Source: Amoebophrya sp. A120 (Eukaryota; Protista; Dinoflagellata). From it: a DNA stretch of 64,000 bases. This document shows, one piece after another, positions 1 through 64,000 of this stretch (positions are counted from its first letter, which is position 1; each line of letters opens with the position of its first letter). The notes under the pieces were generated by a model that saw nothing but the letters and a program-made list of their open reading frames with translations, ran no database searches and was not told where the DNA came from. The stretch covers positions 1,447,216 through 1,511,215 of the forward strand of contig CAJINV010000011.1 of assembly GCA_905178155.1 (NCBI GenBank), written 5' to 3'. Position numbers and translations under genes: made by a program.

Positions 1-3000
1 CCAGCAAGGACCTCACTCGTCTCGTTTCTTCATCTTCGCCATATTTGCGTATTTCTTCGTGTCCGTCGTGGTACTATCGGTATGAGAACAAACCTTCTAC
101 CTGCCACCTGCTCCACAACCGAAAGAGCCGCGGCCTGGCGTTCCTAGATGTTCTAGCTGTCTCGTCGTCCACGACGTGCTTGCTCTCCACCCTACAGAAG
201 CCGGCGCACGCGGTACAGAACCGGCAGAGCAGCAGGAGAAGCAGCAGTAGTAACTAAAAGAAGGATACTTTTTTAGAGGCAAGCGCACTAAATTGGCGAG
301 AAGATTTTCTTTTGGCTTTTCGCAGTTCAAGCCTGCGAAAGATTGGCGCTCCGCAGTCGAAGACACAGGCACCAAAGTTGTACGATGAAGATCAAGATGC
401 CAGAGTCAAGACCCCGTCTCGCCCATAGTTGTGCTTGCAGCACCGGTAGGAGATGAAGAAGATGGATTTTCGTTTTTGGGTCGCAGTTCAAGATGAGAAG
501 ATGAGACGATGAAGAAGTTCCAGTCAGGGGGCGTGTAGTCGTCTGTGCGACTTTGCTGGTGACTGCAACTTCTTCCTCCGATGGTGTTCCCTTCCCGATT
601 CAATATTTTTCCGATGTAGTGCCCTTCGCGGATTCGCTTTGCAGTAGCAGTACTTGACCTATCGGGATTCAAGATTGATGATTAGCTTCACTATTTGAAA
701 TTAGTGTTCGTAGTGACAGCTCCGGGCGGCCGCTGGGGGATTTCGGTGTGACTAGCTGCTGGCGACTAGTCTCCATTTATGTTCGGGGAAGAAGCACGAC
801 TACAAGATGTTGCTGATGACTTCATATCGGGTTTCGAGATTTTAGGCACTAGTAGACTTTGGCGAAAAGCAGCCAAGCTAACGTAGAACACACGTGCAGA
901 GGTGCGGAAACGCCGGGAGAACAAAAAGAAAAACCCCGGACAGCAGAAAGCACAACAGCAGTCAGGACGAACGAAACAAGGAACAGTACGCAGCGGAAGA
1001 GACCACCGACACGAACGCGAGACATCACGAAGCAAGAACATGGAGCAGTATGGGGGCGTAGAACGATTTCGATTTCGACAACAAGCTGCAGCACGGAGCA
1101 CTGACTACGATTTTTAGACGCAGGAACGAAAAGGGAAAATGGAATACAGTTATAGTAGCGCGAACAGCAGCAGCAGTGATGACAACAGGCGCTGCGGTCT
1201 TTCGGATGCAAGATTTTGGAACACAGCAATGGGGGCGCGGAACGACCTTGACTTCAGCTTTCAAATGCAGGGACCAGGAGACGCGGAAATTTGAACGCAG
1301 GACCAGCAGCAGCAGTGACGATAGAAAGACGCGCAGTTTTTTGGATGCAGGGTTTTCAGAATTCGCAGTGCAGCATGCGAGCAGCTTTTGTTTTCGGATA
1401 GACGGTGGAGAACTTCGTATGGCGTTAGGGGGCAGTGCCGCCTGCCGATGCTGGAGAGATTTGTTTTCGATCGACCTCAACCTGATTCCCGTTTTCCATC
1501 CGACACGCCGATGCTACCAACAGCCGGTCGATAAGCTTTTGCACAACTTCGCCATTCTTCCAGTGGGAATGAAATTGCTTCTGTACCACGACCGCCTTGG
1601 AAGAGTTGTTGATGACCCCGCGGGATTTCGAATCGAAGACAACATGACGACCACAGGCGATGCCAGTACTGTTTGCGGAGCAAGTATCCCTCGCGACGAC
1701 TTTGTGTACACTGATCGGCGTGAGCTTGCTTTTCAGGCTTGAAAACGAACCGACTCCGGATTCGAGATTTGTCATGCAGGTTTACGCGGGGGGCGAAGGA
1801 TTTGTCTCTGTTGTGAACCGACGAAAGATTACGCCCGCGACCACCGCACGCAGACTTTCCGATGCCGATCTCGATCAAGACGCCGATGCTGATTATTTTC
1901 TGACGCAAGATATCCGAGCAAGGACTCGCTTCTCGAGAACGCGACGGAGAGTTATCCTGTCGACGAGAGGAGATCGGAATTTGTGATGCTGGATTTCGAT
2001 AATTGTTGGGCGACGAGATGAAGAGCCTGATCCTGTGCGAAGGCGACGATCCGAATTTGTGTTGCTGATTACGGACGCTAGGCGTTTGAATACGACGAGA
2101 TGTTTCGACTTGGGACGCGGCGATGGATTGGAAGTGGGATCCTTCAGTTGGTGCTTGCGATATCGAACGGGATTTGCGGATGGAGATTACGATAACGAAT
2201 CAATTGGATCGCCGATGGGAACCTGCGACGACAAGAGACCGATGCTGCGATGAGAAGAAACCGATGCTGTGATGGGAGAAGATGATGTGATGAGAATTGG
2301 AAGACGAAGCTCGTGGAAGCAGTTTATGGATTTATGCTAAACAGATTTCGATTACGACTTAGAATTTCATGTAGGATGTAGAGTCTGAGTTTCTATTGCT
2401 AGTAGTTTCCGTTTCAAGCTTCTGTGAGATTTATGCATGGTTTTAGATTTTGATTATGAGAAAAAGCGTTGGGGGCGGTTTGTGTAAATGAAAACTAGTT
2501 TTGAACGCTGTTTCTCATAGATCAAAACTCAGAAAATGAACAGGATGATAAGGGAAAGCCAAGAAATCGATCGAGCAAGAAAACAGAACGAAAATGAAGG
2601 AAAAGCAAAGGAAATCTTGCCACGATCGAAAGGAAAAGGAAAAGAGACGAAGAGAAAAGGAAAAGCAAGGAAATTAGGTCTGATTTCTTGTGAATCCGCA
2701 TCACAAACTGGATTTTCTTACTACTTTCAAGCGGAGCCACGGCTACGGGCGTTTTAGGAATACGAATTTAGCATAAGACAATGGAAAAACTAGACTTGGG
2801 ATAGAGAATCTGTAATGCGTATCTGTGGAATTCGATGTAGTTTTAGATGGTGTTCGATTATGATTTCGGTGCGTACGCGTCTGAAAAATTAACCTCTCCA
2901 TTTCGAAACTAGATCCTACAAGCCGCGGCCTGGCGTTCCTAGATGTTCTAGCTGTCTCGTCGTCCACGACGTGCTTTCGTGCAGCTCGCCTGCCCAGTAT

Positions 3001-6000
3001 TGTGTGGCAGAACCACGAGAACCTCCGGCAGCAGAAACGGTTTCTGTACGATGAGACGCTTGCTTCGAAGCTTCACGGCCGCAAACTGCGCGCGCTCGTG
3101 CTGTACTACATGCAAAAGCATCGTACTAGTATCAATCTTCGCATGACAAATCTCCTCAGCTTGAGAAATAGAATTTGTAATGCGGATTCAACTTAAGTAA
3201 GAAAGAAACTTGTAATGCATGAATGCGATTAATAGTATGTTTACGATACTTTTGCACAGGATATGCTGCATCCGATCATTGCGCCGGAGCTCAAGCTATG
3301 AACTGCAAAAGTATCGTACTCGTATAAATGCATTACAAAGTTCCCCAGCATGATAAGTGAAATTCAAATTTGTAACGCAGATTTGCCTTAAAAAGACTAG
3401 ACAAAGATTTGTAATGCAACTTTTGCATTTAGATTTATACTTACGAATACAATACGATACTTTTGCGCAGGATACAAGCCCGTCACCGCCGAACTGGGCA
3501 CGGAGGAGCATTTGAGCCAGGAACTCGCGCAGGAGAAAATTTTTAAAGTGTACTGCAACGACGTGCACACTTTAGCAGACGCAGAGGAGGCGATTGGGCT
3601 TGCCCGCGCGTGCAAATGGGATATCCTGCCGGGGCCAAGGGTACCGCTCAGTGGGTGGAACGAAAAGGCGCTTGCTGGTATTAGAGAAATGATCGCGAAG
3701 ATTTTTGCAATTTCCTTTGATCATCATGATTGAACAATTATGGATGCAACTTTTGAGCACTGCAGTAGGACAGAAGCAGAACAAACCGTGTCTGATAAAA
3801 TATCTCACTCCGAACAACACACATAAAAACCCCCCTCCACATCTGATCGAAGAGGCTACTGCCGTTCAAGAGCAGCGGCGAAACCGTGGCAAGAGCCTGC
3901 CCGAGGGCTGGCACCTGGATGACGGCAAGGTCGATGAGGAGAGCAGCGAGTACGATTGCGACGAGGTCTATGCTGAAAAAAGGACCCATTCCCATCCAAT
4001 TTGTGATGCAAAACATGCATAAATTGCTGTGTTTGTCATGCAAAACATGGATGGGGATGGTGTTTAAGTTTTTTCTGTGGATAAGGTCGCCTGGACGGAG
4101 TACCCGGAGATCCGAACCCAGTGGGCGGAAAGTTGCTTCACCTTCATCCCCGGCTTTAAGCCCGTTCCCGCGACGTTTTTCCCCGCAACTCTGTTTCACG
4201 AAGAGCTCCTCGAGCACGTGAAGAAGACCATGCCGGACGTGGTCTTTATTAACGCCGCCCTGTCCGTTTCCCAGCAGCTGTACATCGAGGAAGCCTGTTA
4301 TGACAGTGCACAACTCCACCTTCCCCTCATTTGTATAGCATGGCCGGCAATACAAGCATCAGCAAGACTGCCGGTTTTGCATGACAAATTTGCACAGGAC
4401 TGTAGTACTATTTGGTCTACCAGAACTTGTCATACAAACAGTGCCAAGAGGCAAAGGGTGGATTTGGTATTTTGCATTACAAATGAGGGGGAGGGGGAGT
4501 TGTGCACTCTCATACCTGTCACCAAGCGTTGCGGCAGCACGGCGAGGACTTGTGGAAGCAGGAACAGGAGAACTTCACCCCCATGGAGGACCGGCTCAGC
4601 CAGCACTGCCCGTCCTACATCGAGGTTTGCGACCGGAACCGCCTCGTGCTGGAGATCTTTGCGGCCCGCGCGCAGTCCCGCCTCGCGAAGCTGCAGGTGG
4701 CGATCGCGAAGCTGCGGTTCGTGAAAACGCGACTTTCCCGCGGGTCGAAGATGCGTTTACGGGCGGTTTTGGAGCTCACGGACCGGAAGCGGCAGCAGGG
4801 CAAGGTCGGCATGGGCCAGGACGAAATGACCCGGAACCGCAATTGCCAGGGCGCTTTAGAAAGCGAGCCCACGGAAACGGAGGAGACGCTGCTGACGAAC
4901 TACGAGCGGAAAACGCGGAAGCAGTTGGCGGTGTTGGAGAACATGCGGAACAACCAAAGGGAAACGCGCAAAAAGTCCGGCGTCTGGACGATCGGCATGG
5001 TGGGGTATACGAACGTGGGCAAGACGGAACTGATGAACAAACTTCTATGCATGGCAAAAGCATCGCACTAGTCCGAATCTTCGCATGGCAAATTTTCTCA
5101 ACAAGAAAGTTGCCATTTGTCATGCGGGTTCAGGTAGAAAACCAGACTTGTCATGCATAACTGGGATTAGTACGAACGAGTACGATAGTACTTTTGCCAC
5201 GCATAACTCCGAATAAAAAACAACGTCAGCAACGAGAAGCAGTTCAACGATCAGGAGAGGCTGCGTATGACACCCTCAGAATGGAAATCCTCAAAGTGGA
5301 AATAATTTGTGATGCATGAAATGCGACACCAAAAAGACTGTATTGCAGAGAACGCAATGGAGGCCTACTATTGTGCTTCTACGGGTTCAGAATTGGGCTG
5401 CTGATTAGCACGAGAGAACGGCACCCCTTTGCCTAACTAGCATGGCAGACACATTCTGAGTGCCCGGGAAATTTGTCATGCGCCGACTACAAAAGGTGCT
5501 CCAACTGGAGTCGTTTTTTTGCATTACAAATCATTTTCACTTTGAGGATTTCCAACCTGAGGCTTTCATACTGCGCGCGCGGGATTTGCTGTTCCAAACT
5601 TTGGACACGACACTGCGGAAAATCACGTTACCCAAATCCAAGCGAATCGCGATTATGGCGGACAGTGTCGGGTTTGTGCAGAACTTGCCGCACTTCCTCT
5701 TCGAGGCGTTTCAAACGACGATACACGAATTATTGGAGTGCGACATCGTTCTCCACGTCCGCGACATCTCCCACGTGAACAGCACTTCCCAGAGGGACAC
5801 GGTGCTGCAGACTTTGGCCCTCGCCGGGTTTGATTTCGAGTCCACGCCGGTGGTTGAAGTGTGGAACAAGATCGATTTGATTGGGGGAATATGCAAGAGG
5901 ACAAAAGTATCGTTCCAGTAGAAATTGCTTCTCAGAAGAAACGAAAAATCGGAATTCCTGATGCAGACTCAGACAGAAAATGAGTAGATTTCGATTTGTC

Positions 6001-7043
6001 CTTCAAGTAGAACGCGTCAATTCATCATACGAATGCGACGATACTTTTGTACTCCAGTATACGGAAACGATAAAAACCGGTGGGCAGAAATGCAAGAGGA
6101 GATGGCGGCGTTCGAAAGTGGACAGGGAAGGTATAATGGAGGACCGGCAGCGGCTTCTGCGTCAAAAATGAGTATAGCTCCAGAAACAAGTGGTCGATCA
6201 GCGAATGCAATCTCCACGACGGCCTCGGACATGAACAAGGCCGCGACATTGGATCATTCCACTCTAAGTCAAAAGCAATCTTCGTCTGCGACTACCGCCG
6301 TGCCCGTCCCACGTTCCTGCGGGGCCAGGCGGCACGAGAAGCAGCTGAAGAGGCAGGTCGAGAGCGAAGTCCGCTGGTGCGCAACAGAAGATCTTGATCT
6401 CAGTCTCACAAGCTCCGCCTCGGAAAACGAAGATGTTGAGTCAACAACGAACGTAGAAGGCCACGCGAACACCACTGCCGCCAACCGCTACTTAGAAGAT
6501 CATGGCACGAAAAACCCGACCACCACGAATCCCTTTCCGGCGGAGCCGAAATTTGTGGATGCGGAGACGGCGGGGAAAAAGTACCCACCAAAAGCCATCG
6601 TCCCGATATCGGCGTTGCAAGGCGAGGGGATTGATGTGTTGTTGGAAACCATTGAGGCAGAGTTGCAGAAGCGAAACAAGTGCAATTTCAACGTGTTCCA
6701 GTACGACTTGCGCTTTTCCTCCCGGGTGTCCGCGTTTTTGCACGAGGAGGGATTATTCTTGCAGGACGAGGACCAAGAAGTGTCCGACTGCGGCCGGCTC
6801 TTGACCATCAGACTAACGATGGATCCGTGTCAGGCCGACCGGCTGGGGAGGTTCCTGGAAGCGCTGGAAAGGGACAGTGGTCATGGCGGAAATAAGAGTA
6901 GGGGGAAAGAGGTCGCGCAACATGATCGTGGAGGCGCTTGTTTAAATGCAACACAGGCAACATCTAGTAATGCAAGAAATGCTTCTCGATTTCAGCACAG
7001 AACAACGCACAAGAAGAACTCAACGAGCCGAAACAGGATTTAA
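1..7043 (+). CDS. hflX: HflX/GTPBP6-family GTPase (5' end outside window), 9 introns
   Basis: Hand-spliced exons: <1..79, 2923..3103, 3269..3296, 3480..3677, 3871(or 3853)..3968, 4089..4298, 4520..5045, 5211..5265, 5576..5889, 6067..7043. Motifs: EVCDRNRLVLEIFAARAQSRLAKLQVAIAKL (HflX N-domain), G1 VGYTNVGKTELMNKL, LLFQTLDTT, DSVGFVQNLP, DIVLHVRDISH, G4 WNKID, ISALQGEGI. The first exon and intron are uncertain. Confidence 0.9.
126..2976. repeat. 56-bp exact direct repeat (126..181, 2921..2976) flanking a 2.7-kb unique insert in the HflX 5' region
   Basis: AGCCGCGGCCTGGCGTTCCTAGATGTTCTAGCTGTCTCGTCGTCCACGACGTGCTT occurs at both positions; both copies read SRGLAFLDVLAVSSSTTC in the HflX frame. 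Confidence 0.95.
3104..3263. mobile_element. Introner/MITE-like non-canonical intron, family A
   Basis: TSD TGCTG (3099-3103, 3264-3268); ends TAC...GATA; IR TGCAAAAGCATCGTA / TACGATACTTTTGCA; removal gives ...RALVL|HPII. Confidence 0.88.
3297..3474. mobile_element. Introner/MITE-like non-canonical intron, family A
   Basis: TSD CAAGC; TATGAACTGCAAAAGTATCGTA...TACGATACTTTTGCGCAGGATA; removal gives ELK|PVTAE. Confidence 0.9.
3969..4083. mobile_element. Introner/MITE-like non-canonical intron
   Basis: TSD AGGTC; TATGCTGAAAAAA...TTTTTTCTGTGGATA, inner IR CCATTCCCATCCA / TGGATGGGGATGG; removal gives DEV|AWTEY. Confidence 0.88.
4299..4514. mobile_element. Introner/MITE-like non-canonical intron
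   Basis: TSD CCTGT; IR TATGACAGTGCACAACTCC / GGAGTTGTGCACTCTCATA; removal gives EEAC|HQAL. Confidence 0.92.
5046..5205. mobile_element. Introner/MITE-like non-canonical intron, family A-related
   Basis: TSD ACTTC/ACTCC; IR TATGCATGGCAAAAG / CTTTTGCCACGCATA; removal gives MNKLR|IKNN. Confidence 0.88.
5266..5570. mobile_element. Introner/MITE-like non-canonical intron
   Basis: TSD CTGCG; TATGA..CCTCAG..TGGAAATCCTCAAAGTG / CACTTTGAGGATTTCCA..CTGAGG..TCATA; removal gives ERLR|ARDLLFQTLD. Confidence 0.92.
5890..6061. mobile_element. Introner/MITE-like non-canonical intron, family A-related
   Basis: TSD GGGAA/CGGAA; IR ACAAAAGTATCGT / ACGATACTTTTGT; removal gives IDLIGG|NDKN. Confidence 0.85.
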
Positions 7044-7216
7044 ATGCGAATGCAATGCAATATACGAAAGAAAGGCACGTATTGACGAGGATAACTATAG
7101 TGATGTTGATGTCGCGGTAGAATGCGTCTTGACTGATGATGATAGCGACCGTTTGTGTTCTCGCAATGCGTAATCGTGTAAACGACAACGACTATCCTCG
7201 CAATGCGTACCAGGGT

Positions 7217-10113
7217 GCGAAGTTTGAACCTCGCTCGCCCACCACGCCCGAGGAAGTTTATGGGCGAGCGTGGTAGGCAGCGAAATTTTGAATGGGAGAC
7301 GTGTTTTTGAATAATGGGCGGAAAAGTGAAAACTAGCCGACACGGGTAGGCATTTGGAAGCCTGCCGCCATTTGTTGCCAAGGTGGAGGGGTTCCACTCG
7401 ACGCGCTCGCCAGGCCATAGGAACAAAACGCTGGCGCCCTTCATGCGTCAGCGGTTCAAGGAGATGGCGCCAGGCAGGGCGCCAGACACGCGCAAGGCCG
7501 TGCGGTCCTTGTGCCGTGGGCGCTGCTTTTGCCATTTGGCCCGCGCCGAAGCGCGGGCCTATCTCCAACAAGACACGCAGCGGGCCCAGTTTTGGCGCCG
7601 GCAAAGATGCCGGGGCCGCGCTGGACCTCGTGGCGGGTCGCTTCGCCGCTCCCGCCCTGCGCGCGCCCGACCTGAAGCGCAGCGCGAATGTGTTGCGCAC
7701 CTTCTCGGGGCCCGCAGCGGCGCCCCGGGCCTACGCAAGGGGCAAGGTAGGCCGGCGGGGCGCTTGGTTCGTTGCTATGGGGGCGCCTGTGTTTTTCGGC
7801 CGGTGGCGCCGGAAACAACCCCGCCGGGCGGGCGGGCGTCTGGTGCCACAGATGAAAAGGGAGAGGCGCAAAAAAAACCGTCGTCGCGCAAACGCCGACG
7901 GATTTTCGCCCCAGGGGGTCTCCCACCGGTGGCCCCGGACGGCTGCAGAGGGCTGACTGGCTGACCGCGATGCGCTGCTCGAACTCAAGAGCTCTTTGCT
8001 CCCGATCCTCGCTGTCTTCTGCGGCTGCACGTCCGTGATGAACGACTGCAAATCGCTGACTGACTCCAAGCCGTCCCGCGGTTGGCTAGGAACAGCGCCG
8101 CTGGCGCACAGCCCGGCTGTGGTGGAGCGGGCAGCCCCGGCAAGCGCGCCAGGTATTGGCAAGCCCTATATGCCCCCTTGAACTACTATCGTGCGCACAG
8201 CTTCAAGTGGCAGCTGATCGGGGCGCAGTTGGTGGGCAACGCAGGCAAGACGAAGCGGAGCGACGGAGCGCAGCGCGCTGCCCCAGGGGGCGGGCCGCCC
8301 CTGGTCGCTCGCCTCACCCTGCGCCGCGCCTTGCGGAGGCGGCCCTATTTAAAGCCTAAAAAATTTATGGCCTTCGCCCTTTCCGGCACAGGCTTTCGCT
8401 TCTGGCTTCGCCCCCTTTTGCTCTTCGCGGGTCTCTGCTGCATTGCGGCCGCCCACCTGAGGCACTTCCGGAATTGGGAGAAAGCTGGCGGGGTGTCATC
8501 CTTGTGCGCGAGACCTTTGCTGCGCTCTAATTAAGGGCCGCGCCCAAGCTCTTAGTTTTTTGGCCCGTTTTTGCGTCTTACTTTTTGGTCTTACTTTTTG
8601 GTCTTACTTTTCGGTCTTACTTTTTGGTCTTATTTTTTGGTCTTACTTTTTGGTCTTACTTTTTGGTCTTACTTTTCGGTCTTACTTTTTGATCTTATTT
8701 CTTGGTCTTACTTTTTGGTCTTACTTTTGTTTCTTATTTTTAAGTCTTTTTTTTTTCTTTTATTTTTTTCGCCTAAAATAGCGCTTATTTTTTCTCTTAT
8801 TCCCCCACCTATTGCGCGCCCGGCCACGGGCCGGGGGGTCTTATTTTTTTTTTTATTTTTTCTTTTATTTTTTTGCACACTGAAATCGCACACGAAATCG
8901 CAAAAAAGGCGCCCGCCAACTTTCGGGCCGTGAAAATAAGCCCGCCGATAGTGGGACGAATAGGCGGCCTCAAGGGCCCGCGGCCCGGCTCCTTGGCGCC
9001 TTCTTATTTTTCCCCGACTCTTAATTTCGCGAGGCCCGGGTGAAGGATGGCGCGTTCGCGTGGACCACGCCCCGGAACACCGCCCTGACCCTTGGCGGGG
9101 TGTGTTGCCTTTTCCCCCTTCAAGGCGGCCGTGGATTTCGCTAATTGTGTCCGGTGCCGCGCCCACCTCTTTGTCCGACCGGGGCGGGCGTGCCTGCCCG
9201 CTTGGCCTTTGCCGGATAGCGGCCGTCGTTCTGCTTCGATGCCGACCCCCGGGCGGGTAGGCGCGCCCTGAGGCCAACTTTGTGGCCGCTCTCGCCATGT
9301 GGTGATCCGGCTGCCTGGGTCCCGGCTTTTGGCGCGACCCGTAAAATTTTTAACCGTTTTTTAGCAAAAGCCCCGCATGGCGCGGCTCCGGGTGACTCGC
9401 CCGCCGCGCGCGCCCGCGCGGCTTTTGGCAGCGCGCAGCCCAGCCCGTGAGGGTGGCAACGAACGCGATGCGCCTGCGCCCGGTCTCTCACTCAGGTTGG
9501 CCAGTTGGGCAGTCCGATGAACGTGGACGAGGCGAGCGCGAGCGCTTTCTCCCGGGCGCGCGGCCAGCGGGCGCGGGTTCGGTCAGCGGGCGCGGGAGAT
9601 GTTGACGCCGCCCATGAAAACCGGCCAGCGGGCGCGGCCCCCGATGTTGTGTGGCTCCTGATGGGCAGCCGCCCGCGGAAGGCGAGCAGCGAGCCGGCCC
9701 CCGATAGTCTGCGCGCTGCCCCTGCTAGCGCGCAAACCCTGAGAGGGCGCTGCCCGTTGTGTTGGTGGAAGGCCCTCGACGGCGGACAGCCTCTGCAAGC
9801 ATGCAAGCAGCTAGCCCCCAAGGGCGCGGGCAGCCTCTGCAGGCGAGCCGGCAAAGCTGGCAGCTTCGCGCAGCCCCTGGGTGGCGCCGAGCACACTACC
9901 GCGCGGGCGGGCGCGCCCGTCGCTCCGGGCCACTGTGCTCTCCGTCGCACGCTTCTCGTTTCGCTCCGTGGCCATGTTCTCGGTTGGTCCCTCCGCCTGC
10001 GTTCGGTGAGCCCTATCCCTTTCCTGTGCCTTGGATTCACATCTCCCCGTCCCCTGGACCCCCTCTACCGTACAGCCCCGACCCCGGTGGTTTTCGCCAG
10101 GGTTTGGTTTGTT
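7217..10113. other. GC-rich non-genic island of unknown origin
   Basis: Abrupt compositional shift; overlapping Arg/Gly/Pro/Ala-rich ORFs in all frames with no recognisable motif; CCAGGGT at 7210-7216 and 10114-10120. Confidence 0.55.
8575..8730. repeat. 13-bp tandem repeat (GGTCTTACTTTTT)n, about 12 copies, decaying into T-rich sequence
   Basis: Read directly from the sequence. Confidence 0.92.
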
Positions 10114-10623
10114 CCAGGGTAGCAAATCGAGCAAACGATAGTGACTGTTCTCGCAATCATGCGTGCGATGCGTATGACTATCAACGAACTGGAAGTAAGT
10201 CTAATCTAAGCTGCAGCAACGACCTCTATATATTTATATTGAGAACACAAACGCTACGCGTTAAGCCGAGACACAAGCGCGCATGGAGAGACGCGAAGGT
10301 GCGCGAGAGAGTGCGCCGCAAAAAAAGGGGCTGTCTTTAAAGTCTGAGCGAAAGTGCAGGGACGAGGGGTGCAGTTGATTTTCGTATTTTTTGACGCACA
10401 TGCACGACGTCTGCAAGAAAACGTTCATAGGGTCGAACACAAATGACACCCCAGGATAAGAACAAGAGCCGTGTCTTACAAACTACGTCTACGGGCGTCG
10501 GCGTGCAGAAGAAGCTGAAAAGCTTTCACTTGAGGAGCAGAGATATTGCCTCGTCGTCCAAAATCAAAAGCGACCTGCAATACCCGCTTTTCAAATAGGA
10601 GCCCGAAGGCTACGCCGACGAGG

Positions 10624-13600
10624 ATGTGGATCCTGCGGTTGAGCCAAGAATTCGACTTCGATGTCGCGGGAGAGAACATCACCTACGATGACTACAGCCG
10701 CACAGGAACTTCAAGTAGCTCAACAAGCGGGAATAGACATTCATCAGGCTCGTCTTCTTCTTCCTCCTCTTACGGAGACAACAGCACAACGACAGACGGA
10801 TCGTCCTCGACGAACAAGCTTCTCCCCAGCCCAGACGAACGATGGCTGCGAAGGAACTCCTCGGAGACATCAAGCGCCAGCAAGTCGCTCCAAGCGGCCA
10901 GCGTCCCACTCATGACGACGAAGCGCACACACGAGGTGCAGGTCCCGGAACATTGGCTGGGGAACTTGATAGGAGGAAATCAAAACAACTCTGGTTGCGC
11001 CGGACGAGCGACTGCAGTATCAGACCACGCGGCTCCGAGACTAGGACCAGAACAACATCCCACGGGCGAAATTCTTGATGCACCACCCATCCCCACCACA
11101 ACGCGGAAGCGCACCATCGCCGCGTCGGTGTTTTACGGCACGGATTCGCAGAAACATGGAAACAAACCCGTGGTGGAAAGAGGGGTAGAGCCTGTGTGCT
11201 ACTATGTGACGGTCTACAACCAGGAAAGGGTTTGCGAAATCAACTTTCCGCAGAACTCGCCGAGCAAGAATGTTATCAATTGCGACACGTGCTTGCGGTT
11301 TCTCCAGTTTCTCGCGTTGACAGACAGTGCAGTGGTGAGTGTGACCGGGGACGATGATCGAGCTACATCTTCCTCGTCTAGCAAGAAGTTGTTTTATCAC
11401 AATGAGGTGGAGGAGGACCACCAACATCTCCATGATGACCCCGCCTCGGCCCCGACAACGGCGTCGGACGCTGATTCTCCGTTGAATCAGGAAGAAGATC
11501 TCCTGGCCGGTGACACACTAGCAGCTGCTCAAAATCAGATGCAAATTAATCCAGCGCTGCTTTCCCCAACCTCCTTCGCCCTCGGGTCAGCGAGAACGTG
11601 TAGTACCTCCGCGAGCACGGTGGAAAAGGCGTATATGTGCTCTTCTTCGGACAGACGTGCGGAACAAAGCGGTAGCTGCGCTGGTGGGCCGGACACTTCG
11701 CCAGAATTGTTGTCGCGCACATCAAGCAAGAGCCGGGTCCTCGTGCCCCACAGCGCACGAAGTTTTCGTGCAGCAGATGCATTAGCGCAAGTTTTTCACG
11801 ACGAAGTAGGTGGTGCATCTTCAACACCAGAGAACGACGGATATAATTTTTCGCAAACCTCCACACTAACCGACTCGCAGCGGCGGTTGCGGCAGTTCGA
11901 CAAAAGTCTTCTGCACGGCAAATCCGACGACCTGATGAACTGGCACTGCTTGAAATGCGACAGCCGCCAGTTTTTCACCTCGAAATTCAACGAAAAGGAC
12001 AGCCGCCGCCGCAATCCGGGCGGTGCGACCGCGGGAATCACGGGGTCGAGCGCGGCCTTCGCTTGTTCCGGCGGCGCGGTGGTGTTACGGGACGAGGCCT
12101 TGGTGCAGTTGATTCTCGGCGCCGAGATTTTTGGCTATGCGGAAATTCTGACCGACTTCGTCGACCGATTGGCGTCGGAGTTAGAAACGCAGACCATTCT
12201 GACGGTCGCGCAGACGGTGTTTCTCGGGTGTTACCTGAAAAAAGCCGCACTTCGGCAGGAGTCGTACTGGCTGTTGCGACACTACATCACGCACGGTGCG
12301 CCAGGCCTGTACATCGGAACCCAAACCCCGAGCAGCACTGCGACGTCCTCATCGGCTGCACCAAGTAGTACAGCCACCTCGACGGCGGGGACTTTGGCGG
12401 GAAAGCTGCTGTCCACGTTTGGCGCGGATACTACAGCAGCTACAGGCAGTGTGGTGTCCAACAATGAGTTCGATTACAACGCACCGAATCACCACCACCA
12501 CCAACAAGACCCCTCGATCCTGGCTTTGTCGAAGACGAGAAAAACCTACAATGCGAACAACGGAGTTTGCAATGTGTTTTACGACGGTGGATTTTTGAAG
12601 TTCTCGGAAATCAACATCGAGATTTCGAAAATTTGGAACGACTTCGAAAAGTTAGAGAAGAAGGAAAAATTGCAGCACGCGCAACCAGCGCCCGGGTTTT
12701 CGCTTTGCAAGATCCGGGTTTTGCGGGACGGAAAAGACATCTACCCACAGGTTTACCAGCTATTACGTGACCACGACGACGAGCTGTTGTTGCAGGCAAT
12801 CAAGGAGTATCAACTGCAAATATGCCTGCTGGGTGTGGAAGATTGTATTGCAGGTTTTGCATGGTCATGGACCAGAAGGTCTGGCATGCAGGGAGTAGCA
12901 TCACAGGTTCTGCAAGGGCTTTGTGATGCCTCTTCTGCATGAGAAATCTGCTTGCAGCGTGGCCAAAAATGGACAGTTTTTGCTACCGGTGCATGACAGA
13001 TTTTTGTCCGACTGGCAGAGAGCATCACAAGTTTGCACCTTTCCAGAGGACCCAGGAGACATTTTTGCAATGCATAAAGAGTCCGACAACGGCGCGATCC
13101 GCATCTACAGCTGCAGTAAGAAGTGGACGAGCAGCAAAACTACATCAAGTGCGACGAGACCGTCGTCCTCCAGCGCTGCGACAGCCCAGCCGGCAATGCC
13201 AAGCAAGAGTGGTGGCCAGAACTTTGGCACCAGGAGTCTCGACGAGGATGAGGATGACCTCTCGTCCTGGGCGGCAGATTTGTCGAGTTCATCGTCGACC
13301 GCCGCCCCTGCGGCTGCAAACCTAGAAAGGTGTAGCGCTGGTGGTGGTGACGAAGCAGCCGCAGCTACTGCTACAATTTCCGGTACAAACAGGACGAGTG
13401 TTGACCACGAGGAAAGCTGCGGGATGCGAACGGAGATGGAGGGCTGGAGCGTCCGGGACTTTGCAAGGCATTTCGTCGGGGAAGTGCGGGTGAACTTCTG
13501 GGGAACGAAATTCGAGGTACGGATAATATTTTTTTGTGTTGCTAGTGCTACAACAACTTGATCACGATTTGTAGAAGAAACTGAAACCTGTATACGTTTT

Positions 13601-14607
13601 CTTGTTTGATGGCACCGAACACAAAAAGCAATCAAGCGATCTCATAAACACGAAATCAACAGCTGATCGACTACACCTACGCCAGCCCGGCCGGCAGCGC
13701 TCCCGCCCCCAACGGCATGCCCCCGAGCGGGAGACGGTTCGATCTGGGTTTTGAAGTCAACTTGCAGGGCTGCGTACCGTATGAATTGTAAAAATGTCTG
13801 GGTCTGGAAGTAGAGTGCCAGGCTTGTCATGCGGGTTTTCCATGACCCATGAGGTCTGCTATGTAGGACATAGCATGACAGATTTTGTGAGAGTTCTATC
13901 ATGCCTATCCTGCATGAGAAACTCCCTCCAAACTTGGTCGAAAGTGGACTGTTTTTGGCACTCATGCAACACAGATTTCTGCATGATTCAGATTTAGCAT
14001 GACAAGTTGCAATCTTCCAGACCCAGACATTTTTGCAATCCATATACCGCGGAAGATCACCTGTAAGTTTCATCACGCGCCGGTGAAAGAGGTGGAAGAG
14101 GGCGAGGAGTCAGGTATGTTGAATGCGGTTTCTGCATGACGAATCATAAACTTTTTGCTGAAACCTCTTCAGCATCATAAGTTGGTGAAATTTGTGATGC
14201 TTTTTGTACATGATATGCGGGAAATTTGTACTGCACATTCATAAACAGCCTCCGCCTCCAGCAGCGGGTTTTTCTTCAGCTCGAACCCAGCGCCACGCCC
14301 ATCGGCGCCAAGAACCACTTCTAACCCACAAGAGAGCACCTCCAGAAGCACGGAAACTTACACCAACATCGAACCGCGCTGGAACGAGAAGCAGGGGAGC
14401 TACGTACTCCCCTTCTATGGCCGTGTGAAGAAGTCTTCCGCGAAAAACTTCCAGCTGGTGGAGGGTTCGAATGAGAAAGAAATCCTGTTGCTGTTCGGCA
14501 AGATCAAACGGGAATGGTTCGCGTTGGACTTCCGGCACCCGCTGAGCCCGCTAGACGCGTTCGGGATCGCAATCGCGTCCTTGGCGAAAAAACGGGCGGT
14601 GAATTAG
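10624..14607 (+). CDS. Tubby C-terminal domain protein with a long N-terminal region
   Basis: Exons 10624..12807, 13082..13516, 13663..13779, 14050..14113, 14249..14607. Tubby motifs FVGEVRVNFWGTKFE, PRWNEKQGSYVLPFYGRVKKSSAKNFQL, LLFGK..FALDFRHPLSPLDAFGIAIASL. Confidence 0.88.
12808..13076. mobile_element. Introner/MITE-like non-canonical intron, family B-related
   Basis: TSD AGGAG/AAGAG; TATCAACTGCAAATATG...CATTTTTGCAATGCATA; removal gives AIKE|SDNG. Confidence 0.85.
13780..14044. mobile_element. Introner/MITE-like non-canonical intron, family B (reverse orientation relative to the 55400 copy)
   Basis: TSD TACCG; IR TTGTAAAAATGTCTGGGTCTGGAAG / CTTCCAGACCCAGACATTTTTGCAA; removal gives GCVP|RKIT. 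Confidence 0.93.
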
Positions 14608-14966
14608 GGGAGCATGTCTACAACTTTAATATGAGATCGCCCACGTATAGTTGTTTGTGTTTCAAAAAATGTTTCCGTTTCGTTCGAACGTTCGAAGAAC
14701 AACAAATTATGCTTTTTTCCCGCAGTTTTACAATGAAAGACAAAGAATTCAACATCGCGGGTCTAGAAGGACTTCACTGAGTGCAGCTACCAGCTACGTG
14801 CGCCAGAAAGGTCGTTTTCTGGCATACTGTGTCTGTTCTTGCTCGTCGTCATTCTCATGTTCGGTGTTCACAACTCACTTGTCGTCAATAAAAATCGTGC
14901 TTTAGTTTAATACATATTCGGAAAGAGCGACAGACCAGTCTCATCAACCTACTAGACCTGTTGAAA

Positions 14967-16057
14967 ATGGCAGGCCGTCACCTCCTGGCTTCCGTCTTGA
15001 AGACGGCGGCTTTCCCGTGCCTCCTCTCCTGGCCTCTCGCCACGTTTTTCCAAGTGCTTCCGGTTTCCGGAAATTTGCGAGGAAAATCTGAGATACCGGA
15101 GATCCCCCCCCCCGACGACGACCACGAATCTGCATTCTCCGCCTACGGTTTCTCACCCGGACGCCGCTAACACGGCCGCCCTGTACGACCTTCTTATGAA
15201 AGAAAAGGACCACGACTCGAAGCAGCAGAAGGAGGCTTTGCTCGATGCTGGGTACCCGGAGACGCAGGTGATGAAATTGATCTTGTTGAGGCGCTTTGTT
15301 TTAAGTAACTGCTCTGCTGCTTCCTCGACGTGAGGCATTTTTTTTGATAACCACAAAAAGGATGTGTTGGTGTTGCTGCAGTGTGGTTATTCATTTCCAT
15401 TCGGATTTTTTGTACACGTTTACGTCTCAGGTGGAGCTGATGATGACCATGTTAACGGATCCGGCAAGTGACGCTACGTATGAAGAACGGGCGAAGAACG
15501 TCGCGGCAGCCTACCAGCGCGGTGTTTTTGCGGATTTTGTCGCGCTGGACCAGGACAAAAACGGGAAGTTGACCGTGAAGGAGTGTCCAGCTTTAGCCTC
15601 CTGCGCCGGGCGGGGAAGAGAACAGGGGGCCAACATCACAGCGATCGCTACCGCTTGGGCGACATCGCATCGAGAAGACGCAACTTCTCTGCAGATCTCC
15701 GCAACCGGCCGGACCGCCGTCGACGTGCGGGAGGCGGAGCTGGTCTGCAACCAGATGGGCCAGGCTTCCTTTCGGGAGATGGAACAGTCCACCGCTACGA
15801 AAATGCAGCAGGCTTGGGCGAAAAGACCCAGTTGTGTTTCCGACGGAATTTGGAGCTGTTGTTCTTCAGCGCCGCAGCAGCTGGAGAATAAACTCGCCGA
15901 AGCAGAAGAATACATGGAGGAGTTGACAGACTTGGTCGAGCTCTATGTTCGGGAAAAATACATCAACAAGGTCGCCGACGCAGCCGCAGTTAAGAACATG
16001 GCCAAAGCCGCTTCCCACCTCATGCTCGCCCGGGACCTCCTCAAAGGAATGCTGTAG
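14967..16057 (+). CDS. Probable secreted EF-hand protein with an apparent frameshift in a C10 run
   Basis: Hydrophobic N-terminus from ATG 14967; frame continues only if C10 (15104-15113) is read as C9; GT-AG intron 15268..15430; EF-hand loop DQDKNGKLTVKE. Confidence 0.6.
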
Positions 16058-16189
16058 ATAATCGGCAGGCGGTTCTCGCGTCGACGCGCGGAAGCAAACA
16101 GCACGCGGGCTCAGCCGCGATGGTTAGAAAAGGACGAAAGGGCGAAAAACTTCTCGCGGCCGCGGACGAAGCAGGGGACCGAGATCCTC

Positions 16190-16950
16190 CCGGACGTTGG
16201 ATTCTGCTTCGCGGGATCCAGTACCAATCCGGTGAGCTTCTTGTGAGCCTACTGGTCTTCTGCGTCGTCAGAATGGCGAGGCGCCTTCAACAACTTTTTA
16301 TTTCGACGACGACCTACAAGATGGCAACGAAAGAGGTATAGAGAGACGACGAGGATAATTTTGGTACAGGTAACTTTGGTAAAATAGGTGTGAGGGAGTG
16401 ATCTTGGTGTAAGTACCTATTCCGACAACAAGGGGCGGAGAGTTCTCCTGTCTCGCTTTCAATATACCGCCATCGCGTAGTTTACTTATAGTTTTTTTAT
16501 TTATGTTGCTCGTCTCTGCAGTTAGATGATGACGATGATGATGATGGTGGTGTTTTCGCCATGAAATGTTTTTGAGTGCCATTTCAAATGCCCACGCCTC
16601 CCTGCAGGTTCGCAGTCTCGCCCAGCATCCCTGTACCCTACTACAAAATGAACAAGCACGTGCCTGGCAAGTGTGTGGAGCGTACGGAGAACAGCAGAAC
16701 AGCAGCAGTACCTCATTAAGCGCAGTGCCAGTCCGCCATAATTATTCTCTACATGCTCACGGTCACGCCGAACGGGAGCCCACTCCAAGGCGCTGGACTC
16801 TCATTCGCGGGATCAAGTGCCAATCTGGTGCGCTTCTTGGACCAAGCTGGTCTCCTGCGTCGGTCAGCACGTCGCGACGCCTTCTACAGCGAACGTCTTT
16901 CGCTAACGATCTACAATGTCGCGAAAAGAATGAAAGGTATATAGAGAGAT
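16190..16950. repeat. Diverged direct duplication (~16190-16350 vs ~16785-16950)
   Basis: TTCGCGGGATCCAGTACCAATCCGGTGAGCTTCTTG vs TTCGCGGGATCAAGTGCCAATCTGGTGCGCTTCTTG; both end near AGGTATA(TA)GAGAGA. Confidence 0.7.
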
Positions 16951-18558
16951 GGAGTGGAAGATAGCTTTGTTTTTTTTTTAACTTCATCTCCAGCATCAAT
17001 CTACATCCTCGAGGACAGTTTTTAGCTGCAATGAACGATGGCAATGCTAACGTAAAAATTTGTATATGGTAGAAGCGCTATGGTACGACCTGCAATGACG
17101 ATGTACATGAAGTGTGACCGCGATGCTACAGACGATGCAAATGCAGAAGCTGAAGTTTTGTTTCGACGATTCGGGCCGGGAACCACGGTGGAAAAGAAGA
17201 CATGTCTGCGCTCAGCGGACCGATACCACAACCCCCCAGACTCTCCACCCGGTTTACCAGAAAGTGCAAACTGTGCTCCGGTTTGCCGCTACAGCATTAC
17301 AGATTCACGCCGCCATCTTCTACACCATCACCACCGCCCTCATGTTCTTCTTCCACCCACCCGTAATCCGAAAAATGGGATTTGTTCGTTCAAAAAGTTT
17401 GAACGTGAAGCTGAATGTACGAAACCGACTGCCAAAGTGCAGAGGCGAATTTGAAAGCAAGCGCGACGAGCTGGACGATGAGGATACGATGATGGTGGAG
17501 AAGTTCAAGATAGAAAAATTTGTAGTCTGAAAAGCGAAAAGTAACTGCTATAAAAAGATGTTTTTGTTCAACCATTGTCGCGTGCAAAGCTCGAGAAAAA
17601 GTTTATGTGTTTGATCTTTTCATTCTCCTGTTTGTGTTTGGTTTTTTCAAAAAGATGCAGCACTTCGTTTGTGCGTCTCGTCTTCAGGTGTCGTTCTGTC
17701 AATCGTGCATGACAGACTTGCAGCAGAAGAGCTTGGCTGAATGAAAAAACAAACCTTCCCGTTTTGTAGTAGGTTGGAGTTGTCGTGCTCAAAGAAGCTC
17801 GCGGTAGGCGACAGAAAAAAGCGAACCGCTCCGAATGCTGTCGCTTACTCTAACAATTACATGATGGCGAAAAAGAAGAAAAAACGGAAAAAAGTCATGA
17901 TGTATTAACACGGCGGGAATTTCTTGTTCGTTTTCGTCACAGCATGCGTGTTCGGTGGTAGTCAAGATCAGGCTTTTTAAAAACTTGTGATGCGATTCGT
18001 ACGTTCCGTAGATACGTTTTTTCAAACAAGAAATTATGCAAAAGTGTGAAGATCTAGATCTTCATCTTGCATCGGCGATTCTCCTGACAGCAATTACGGG
18101 CGGAAAAGTCTGTCTCGCTTTCGATAAACGCTATCGGATTTATTTATATTCTTACCATGAACAAAGTGAGCCTGAGCTTGCTTACCACGGTAAACGCTAT
18201 CGGATTTATTCATATTTTTGTTGTTGCGAGTGAACCTGAGCATGAGCTGTCGGTGTCGAAATTCCTGTTTCTGTTCTCATGCAAAAAAGCCGGTTGCATG
18301 CTTCAAAAAATTCAAACTTATTCGGAAAGAGCAGTCCGTCGTCGAGATGAGAGGAGTCGTGTTCTGGAAGATGTTTCGATGACGTCGTGTGTCCTGATTG
18401 AAAACGTCGCTCGGAGTCACGCCATGCATGTTCGACTAAGAAAGTATCTTCTGATGTTATGAAGCTATGCGAAAACGAATTCTGTTTCTGCCGAGTAGTT
18501 CGTGCAAAAAGAATTGGCCAGAAGTAGCACAAAAGCTTCATCAAAAAAAAAAAAAACA

Positions 18559-19047
18559 ATGTCCGGCGTCGAAACCATGCTGGCGGGTGGCCTCGGGCTG
18601 AAAGCCGTGGCCATGATGAAGCAGGCCTCCCTAACAATGAAGCGTGCCGCACGGCAGGCCTTTGCGATGGCGGCGGACGCAAATTTAGCGGCGATCAACG
18701 CACGGACGGCGGAAACAGAGCTGCAGCGGTACGTCCAGGGAGCGCCGGTGGTGATGTCGCCGGCCTCCACCATGGATGGGCACATCGACAAGATTTCATC
18801 TTTTGGGTCGGAGATTCCGCTGGTTTTGGCCGGGACGGTAGGTTTGCACCAGTTGGTCGGGACGAGTGGTCGGGAAGGCGAAAGGATCAGCGGAGGAGAT
18901 GACAGGACGGACAGACGACGAGACCGATCAAAGAGGATCAACTACGGCTCTGAGAAGAAGCGAAGGAGACCAGATGAGTCCGATGTTGAAAACAAGAATT
19001 TTGCACGAAGACCGAAGGGTAGATGTGATGTCAAATCGTTTCTTTGA
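18559..19047 (+). CDS. Hypothetical protein
   Basis: ATG after an A-run; protein-like Ala-rich helical sequence; same strand as its neighbours; no family recognised. Confidence 0.5.
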   Translation: MSGVETMLAGGLGLKAVAMMKQASLTMKRAARQAFAMAADANLAAINARTAETELQRYVQGAPVVMSPASTMDGHIDKISSFGSEIPLVLAGTVGLHQLVGTSGREGERISGGDDRTDRRRDRSKRINYGSEKKRRRPDESDVENKNFARRPKGRCDVKSFL

Positions 19048-19835
19048 TAAGAATAACTACAGAAGACCCTCTGAGCTTTTTTTGCAATGAATTGCAAGTC
19101 TAGTCACGTAGCGCCAATGATCTCACAGAAAGAAATTCAGATGATGTAGTACACTGCGTTTATTCCGTAGCAGAACTTTGAATATTCAGCAACCGCTGAG
19201 AGGACGCTGCGGCCTCCTCGCCGTGGTTCGCCTCGCGTCTTTTGACGAATAGCATGATAGAAGAAGTGAAGACGAAGCTGATGTTCAACACCACCCAGTC
19301 AGCAATGGGATCTTGAGGTCAACAACAGCCGTCGAGATCTGGTTTGCGCAAGGGCATTACTGACGAGATGCTCAGCGTTACCGTTAGTACAGTGGCGACG
19401 AGAAATAGACACTCACGCAACAAGCAACAAGAAACCAACTTTCAACAGCCTGCTGCTTCATCTTCAAGGATTATATGCTGGATCGCTATTTCTCTGAGTA
19501 TGGACGTCGAGGTCGGCATGGTTCTTTCGCGAAACCAAATAAAGTGTTTCAAAATTTTGAATTCATTTGAAAACATAGTTGGGAGCATCAAAGCACACAA
19601 CACGAAAACTAAACAGGGACAAGATTAAAGCAGTCTGGCACGCACATATGAAATTTTCCGAAATTTTCGTCGTTTGATCCATCTTCACGCATAGAAAATA
19701 CCCTCACCATAGACCACGTAGCCACTTACCTTGCATACCACTCAGACTGTATGCTTTTCTAGTGCACTAGCGCTATAGCAACTATACACGACAAGATCCA
19801 GCACACAACAAAGACAAAGACAAACAAAACCAACT

Positions 19836-20693
19836 ATGGCCGGCCGCGCCCCCGGAATAACCGGTCCGACGATGGCCGAGAAATTGGAGGAGAGAAAACG
19901 ATCGGCCCCGACGATGGAAGAATTTCAGGCCCGGATGTACAAGAAGCACACGCAGGGAGACGCGGCGATGGCGGAGTGGGAAAATGCCGACTACAACGAG
20001 AATCTACGCAAGGCACGGGAGGCGCGCATGGAACAGGACAAGCAGAAGGTGGACAAGGAGAAGAAGGACACTGAGAAAAAAAAGAAGAAAAAACACAAAA
20101 AAGAGAAGAAAAAGAAGTCAAGAAGCCGGCACCGGTCGAAAGAGAAAAAGAAGAAGGGGAAGAAAAGCAGAAAACATAAAAAATCATCGTCAAGTTCATC
20201 CTCATCCTCCCACGCATCCTCCCCCTCCAGCACGGACAGCATGAGCGACGAGGAGGTCAAGAGCCGGCAAAGATCGAAATCAAAATCGAAGTCGCAGGTT
20301 GAGAACAGCAAGGGGAACAAGAACAAGTTGACTAACGGCGAGATGACCACGAAGAGCAACAAGGATAATGAAGCTACAGGCAAGCACGACAAAAAAAAGT
20401 CAAAAGAGCCGACGAAAGAGAAGTCTTCGAAGAAGGAGAAAAAGGAGAAGCACCTCGCTCCACCCGACAAAGATGGAGAGAAGTCAAAAAAGCGAAAAAG
20501 AAAAGAGAAAAAGAAGAAGCACAAGAAGAGAAGTACCAGTAGCAGCTCGGATTCATCGTCTTCCAGAAGCTCTTCCAGTAGTTCCTCTGCAGCATCAGGT
20601 GACAAATCGTCAAAAAACAAAAAGCGGAAAGTGCAAGACGGTTGGAAAATCAGCGAGTACCTGAATTCACCTGATTCTGAGTCGTCGAATTAA
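19836..20693 (+). CDS. FAM133-like Lys/Ser-rich protein
   Basis: N-terminal GPTMAEKLEERKRSAPTMEEFQARM...DAAMAEWE resembles the FAM133 GPTIQDYL...PTWEE...ALAEFE segment, followed by K/S-rich tracts. Confidence 0.72.
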   Translation: MAGRAPGITGPTMAEKLEERKRSAPTMEEFQARMYKKHTQGDAAMAEWENADYNENLRKAREARMEQDKQKVDKEKKDTEKKKKKKHKKEKKKKSRSRHRSKEKKKKGKKSRKHKKSSSSSSSSSHASSPSSTDSMSDEEVKSRQRSKSKSKSQVENSKGNKNKLTNGEMTTKSNKDNEATGKHDKKKSKEPTKEKSSKKEKKEKHLAPPDKDGEKSKKRKRKEKKKKHKKRSTSSSSDSSSSRSSSSSSSAASGDKSSKNKKRKVQDGWKISEYLNSPDSESSN

Positions 20694-21219
20694 GTGAACG
20701 ACCGCTGGGGGCCACGGGCAGATAATGTTTTGTATCGCGACCACGACTGATAAGTACTGCTCTGTCTTCAATTTCATGCAATTATCGCATTCAAATTTTT
20801 CAAAAAAAAATCCGTCAACGACTACGACGCAAAAACCATTATTTTTCGAAAACGATAAAAAGGCTGATCGCCAAGTTTCGCAATTGAATCGACATCTTGA
20901 TACATAGCATACGTGCGGGCATCAGGGCAAGTTGTAGAGTCTTGGCGCCGAGCAGATTTTGTTCTGCTGTCGTTGGTGCGGTTTTTCCGTGATTTTCTCG
21001 TCCTGGAGCGAGCTCGTTGTGTCCTCGTTGAGAACAGAGCATGTCAATCGTGTTTAAGTGTCGCTGCACCGCTGTTGTTCGTGAGTAATGTCTTAGCAAT
21101 TGTAGTACATCCAGAATGTGGATTTTTTTCGTAAGTGATATGCACAAGAACGTTTCGATTTCTATTCTGCAATCATTTCACAGTGAACAAGGTGCACGAT
21201 CTACTTCAAAGAAAACAAC

Positions 21220-21678
21220 ATGGCCGTCGCCATTTCCCTGCGAAACACCGCCCGTGCGGCCGACGACCTGGTCCAAAGTCTACACAACGTCGCCGACAGT
21301 ACCATGCAGGCGGCTAGCAAGAACGGCCAATACTCGATGGACGAGCTCGGGGAAAAGTTGGTAAAAAACCTGGATCTCTACTCCTACGGACCGCCGAAAT
21401 TGTATTACAAGCCCGCAACTAGCCCGGAGGTAATCTCCAGGGTCGCATCCATGGAGGAGGGAGCGTTGCAGCTGCTGGTGATTGGCCAAGAAACTGTTTT
21501 GAAGAGGAACCAGCAGGAGCGGTTTTTTGAATCTTCACGAATAAGGAATTTTTACTCGAGACACAGGTGCGCAAGAGAGAACAGTAAGGCTTCTCCTGCC
21601 AAAAAAAAGGATGCAGAAACAGACACTGCTAGTACGAGTACCGGAACATCACTCTTAGAGCTGCGTAATTTTCTCTGA
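21220..21678 (+). CDS. Hypothetical protein (152 aa)
   Basis: ATG-initiated ORF with protein-like composition; no family recognised. Confidence 0.5.
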   Translation: MAVAISLRNTARAADDLVQSLHNVADSTMQAASKNGQYSMDELGEKLVKNLDLYSYGPPKLYYKPATSPEVISRVASMEEGALQLLVIGQETVLKRNQQERFFESSRIRNFYSRHRCARENSKASPAKKKDAETDTASTSTGTSLLELRNFL

Positions 21679-22395
21679 CTACGCATCAAACAAACGAGAA
21701 AGACAAACTGCACGGACGATGAAATGCAATATTTCAACATGTAGGTTGATCATTCGGCCATGTTGATCATGTCGTGCCCTGTCCTTGTTCGTGTGAAAAC
21801 TCGATGCACTTCTCAAAAATGTCAACGTCGGTAGAACTCAACAACATCTCGTCTTGCTTTCGTGCGGAAATAAAAGGAGATCAGTACAACTACCTGCTGC
21901 GATTATACTACTTACATATACAAGGCGGTGACCATCGGTCCATGACTTAGTGAAGAGGATAAGTTTCTTGCTCCAAACTGTCGTTGCTTCTGGGTCGTGG
22001 TTAATACGCAGAAAACGCACACTAAGCTCATGGGGTCGTATAATTGACGTCTCAGTTATTTTCGGGTTGTCGTGTGATGGGTCTACGCATGGGATCTTGA
22101 TCTTCGTCTGTTGCTTGTGCTCTGTCTACTAGTACTCTAAGGGGGCAGAAGATGCAGTTATTGAAACACTCTCATTCGGTGTCGATGTCGGTCGTCTCGG
22201 TTTGTTTCTGTAAATCTAGACATGGAGAATACCAAGAAGACCTGGACCAATACTGCCATGCGTTTTCGCGACATTTTTTCCCCCTCAAAAGTGGTCTTGC
22301 CAATGCAACGTTTCAAAAGAAACGATCCATAGGCGCCCACCAGTATAGAAGAGGTTTAGATCAGCACACGACCTCCCAAACTTCTTTACTACAAA

Positions 22396-25300
22396 ATGGG
22401 CCGCGACCGGCCGCGGACGGCCAATACGAACATCGTGTGCACTTTGCCGCACCGAAGTCGGCACGATGTGTATACAGGGACCAGACCGAAGTCCTCGGGT
22501 CCGACGAGGAATCCAACGAGGCAAATTCGGGAGAACAGCCTGGATATGGCCTATACCGAGGAGGACAGGGAGGAAGTGGTACAGAAAATATGAATAACAA
22601 TAAGTAAAAGTATCAGGATCCAACAATTTATTGCGACCGGATTAGTTTGCATGTCGAAGGCAGCACATCAATGATTAACGGTTTCGATTTATTGTCATGC
22701 CAGTACTGTACTAGAGCTACCTAAAAGCAGAAATTCACATTGAAAATGAAACACGAACACAGCGTATCTACATCGAAGTCGCAAAGCGGTGCCTGGAAAA
22801 CAGCGACATCCTAGACCAGGCAAACCGAAGTCCTAGGTTCCAAGAAGCTCTGAAAAGACAAGGAATCGAGTGGCCAGAAATCCAGACAGAGGCAGATGCA
22901 ACGTAATTGGCTTAGTTTTGGTGTTGCTTGATGAATTTTGATTCTGCCATCGAGAGCGAAAGGACATATTAAGTAGACATGCGGCGAAATCATGAAATTA
23001 CTTCCATCCTTTACCTTTTGCACCAGGTACAAAGTGAAAATGCTGACCGATGTCTTCCTCGAACGAAAGCGAATCACTGCGGAGCACGAGAATGCGAGCG
23101 ACGCAAAGAAGCGATTCAACGCGTACATTGACAAATTGAATGAGGAGGAGCAAAATTTTATCCGGCACGAAACGCGAAGGCAGAACGCCGCGGAGCGGTG
23201 CAGAAACGCGTTTAGGATGAGAAAGAAGAAAATTGCCGTATACATGCGTTGATGTTCTTTCGTGTTTCAGGGTACTGATTCTGATGTTGTGCCACTATCA
23301 TTTGTCATGCTCAACATGGCACGGCAGTTGAAGATCTACGCTTTCACGATCATCTCCCGTGTAACTGGTTGTGGAGCTGCATGATCATGGCAAACCAACA
23401 TCTAAAAATAACCTCAGGAACACGAGCACGAGTCGTTTCTGAAAAGCCAGCGCCGCATGGAGCGCGACAACTCCAACGCGGACAAGCTTCGCGACCAAGC
23501 GGAAAAGCGCGCTCAGAAGGTCGCGGATTGCTTCGCGCAAGCCGCGCAGCGGGAGCAGGACAAGGTGAACGAGATTTTGGACCGCAGGGCGAAATCCGAG
23601 AAGCGCCTGGCGGAGAGGGCGGAGATAGAAGCGATAGAAAGGGCGAAAAAGGCCCAGGCGTTACTGGATGCGGAGGAAGAACGGAAACAGCGCTACGACA
23701 AGATTGCGTCGTTGAAGTTTGGCAAAGCGGAAGAATTTCAGTCAAAGTACTTAAACTTAATATTCTTGTGGGAATGTCTTTCTTGTTCTTCTTCTTGTGA
23801 AAAAGATTTTGTGTTTGATTTGTCATTTGTGCTGGTGATAGATACGCAATGTGCAAGAAGAGAATCTTTGTGGTCACGCTTAGTGAGTACTGAAAAAAAA
23901 AAATCCACCTCAGACTGTCCGAGAAAATGAAGCGGTCGGCCGACCATCGGGCGCACATGGAGGCAGAGCTTAAGATGCTAAACGAACAGAAAAACCTGGC
24001 CATGAAGCACCGACAGCATCACGCGTTACGATTGGAGAGGCAGAGACAGTATTTACTACTCAGCATTTTTTGTTGTCGTGAACACAAAGATGATCATGCG
24101 CCAGCACAAACACAATACTGTCTATGTATGAAAACACAAATTGTTGCGATTTTCAATTTGTTTTTTTTACGCGCATGATCGATCTGTCGATGAGAATGTT
24201 CGAGGACGAGACCTCCAAAGAATATAAAAATCTTTCCACCCACCCCCACGACCAGATACTACAACGAGCGTCGTGCGGACGACGTGACTATCCAGCAGGT
24301 CGGCCACGTGCTCCAAGGCGAGCTTCGGGCTGCTGTGAAGCGGCAACGGCAGGAGTGGGAGAAGCGGAAAGCGTACCAAATGCAAATATGTCTGGATCTG
24401 GATGACTACAGGAGTTTGTCATGTTTGGCCAGCATGGCTCTTGTCAAGTCTACTGTGATGCTCTTTAACCAAACGCAAACGAACCAATTTTCTGTTTCTC
24501 TTTTGAAGAAATGCAATTTGCCATGCAGAAGAGGCACCAGCACCTAGCAAATCTAAAAAGTCAAAAACTTGTCATGCTTGGCAGCCAAGTGAGGCGTCCT
24601 CCTGATTGTCAAACCCGCATTACAAGTTTCCAGTCCTCCCAGGCATATTTGGAATGCATAAAGCGGTGTTTGAGGCGGCGCAGCGGGAGTCCGACCGGGA
24701 TCTGAAGAACGTGGACGTCCCGGGACTATCAACTGTAAAAATGTCTGGGTCTGGAAGGTTGGAGCTTGTGATGCTTACTTTGGACTCTAAACAAATCTGT
24801 ATTGCATGACCAGCAAGAGGAGTCTAGTTTGTTTGTGCTACGCGGGGAGGGCATTTCTCGTGCGGAGTAGGCATCAGGAAGCCCTCCAGAAATCTGTGAT
24901 GGTAGGTCGTGCATTACAGACATCCTGGGTCATGCAAAATATGCATGACAAACCCGGCAATATTCCAGACCCAGACATTTTTGCATTTGATAGGGACCGG
25001 GCCGCTACGACCCCGAGCCGCACAAACCCTACTGCGGCTGGACCATGCCCAAGTTCGTGAACCAGGAAGCCCGGAAACTGGGCCCCGGACCGGACACGTA
25101 CGAGATTAAGCGGGATTTGAAAACGGGGAGCGTCAAGTGGTACAAGCCTAAGGAGCTCTTGGTCGCAGAATTAAAGAAGCAGACAAAGACGGAGGAGGAA
25201 CTTTACGGAAGCATAGTAAAACTTAATATCATGCTTAGAAGTAGAAGTACGTAGACGTACTGTCTGAGTTCCATTTCTTTTTTTTTCTGTTCAACAGAAA

Positions 25301-27666
25301 CACAACAGTTGGATCATGATGTGTGCATGTGCTTCCCGGTAAGAGGACGCCACATCTCGATAGTTAGAGGTGGGAACGCACCAGCAAGAACTTTCACTTT
25401 CACCTCCGACAAATATTTTTATCACAGAAACGCAACAAGAAAGTGAAAACGGACTCCGCTTTGGCGGTGTCTCCCAGACCCAAGTTCATCGGGCCCGGCC
25501 CGGCGAACTACCACACGCCGCCACCACGGAAATACCGAGGGATCGACGACGTCATGCAGGACTTTGACCAATTGTGCACCACCTACTCGACCCGGCTGAA
25601 CCCGAGCCCGAGAAGGCACGAGAATAGAACGAAGCCCGATAATTTGATCACCATGCCCATCGAGGGAGCGAGAAGGCCGCAGCTTAGTACTAGAGATAGT
25701 GTTTGTATCATTTTCGATTTCTTTGCTCTTCTTTCCCATGCTTGTAGTCGAACTACATGAACAAGATCCTGCCCTTTTATTTTGTGTCCCGTGCGGCTGC
25801 AGCGAGCCCCTGCCCGCTCACCGTATGTGCGGACACAAGGGCGGTATCTAAATCTACTATAACCGTCGAAAATAAAGTTAAAGTGACGAACATATTTTCG
25901 ATTTTGATCAGGCGTCCAGCACTCGAAAAAATCCAGCAACGGCCCCGAGGGTTCCCCATTAGACGACATCTTAGCGAAGGAAGTTCCCCAAGCTGCTCTT
26001 CTCGGCGGGAGCCAACAAGCAGGTAGTTCCTCTCTGCCCGATATTCAAGTGAAGAAAGCCAAGCCAGTCACCGGCGGGAGTGAGTCCGGCGGTAGCAGGC
26101 CGGGGAGCAAGCAGAGCGGTCGAGGGGCCGCGAATAAGTCTAGTACTGCGTCTGGTCTGAAAGATTCATCGACGAATCTGTTGCCAAAGGTTGAAAGAAA
26201 ACCAACTGCCGGCTCCAGTACGTCGAAAGAAGCTGCAGGAGCAGCTGCACCAGCGACCGCGAGTAGGACCTCCAGTAAAGGCAAGAAGCCGGCGTCGAGT
26301 GTTACTTCCTCCGTCGTGGTGGAGGAGGATCGAATATTAGGAGCGACTTCTTCCTCCAAACCAACAGAATCCTCCGTGGATCCGGTGCCACCCACGACTT
26401 CAGTGGAGATGGAAGCCGCCTCTGCAGGAGGACAAGACCCGGTCGTGCAGAGCACAGAGAGTGTCGGAGGTGTCGGATTGCTGATGGAGGAGAGCATATC
26501 GCAGGAAAAAACTGTTTCACTGTGATGATTTAGATTTTGCAAGATCTGCAACACAAGTTTGGTACACATGGCACAGAAAATTTGCCATGCGCAGTTCCCA
26601 AGGGAAAACACCCTTAAAAATGAAAATCCAATGGATTGCATGTGTAGCAAGACAAATAGCTGTGTGTTCCATTGTTCCCTGCACCACAAGTTCACAGTGA
26701 AACAATTTTTTTGTGGGATAGAGCAAGTTAGCGATGGACTCGAATACGGACGGAGGCACGGATGCGAACCCGGTCGAGCCCATAGTGCAGGAAGAGGAGT
26801 TGGCCGGGTTGATCAAAGCGGAGCCATCGGGAGAACAAGGAACTTCTGCGGTTTTGTCGGCCGGTGAGAGCAAAGAGGACGCGGCGGCGGGAGCAGATGG
26901 TAGCTTAGCGGTAGGTGAGTCGGAACCAGCTGCACGAGCAGAAGCGGCGGAGGCAGCTGCGACAGAGGAAACTTCCAAGCCGGCAGAAGAAGAACCAACA
27001 CCTGCGGCTGGTGCACCACAAGAATTTGTCCAAGCTACGCCAGCAGTAGAAGCGACGGAAGATAGTACGGTGCCTGCGGCAGTAGAAAAGGAAGACTCAG
27101 CAGAAAAACCTGCTGTGGAAGAGCCAGTCGCTGCACCGGCAGAAGACGCAGCACCTGCAGCTGCAGAACCGACGGAAGAAACGCCGGCTGCAACGGAGGA
27201 ACAGGCACCACCAGCCGCCTCTGAGGAGGTAGCCGCAGAAGAAAATCCCGTCGAGACTCAGGAACCATCAGCGGCAAAACTAGAGGAACCAGCAGCTGTC
27301 GCAACTACCGAAGACGCCGCTGCCGCGCTGGCCGAAGCTGCAGTCGTAGACGAATCCGCGCAACCAGAAGCTGCAGCTGCTACCGAGGAACTACCAGCTG
27401 CTGCGGAGGAAACGACCCAAGCTCCGGTCGAAGAAGTGGCTGCAGAACAAGGCACTGCGGAACCAGCAGCGGCTCCTGACGAAGCTGCGGCACCAACGGA
27501 GGAAGCCGCACCGGCAACAGAAGAAGCCACAGCAGAGGAACAAGAAGCTGCTCCTATTGCGGAACACGAGGTGAGCAAGGTGTTGGACTTGGAAGAGGCG
27601 GAAGACGACACACAGCAGGTCGCGGCTGACTCCGTGCAGGAAATCGCTGTGGAGGAGATTGCGTGA
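22396..27666 (+). CDS. Coiled-coil protein with PGPGxY (SHIPPO/STPG-type) motifs and an acidic Ala/Glu/Pro tail, 10 introns
   Basis: Phase-consistent exons 22396..22578, 22763..22902, 23027..23237, 23418..23746, 23914..24048, 24256..24373, 24666..24726, 24998..25215, 25428..25686, 25912..26496, 26726..27666. Motifs VPGPGRY, GPGPDTY, GPGPANY, typical of flagellar microtubule-associated proteins. Confidence 0.78.
24374..24660. mobile_element. Introner/MITE-like non-canonical intron, family B-related
   Basis: TSD AAGCG; TACCAAATGCAAATATGTCTGG...CCAGGCATATTTGGAATGCATA; removal gives KRKA|VFEA. Confidence 0.88.
24727..24992. mobile_element. Introner/MITE-like non-canonical intron, family B
   Basis: TSD GGGAC; TATCAACTGTAAAAATGTCTGGGTCTGGAA / TTCCAGACCCAGACATTTTTGCATTTGATA; removal rebuilds VPGPGRY. 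Confidence 0.93.
26497..26720. mobile_element. Introner/MITE-like non-canonical intron
   Basis: TSD GAGCA; TATCGCAGGAAAAAACTGTTTCACTGTGA / TCACAGTGAAACAATTTTTTTGTGGGATA; removal gives MEES|KLAMDS. Confidence 0.9.
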
Positions 27667-28169
27667 GGAGGGACGAACGCGTACTAGGGTGCAGTGAAAA
27701 TAACAGTATTAGCAGAAGACAGTCTATCTCTATGACTATCAAAACATTCTCAAAAGTCAATCAATAAACGCAGGAGTTGTACGATATTAAAATCAAATTA
27801 TCATGTGCTTAATTTTTCGAATTCACCGAGATCCATTTCCAAATTTGTCTAAACTTGAGCTAAGAAAATTGTCAGGAGAAGGTATAATAGGCAACTTGTA
27901 GCAGGTGGTCGTTGTGTTAGCATAAGCAGCGTAGAGACACATCAAATCATGCTGCCAATTTTTCAGAATGTAAACTCAACATCCGATTCAATTTTTTTCA
28001 GTTACAATGAATTATATCCGAAAAGATGAACCGTACAAATGCAAAGGAACAAAATGTCGAAGAAGTTTATCAACTTCATGCACAAGAAGCGCATATTACG
28101 CATTCTCGTCAGCCGCACCGGTTTACGACGCCTTTCTTTTTCTTTTTTATTTACAACGTGATCGAATCA

Positions 28170-31100
28170 ATGGACACAATTTTTGGTAGTAGCAATGCAA
28201 TAGTCAACTCAAGTCAGCGCTGAAAAACACCGGGGCCGTTCGGTATCGGGCGCGCCCGTTTGTTTGCTGCCGGCGACGGGCGCGCGAAGCCACTCTAGAC
28301 CCCCAAGCAAAACTTGACTTGGCAGGCGTTGAACATGAGCCCGGCAGAACGCCGCCGCCCGGCCCCATTCACAAGGCCCCGCGCCTGGTTGTTTTGCAGC
28401 CTTGCCGGCCGCCGCGCCACCTGCCGCCCCCGCCGGCGTGCGCCCGCCGCGCGATGGGCGGGGCCCCGCGTGCTGGCGCCGCCCGGCGATCGGGCGGCCG
28501 TCCGGCCGAGCTCCGCCAACTCAGGGCGGTCGCGCTGCCTGGGGCCCGCATAGATACTCGGCACCAAGTCAAGGCTTCCAGGGCGGCGGATAGCGTGAGC
28601 GAGTGGGGGCACCGCTTGTTTTGCCGCTGCCCCTCTGCGTCGGTCTTCTTGAAGACGTTCCGCTCTAGTGGCGACAGGCACCCGCCTGGCGCACATGTGA
28701 CAAGCGCCGCCCCGCGCGCGGCCGCCGAGCGTGTGTGTCAGCCTCTGGCTTGTCTGCGATCGATGTTCAGCAGCGACTATTTCTAGGACCCGAGTCCGCG
28801 GGCCCGTTCGTCAGTGCGAGGGCAAGGAGAAGAGCCTCGCAAGACGGTGTAGAAAGTGAGTGCTCCTTCGCCTGCGAAGGCGGCGGCGACCTCGTCCCAT
28901 CGGAGGCGATGACGATCGACAGGCCCCGAAGGTTCTCTATCAATCAGTTCTGGGGATGCTTTTTTCAGTTCCGATCGACAGGCCCCGAAGGTTGATCAGT
29001 TCTGAGGATGCTTTTTCAGAAGATGAAGAAGTTGCGGAGTTCAAAGTGAAATAAGTGCACATGGTGAGAGTGTTGTCGTGAAGATTTGTCAGTGCAGATC
29101 TCTCCTTCATGTCTACGCCAAGATCTGTTGCTTCCACTTGTGCTCAAAAAAGATCAAGGTCGAGCGATGGCTGCACCGAAAGAAAAGCGCCACTCACTTA
29201 CACTTGGAACCAAATGAACAGGACCAGGACCACAGGACCCCAAATTGATGCGTCGCAGAAACGAAAAAGACGCACGAGCTGCGGAAACTACGCTTTCTAA
29301 CGCTAAAGTGGACACCAGTGAGAATCCGTGACTAGTTCTTTGGTTCGTGCTATACGCGGAACGACTTCTAGTTCTAAAGTGCTATCAGTGTGTGAAATTC
29401 AAATTTGTAGAGTTTGTTTAACTTTATGTCAATGCCCTCTGAAAATGAAAATGTTGGCGATTCCCTCGAGATCGCGCACTAGAGTCTAATTCTCCGGAGA
29501 AGAGAAGATCTTCATCCTGGCGTGGAAGCCTTTCCCTGAGATGACAAACACAAACCAACAGAACAGTGGCACGGGGTCTATCATGATGTACATCACGAAA
29601 AATTTACCCCATACCCATGCAAGAAATTTTCGGAGGTTCTGACCAAATCAAAGCTCCAGGAGGTGTCTAGGTAGATACATAGGCTCTTTTTATTTTTCTC
29701 GGGATATTATTAACGATAACCATAACGCTAAGGCTAACGCTAACGATCATCGTGGTACAAGATAGATCGCTCTGCGTCGTCTTTTCAAGGCTCCGGAAGG
29801 CTACTTACACTGCACTTACACTGCACTTACACAGCGTCGGACTTAACAGCTAGGCAAGCTCTAATCCATGGACACAATTTTTGGTAGTAGCAATGCAATA
29901 GTCAACTCGTGTATGAGAGCGTCAGGTCGTTATTTTGCTTTCAAAATTTTTTTTTGGTGCAGGAGGTCGCTCCAGGTGTAGTTACAAGCGGCCCGATAAC
30001 TCGACACTTAGTGGAGCTACCACAGGAATATCCGACAAACGAGCCTAATAGCGTTCTCGGGACAAAAGTGCCACCCTCGATCACCGGATCACCGCGACCG
30101 GCATTGCATTGAAAGCCCCTGACCCGAGTTTGAACGGCGCCTGGCGTGGGGCGTCGTCCCGGGCCATGTTCCTCTGTGTGTGACATGCGTGTTGCAACGC
30201 AGCCGCGCCGGATAAGGCCAGTCAGACCCATGAGCCAATGCCCAAAAATTTGCACTGCTTTCGGGGGAAAACCCGGGTTGCCAGAAGGACATACTCGGCT
30301 GCGAAGCCCGCGCGAAATAAGTGGCGCGCTGTGCGAATAAAGTCACGTGGTGGCCGTTGCAAAGCCACAGTGTGCAGGAAGGCCACAGTACCGCCCCCGC
30401 GCCTGACTAGGGGCGCCTTCGCATGCCAAGCGCGGAGCTGGCCACCCTCGCCCTTCGGGTGGTGTTTGATGCGCTTGCGGCGCAGTCTCCCGGCCGTTGC
30501 CCACTTGCGAACGCATCGGCCCCTTCTGCATTTCTGCATGGGCGCGCCTCGGGCGTAATGGTGCCCTGGAAGCGGCGCTGCAAGATGGCTGGCCGAGAAA
30601 AGGCAAGCCTGCTGGACAGGTGCACGACTTCGGCCGGCCGCTGTGTTTGGCGCCCGAAGTCCGCCCCATGTCCTGAGTGCAACAATTCGAACTCTCATTC
30701 ATGAGGCGCCTTCGAGACGAGTACCTTTCAACCCCCTCCGGCACCCCTCTCGGCTGCCTCTAAGTAGTTGAGAATGAAATGACCATAGCATGCGGGCTAG
30801 AGTCATTTGGGGGGTCGTTCGGCACCCCCTAGTCCTCAACTACTTAGCGGGTGCCCGAAGAGGGTCCAGAAGGGGTCGCCCTTCTTGGGAAAATGAAATA
30901 TCTGGCCAGAGTATCCCCTCTCGTCAACTCATTAGGCAAGAGTGCCTGCTGCCTCTGCCGCCCTAATCAGCAACCCCCACTGTGCCTGCCGACGGCACGA
31001 AGGTTGGGGAGGCTGGGCCCCTACATCACGCGCGGGCGCCACTGCGTTGCGTTTTGCCCTCCTTACCTGCAATTGTTATAGTGGTCCATTTGGGCAGCTA

Positions 31101-31570
31101 CGCGATGGGCCGAGTCGACTTGACGGCAAATTCCAGGAAACAAGTCAGCCCAACTCCCCGAGATTATTCGCGCCCCCATGCGAGAGCGATGGTAGGCAAT
31201 TTATTCTACCGAGACCCTTGGCCCGGTGTGATGCCATCTCTTCTCTGTCTGACCTTGGTAGCGCGATGTCGCCACGCCGTGCCAAGAAGACCCATGCGCA
31301 GCCGCGCGGAGTTTTCCCCCTGTCTGGTGAGTTTGATGCAGGCGCGTCAGTTATTTCGATATATTTGCGAGCGCGCGGGCGGCTGCCCATCAGCGCGGGG
31401 GCAACTCCTTTCCGTATGTTGACTTTCCGCTTGCCCCTACCTGGAAGCCCCGCAAACACGGCACCCGGGGAAAGGGCTGTCTTGCGCTCCCAGATTGTCC
31501 GCGCCAGCAGGACAATTTTTGGTAGTAGCAATGCAATTTTTGGTAGTAGCAATGCAATAGTCAACTCGTG
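28170..31570. repeat. Three-copy ~41-44 bp direct repeat with two unique ~1.6-kb spacers
   Basis: ATGGACACAATTTTTGGTAGTAGCAATGCAATAGTCAACTC at 28170-28210 and 29868-29908 (+GTG); third copy 31512-31570 has an internal 21-bp tandem duplication. Confidence 0.92.
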
Positions 31571-31575
31571 GCACT

Positions 31576-31725
31576 TATGAACTGCAAAAGTATCGTACTC
31601 GTATAAATGCATTACAAATTTCCTCAGCATGAGAAGTATAAATTTGTAATGCAGATTTGCCTTGGGAACAAGATTTGCAATGCAAGATCTGCATTCATAC
31701 GAGTACGATACTTTTGCACTGGATA
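31576..31725. mobile_element. Family A MITE-like element outside any recognisable gene
   Basis: TSD GCACT; the first ~43 nt are identical to the intron at 3297; right end TACGAGTACGATACTTTTGCACTGGATA. Confidence 0.92.
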
Positions 31726-32272
31726 GCACTATTTCGTTGATGTCGATGACACGGTTCAAAAACTACACTTTAGTCAGCCAGCACCAGCGGTGAAAGAAAC
31801 TTGTTTGTACAATATTTTTGACGTCGCACGCTCACGCACCATTACCCGATAAGAATTTCAACTTTCAGCACCTTCTGAATAGAGAATGATGTCTTTATCC
31901 TGAGCGTGTACAAATAATCTTTTATATTCCGAAGGCACTTATTTGTGCTTGTGTCTATAGCACGACTCTGCGGGTCGTGATTCCGTTTCCTCATTTGACC
32001 TTGTTCCTAACGAACCCACACGATTACCGAGCGCTTGCTTCTTTTTTATTTCGCGTGAACGATTTACTTCGGCTCAACATGAAGATCGCTGCTCCGAGTG
32101 CTACGCCTTAGATCGTTGCTCCGTCGCAAGTTTTTTTCAGATCCTATTTCCCGGCATGATTGCCCGTGAGGACGATCTTCAACACATCAGTAAGCAGCAA
32201 GACCACGTACTAGCCCACTTACACAAAAAGGGAACAACTCCACCATGAAATCATCCAAATATATTTGCTAAA

Positions 32273-34236
32273 ATGGACCGCCCAACCATGACCGCGTCCT
32301 CTTCCTCGAGCAGCACGCGGCCCAACCCGTGGATGCTCACCGAGGAGAACCACTGGTGCCAGTGGCTGCAACGGGAATCCAAGATCTCCCGCTACCAGTG
32401 TCTCCACGAAAACAACGAGCCACCGATTGGGGAAGGAACGTATGGGCGGGTTTGGAAATACCTGGACAAAGAAGCGAAGGACCCGGACCGAGGAGCTTTA
32501 CGGGCGTTGAAGGAGATTTTCGTGCGAGCCCGGTCCCACGTATGGAAGTGTCAGAATCGAAATTGACAAAATCGAAAAATTTGTAATGCACAAAATCGAT
32601 GTCAGTTGGAGCCTCAGTTTCCAAGTGGCGCATGACGAATTTCGGAAGCACCCAAATCCAGTCTGTCATGCTGTTTGGGCAAAGAAGACTCCTCCTGTCG
32701 TGCTACTCTGGCAGAACATTGTATACCCCTAAACAGGCTTGCAATCGGTCTCATTTGCCTGCTCCCCAATACAGGCCTTCAGTGCCGTACATTTTATGCA
32801 TCACAAATTTTTCGACTTTGTCGATTTCGATCCTGACACATCCATACCACGAGGGATTCCCAACGCAGGCCGTCCGGGAAATATCCACAGTAAATTTCCT
32901 GTACACGTACAAATGCAGTCTCTGCATGACAAAAGTTGCCTTCAATCCTAGTCTAGCACGACAAGTTGGACACTGCAAGTTAGCGAAATTTGTAATGCAT
33001 TTTGTACATGTACGGAAAATTTACATTGCATAGGAAATCCGCTGCTTGAAGAAGGTCGTGCACCCGAATGTCGTAAGGCTCCACGACGTTTGTATCGGGT
33101 TACCCGATTTGCAGCAGGAACACAATCAGTTCACATCGAAGGTTTATCTCGTTTTCGAATTCGTCGAGCATGACCTCAGTGGGCTGATCCGGGCGAGGAA
33201 GGGCGTGCTCGATTTAGCGGAGGCCAAATGTTTGGCGCGGCAGATGCTGGACGGGCTGGTGTATTTGCACGGGAAAAACCTGATGCATCGGGATTTGAAG
33301 TTGTCAAATTTGCTACTCTCCAAGTCTGGCGAGGTGAAAATCGCGGATTTCGGACTCGCCCGGACGGTGGAGGTCGTGGAGAATTATACCTCGACGGCGT
33401 CCCAAATAGGAGTGTTCAACAGGGCAGGTGCTGGCGCAAGCAGCAGCTCGGGTGCATCATCTTCCGCAGTGGGCAGGAACACAGCAGCACGAGATCACAG
33501 CAGCAGAGGTGGAGTAGAATCAGGTGCAAGTTCCGCCAACGCGAATCCGCAACGAGACGTGGAAAACCCCCCTTTCACTAACAAGGTTGTGACTCTCTGG
33601 TACCGGGCCCCGGAGCTCGTTCTCGGCAGCAAATATTACTCCCTGGGCATCGACACGTTTGCGGCTGGGTGTGTTTTAGCGGAATTAGTCACCGGGAGAG
33701 TGCTCTTCCGCGTCCAAAATGAGCAGCAACTACTGGAATTGCAGGTTCGGCAACTGGGCACTCCGCCGAGACATTTGTACAAACAGGACCCGATTACTTA
33801 CCCCCTGGCGTTTGACAACAGCAAGATTTCCCAGTTTCTGAACCAGACACTGCAGACTGTACCACCGCAGCCGCCGCGGATCGAGGAGTATTTGTTCCAG
33901 ATTCTCCGAGACCGGAACATCCCAACGGATAATTTCTCGGCCCGAGCCTCGAGTTCCATGGCGGGGTTACCCGTCCGGGGCGGGCACCAAGCGAGACTGC
34001 AGGCCGCGAGCGCTACGTCCGCCGGTGGAGCAAATTCGAAACGGTTTCAACAGTTGACGCAAGTGATTCTGGGGCTGCTGCATTGGGACGCGAGTAAACG
34101 GTTTTCCGCGGAAGACGCATTTAACCACGCGTTTTTCACGGACGAACACCCTTTGCCCTGTAAAGCGTCGGATTTGCGATTGGACATGGGCGAGTCCTTT
34201 CACGGGTATACGGCGAAAAGGAGGAGGGTGAACTAG
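32273..34236 (+). CDS. Cyclin-dependent kinase, CDK9/CDK12/13 (PITAIRE-type) group
   Basis: Exons 32273..32540, 32852..32881, 33038..34236. IGEGTYGRVWK, ALK, EGFPTQAVREIRCLK, YLVFEFVEHDLSGL, HRDLKLSN, DFGLAR, FTNKVVTLWYRAPELVLG. Confidence 0.92.
32541..32846. mobile_element. Introner/MITE-like non-canonical intron
   Basis: TSD CCACG; ~55-bp imperfect IR TATGGAAGTGTCAGAATCGAAAT... / ...ATTTCGATCCTGACACATCCATA; removal gives RSH|EGFP. Confidence 0.93.
32882..33032. mobile_element. Introner/MITE-like non-canonical intron
   Basis: TSD GGAAA; TATCCACAGTAAATTT..GTACACGTACAAA / TTTGTACATGTAC..AAATTTACATTGCATA; removal gives AVRE|IRCL. Confidence 0.92.
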
Positions 34237-34559
34237 GAACTAGAAGTAGGAGGGCCACGACCCACTTGCGGTGCACGAACAAATGAACATACGCTGGACC
34301 AGGAGCTAGTACTGGTCTAGTTGTACAACTTTAATGTCTTCCACAACAAGCGACAAAAGTGATTTCGCTCCTAGTAACGCAAAATGAAATGATAAAATTT
34401 TCAATCTGTGGAATGAGTCACTATTTCGGCCGCTGCACCTTCTGCTTTTCTTTGACGGGGGTTGTCCAGAAACAATCTATTTTACGTTGTTCAGAAAAAT
34501 TTTTCTTTTTGGTTTTTTGTTGCTGAAGTCCTGCGTGAACACAGTGCTTTGTGTCGGAG

Positions 34560-36050
34560 CTTTACTCGCGGACGCGGAAGCAGAAGCAAAGGCGGTTTTC
34601 GGCCGCAGGCTAGACGGGCGCGAAAGGCTCCCGCGTGTGCTAAGGCCACGGAGTGAAAGCCGGGCCAGGGCCACGGGGTGCGCGCGGCCGGCCGCCCTCG
34701 CGAAGCTGTGCCGGCGCGGAAAGTTTTGCCGCGGCCGGGTTCCCCAAAAGCTCGCTGGAAGATGTACAGTGAGTTCTTCAGAAACGAAACACGAGATGAA
34801 CGCAGCAACAGACTACGAAGAAAGTGCGGCTACTGTTGATCTTTCCTGCCGGGGGACCAACAAGCGCGCCGGCGCGGGGAAAGCCCCCGGGCAGCAGCGT
34901 GGCGCGCTCGTAAGTAGCCCCGCGGCCGATTTAGTTCGCGCAGCCTGCTTCGGCCCCTGGCTAGAGTGTGGCGCAGCCCGTCGCGCGCCCTTCCCGGGCC
35001 CATGGTGAGCGGGTGGCCCCGCCCGGGCGCGCGCCCTTGTTTGGCGCGACCACGCTCGCAGGCGTGGCGCAGCAATTCCGGAAGGGATAGCAGTGGGGGG
35101 CCAGGTTGCCGGCCGCGCCCCTTCAGGCCCAGGCGGATGGCCCGGGGGAAGGGGCGGGCGGCTTCGCCGGCCCGCGAGCGATGAAGGAGACCGCCCTAAA
35201 GTGCTACCCCATCCCGAAGGGGGCGCGGGCGAGCGCCCCCGCAAGCTGGCGGGGGTTTGCCTCTCCCGGCATTGCCCAAAAATTGGGCGCGGTCTATCGC
35301 AACGGAGCCGATTCAGTACTCTGCCGCCCTCGGTTCGCATTTCTTTGTGGAAGCATCGTGCCGGCGCCCCTCGGCCGGCCGGGGCCGGCCCTTCCGTCCG
35401 AGCGACCGAGCGAACGCCGGCCCCGACGGGGCCGCCCGGCCCCCGCGCGCGCGCCCGGGCCGCGCCCTGCAGTTCGATCGGGCCGGGGCGGATTTCGGTC
35501 GTCAAATTCGGCAAGACCGGACGCGCCAGCGGTGGCGTTAGCCTTCCCAGTGTGCCGAAAGAGAAAGGCCGCGTGAAGGCGGCCGCGCAACGGAGGAGGC
35601 AGGCCGAAAACAAGAAAAAGGAAGGGCGCCCGACGCATTTCTTCACTCGCAGAGGAGAAGGGGGGGGGGCGGTCGCGATGTGTGGCGTTTTGGCGTGCCT
35701 GTGCGCCCGGTCTCGTCGTGCTAGGAAGGGAGGGCGGGAACGAAGCCACGCGCGCGGGGCGGGGAGGGGGAGTGTCTTTGGCCGTTTGCTCCGGGCGCGC
35801 CCGCGAGCCCGGCAGCGGGCCCGGCGGCCGTGTGGCCCGCCCTTCGTTCCTTGGTGGGGTTGTATTTTCCGTGGCCTTGTTGCGCTTTCGCCGGCCGGCG
35901 GGCTGGCCGACGGCGACCGGGGGGGGCACCCTCCTCCGCTGCTTGCGCGCCGCAGCAGCGCAGCAAACGACCGGGGCGCGGCCGGGCGCGCCTCACCATG
36001 GGAGGGAAGGAGCGAGGGGGCGCACCGACCTCCGCCGGGTCGCGGCCCTA
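34560..36050. other. GC-rich non-genic island of unknown origin
   Basis: Extremely G/C-rich, homopolymer-laden sequence; no protein motif; no flanking repeat found; boundaries approximate. Confidence 0.5.
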
Positions 36051-36768
36051 AAGTTCCAGTTTCTTCTTGACGTTGGCTTTATGAAAAATTGCCTTTCCCG
36101 CCAGTCCCGGATCCCTCAGGGTGAGGAGCAAAGAATGAAACCTCGACAAGGAGTGTTGGCGCGCTGCAATTCAAATTCTACAAGCGAAGAGGGGGGACTT
36201 TGCTAGCATCGACGAGGCTGCGGATTTGCAGCGCTTGCCATAAGCTGCAGAGCCAACGACCCATCCTCTGAACATCTGTTGTAGAAGAAATGCTCTCATC
36301 ACTCGTTCTGCAGCTTCTGTTTCTCATCAACGTCGACCTCGTCATCATTCATGTCCAATAAGATTCAGTTGGTGCGAGTTTTTGTTTTTCGTTTTTTTTT
36401 TCGTCACTGAAGATCTGCATCAGCGTCGCTTTTCTTGATCTATTGCTTCCGCTTTCTATTGTTTCCACAAAGCGAAATAGAGAATTCGAATTGCCACGTG
36501 GTGACGCGGCCGGTAGTGAAGGTAGATCCTGACCACGCAGTGGTAGATGCAAGATCGTAATTGTAGTGCCGAGTCAACGTCTCCCTGCGGTTCCAGTTTT
36601 GGGTCATGTTGTAGTCGGCAATTGTCCTCGGTATACGAAATTCTAAAAAAACCAGTCGACAAGACCGATTTCTGTACCAAGACAGAACTAGATGAACCCG
36701 AATTGCTTTAGCGGAACATCAGATAAAAAGGTAAAACCACTACATCGTTCACTAAAACTAAAATAGCA

Positions 36769-39700
36769 ATGCCGGAGCCGGAAGGAGACGCGCCGGAAGG
36801 GGAGCGCAGACCAATCGGAAACCTCCGAGGTGGCCGTGGTCGAAAACGAGGCGGCCGCGGCCGAAAGGATCGAGGCCGCAACAACGACCACGACGACCAT
36901 CCCGGCGACGGTCCGGGCCATCAGCAAACCCGCGGAGTTTTTGCGCCCGCTGCTGCGTCCTTCGTGGACAAACGTGCGTATGGGCTGTTCAATCCGCTGC
37001 GCCCGGACGGGGCTCCTTCGTCGGAGCAAAACAAAAACACGATGAATGAAGACCAAACTGCCGAGAGAGTCGAGGCTCTACTTGAGCAGGACAAGATTCC
37101 CGAGCTTCGTGGGGGCCGTGGTTCCGGTCGTGCTCCTTGTGCTGCCAACGGTACTGCAGGGGACGTCGAGGGCTTCAGCGCGGAGGACCGGCAGTCTGTA
37201 GATGATTTGTTCTTCTCCTCTTCTCGTGATGGCCAACGAGAAAAACAACCTCGGCCGCCGAATCTGAAGCGCTCCCGGGGTGATTCGTTTGAAAGCAAAA
37301 CAACTAGGGACGACACGTTCACCGCTTCGTCCAACGCCGGAAATCTTTGGGGTATGCCTATGCGTCGTGGTCGTGCTCCTGCTGCTTCTCGACGCGACGA
37401 GCGCGACCCAATGTCAGCTTCTGGTACAACTTCTGGTACTACCGACCGGCGCGCCTTAGCTTTGTTCGCCGGAATCAAGTCCGGGGGAAACAGGCTCATC
37501 AACGAGGACTTGATGTTGACAAAAAACAAAACTAACGCGAACCCCAATAACCGTAACGACCTGAACTCCCGTAGAAGAGACCGCGGCGGGCGCCGGGCCG
37601 CACGAGCAGGAGGACCCCCTCTGTCGTCTTCTGGTGTTGTCTCAGGACGAGCAGATCGAAATGGTGAACCAGGCGTCTTCCCAGGAGGTGGGATGAACAA
37701 GGACAGGCGTGCTTTGGATTTGCTAGCTCCCTTGGGCGGTGGCGGCGGCGGGGCAAATCGAAGTAAAAGTAGTACTAATGCAGCGAAGAACAAGCAGAAC
37801 AAGCGCCAGCGCGAGCACCTAGAAGCCGCGCCTCGCGAGGACACAGGCATGGTTTTTTCCGCACTTACGGGCGGAGGTGGGAACAATAGCACAAGTAACG
37901 CGACGAAGCGAATGAGAGCTTGTTCTCGTGCGAAGAGATCTTGTTCTCGTACGAGACGTTGTTCTCGTGAGAGAGCTGCTTGCTCTCGTGAGAGAGCTGC
38001 TTGCTCTCGCCAGAGAGCTGCTTGCTCTCGCCAGAGAGCTGCTTGCTCTAGAGCTTGTTCTCGCCAAAGAGCTTGTTCTCGAAGCAGAAACACTTGTTCT
38101 CGAAGCAGAAACAACATCAAACGACCTCCCCCACCGCTCGCACCAGCAGTGGTCTCCGAAAACGCACGGATCAGCAGTAGGAACATGAAAAGAACGAAAA
38201 CTACCGCTCCTGGCACAACTACGACTTCGACTTCTTGTTCTGCGGAGAATAAAACCGCGTATTCCTTGTTCTCCGCCGTGGCCGCGGACCACGCGAGGAA
38301 TATTAACTCTGCGACGAAATCTACGCTGTTGAATTTAGACGACTTTGAATTCCACCAGCCGACCGGGTTCCCTGCCCCCGATAAAGACCTGCTTGTGGAC
38401 AACTCCCTTGCCCATAAGTTCCCGCTTGATGTTACGGCCGGTGGTGGAGTATAAATATAGTGCCACGAGAATGAAACTAGCGACCTACGAGAATGAGGAA
38501 GCAAATGGGGCTCCACCCGCTTACAACTTTTCCCGCTCCGGACGGGGTAGAAGCTGCGCTTTTCATAGGGCTTGTGCCCGTTTTTTCGCGCGCAAAGCTA
38601 CTTGTTTTGCGCGCGGTTTTTCTCCGCTCGAGCGGTCGGGTGGAGAAAAACTGCATTACAAAATTGGAAAACCAGCCGGATGCAGATGCAGCTTTTCTCC
38701 CCGCAGGAGAAAAGCCGCGCCACAAATTCGCAAACTCCGCTTCCTCCGGTTGGAGAAAGTGAAAGACCGCGCCTCCGGTTCTCCGCATTACAAATGCGGA
38801 AAGGTGGCCTTTCCGCATTACAAGTGCGGAAAGGTGCCCATAGCCATTGCGTTTGTAATGCGGAGAGCCCGACCTTTCAAAGGTCGGGCTCTCCGCATTA
38901 CAAATGCAATGGGCGGAAAGGTCGGGCTCTCCGCATTACACATGCGGAGTGCGGGGCTCCCCAGAGCTCGGGGTTCGGGTTGTGGGTAAAATGGGGAAAG
39001 GGGAAAGCCCGGACCCTCGGGTTCTCCGCAACCCGGGCTCTTCTCCGCATTACAAATCCCCCCGTTCGCCAAAAGCGGCTGCCACAGCCGCTGCACACCG
39101 TCGGGCGTAACCTTTTGCGCGATGCTATCCCCAAGCAGCAATATTCGCACTCCCGATAGCATCGGGCGTGAGGTTATGCTGCATGGTATCGCTGCGTGCG
39201 AATTTTCCTCGCAGCCATACCATGCTGCATTAGGTTACGCACGACCTGTGGCTGTCTTTTTCTGCCCCCCTTGGGCGTTGTGCAGCTTCTTTTTACCCTC
39301 AAACACGACCGGACTCCGGGAAAAGTTGTGGCTTAGGGAGGAAGCACAACTTTTCCGCGGACCACGCACCCCAAGCCGGCCCCGCCCCAAGGGGCGCCCG
39401 CGAGACACGCCGGGGCCGCGCGCAAAATTGTGGCGGTTGTCTTTGTTTCGCAAGCACGCACGCCCATGAGAGTGGCCTCTCTATTTTGCGCGCCGGCTGC
39501 ATCTACTCCGGGCCCGGGCCGGGGTTCTGATTGATGGGAGGCCGTCGGCCGTTCATTCTCTTCGCTACCTAGGCTACCCAAAAGTGCCTAGGCTGCCCAT
39601 AAGTTCCCGCTTGATGTTACGGCCGGTGGTGGAGGAGGTGGAGCTTAGGGTGGGACTAATTGCAAAAGCGGAACCCTGCGGAACGTGCTAAAATCGCGCT

Positions 39701-41537
39701 TTCGCGTGCTTGGCCCCGCAAACGCGCGATCTTTTCGAGGCGCGGCAGGAACTTCGCTCCGTCGGCGGCCCTAAGTGTCGCGGCGATCCCCCGCCGATAA
39801 ACGGCACATGGGTGATTGCAAAATGTGCAACCCCTGCTCGGGAGCATGTGCGTGGGTCTGTTAAGGCGTAGCGCCTTCGCGCGGACGCTCCTACATGGTT
39901 TTGGGGGCCCGGCCGGCACATTTGGTCGTCCGTTTGGGCGCGTGGGCCTTATGCGACGCCGGGCCGGCTGGCCTAAAATGGGCCCCGATGGAAAGTCCAG
40001 GACCCTTTTCCCTTGGGGGATTTATCGTTAGTTTCCGGCTCGGAGACCGCGTACAGGCGGCGCGCGAGGCACGCTTCCACCCGACAGGCGCGAGGAGCAT
40101 AGTCCCACTTCTCCCGCCATTGGGCCGCTTTCCCGTGGCGAAAGCAACTCCGCGCGGCCACCGGGGCCGGCCCTGCGCCTTGGGGCCTGACGCGGCCTCC
40201 AAGGAAGCTCGCCCGATGGTAATGCAGCACGCGCAGCGGGGGTGTTGCGCGTGTAGTTAGGGGCCTGGAGGCGGGCCCGCGGCGGAAAGGCGGAGATAGG
40301 TTAGCCCGGGGCGGGCCATGTGCATCTGTCGAAGACAGGAAAGTAGCAACGCCGGCGCGCCAAGCAAAAGAAACAGCGCCGGGGCGCAGCCGGCCGGCGT
40401 TGCGCCCCCCCCCCTGGGCATTGGCCCGGCGCGCGGCTGCTTTTGGAAATATTTTCCACCAAGTTGACTCGCCTTGGGCGCTGCGCCGGTGTCTATTGAG
40501 GTCCGTTTTGTTTTTGGCCCATAAGTTCCCGCTTGATGTTACGGCCGGTGGTGGAGGAGGTGGAGCTCCTGCTACTTCCTGAGGTGACTTCCACCGGAGC
40601 GCCGCGGCCGCTCCAGGCCCGCCGGTTGCGCCGTTGGCCGCCAGGGGCCGGCGGGCGCCGACGACCTGCGCACGCGGGGGCGCCGGGCTATTCTCAACAA
40701 AGAGAAGAGCGAACTAGCGCGCCACCCCTAGCGCCCACCGCCGCCCGCCCGGGCGCGCCCCCTCCGTGTGGCCTGCCGGCCTTTTTGGGGTATGCGGCCT
40801 TTTCGGCATTGGCCCGCCGGCCGCACGGGGCCAGCTTCTCGCCAGCGATCGGGCGGATTGACTACCGGCAGGCGCGTTGGTTTTCCTTTCTAGGCATAAC
40901 GAAAAAGCAGCGCAGGCGGCACCCAAAACAATCGGCGCCCGGTCTGAATCTCGACAGTAGGCATCTATCGCCGGAGCGTCCAATTGTCCGGATTCAGGTC
41001 GCGTTTTGATGTCAAAGCAAGCCGGTTTTGGTTTCTGGCACTAAGCACGAAAAACAATGTGAAAAGGCAGAAAAAGCGTCGCCGCGCCACACCTTGCCCC
41101 CCTGTTGCTAGTTCCAAAGCTGGCCGGCGTCACAGGTGCGCTCACAGAACAGCTCATGTTGAAGCTGTCGCGACCCTCTCGAATATGGGCCGCGCAAGTC
41201 TTTGGCAACTTCTTTGCAAGTTTCGACCTGCATAAGATTGGGGGTCCGTTCCACCAGTAACCATAAGTTCCCGCTTGATGTTACGGCCGGTGGTGGAGGA
41301 GGTGGAGCTCCTGCTTCTTCTTCGACGGAAAGTAGTGCGGTGAACCCTGGTGACTTGATGGAGTTGGAACTTCTTCTAAGTGGAGGGACGAGGAACAATG
41401 TCAACAACATGGTGAACTACGACGAGCAAAACCATGTTAACCACTCTGTGATGATTCCACCACCTGTGGAGCAGGTGGTCCTCTGGCCAAACGGCGACAG
41501 AACAGGTTTTTCGGTGCCGTCGTTTGTTGAGAAATGA
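36769..41537 (+). CDS. Arg/Gly/Ser-rich hypothetical protein interrupted by three inserts
   Basis: The ORF from 36769 reads ...DNSLAHKFPLDVTAGGG to 38449 and resumes in register at 41299 (GGGAPASSSTESS...stop 41537) if 38450..41298 is removed. Confidence 0.65.
37915..38110. repeat. Coding minisatellite, 15-21 bp units encoding (A)ACSR(E/Q)R repeats
   Basis: Tandem GAGAGCTGCTTGCTCTCG(TGA/CCA) units. Confidence 0.88.
38409..41313. repeat. Four-copy 41-55 bp direct-repeat array with three unique spacers
   Basis: CCATAAGTTCCCGCTTGATGTTACGGCCGGTGGTGGAG core in copies 38409-38449, 39594-39645, 40517-40573 and 41261 onward. Confidence 0.95.
38844..38912. repeat. 69-bp near-perfect palindrome within a cluster of CTCCGCATTACAAA repeats
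   Basis: 34-bp arms around C38878 with one G-T mismatch. Confidence 0.92.
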
Positions 41538-42719
41538 TGTTGACCACAGACGTGTCTCTGTCAACATCTAGTTCATCCGATGTTGGGACCTTTTCATCCA
41601 CCGGATTCTGGCAAAGATGGGTACTTAAAAACTTCTCATTTCGTACGTCGACCACGAGTGGTTCAAGATAGACAGCTGTCATGACCTACTAGTAGTAGAT
41701 CTCAGAGATTCTTGAAATTGAAAATACCCGGTAGAATACAACTCATTCTTTCATTCTGTTCTTTGAAGCGAAAACGAAATTCAAATCATAGAAATTTTGA
41801 CGAACGACATTTTGAAGCGAATCTGAGCGTTCTCAATGGAACAACTTCGACAAGCAGAACCAGAAGTCCAGCCCTTCTGCGACGTTCTTGTGTGGTTCTT
41901 GTTTGTTCAGAAATAAAAACGAAAGAGGCCAGACGAGAGCGCGACGGCTGCCCCAAGGTCGTGTCATCAAAGGAGGGTGTGGTTGTAAATGCGACGCAGG
42001 CTTACCCCTACGCGGCCGAGTCGGTCAAGTTCACGTAGAATTCTTTCCTGCTGTGAAAGATCCTATAGCTATCGAAGTTCTTGCTGCTGCAGCGCCGCGC
42101 ACGAAATGCTGGTCGATCCTCTACTCGATTCTTCAGTTTGTTGGAGATCCACCCGCCAAGTGTTTTTTTTTTTCACTCGATCGGAATCCGAACAAGAAGC
42201 CGAACGACCCATTTCATTCTGTTTCTCCCTCTGCTCCGTGCATAATTCGTGACACAGACACAGACAAGGATCTTTGCACCAAATCCAAATCAGCCGAAGT
42301 TTAAAGTAAGAAAATAAACAGCAGCAGTGCGTCAGAAGCAAGCGGAACAAGCGTGAAGATGGCACATGATAAATTGCACATGGCACGAATCTACTTCACA
42401 CCAGGAGCGGCCACACGACGGTCCACCGACATGCCGGAGGCTCACTGAAAAAGCGAAAAGACATAAAACATGCAATTGTGATGTTGGCCCTCGTCATGAT
42501 GTCATTGAGTTCATGTCGATCTGATTTCCCTGTAACAAGTAAGTAGTGTTTAGAAACAGCAAGCATCGTCTTAATAGATGTTGAGCAGGAAGAGCACCTC
42601 CAAGACTGCGGCCTCTTAGCATCCTGGAATAAAAGATAAAGAGTCCCAGAACACTTATGACTTATTCACTCTCTCAGTCTCAACATCAACATTTCTATTT
42701 CAGACCGCACATCAACATC

Positions 42720-45293
42720 ATGTCCCTGCACCAGAACATCGACCAGTCGTCGTCCGCATTTCGTGATATCGACCTGCACGACCTAGCCAACTTTGATTAC
42801 AATCCGGAGCTGCAGGCTAAAATTCTCAAATCTTGGCGCCAGCATCTGCATCTCCCGGCCGACGATCATGAACGGGATTACTACAACCTGCAGGAAGAAG
42901 CCGTTAATGCAGTGCGGCAACGGCTCGGGCGTCTTTTTGACGGAGATAGATACGACGCCTTTAAAGATCTAGGTTCTTCTTCCGCAAGAACGGCAGCGCA
43001 ACTTCTACCAACTGACGAAAAGAACCACGCAGAGCTGGCGCGATGGGAGCTGGCAGCTGTTTTTCACCTTTTCTTCAAGAAGCGATTTTTCAAAATCAAT
43101 GCGGTGGAGGAAGATGAGTCGACGGACGAAGAGGACACTTCTACAGCAGAAGATGAGGACAAAAAAACGGCGCCCCGCACCGACAAGTCCGCATTTCAGG
43201 AGTGGAACTGTTCCCAGCTTGTCAAACAGTGGGCGCAGAACTGCAAGGAGATGGAAGACTTGTTTGCCATTGACGACGTGGAGGTTGAGGAGCTGGAAAG
43301 GAACAAATGCGAAAATTTAGCAGCGAGGAAAAACAATGCTGTAACTGTAACTTCTGCTACTACAAGAGTTGCACCACAAGAACCACGACCTCCCACCGTA
43401 TTGGAAGAAGTGTCGCCGTACGTCGCCCGGCGGCTGCTCTTCGAGAACGAACATGATGAAGATGGCAGTTCTACTTCCCCAGTGGAGATCGTGCAACAAC
43501 GCAAGGCCTCCCAGTCCCGTCGGAAAACGGAAGTGGAGCAGAAAAAACAATCACAGCAATTACACCACCTCGGCCCCGAGAAAATGAAACAAATGCAAAA
43601 GCGTTCTGAAGAAAAAGAAAAACAAAAAAGAATCGGGTGTGAAGATGAAAAAGACCAAGACTATAATTCCACAATCGAACAGTGTGACGACAAGGAAGAT
43701 CACCACACGGAGCAAGGACAAGCGCACAGATCAGCATCCTTTTTCAAAATTACAGAGCTTGGCTGCGGCAGTAACGGGGCTGCGGGAGTGGAGCTTTTGC
43801 GGGCGGCGGGATTGTTTTCTAGTACACGTGGAGGTATACGTGCTCGTGGGCAAGAACAAAGCGCGCTGGCGAACAAGGATCTTTCTGTAGCTTCTCAGTT
43901 GTGTGCCTTTGCCTCAGAAGGGAAGCATCAAATGATCAGAGCTGCCTCCTGCGAAGGAGAAAGCCCTACACGACCTCTCGAGGACTACAGCATGATTTCT
44001 CGCACAACATCCGTAGAACTTCCAGTCGCGGTCCACCTCTGTCTCACAGACGGAAACCGAGCAGCGCTGGAAAAATTACAACAAGCGATCGTGAAACCTT
44101 TGAACACAAACCTGAAGTCTCACCGACGTCGGGAAAATTTTTGCTTCGCGAGGGACGAGAACTCCGCAAGGAAGCCCGCCCTTTGCTCCAAAATAACCAC
44201 CAAGCATCTCCTCTGGGGGCAAGACATCGACTTCTACCAAGAGGAACTGGCCGATGGCGATGGGAAGAAATGCTGCGTTGAAAATAAGAAGCCGGATTTG
44301 GTCGTTTGCTCGGATCTCGCTTACTGCGAGAACAATTTTGTCCCCTTGTTGATCACACTGCTGCTTCTCACTAGCGCAAAAGATGAACCACGGAGCGTTA
44401 CAACTACTTCGCGAGCCGCCGCCTACAAAAAGGACTTGCTGGAACGGAAATTCCCGAAGATGATGAGGTTCGACAGTCCGAGCGCGCAAATGCGTGTCGC
44501 TGAACAAGCAAAGCATGAAAATAAATCCGATCATGAAGATCCAACCCTGGATGGCAATGACACCTCGTTCGTTCTGTTCGCCGTGCAGAAGCGAAGCCGG
44601 GTAGAAGCGGCTTTGCTGCATTTGCTGGCGATTTACTTCGAGGTAAAACTGCTTGCGGTAGGGGAGGTTTGTTGCAGCGAGAACGAGGATTCTACGCTAT
44701 CTTCCGACAGTGATGGGACTTTCCACAACTTGATGGGGAAAGAAAAAACGAAAGAACTCCATTCTCACGATTTGAAATTTTTGCCCCGTTTAAGCTCCGG
44801 CCTCCAGGACTGCGTTTTCTACATGCTGAAGCGACGGAAGAAAGCACTTAAGCCGGAACAAGTCGTTTTCGCGGTCGAAGAAAGTGAATTCGCCGAAAAA
44901 TACCAGCCGGACGCGGGCGAGATTTTGCACGCCATGGGCCGCATGGGGCGGGCGCACAAGCAGAAGTTGGTGAGCAAGATGGTGTATCGCGAGGACTTAC
45001 AGGATGGATTACCATTGCGCTTGTGGAAGAGCAGCTGGAAAGCGGCGAGGAAGTTTCTGTTTGATCAGGGTTTGATGTCCTTGCGAAGTGATACTTCCAG
45101 CAGTGAAAAGGACAAAGACGTCGACGACGACGAGGACGCGACCCTGGAATTCGAATTGGATATGGAAGAACAACACTGGAGCGCTTTGCGGACGTGCCCG
45201 CGGGGTTACCACGACGAGTTCGTGTTTAAAGACTCCCTAACCAAAGGACACTACGACCCACGAGTTGACACGATTCTAGGCACGCTGATGTAG
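42720..45293 (+). CDS. SAM-dependent protein methyltransferase, family 16 (METTL21/EEF2KMT-like) with long insertions
   Basis: Motif I ITELGCGSNG, post-I LCLTDGN, LLWG, motif II + DxxY PDLVVCSDLAY; single ORF (alternative start 42657). Confidence 0.8.
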   Translation: MSLHQNIDQSSSAFRDIDLHDLANFDYNPELQAKILKSWRQHLHLPADDHERDYYNLQEEAVNAVRQRLGRLFDGDRYDAFKDLGSSSARTAAQLLPTDEKNHAELARWELAAVFHLFFKKRFFKINAVEEDESTDEEDTSTAEDEDKKTAPRTDKSAFQEWNCSQLVKQWAQNCKEMEDLFAIDDVEVEELERNKCENLAARKNNAVTVTSATTRVAPQEPRPPTVLEEVSPYVARRLLFENEHDEDGSSTSPVEIVQQRKASQSRRKTEVEQKKQSQQLHHLGPEKMKQMQKRSEEKEKQKRIGCEDEKDQDYNSTIEQCDDKEDHHTEQGQAHRSASFFKITELGCGSNGAAGVELLRAAGLFSSTRGGIRARGQEQSALANKDLSVASQLCAFASEGKHQMIRAASCEGESPTRPLEDYSMISRTTSVELPVAVHLCLTDGNRAALEKLQQAIVKPLNTNLKSHRRRENFCFARDENSARKPALCSKITTKHLLWGQDIDFYQEELADGDGKKCCVENKKPDLVVCSDLAYCENNFVPLLITLLLLTSAKDEPRSVTTTSRAAAYKKDLLERKFPKMMRFDSPSAQMRVAEQAKHENKSDHEDPTLDGNDTSFVLFAVQKRSRVEAALLHLLAIYFEVKLLAVGEVCCSENEDSTLSSDSDGTFHNLMGKEKTKELHSHDLKFLPRLSSGLQDCVFYMLKRRKKALKPEQVVFAVEESEFAEKYQPDAGEILHAMGRMGRAHKQKLVSKMVYREDLQDGLPLRLWKSSWKAARKFLFDQGLMSLRSDTSSSEKDKDVDDDEDATLEFELDMEEQHWSALRTCPRGYHDEFVFKDSLTKGHYDPRVDTILGTLM

Positions 45294-46285
45294 TAGAAAC
45301 GATAATGATAAGCGACGGACTATAATAGATACTGACGTTCGTGCACGAGCACCGTCATCAGAAAAACAAATAAGGATTCCTTTTTACGAACGCATTACAA
45401 CAGAGGAAATTTCAAGATGTTGCGATAGATGCTTCCCCTGCACGTGCACAGCACTATCGCGAAGCGAAGTTTTGACCTAAGTAACATCCACGTTGGCAAT
45501 ATAAAAAAAATCTTCTTTTTCCTCCCACCTCTTGTCGCTCGCCAATCACTGGCTGAAAAGAGACGACTGGAAAAGTAGCAGCATTGAGCGAAGAATTACG
45601 GTTTCATCTGTGTGTGCAGTTTGCTACATTATTTTTACGAAAGCAAAGAGGTAGATAATACGAAGATGAGTTTGAGAACTAAGTAAAGTAGACGACAAAT
45701 AAAGGCAACTACAAATACAATCAACCTATGACTTGTTGACCTTCTTGGATTTATTCTCCCCCGCGGCCGCGACATGATTTTTCTGCACCTCTCAAAAATA
45801 GAAGAAGTTGGGATTATCTCCGGCGTCGCTGAGTGATAGTGCGCTCGTTTACGCCTTCTTGGTGTCAGCACGACCCGCGGAGTAGATGTTCTTATTTTCT
45901 TCATGTTTCTTTGTCAGAGGAACGCCGTCTCATCATGAGGCGGTCATGGTCATGTTGAAGATGATACTGAACACACTTTGTCGTTGTCGTAAGTTTTCCA
46001 CAATAAATTGAGCCTTGGACGACCGCTCGCGTGAAGATAGATTTGAGAGGGCTTGAGTGTCGTTTGAGTGAACATGAGTTCAGAGATACCAAATTACTCC
46101 TGGCGCGTGCGTCCACCCTCGATACCTTTTTCTTTTCTATCATGTAGTAACAAGAGCGGAAGGTTGTAGGCGAGAGAACAAACTTTCCGGAGAGCAGCAG
46201 CAGGATGAACTTGGAATATTAAAAAGAGTGTTTCTTTCTCTTCGTTTTTTCTTCTTGAGGAACCACGACCTCGTAGTTCTCTATC

Positions 46286-49200
46286 ATGAATCCCTACGCC
46301 CCGGCGGCCGCGAAGCCAGCCGGAGCATCCGGCGGTCTGGTTTCTGGTCTCGGCGGCGCGGCTCCGAAGCCGGGCGCAGGCTTAGTTTCTGGCTTGGTTG
46401 GCCCCGCTGCGAAACAAGTCTCGTCCGGGATGGTTGGCCCCGCTGCGAAACAACCGTACGGGATGGTGGGTCCTGCAGCGAAACAAACTGGGCTAGTCGG
46501 GTCGCCGCCGAAGCCGATGGGCATGGTCGTCGGCGCAGCAGGATCATCCTCCGGGATGGTCGGCCCGGCGGCGAAGCAAGTTTCGTCGGGGATGGTCGGA
46601 CCCGCAGCGAAGCAAGTAGTACCTACTTCCGGCATGGGCATGGGCTTAGTTGGCCCGGCAGCGAAGCAGGCTCCCGGGTCGTTTGGTGGGAGTGCAAACG
46701 CGAATGCCACGCCTGTTATTGCACAGAATAGACCCGGTGGAGTTGGTGTCGGCATTGCGAACAAGCCCCAAGGGATGACCGTCGGGGCAGGTGGCGCAGC
46801 GTCGTCTTCTTTAGTCGGGGGACTGAGCAGCGGCGGAGGTGTCGGTGTTTCAGCGTATAACAAGCCGGTCGGAGTAAGTGGTGTTTCTCCGTATTACTCA
46901 AGCATGACATCAGCGTCTTCGTCGTCCTCGGCGTTGCCGAAACCGGTTGGAGCCACGGTGGGTGTAGGCGCTCCTGCAACTGGGATTGGTGCGAAACCGG
47001 TGGGAGTTGCGTCGGCCGTGCCACAGCCCTCGTCCGCGTCGTCTGCGCCGAGAGGGAGCGTCATCATTAGCCAGCTGGTGGACGGGAATCAGGCGAAATT
47101 GCCAAGTAAAAGAAGTTTCCCCACGCACTATTTGAACATCTACTTCGAGGACGACATTTATTCCTGTGAGGATACATAACACTCAACTTCGTATGTTGAT
47201 CGTAGCTCCTACGCTTGCATTGTTATTGCGCATTTTTTGAACTTCAAGCTAACTACTTCCTCTCTTTCGCAGGTGCAACGGCAACACCGGTCCAGCAACC
47301 GATAGGCGTTTCCCCCGGCCTGTCTCCAACCATTCCTGAGCAACCGGCCGCGGTTGGGGTCCCGAAGGACGCGGCTGCCTCTATGGCGTTCTCAAACGTT
47401 ACATTCTCAACCGTTACATGAATTTGTCATGCAAAATTGCCATTAATATCTACATGATCAAGCTGCTTCGCATGACAGGTTCCCGACTCGCTAGATAGCA
47501 TTAGAATCTGCGCCAAACCTGTAATGCAAAAGGCGCAATCTTTCCCCTTTCACTTTTGCCATTCTTGCATGACAGATTCATATAACAGTTCGGAATGTAA
47601 CAGTTGAGAGCGCCATAGCCTCGTTTTTGGAGAAGGTGGGCGTCTACGAGCTGGAAGAAGAGAAGAAAAAAGCGGAGCAAGCACTTCTGAAAGTTTCGGG
47701 TGCGACGCCGAGAGATGGCACTGCAAGGAGTTCCTCGTCAGGTATGATAGACTGGACAACTGTTTTTTTTTCATATGACTGCTGTGCTTCCAGCATCAAA
47801 CGATTCTGGGTAAGCAGTTGCATCGTTGAGGAGGACGAAGATTTGAACCCATACACACCACTCTCCCCGATAAAACATCACAAAATCCAGCCGCCGCGAA
47901 ACAAGACAAAGACGCCAAACAAGACGACGACCTCTCCCCGATGAGTTTTGCCGCGGTGGATAGCAGTAGCGTTCTCAACCGCACGATCCTCGGCGGTACT
48001 AGCCGCTCGAGTGGTGCAAGAATTCCGCATATTGCCCCCCTCTCCGTCAACGCCTTTCATCGAGGGTCGCTTCATTTCCACACCTTTCTCGGGCAACTGG
48101 AGCATGTGGAGTACTTGCTGGTTGATGCCGAGAACCAGGGCGACCAGTTCTTCGTCAATTCGGTGGACACCTACGGAAAAAGAACGGCTCTGCATCTAGC
48201 CTGCTTTCAAAACGAACCTGAGGTCGCTGAGCTGCTGCTGCAGCACGGCGCCGACCCGTTTGCAAGGGACAGAGATTTGCGAACGCCGTTGCACTACGCG
48301 AGCTACAAGGGAAGCAGGAAGATCGTGCGGATGATCGTATCTATATTATTTTTCAATTGTGTAATTGCTTCGTACTGCTAACCACAGCTTCAGCTTGTGA
48401 TACGAATCCTGTACTTTTTACCGCTGACGATCTCAATCGCAAACCTAACTATCTTCATGTCCAGCTCGGCATGTCTTTGCACAAGCTCCGGCAGGAGATC
48501 GTGGCGAAATTCCGCAAGCTGAAGCTCCAAGCCCCGGAATACGATCCAGAACTCGCAGACGAGAACGCGTATGAACGAAAATGCGCGAAGGATTGCTGCG
48601 GCGAGTATTTCAAGAACCTGGAGGAACTCCGCTACAAGTTACTCGCCACAGAAGACATTAAAGGCATGACCCCGCTCCATTACGCGATTCACGACGCCTG
48701 GCAGGGGTGTCTCTCCACCTTGCAACTCCTTCTGGAGGGCGCGCTAATCGAGCCGTTGGCATTTTCCGCCACCGGGATCGGGGGCGGAGAGCAATCAAAA
48801 GACCCGAAAACGTCGCACATCACCGGGGGAAAACTGGGCCCGGTGAACCAGGCAAACAAAGAGGCGCTGATGCAAGACCCGAAATTTCAAGTGCTGAGCA
48901 AAACGAATTGCTTTCCCGACTTCTTTTTCAAGGTCTTGCTCGCCTTTGAAGTGAAACTGCTAAAGAAGGCGCACAGCGACCGGTCGCGAGCCATTACGGA
49001 CGAATTACTGAACGGCCCGGACGCCGGGGGCTACACCATGCTGCACCACTGCGCCTGCGAGGGCAACTACCGCGCGGTGCAGATTCTGATTCAAAAAAAG
49101 GCGGACCCGAAAGCCAGAACGGTGGCGGCGAATGGTACAGTGTTTCGAAATAAAAATATATTGCTACTGCCAAAGCAAAGCGAACTCCCTATTCGTGATG

Positions 49201-52200
49201 AAAAGCATGTAAGTACTTACTTCTGACACATAGGTTACTAGAGAAGCAAATTTTACTCTTTCATCACAGCGTCCCGCGCCAAGCAAGACACTTTGACGGA
49301 TGCGCTCGAAGTTGGCAAAACGCCCTTCGAACTTGCCAAAGACGCCGCGACGAAGAAGGCACTGCAGCAGTACTTCACCGCTACGGTAAAGGAACAGGAC
49401 GCCAAGCTGGATGACAAGGAGCAGCTTCTGCGGGAACGAACGCCGGCGCTCAAGAACAGTTCCCCGTCGAAACGGTCCCGAGTGAACTCCTCGGAGTGGT
49501 TTGACGAAGACGAAAACAATCTCAACTCCTTTCTCGCCGATCCGAATGTCATCGCGCGACGGCAGGCGCGCGCGGCAGAGGAGTTTGGCGACTACGTGAA
49601 CGAGGAGAAGGGCTTTCTCGGGCGAAACTCCTGCCACGCCGCTTTATTCACGGCTATTCTGAACAAACCCGGGGGCAGCGAGGGCCTGGGAAAAACGGTG
49701 AAAAGCAGTGGGTTCGAATCCGCGCACGCGTCGCCGAGTATGGCGGGGAAATCGATGAAGAGTTCGAGCAGCACGTCGCCGAGCAAGGGAGGAAGTGCGC
49801 CTGCGGCTGGAGGTGGAACCAGTGCCCTGGAGGTACTAAGAAAGTACTTTTTTCTTTAGAAAGCCACTAGGTCTAGGACGGACATGAATGGGTTCTGCCA
49901 TAGTGCCATAATGCCATGAGTTCTACTCGTCAGAATGGGTTATGCCATATTGCCATCGAGAGTAATGTTATGCTGCATGCTACCACGTCCAGTGCTACAG
50001 TGCGTGCTTCATACCCTCGTGGATGATACAACGCAGCATGTTGTGACGAGTGTGATGATATGCGATAGCGTTGCCGGGACCTCTACGCGTGGTGGAAATA
50101 TGTTGAAAATTCATCAGACCCTCCTCGAGATGCACCCGGAAACGAATCCCTGGGGTTCGGACGCTTCCGGTTGGAGCAGCGTGCACTACGCAGCGGCCTA
50201 CGGAAAGTTTGACGAGCTGCGGATCCTGCTGAGGCACAGTCGCCGCCACCTCCACGATCCGGCGAACGCGGTTGGGAGGAACGACCCACTGGTTCCGGGA
50301 AAACCGCTCCCACCACGGAAAACCCAAACGGTTTCTAAAAGACCGAAGTCCGCGAGCAAGAGTGGGGGAACGGCGGAGGGCGTGGCACGGGTACGCCCCA
50401 AAACGGCGGCTGGGATGAGAAGTACTGAGTGGTTTGTCCCGGTTTCGTTTTATTCAGAAGGCGTGCAGCCCTAACACCGCCTAGTTTTTTGCAACTTCTT
50501 CACTCGAAATTTTGTGTGAACAAAAGAATCGACCCGACAATGACAAATTGATATATGCTGAGAGTCCTCCCTTCCAAAACTACTTACTCACATTAGACGG
50601 CGAGGCGATGACCCGGCGCACGCCGACGCACGTTGCTGCCCAGGGTGCTTCCAAAGGGCACGCCGACCTGATTCTCGGACAGTCGGAACACGTCAAGTGT
50701 CTGCAGGTTCTAGAGGACGAAGGTTGGCTCCAGATCGAGGCACGGGACGAGAAGGGCTGCACCCCGATACTCGCTGCAGCGGCGAAAGGAGCGAGTATTA
50801 ATAGAAGGGTTGATGATTTTCATCGTTGAACAAGTTTTGTTTAACGTAGCATTGTCATACGCATAGCTTTTTTCATCACCCAGAAGATCATGCCACCGTA
50901 GTTTGAAGTTGTACAAAATTTCTCATGACAACTCCTCAGCCGCTGCGGTTCACTGGCTTCTCCGCAAAGGGGCCGACGCCTACGCTGTGGACCAAAACAA
51001 CCGCAATCTTCTGCACCTCGCGTTGCTCGGGGGGCACGTCTCTCTCACCCGCCTGCTGGCCTACTACGACGCGGACCGGTGCTTTTTTTCGTCCCAGAAG
51101 GACTGCCGCGGGGCCGTTCCGAGTCAAATTGTGACTGGGAACGTCAAGTCCGAGGACTACTGCACGATCTGGGAGGCGGCTCGGAAGGGCGATCTGGACA
51201 AAGTGCGAGCGGCGCTGCGGCTGGGTACGGAGATCGACGGTTTGTCCCCCTCCGGCTGGACGCCATTGATGTACGCCTGTGCAGCGGGACACGGCATTTT
51301 GGCCAGATTTTTGCTCTCCTGCAACGCGTCGGACAGTAGGTTGGCGGGGGACGAGAGTACCGCGGGACCTTTGTACGATTTGGAAAACGAAACGCGGCCA
51401 CACGAGGGGAGGCAGGCAATTCACCTGGCCGCAGAGTTTGGACACCCGGAGATTTGCGTGTTACTGCGGGATATCAAGGGCGCGGACATCAACGTATTAT
51501 TCGGAAATGAGCGAATTTTTTTTTCGTTACCGGTTTTTCTTGACGTCGTTGCGCTTAGTTACGCACGAAAAGTTCTGTGCAGAAATGTGCCTTGTCGTAG
51601 GTTTGTTTCTACTTGAGTACTTAGTGTAGTGAATCAATGAATGATGAACAAACGTTGTCATTCACCATACAGTCTGCTTGTGACGATTTCGGCAAGACAC
51701 CTCTCATGTACGCCTGTTCCGGCGGAAAGATCGAGTCCGTGGACGCCCTGCTGAAACTGCCGCAAACCGATATTTTCGCGACGGACAAGCGCGGCAGGAC
51801 GTGCTTGCACCACGTCGCTCTTGCCGCGGAGAAAGATCCGGATAGGAAAAAGGACGCGGATTGCGCTCAAATCCTGAAAAAAATCGTCTCCCTAGTTGGG
51901 GTGAAGAAGGCCGCAAGTCTGTGGAAGAAAACCTACGACAGGGTGACAACCAATGCCGAATTCCTCCTCGAGAAGGAGCAGCCAAAACTCGCTTCTTCCG
52001 CACCGTCGTCAGCGACAAGCAATAGGAAGAGAGAGCAATCCAAGCCGGTCACGGCATTAGACGAAATCAAGATCCTCGATGACCTCCGGCACTTCGGCGG
52101 CGACGGCTGGAAGTCCAAAACGCAGAACATGATGGCGCGGCTGGCGGCCCATCTGAAGGAGGAAACCAGGAAACGGGACGAAATGATGCGCGATTTAGAA

Positions 52201-53459
52201 GAGAAAGCGGGCTACCAGATCGAGCGCATTCAAGAGTACGAGAGAAGCGGAACGGTATTGCCGAAGGAGAAAGCGGCGCCGACGACTTCTCTGGCGCCAG
52301 TTGTGGGAGCTGCGCCGAGTAGTGGAGTGGGGGTTGCGCCGAAATCTGCAGCTGGTATGACTCGAGTTTTGGACTATGGAAATTTTGTAATATGCTGATG
52401 GGATGCATTGACGTAAAGGCTTTTACTTTTACATCGTTTGTTCTAACCTCCACCTCAGTGCCTTCCGTCTCCTTCGCCGCGACTAGCAAAGCAGGAGCAC
52501 CCGCGCAGCCGATGCTCTCTCCCGGTTCTAGCGATGTTTCCATCATCAACAGCCTTGCAGCGAAAGCGAAGGCGCCAGTAGCAGCCACTGCTCCCGTGGC
52601 AAACTCCGCTTTGCTCACCGGAACCAGCGCTTCTGCAGCGTCGACATCTGCTGCGGTCAGAATGCCAGCTGCCGCGACGTCAACATCATCTATTGCAAAA
52701 CCTGCGCCGTCGGCAGTATCAGCATCGTCGTCTGTCGCACCAAAAAATCCGGCTACGGTACTGTCGTCCGCTCCGACCGTTTCGCCAACGCCTGGCGCTG
52801 TCGCAAAACCAGTCGGCATCACGGGAATGGGAAGTGCTGCTGTAGCGAAGCCAGCAGGCCTGGTTGCTGGCCTTGGCGTTGGGGTCGGCGCGGCGAGTAA
52901 ACCAGTCGGGGTAGCGGCGCCTTCAACTGCAGCCGGTGCCAGCAGTCTCGTCGCAGGGCTAGCGGCGAAGTCTAGTGCACCCGTCGCGGCTAAGCCTGTC
53001 GGCATTACCACCACCACACCAACGGCAGCCACAGCTGCCGTCGCGAAACCAGTCGGAATCACAGCAACAGCGCCAACCGCGGCAGCTAAACCCGCTGGAG
53101 TTTCTCTCGTAGGCGCTCCCCCCGCTGCTGCACAACCGAAACCAACCGGGATTGTCGGCCCGGCCGCCAAAACGGTAGTTGCCGCGAGCAAACCGGCCGG
53201 CACAACTGTGGCCAGACCTGCGAGTGCGAAAGCGAAGGCCAGAGCGCATTCCCCCGCTGGCAGTGACAAGTCCTACGGCGGGGAGTCGTTCCTGTCAGAG
53301 TCCATCGAAATCGGGTCCGATTCGTCCTCGGACAGCCCGATTGTTGGCGTTGGAGCGAAGGCGAAAGCGAAACCCAAGGTCGCTGGTCCGCCGTCATCCA
53401 GTTCCTCGAGCGCAAAACCGGCCGGCGGGGGACCCAAGGGAAGCGACTACAACTTTTAA
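46286..53459 (+). CDS. Large ankyrin-repeat protein with AKPVG/GPAAK low-complexity termini, 10 introns
   Basis: Exons 46286..47105, 47273..47381, 47623..47741, 47891..48336, 48465..49134, 49270..49832, 50118..50421, 50597..50794, 50940..51493, 51673..52354, 52459..53459. Ankyrin motifs RTALHLAC, RTPLHYA, GMTPLHYA, GWTPLMYAC, GKTPLMYAC. Nine phase-consistent GT-AG introns. Confidence 0.88.
47382..47617. mobile_element. Introner/MITE-like non-canonical intron
   Basis: TSD GCCTC; TATGGCGTTCTCAAACGTTACATTC / GAATGTAACAGTTGAGAGCGCCATA; removal gives DAAAS|FLEK. Confidence 0.92.
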
Positions 53460-54979
53460 GTTGAATGGAGTCATCTTCAACAAGTTGAGATAAATGACAT
53501 CTGTACTACTTGTTGAGCTTGTTGCACGTACTGCTACTGAAATGGTAGTTTCGGCTCAAAATAATCATGAGCCTCAACATTCTGGGCTACAAAGTAGATA
53601 CGAGCTACTTCTTAGAGCTTTTTTGACAGCTATGAAATAACTACGCAAGAGCTGCAATACCTACGAACACAAGAACAGATAACAATTGATAACACCTGGA
53701 TCTATCAAACAGAAAAAAGGATTACAAAAGTATCAGTCTGTGACTGTATATGCTTTTTCTTTTATTTCAATATCGGCTATTTCAGAAATTTTCTCACTCT
53801 CGCGGCGAGAGAGTGAGTTCTTGTTACGCATTAATCACTTTGATTTATATGTTTCGTGTAAACCTAAACACCGAGCTAGGAAGCGCATGGGGGTAGAGGG
53901 TCAAACAAGTTTTTCCATGTGAGCGAGCTTTTTTTTCTAGATCCACAAAGAATCAGAATGCCTAGCCCTAACTTGAGCTTTTTGTCGCTGTCGTGAGGCG
54001 AGCGACTCAAGCTGCAATGTGTAGTCGGCTACGAAGCGAAGAATACTACTTCTTCCACTGTCATTATATAATTCAACAAGATCGAAAAACGCGAACGACT
54101 GGTAGAATTCAAATTCGAATTTTGTAGAACACGAGGACATGATTGCGCGCACGCTAAACCGACTAGCTACAATAGATACTTAAAACGCACTTTGATCAAA
54201 TCGAGCTTTCTACATATCATATCAGCCTGCTATTCAGTGGCCGTAGTCATGCATGCATGGGGTCGTGCACTATCGTCAGGGTCGTAGTCTTACTTCTGCT
54301 CGTGTTCCAAGAAGGCAAAGCCCATCCGTCTGTCGACAGACGAGCACAAGTAGTAACTCTAAGTGCATGTTCTTGCGATCAATATGAACAAGATCAACAA
54401 CTACTCTACACGGAATTTATACGTAATTAATCGATTTCGATTCTACTTCCGCAAGCAAAAGTAGCAGGGCTTTGTCCACTAATTCCGGGAGGGGCAGCCG
54501 CAGCTGGTCCACGTGCACCAGCACTGCCGCATTGGGCTAATGAACATCACGCGGATCGTCAACGTTAAGACTCATCCTTGGGGGAAAAAATGGCGATGCC
54601 AAACACATCAAACAGAGATCATTTTTGTCCTGTAGTTCTTACACCAACTCATTTGTTATTGTTACGATGAACTGCCCTCACGTGAAAATAAATTGCTTGC
54701 AGGACACCATTGACGACATTTACCCCATGGCTTTCCCACCCACATCTCACTCATTTTTACCCATGTGCTGTTTTAGCGAGGAGATTGTACCAGCGCCCTT
54801 AGAGGAGCGATTCATTTAACTGACCTTTACGCGTATTTTTTTGAAGAACAAGAACTACGGAACGAGTATAGAAGTACAATATTAGAACAAGTACCAGTAC
54901 ATCACTCACGACTTCTGCATATGCAGTTGAGCCAGCAGATGAAGATGATTCGATAAAAGCAAAGAAAACCCGCGCCGCC

Positions 54980-57900
54980 ATGTCGGGAACCGGTACACAA
55001 AACGACCCAATAGTCTTGTCCGACTCGGACGACGACGACAATAACAACAACCAACAGCCTCTCGGTAATGGAGGGGATGATGGGTCAGACGGCGATGACG
55101 GTAGTTCTCCATCCCTACAGCAAGAGGAGGAGGACTCAGAAGAGGAGGAGTCTGATGAGGAAGAGCCTGAGTCAGTCTTCGAGGAAGGGGACCCAGACGA
55201 GCAAAATGCGCCTGGTTTGTCACCACCCGACGAAGAAAATAGCGGGGAGGCCACTCCAATAGCGGATCAGTCTCCGTTCGCCGCGGTAGTACCTGGGCAG
55301 CAGCAGCAGCAGCAATCAGCAGCAGCGCCGGCGGTCATAGATGCAGCCTTATCATCCTTGCCTCCCATGGGCGACGTAGCGGACGCACTCGCCGCGCATT
55401 ATCAAATGTAAAAATGTCTGGGTCTGAAAGGTTAGAACTTGTCATGCTAAATCTGAACGATGCAAAAATCTGTGTTGCGTGAGTACCAAAAGCTGTCCGC
55501 TTTTGACCAAGTGGAAAGGGAGTTTCTCATGCAGGAAAGGCATGATAGAGACCTCAAAAGATCTGTCATGTTGGGTCTCGCATTCCAGACCTCATGAGTC
55601 ATGGAAAACCTGCATCACAAATCTTGCATTCTTCCAGACCCAGACATTTTTACATTTGATACGCATTTTCTGTCTCCCAAATGGCAAGCGGAACACGCCG
55701 CGGGTCGTGTAGAAGTCCTCTCGGGAACAGGAGCAGGAGGAGCTGCAGTCGCTTCCTCCAGCTCCAGCTCGAGCCACGTGCTGTTTGGCGCGCAGCTGAC
55801 CGGTGGCAGTAGTTCATCATCTGGGGGCCAAAAATCTACAGCGCTGTTGTTTCAAAAGGAAGAGACGCGCCATCGGCACAGAAGCGGCGTGCATGAGCGA
55901 CCTGGTCTTGAACAACAACAAGCGGTACTAGAAGTAGAACCCAGAACTGGTTCCAATGTGTTGTTCAGCGCGCTTGCTGCTTCGACGTCGTCGTCGTCTG
56001 CGGGCAATGTGACTGGAGCCTCCACTTCTAACGCGGGAGCAAATGTCGCCGGCGATATTACCTCCGGAGCAGGTACGCAAATTTGAAATACACTTGCAGC
56101 ACTGCTGCCCCACTATTTTAGTTTTTGGCTTAGTGATCATGTGGTAGAAATCAGTCGTCTTGCCCTCGTGCAGAATATTTTGCAGGACGCTGTCATGGAC
56201 GCGTCATTATCCTATCGCCTGTACCATCGTGCATCATGTTATACACGACGGCGCACTGAGAGTTGATAGGTCAACCTCGCACGTACTCAGCAACTTCAAA
56301 AGCAAAAATCGCATTCAATTTTCATTTACGATTTAATATTTACAGCACCAGCTGCTTCGCCGCCACCGGAAGACGAAGAGAACGAAGGGATAAAATCTGC
56401 TGCTGCCAGCGCCGGCAGCAGCGACTCTTCCGTCGCTCACCACGTGGAAGAGGCGGACGCTGAGCTCGCGAGCCAGCAACGTGGTCCAGAAGCCTCCCTC
56501 ACAGGGGTCAAACTTGACCCATCACCACAAATTGCTGGCACAACCAGTCTGTTCGCTGCGGTGGAAGCAAGTAAAGCGCCACTAGGTGGAGCAGCAGCAG
56601 GCGCGGCCGCCTCCAGCTCCTCCGCAGGTTCTCGTGCCCAGATTGACGTTGCCGTGGTCACACAGAATACCCCGCACTTCGGGCCGATGCTGGACATGGA
56701 AAACGAAAGCCTCGACGACAAGCTTCTGCGCGAGAGGATAAACAACTTGAGTGAGTTGCGACCGAATCCGAATAGCCAGGATCGGTTGCCGCCACCTCCT
56801 GCAGCGTCAACATCTAGCGGAGGAGGAGCTGTAGCACCAGCTGCAACTACTCCTGCATCGGCAGGATCAACATCTTCAAACGCGAATGCGGATGAGCAGC
56901 AAATCCAGCTGTTGACCAAGATCATGGCCAAGGAGCCAAGGTTATTGCCGCAAAATCTCCTTCCGAACAGCAGCAGTTCCTCCGGCGAAGACCACGACGA
57001 GGTTCTTGCGCCGGCGGGGTCTCCTGGAAACACAAATGTCATGCAGCTCATCCCAAATACCGGCACCGCCAAGAAAGCTTCACCCGACATCAACACGATG
57101 AAAGGTGGACCACCCGCAGTAGTTTCAGCAGACTTGGCGCGGTCCCCGTTTTCCATGATTTCTGCGAACGACCCGAGAAACCAGGCACTCAAGTTCGAAC
57201 AGATCGGCGGATCATCCTCGTCCTCCGCGATTATCGCCGATGCTGTGATGCAGGACGCCGAGAATAAAGAGAAGTCTTCAGCTGCAGGCGATATAATTCC
57301 AGAGGAAGAACTCCTTCCTGCTGCGAAGAGGGCAAAAATCGCGGACGATGATGAAAATGCAGCTTCCGGATCTTCTAATGCCGCCGCTGATGACCGACTC
57401 GGCGGAGCGAGTTCTGCTTCGTCTGATTTCGGCGGAGGTGGTACTAGCGCAGCTAACATGATAGCCAGCCCAAGCCCGGAAGAGGAGATTTCGAAATCAG
57501 GAGGAGCCGATGGCGATACTGCAATGCTGCAGGGAGGAGAACAACTACAGCAGCTAGTACAGCCTCCTGCATCCTCGATGTCCCGCGACGGCCTGACACT
57601 CTCCGAGAAACTCCCCCCTCCGTTGTTTTCGGCCCGAAGTTACCAGGCGTTCAGTACGGAAAAAAGCATTTTGCCGGGGACGATAACCTCCGCCGAAGGT
57701 GGTGGCGCAGGAACGTCGGCACTTAGTCAGCCAGGAGCCGGAGCCTCGTCTTCAAGCAGTATGAACAATCTGTTGTTCTCAGCCGGTGCGCCCGCAAATC
57801 TCAATCTTCCATCCGACTTGCTGCCGAACAAAACTACGAGTTCCGATAAAAATAATTCCTCTCATCTCTTCCTTGCGCTCAACGCCTCTGCGAGAGTTTC

Positions 57901-60900
57901 CACAAACAGCAAGAACAGCCTCGCAGCTGGCGGTGGCGCGGAGGGGTCGCAAACCCCAAAAGGAGCTGCCTCCAAAGAGGACAAAAACAAGCCGCTCCCA
58001 CGGAACAGCATGCAGGCGCGGATCATGGAGCTGGCGCACCCCGTGCTGGACGAAGAGGCGCTCACCAGTTTAACGAAAGACGAGCTGCAAGAAAAAGTCC
58101 GCAAGATGCACCGGGAAAGACAACTATTGGTCGACAAGTTTCGGAGAATCCAAGCTGCTGACCGGACGCGAAGCAAAATCAGCATTGCACCCTTGACGCC
58201 CGTGTTGGAGCAGACGAATGATGTTGACCAGAAGATGAATCTCACACCAAATCTCAACACCTCCGGCATTGCTGCAGCCTCTAGTAGCCAGCTCGTGACG
58301 GAATTGCAAGCGAGAATCGCCGAGCTGGAGCAAATCGTCGCGAAGAATCGGGCGGATTTGAGCAAAAAAGACCAGGAATTTGAGAAAAAGCTGCAAGAGG
58401 CAACGGGGAACTTAAACGCCAAGATTCGTCAATTGGAGCAAGAAAACCAAACTGCTTCCAACGGCTACCAACAAGTAAAAGAGGAAAGGGACGCGTTGCA
58501 TCAGAAATTGACCAACACAGAGAAGCACATGCAGGAGCTGAAGGAGTCGAACAAAAAAAGCCGCGAAGAATCGCACAAACTCCTGACCGAAGCGTTTGAA
58601 CAGCAGCAAACCTTGCGGGAATCCTTTGCTACCGCGAAAGCGGAACTCCAGCTGGAAAAGAACCGCTCTGCGGTTTGGAAGGGCGATTACGACATCGCGA
58701 ACGCGAATCTGCAGCGGAAAATCTCGGAGCAGCAGATGAGCGAGGCGAACGTCGGGGAGCAGTTGTTGCGCTTGGACAAAATCGAGGCGGAAAACAAGGA
58801 GCTGCTGGACCAGGGCCAGAAACTCGCGTTTATCATCTGCCACTTGGTCAGAAGCAGCTCGACGCGACTGCGGAGCATGTTTCAGAACTATCATGGTACA
58901 ACTACAGGGACGATGAATGCTGGAGCTGCTGGGGGCCCCGCGTCATCGTCCAACCTGAATCTCGAGCAGCATAGAGTAGACGCTTTGCTAGCACGGGAAA
59001 TGTCCGCAGCGGGTGGTGACAACTCTGGAATCATGGATTTCGACGGAGTTCCGCTCGCCGCGACGCCAAGCGATCCGGCGACGCCGAGGTTGTTAGACCC
59101 GGCGCTGATGGAGGGAGCTTCGCCGGAAAGTCTGCTCGGCCGGTCTCCTGGAGAGGATAGCGAAATGGACGCTGCCAATGCGAACATGTTCTCCATTCTT
59201 AGGGATAACTACAACCGGAATCAAAATGCGGACGGCAACATGCCGGAAGACAGCGGGTCGTGGAGTATCCCGAACGAGTTGAAGAAAAGTATTCAAGAGA
59301 TCCTCAGGTTGGACATTCTTCCACGACAGGAGGAGCAGCAACAAACGACAACGACCACGACAATTCAACAAACGACGACATCTTCGACATACTATGAGCA
59401 GCAACAAAGCAGTACTAGAAATGGAATCCCCTCCAGCGACAAGGTGCAGTCCATCGCACTCTTAGCGGACTATCTGAAGCAGATCCAGGGTCTGAAGGAT
59501 AACCTAGAGAAAACCACCACCGAGCTTTCCGATAAAACCCATGAAAACGAGCGGTTGGGCAAGTCGTTCGGCGAGGCCAGGCAGCATTTGACAAAGCTCC
59601 TCGGGGATCACAAGCACACGAAGCAGCAGCACGAAAGTCTGAAGGAAAAGGTATGTGAGTGTTGTAACAACTGAAGCGACTTCGAGGTTCTTTCGTTATC
59701 GTTCTTGAAACCATCCATACATATTTCGCAGAAGTGTCCTCAGTGGTCTCCTGTCTCACAACTTCTTTTGCATCATGATGCACTTCGACGTCTTACAGGG
59801 AAATTCCGATAATATGTTTGTAGTCGTGTAAATCAAAATCAACACCTACCAGGTCGAGCTCCTCCGTACGGAACTGATCAAGTGGAAGTCCAATGCTAGC
59901 CAAAACCAAGATTTAGTTGATGTCTACGTGAAGCAAATCGAGGTCTGGCGCCACGAACTCCACCGCCTGCAGTCGCAACTCGCCATCGGTTCTGACCAGT
60001 GGCGCCCGACCCCCAGTCAGCAGATGAGCAAGATTTTGAACCCGAACAAGCACCAGCAACCCGTATCCGCGGCCAACGCTGCGGATTCGGTGGCTTTGTT
60101 CCTGGAGCGATACGATAGCGAGATCGCCGACAATTTGAAGTTAGTCGCGGAACTCCGGGCGCAGCTGCAGACTCTGACGTACGAGTCGAAAGTGTCGATT
60201 GAGAAGCTGAAAGCCACGAAAGACGAGCTGTTAGAGCACAACAACGAATTGGAAGAGCAGAAGCTCATCGCAGAAACGAAAGCGACGCAAATGGAAGAAG
60301 AAGTCGCCGACTTGCGCGACCGGGCGGAATTAGCAGAAAAAAGCTTCGGCGAAGTGGAAGCACAGAGACAGGAGCTGGAACGCCAGCTGTTTTTGGGAGG
60401 AAATGCTGGAGGGGGTGGAGCTGTGGTCGCAAGTTCATCTTTGAGCAAGCATAGTAATTTCGGCCAGACGACGGCGTTCGAGCAGGAAGTTGCCGGGCTG
60501 CAGCAAGGTACTTATAAATGGTTTGTTTCCTACTTATATCCTGTTTTTCTTTTTGAATTTGCCTTGTCGTGCCGACCAGTTTAGTTGTGCCACCATGACG
60601 GAGGATCATGTGTATTCCCGTTCTGATTCTTGTTTGAATTTGATTTCGCTGGTTAAACATCACATCACGATCATCCCTACCTACAGGCGGTTCCCAGTAC
60701 TTGACCTCCCGACAGCACGACGAGGTGATTGCCAAAGCCTTCAAAGCGCTGCGGCAGAAAGACGCCGAGATCGAAAATCTTCTAACCCAAGTGAGCAAAA
60801 CCCAGCTGGAAGCGGCGCAGTTCAAGGCCGACTACCAGTTGATCCAAACAAAAAACGATAAACTCACTTCCGAGAAGAAAGAGCTGGAATCCGAAAATTT

Positions 60901-63900
60901 ACACTTACTCCGTCCGAAGGTAGAAACCCTTGACCAAAAAGTGGTGCAGAAACAGGCGGAAATTCTCTCTTTGCGGAACGAGATGACGAGCACGCAGGAG
61001 AAGATCCGGTCGTTGCAAATGGAAGTAACGAGATTTCAGAGGCAAGAACTGGAGAGGGATGAGGAGTTGCAGAAGCACAAGAAAAAAGCGAATAAAGAAG
61101 TGATTGAAAAAGAAGAGCAGATCACTTTGCTCCAAGCAGAATTGCAAAACACGGAGGATAAGTGGAGAAAAGAGCTTTCCCTCCAGGCCAAGCAGATGGA
61201 GAATAAGGAAGATTTGATGCAACTCTACCGCCGCACGCAGGAGGAGCAGATTCAGCAGGACCAGAAGCGGAAAAGAGAGATTTCCGAACTGCAGGCACAG
61301 AAAATCGAAATCGAAAAAAAAGTGGACGCAGAAAAGGCGGTGAACGAAAGGTTTCGGGCGCATTTGGAATCGGTGGAAAAGGAGTTGGCGAAAGTGAAGG
61401 AGCAAGCCGCAACTGCTGCTAGCAGAGGTGGGAAGTCGCCAACTACAGGGAAACAAATTCATCTTGCTGGGCACAATAAAAAACACACTCCCCTTGATGA
61501 TGCCGAGGTGGAAAAAGAGTTGAATCAGCTGAAGGAGGAGAAAAAGAAGCTGAAAACGAATTTGGAAGAGGCAAATACGCAGAGACGGCTTCTACAGCAA
61601 GACTACGAAACTTTGCAGAAAAAGCTGAAGGATTCAGAGAAGCAGTGCGGAGATGTGGAGGTGATGCGCCAGGTCTTTGCGGAAAAAGCCGTGAAGCTGG
61701 AAAAGGATCTGCAAGAGAAGGAAAAAGAGCACCAGCAGTTCTTGAAATTGCAACAGGAGAAGGACGCGAAAATCGCGCTGTTGCAACAGCAACACGCTAG
61801 TAGTACCGCTGCAGCGAATTATGCGAAGGGTAGTACCAAAGGCGGAGCTGCGAGCAAGGGCGCAGCAGCTTCTTCTTCCTCCTCGTCTACCGCTGCAGCT
61901 AGAAGCAGTACGACCAAAGGTGGTGGAGCCGCAGCAGGCAAACCAGGAGGAGGTCAGCATGTACTTCAACAGGCCGCTGCTGCGCAACAGAAAGTTGGTG
62001 CTCGTGCAGATGATGAAGATGAACCAGTTCCGCAGGGCGACTCCGCGGATATCATCATCGAAAAGAACAGGAAGATCACGGCGTTGGAGAAACAAGTGAA
62101 GGAAGCGCAGGACCAACTGAAAGTGTTGAAACACCGCGACCAGAAGGCGAACAAGGTGCAAAACGAGCTGGCCGCAGACAAGGCGTTGTTGGAAGAGCAA
62201 AGGAACGCATTGGAGAAGCGCTTGCAGCAATCGCTTCAGGAATTGAAGAAGGAAGCGGAGAGGAGGACGAACACCAGTGATCTTGGTGGGACGAGTGGTG
62301 CTCCTGCTTCAAGTTCCGCGTCCTCGGCTGCTGTCCTACTTCCAGGTGATTCATCTAATGCTGGGCAAGCAGCTCCACTTGCATCTTCCGCTCATCTCTC
62401 CTCTGCGTTATCCACAGAAGAGAAAGAAGACGCTTTGAATGAAGAACTTCTCCAGAAAGACGTGCAAGTCAAATCGCTCCAGCGCCAGTTGCAGCTCAAA
62501 AGGGTCGAAAACGACGAGCTCCGACTCCGATTTCGGAAAAAGCGCGACGCCGCGCACACTGCCGCAAGGCTCGACGGGTTGCTTGCTGCGGAGAATAACA
62601 CGGTGGAACAGGATAAGGACAACACTGCTGGTGGTTCTTCCTCTTCTTTCGCCGGCGGTGTGATCTCCCCTTCGAGTGGAAATCAGGCACAGCAACAAGC
62701 GAATATCGCACTACAAAATCAGAACCAGATCGCGTCTGCCACGACGGAACTGCGGCAAGCGATTGAGACGGAGTATCGGCAGGAGCTGGAGCTTTACAAG
62801 TCTGAGACGCAGAGCAAAATCGAGAAATTCCAAAAAGCCACGCAGGAGGGGAAGAAACACTCGACGGAGCTCACGAAAAAATTGGAATCCGAGTTGACCC
62901 GCCAGCAGGAGGAGGTGAAGGCGCAATTAGCGAAATCGGCGGAATTGGAGGAGGAAGTGGAACGACGGAAGGAAAAGTACCGGAAACTGCAGGAGGAATT
63001 GACGCAAACGCAAAGGGACGCGGAAGAACGGGTGCAACAGAAGTTGGCGGCGCAACACAGTGCTGAAGTGGAGCAACTGAAGGCGGAATTGGAAAGTATG
63101 AAGGGGAAACTGGCGGTTGCTGCACGTGTATCAGGACAACCCAGAAAAAGTTCTTCAGGTTCGGTTCATGCCGTTGATGTCGAAGGAGAAAAAGATCTCG
63201 CGGTTGTTGAAAAAGCGCAAACTCATTTTTCCGAGTCCAAAGAAGGTGATGAAGATGCTGTGGTCGCTGAAGTGGAAGAGGGGGAAGTCGCAGCACCTCC
63301 GGACGCAGCTCCCGATGAAGTTGCGATGGATGTGGACGCTGAAGTAGAGCAGCAACTACAGGAACAACCAAGAAACGAGGAGCAAGTTGTCGATGTCGCA
63401 GCTCAGGAGGGAGAAGTCGCTGCTGGCGCTGAAGCTGTTGCAGTACCAGAGATGGACGGTGAGCAGCAGGAACAGATTCTTGTTGGCACCGTTAACGAAC
63501 AGGAGTTGGATGACCCCGAAGAAGTAGACGCCGACAATATGGAAGTCGAAGTAGATGTTGTCGAAAGTAATCAGCACCTCCAAGTTCAAACAAGCACCGT
63601 CGCGGCCCGGGCTGGTGGTATTGAAGATAGTCACGATGCGGAATCCACGGCCAGGAAGACAACCCAAGTTTTTGCGCCAGACGAGGAAGCGTTGCTCGGC
63701 GGGGATGTCGAAGAGGAAGAGCAGCAAGGGAACGATGAGTTAGCGCCGCGACATGCTTCAGCTCAACAGCCGCGACAAACCGACCTCGCTGCGGCGATAA
63801 ATCTCCAAGACCAACAGGGCCTGCAGGAGCTGGTCGCAGCTCAGGTAGAAGGAGCTGCTGGTGTTGAAAAGCAAGAAGCAGAAACGTCAGCGGCCCCTCC

Positions 63901-64000
63901 TCCTCCTGCCGCCACGACCCAAGAATACGAAGTTGCAGCAACGCTCGAGATTCCACAAGTAGATCTTCCGTACGCAGAAGCCGAAAACAATGTCGAGGTA
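54980..64000 (+). CDS. Very large coiled-coil protein with acidic and low-complexity regions (3' end outside window)
   Basis: Exons 54980..55399, 55667..56072, 56346..59650, 59853..60507, 60687..>64000; three GT-AG introns in phase; E/K/Q-rich heptads. Confidence 0.82.
55400..55661. mobile_element. Introner/MITE-like non-canonical intron, family B
   Basis: TSD CGCAT; TATCAAATGTAAAAATGTCTGGGTCTG / CAGACCCAGACATTTTTACATTTGATA; removal gives LAAH|FLSP. Confidence 0.93.

Follow-up and report, generated by a model that had tools for sequence, protein, structure and literature searches.

Mismatched target-site repeats suggest an exonic upstream copy at introners of Amoebophrya sp. A120

At introners of the dinoflagellate Amoebophrya sp. 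A120, a marine parasite, which are bordered by 5-bp target-site repeats, the upstream (5') copy of the repeat is probably exonic, the downstream (3') copy is probably intronic and largely free to change, and the excess of silent differences between the copies likely comes from purifying selection on the exonic one. The majority mRNA does not alternate between the repeat copies. This reading draws on three mismatched repeat pairs in a window of 64,000 nucleotides (contig CAJINV010000011.1), on RNA contigs that cross them, and on a larger set of related loci.

The three pairs lie in two host genes (Table 1). As an earlier note on this DNA had claimed, all three differences are synonymous, in frames backed by RNA: ACTTC/ACTCC differ at repeat position 4 (CTT/CTC, Leu), GGGAA/CGGAA at position 1 (GGG/GGC, Gly), and AGGAG/AAGAG at position 2 (AAG/AAA, Lys). 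The same note counted 13 of 16 pairs as identical; a recount gives 14 of 17 identical repeat pairs in the window, where a confident frame was obtained for 15 of the 17 elements. The contigs of a DNA set, X5, span each of the three pairs, both copies included, with no other letter, and assembly error as the source of the mismatches is thus disfavoured; X5 is possibly the window's own source, so that its agreement speaks only against consensus error. Host gene 1 encodes a GTPase, presumably HflX-like, with Pfam matches just under the curated cut-offs (GTP-bdg_M, E=4e-5; MMR_HSR1, E=3e-4). Neither a Pfam search of host gene 2 nor an Rfam search of the window gave a match.

Table 1. Host genes, introners and mismatched target-site repeats in the window
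Feature	Position	Strand	Remarks
Host gene 1, GTPase	2921..7089	+	7 introners and one GT-AG intron; 868 open codons in an exon chain of 2653 nt
Introners of host gene 1	3104-3263, 3297-3474, 3969-4083, 4299-4514, 5046-5205, 5266-5570, 5890-6061		
GT-AG intron of host gene 1	3678-3852		
5' target-site repeat ACTTC	5041..5045	+	T at 5044 in RNA contig; exonic to at least position 4
Introner, 160 bp	5046..5205	.	TAT...ATA terminal inverted repeats; missing from RNA contig
3' repeat ACTCC	5206..5210	+	C at 5209 not in RNA contig
Introner, 305 bp	5266..5570	.	identical repeats CTGCG/CTGCG; junction not placeable
5' repeat GGGAA	5885..5889	+	G at 5885 present in RNA contig
Introner, 172 bp	5890..6061	.	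missing from RNA contig; predicted fold z=-2.0
3' repeat CGGAA	6062..6066	+	C at 6062 not in RNA contig
Host gene 2, part covered by RNA contig	10374..13514	+	902 open codons in an exon chain of 2867 nt; split by introner 12808-13076
5' repeat AGGAG	12803..12807	+	G at 12804 present in RNA contig
Introner, 269 bp	12808..13076	.	missing from RNA contig; predicted fold z=-3.0
3' repeat AAGAG	13077..13081	+	A at 13078 not in RNA contig
Nine more introners, identical 5-bp repeats	13780..55661	.	13780-14044, 24374-24660, 24727-24992, 26497-26720, 31576-31725, 32541-32846, 32882-33032, 47382-47617, 55400-55661

Judged by their sequence, the elements match the published A120 introners, with TAT...ATA hairpins and 5-bp target-site repeats. 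TAT is found at 257 and 255 of 266 ends, and A occupies positions 11-13 in 85-94%, which agrees with the A120 signature of TAT, seven variable nucleotides and at least three A at the terminal inverted repeats. Identity between the repeats is 92-97% at five positions and at background level outside them; the repeats are identical in 265 of 361 elements and mismatched in 96, some of the latter being mispaired. Odd elements with an 8-bp repeat, 3 extra nt, also occur. Elements occur in both orientations relative to the gene, and GT-AG is not enriched at the possible cuts (at most 9/194 at any of six), so that canonical U2 borders, GT(GC)-AG, do not describe them; both the orientation and the GT-AG counts rest on first frame calls, from a caller that masked more bases in one phase, and 26 of 273 best frames later changed. 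Target sites are almost without consensus. The ends of the 160-bp introner close a predicted hairpin (fold z=-4.8). A full-length relative exists for 259 of 273 elements, depth in X5 reaches 2e5 on elements against about 45 on exons, and proteins of loci with shared element families show 96% and 87% identity to proteins named for A120. Elements between mismatched repeats are older (nearest-neighbour divergence 0.13-0.14 versus 0.115, P=0.03). The first T varies in 0/266 elements at the gene-5' end and in 6/266 at the 3' end (P=0.03, post hoc). Viral and prokaryote collections gave no hit in pattern scans.

The RNA contigs (set X1) lack eight elements of the window, each removed together with exactly 5 nt (one RNA run), and the lengths they span on two contigs equal those of the two exon chains. 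At the three mismatch sites (5044/5209, 5885/6062 and 12804/13078; repeat positions 4, 1 and 2) they carry the base of the 5' copy each time. In record 1, the piece 4515-5044 (0 other letters) is followed by a 51-letter stretch matching 5210-5260, and pieces 5571-5885 and 6063-7089 abut (1028 to 1027); in record 2, pieces 10374-12804 and 13079-13514 abut (2431 to 2432). Positions 1-4 of the 3' repeat ACTCC are thus intronic in the majority form. The suggestion that mismatch sites reveal the true junction therefore holds, the contigs placing the border at three mismatched repeats; a late cut is indicated by one element informative at position 4 and by two others at positions 1-2. These three junctions come from one run and from contigs, which display the majority form and hide minor ones; the RNA nature of X1 is a guess, though X1 is also without the GT-AG intron of host gene 1. 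Runs X8 and X9, raw RNA reads, did not cover the exons of the window. On locus L008, with mismatches at positions 4 and 5, no exon was covered at 95% by sets X1, X2, X3 and X5, and the cut may fall after position 4 or after position 5.

Comparison with orthologues shows that, at all four polarised elements, it is the 3' copy whose amino acid has changed. At L070 528 the orthologues agree with the 5' version (SE, not CE); at L070 3891, where the differences span positions 1, 2 and 4, they read PF as the 5' version does, not stop-L; at L021 303 they read ECL, not DCL; and at L021 644 they are nearer to the 5' version (MI against KI/AI). Orthologues also confirm all 15 frame calls that they cover. 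One stop occurs among the 3' versions and none among the 5' versions, namely the in-frame TAG in the 3' copy of L070 3891, within an 839-codon frame. A paralogous repeat without interruption gives K-I at L007 4322, against K-V in the 5' version and W-I in the 3' version; position 4 there consequently agrees with the 3' copy. A codon model for polarity did not prefer the 5' version (20/36), no homologues of L038 were found, and homologues of L062 have a gap at the repeat site and give no polarity.

The coding character of the mismatches was assessed on 256 framed elements out of 346 from a related organism (90 were dropped for want of a confident frame), a set with no RNA mapped onto its exons. 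Mismatches fall at synonymous sites in 40% of cases against 27% expected (P=0.005), with 37 synonymous and 56 non-synonymous among 93 (pairs with at most three differences). The earlier note had reasoned that, with one copy free, differences should ignore codon position; this premise is wrong, because the exonic copy contributes synonymous differences of its own. Mismatches would then arise in the exonic copy by synonymous drift and in the intronic copy by changes of any kind, and the expected synonymous/non-synonymous rate ratio would be 2/(1+omega), at most 2. The three synonymous differences in the window, which have P=0.03 if mismatches are blind to codons, have P=0.066-0.107 once the null is properly set, with one copy exonic and the other free. 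The maximum-likelihood ratio is 2.5 (about 1.5-4.4): a ratio of 2 fits (2dLL 0.77), whereas 1 (12.3) and 5 (6.0) are rejected, and mismatches independent of codon position, the outcome that the earlier note named as contrary to its idea, are not what the related loci contain. The predicted synonymous share is 39-43% with one exonic copy, 27% if codon-blind, and 65% with both copies coding at ratio 5. Most likely, the synonymous bias itself is ordinary selection.

The magnitude of the ratio depends on how pairs are chosen. It ran from 1.4 to 12 over window sizes, thresholds and filters; a filter at one or two mismatches inflates it, and the estimates relied on come instead from a recall blind to the repeats, with a model of age and mispairing. 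Pairing by nearest ends was discarded, as internal repeats produced false pairs. Another estimate is 2.9. Single-mismatch pairs alone (23 synonymous, 16 non-synonymous) give 3.8 (1.9-7.7; P=0.033 against 2) and differ from multi-mismatch pairs (14 and 35; Fisher P=0.005). Non-synonymous mismatch per site is 0.043-0.052, somewhat under the upper bound of about 0.06 from element divergence, and the synonymous rate is about 0.10-0.13, nearly double the element divergence per copy (at most 0.059). Position-specific rates along the repeat revealed no position effect, the GC/AT direction of mismatches was uninformative, and no paralogues usable for an estimate of omega were found.

Among other accounts, a cut that is mostly late, with a minority of transcripts using the 3' copy and thereby imposing weak coding selection on the intronic copy, is unlikely. 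Ratios above 2 in most subsets would suit it, as would the acceptance of values up to about 4.4 and the invisibility of minor forms in contigs; against this, the whole set fits a ratio of 2, the 3' copy with the in-frame TAG persists, no alternative joint in X1 appears among the matches listed, and the published splice variability can come, as we infer, from aligners sliding within identical repeats. Less probable still is that matching repeats splice better, through an alignment guided by the repeats, so that the intronic copy is partly held and mismatches are mostly silent exonic drift, the second mechanism of the earlier note. Identity of 188 of the 256 framed pairs agrees with it, and a ratio of 2.5-2.9 might reflect an intronic copy that evolves one third to one half as fast as neutral sequence. 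However, 17 framed elements tolerate two mismatches and seven tolerate three, most mismatches in the set are non-synonymous, the three mismatched elements of the window were excised exactly, the synonymous rate is that expected with both copies drifting, the 3' copy carries the derived change at 4 of 4 sites, and there is no position effect. Joining by free sliding or by a recombination-like step would use both copies about equally, under full coding selection; offered by the earlier note as the way for either copy to end up in the mRNA, it draws on the three silent window mismatches and on a real enrichment over the codon-blind expectation, yet it is very improbable and already largely refuted, since the 5' base in all three RNA junctions and the 3'-derived change in all four polarised elements have a joint P=0.008 under 50:50, and the non-synonymous majority and the rejection of ratios of 5 or more (an argument that only a very high omega would soften) point the same way. 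Both of these earlier mechanisms are thus unsupported in strong form; a weak extra constraint may exist, because at 2.5 the estimate passes the maximum of 2, and the value from single-mismatch pairs is higher still.

With an exonic 5' copy and an intronic 3' copy, the following course of events may be envisaged. A non-autonomous DNA transposon would insert in either orientation with a 5-bp target duplication (the repeat and the orientations are observed), and its ends would pair into the predicted hairpin in the pre-mRNA. Excision of the element plus exactly 5 nt, seen for the eight window elements, would in general involve a 5' cut behind position 4 or position 5 of the repeat, which is 1 nt or 0 nt ahead of TAT, and a 3' cut 4 or 5 nt beyond ATA. 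The cuts are likely gauged from the hairpin base, not from GT-AG or repeat identity, with a flush cut at TA slightly favoured; the catalyst might be a modified spliceosome without U1, which is a guess. A late cut at one fixed place would account for the three RNA junctions (informative up to position 4), and one paralogue (L007 4322) hints otherwise.

A probable transposon origin is shared with introners of other lineages. Those of Aureococcus and Micromonas, described by Huff and colleagues in 2016, reportedly derive from DNA transposons with target-site duplication and recruit splice sites from the duplication or the element. Introner-like elements of Symbiodinium and Polarella are likewise described as DNA-transposon-derived, with one copy of the target-site duplication intronic and drifting; some function in both orientations, and GT/GC/GA and AG sites come from the duplication or the element (Roy et al., bioRxiv 10.1101/2020.10.14.339549). 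In contrast to both groups, neither repeat nor termini give GT-AG here. Nonconventional introns of Euglena also lack GT-AG and have paired ends, with fixed unequal spacers from a paired CDG/CHG motif, 3 nt and strict on the donor side, 5-6 nt and looser on the acceptor side, as tested by knock-in (Nomura et al. 2025, PMC12501133). The likeness is a mechanistic analogy only, the lineage being unrelated: the signature N3-CDG ... CHG-N5-6 is absent, the termini being TAT/ATA, and spacers of 0-1 and 4-5 nt would apply here, the 3' spacer being the target-site duplication itself.

In their account of A120, Farhat et al. (2021, PMC7789003) report 29,850 elements, non-canonical introns of about 240 nt mean length, MITE-like, without internal transposase, and with terminal inverted repeats of TAT, seven variable bases and an A run. 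Non-canonical introns, TAT termini and direct repeats at the borders are shared with the present elements. The direct repeats there are 3-5 nt (5 bp in the legend of Fig. S19), whereas here they are strictly 5 bp, with the junction no earlier than position 4 of the upstream repeat. That account left the intron border unknown, described the splice sites as varying in their position with respect to the hairpin and, in its treatment of introners, contains no repeat-mismatch analysis. The border was not placeable because identical repeats leave its position ambiguous, and mismatched repeats would map it. As about a fifth to a quarter of elements are mismatched, some of them mispaired, thousands of natural markers should exist in A120. 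With these, existing RNA-seq would suffice to fix both cut sites, and the apparent zoo of splice dinucleotides would reduce to one positional rule. Tentatively, tens of thousands of Amoebophrya introns might be excised by a hairpin ruler independent of GT-AG and U1, with one cut flush with the opening UA and the other 5 nt beyond the closing AUA. Such a ruler would mirror, at the level of RNA, the 5-nt staggered cut of the transposase and would be a case of convergence with Euglena; through it any insertion of these transposons, in either orientation and at any site, would become a clean intron at once.

Seventeen elements of 115-306 bp with terminal inverted repeats occur in the window, each lying between two 5-bp direct repeats; they start with TAT (TAC in two of the 17) and end with ATA, a signature that agrees with that of the introners described from Amoebophrya sp. 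A120 in the part of PMC7789003 consulted. The two repeat copies are identical in 14 of the 17 pairs (the earlier note had counted 13 of 16), and the exceptions are exactly the three pairs it named. All three differences fall at third codon positions and are synonymous, as had been claimed. The ends of the three elements concerned are paired in the predicted folds (z -4.8, -2.0, and -3.0).

These mismatches serve as junction markers. Contigs of run X1, whose RNA status is the tool's guess, lack eight window elements as well as a GT-AG intron, with 0 other letters in the alignment, and the exon chains, 2653 and 2867 nt long, agree exactly with the X1 record spans. With identical repeats, the aligner places the whole repeat in the downstream piece (e.g., 4293|4515); where a pair is mismatched, the upstream piece stops on the mismatch base itself, so that the mRNA shows the base of the 5' (upstream) copy in all three cases (T, G, and G). 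The joins 5885|6063 and 12804|13079 are contiguous on the X1 record, while after 5044 there is an unlisted 51-letter gap consistent with 5210-5260. In one element the cut therefore follows repeat position 4 or 5; in the other two it comes no earlier than after position 1 and position 2, respectively. This junction evidence comes from one run and concerns the majority form. DNA contigs of run X5 carry both copies unaltered at the mismatched pairs; raw-read runs X8 and X9 gave no cover of the window exons.

Repeat pairs and other features of the window and of the metagenome loci (L numbers)
Source	Position	Observation
Window	3104-3263	element with left end TAC, not TAT; missing from RNA contig, frame exact
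Window	3678-3852	GT-AG intron, absent from X1
Window	5044	ACTTC/ACTCC, T in X1
Window	5885	GGGAA/CGGAA, G in X1
Window	12804	AGGAG/AAGAG, G in X1
Window	5266-5379	element family with ~590 raw X8 RNA reads on its left part; foreign flank at 5266; 234 reads stop at 5379
Window	7148-9975	intergenic, uncovered by X1
Window	7300-10100	GC-rich, without X1 cover; probably a further repeat; variant DNA contigs at high depth
Window	near 8570-8740	T-rich tandem array, ~13-bp units
Window	38856-38938	near-perfect short inverted repeats, arms ~20-23 bp, unlike introner termini
L070	528	orthologues have 5' version (SE)
L070	3891	orthologues have 5' version (PF); 3' version TAG-CTC, with a stop in an 839-codon frame
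L021	303	orthologues have 5' version (ECL)
L021	644	orthologues closer to 5' version
L065	4982	3' copy would give TAA, a second such stop; local frame margin low
L007	4322	uninterrupted paralogous repeat K-I; 5' version K-V, 3' version W-I
L027	2378	TAG in 3' copy
L062	3334	TAG in 3' copy
L042	3646	TAG in 3' copy
L070	185-5291	very dense invasion, 12 elements within the 839-codon frame
L063		13 elements in 6 kb; shortest exons 13 bases, repeats included
L065	3321-3600	exact 8-bp repeat
L151	76-330	7-bp repeat
L034	5151-5478	3 extra bases between element end and repeat copy
L004	2123-2341	3 extra bases between element end and repeat copy

The third base of the element terminus is dispensable, as seen at 3104-3263. 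The X8 reads look like a transcript end within an element copy at another locus, and the sequence in which the 234 end looks like a template-switch adaptor.

A pattern scan gave at least 151 loci belonging to one metagenome assembly, at least 80 of them with full flanks. The listed loci have element families in common with the window but are of a different strain or species: the exons of L008 were not covered by X1-X3 or X5 at 95%, and two proteins share 96% and 87% identity with A120-named ones. Orthologues favor the 5' version at all four elements with polarity, from two genes; homologue searches for two further genes yielded no polarity. A contrary hint comes from L007, where position 4 reflects either an exonic change or an earlier cut. 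TAG stands at differing positions in four heavily mismatched 3' copies, including that at L070 3891, which could be chance or drift to an acceptor-like motif.

With an exonic 5' copy and a free intronic 3' copy, twice the neutral rate of difference is expected at synonymous sites and (1+omega) times the neutral rate at the remaining ones, giving a ratio of 2/(1+omega), at most 2. Under this null, three synonymous mismatches out of three have P=0.066-0.107 (0.03 if codon-blind), so the window alone is unsurprising. Repeat-blind recall returned 361 elements from the listed loci and the window (15 from the latter), with 0/1/2/3/4/5 mismatches per pair in 265/56/19/9/5/7. A confident frame, called with repeat bases masked, was obtained for 256 of the 346 elements of the listed loci; where an orthologue covered the site, the call proved correct (15 of 15). 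Synonymous/non-synonymous counts were 22/16, 12/22, and 3/18 for pairs with one, two, and three mismatches, and 4/25 for those with four or five, most of which are mispairs or odd repeats. Among pairs differing at no more than three positions, 37 of 93 mismatches (40%) were synonymous, where the substitution spectrum of the elements themselves predicts 27% (P=0.005); mismatches thus depend on codon position, and the independence that the earlier note named as its refutation is not seen, but the all-synonymous pattern of the window does not generalize. A likelihood model that allows for varying ages and for a fraction of unrelated pairs gave a rate ratio of 2.5, accepting 2 (2dLL 0.77) and rejecting 1 (12.3), 4.5 (4.3), and 5 (6.0); the estimate from an earlier frame set was 2.9 (about 1.7-5.1). 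Subsets spanned 1.4 to 12, and single-mismatch pairs alone gave 3.8 (1.9-7.7; P=0.033 against 2), which counts against the reading of one exonic and one free intronic copy. The proposals that either copy can enter the mRNA, or that the intronic copy is constrained while the exonic one drifts, are mostly unsupported. Separately, in 110 of the 256 framed elements repeat position 1 coincides with the third base of a codon (P=0.005 against equal use); a palindromic target model predicts 36% where 44% is seen (P=0.03). This bias would be a phase-0 excess if the cut follows position 4.

In the first frame set, GT-AG sought at every possible cut occurred in at most 9 of 194 elements, both orientations are found within families (e.g., 18/15, 9/7, and 7/9), and the termini are similar at both gene ends. 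Target sites show little consensus, and repeat identity is dispensable for removal. The simplest account is that cut sites are measured off from the base of the hairpin, 0-1 nt ahead of TAT and 4-5 nt past ATA. An intron start at TA is mildly favored, because the first two element bases vary at 1/266 gene-5' ends versus 9/266 gene-3' ends (P=0.02, post hoc). In A120, U2, U4, U5, U6, and most spliceosomal proteins are reported, but no U1 (PMC7789003, as consulted), and Euglena offers a tested precedent for cuts measured by a spacer (PMC12501133, in the part consulted). The odd insertions at L065, L151, L034, and L004 constitute natural tests of ruler versus repeat guidance.

In PMC7789003, where borders were derived with Hisat2 and Regtools, the legend of Fig. 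3 states that the border remains unknown and that the position of splice sites varies with respect to the hairpin. Placement of this junction by repeat mismatches was not found in the portions consulted of the open-access literature, including PMC12130899, PMC12005148, and bioRxiv 10.1101/2020.10.14.339549; Figs S19-S25 of PMC7789003, known here by legend, may bear on this point. Junction mapping by mismatches works, and the rule it gives for these known but still unexplained introns is concrete and testable.
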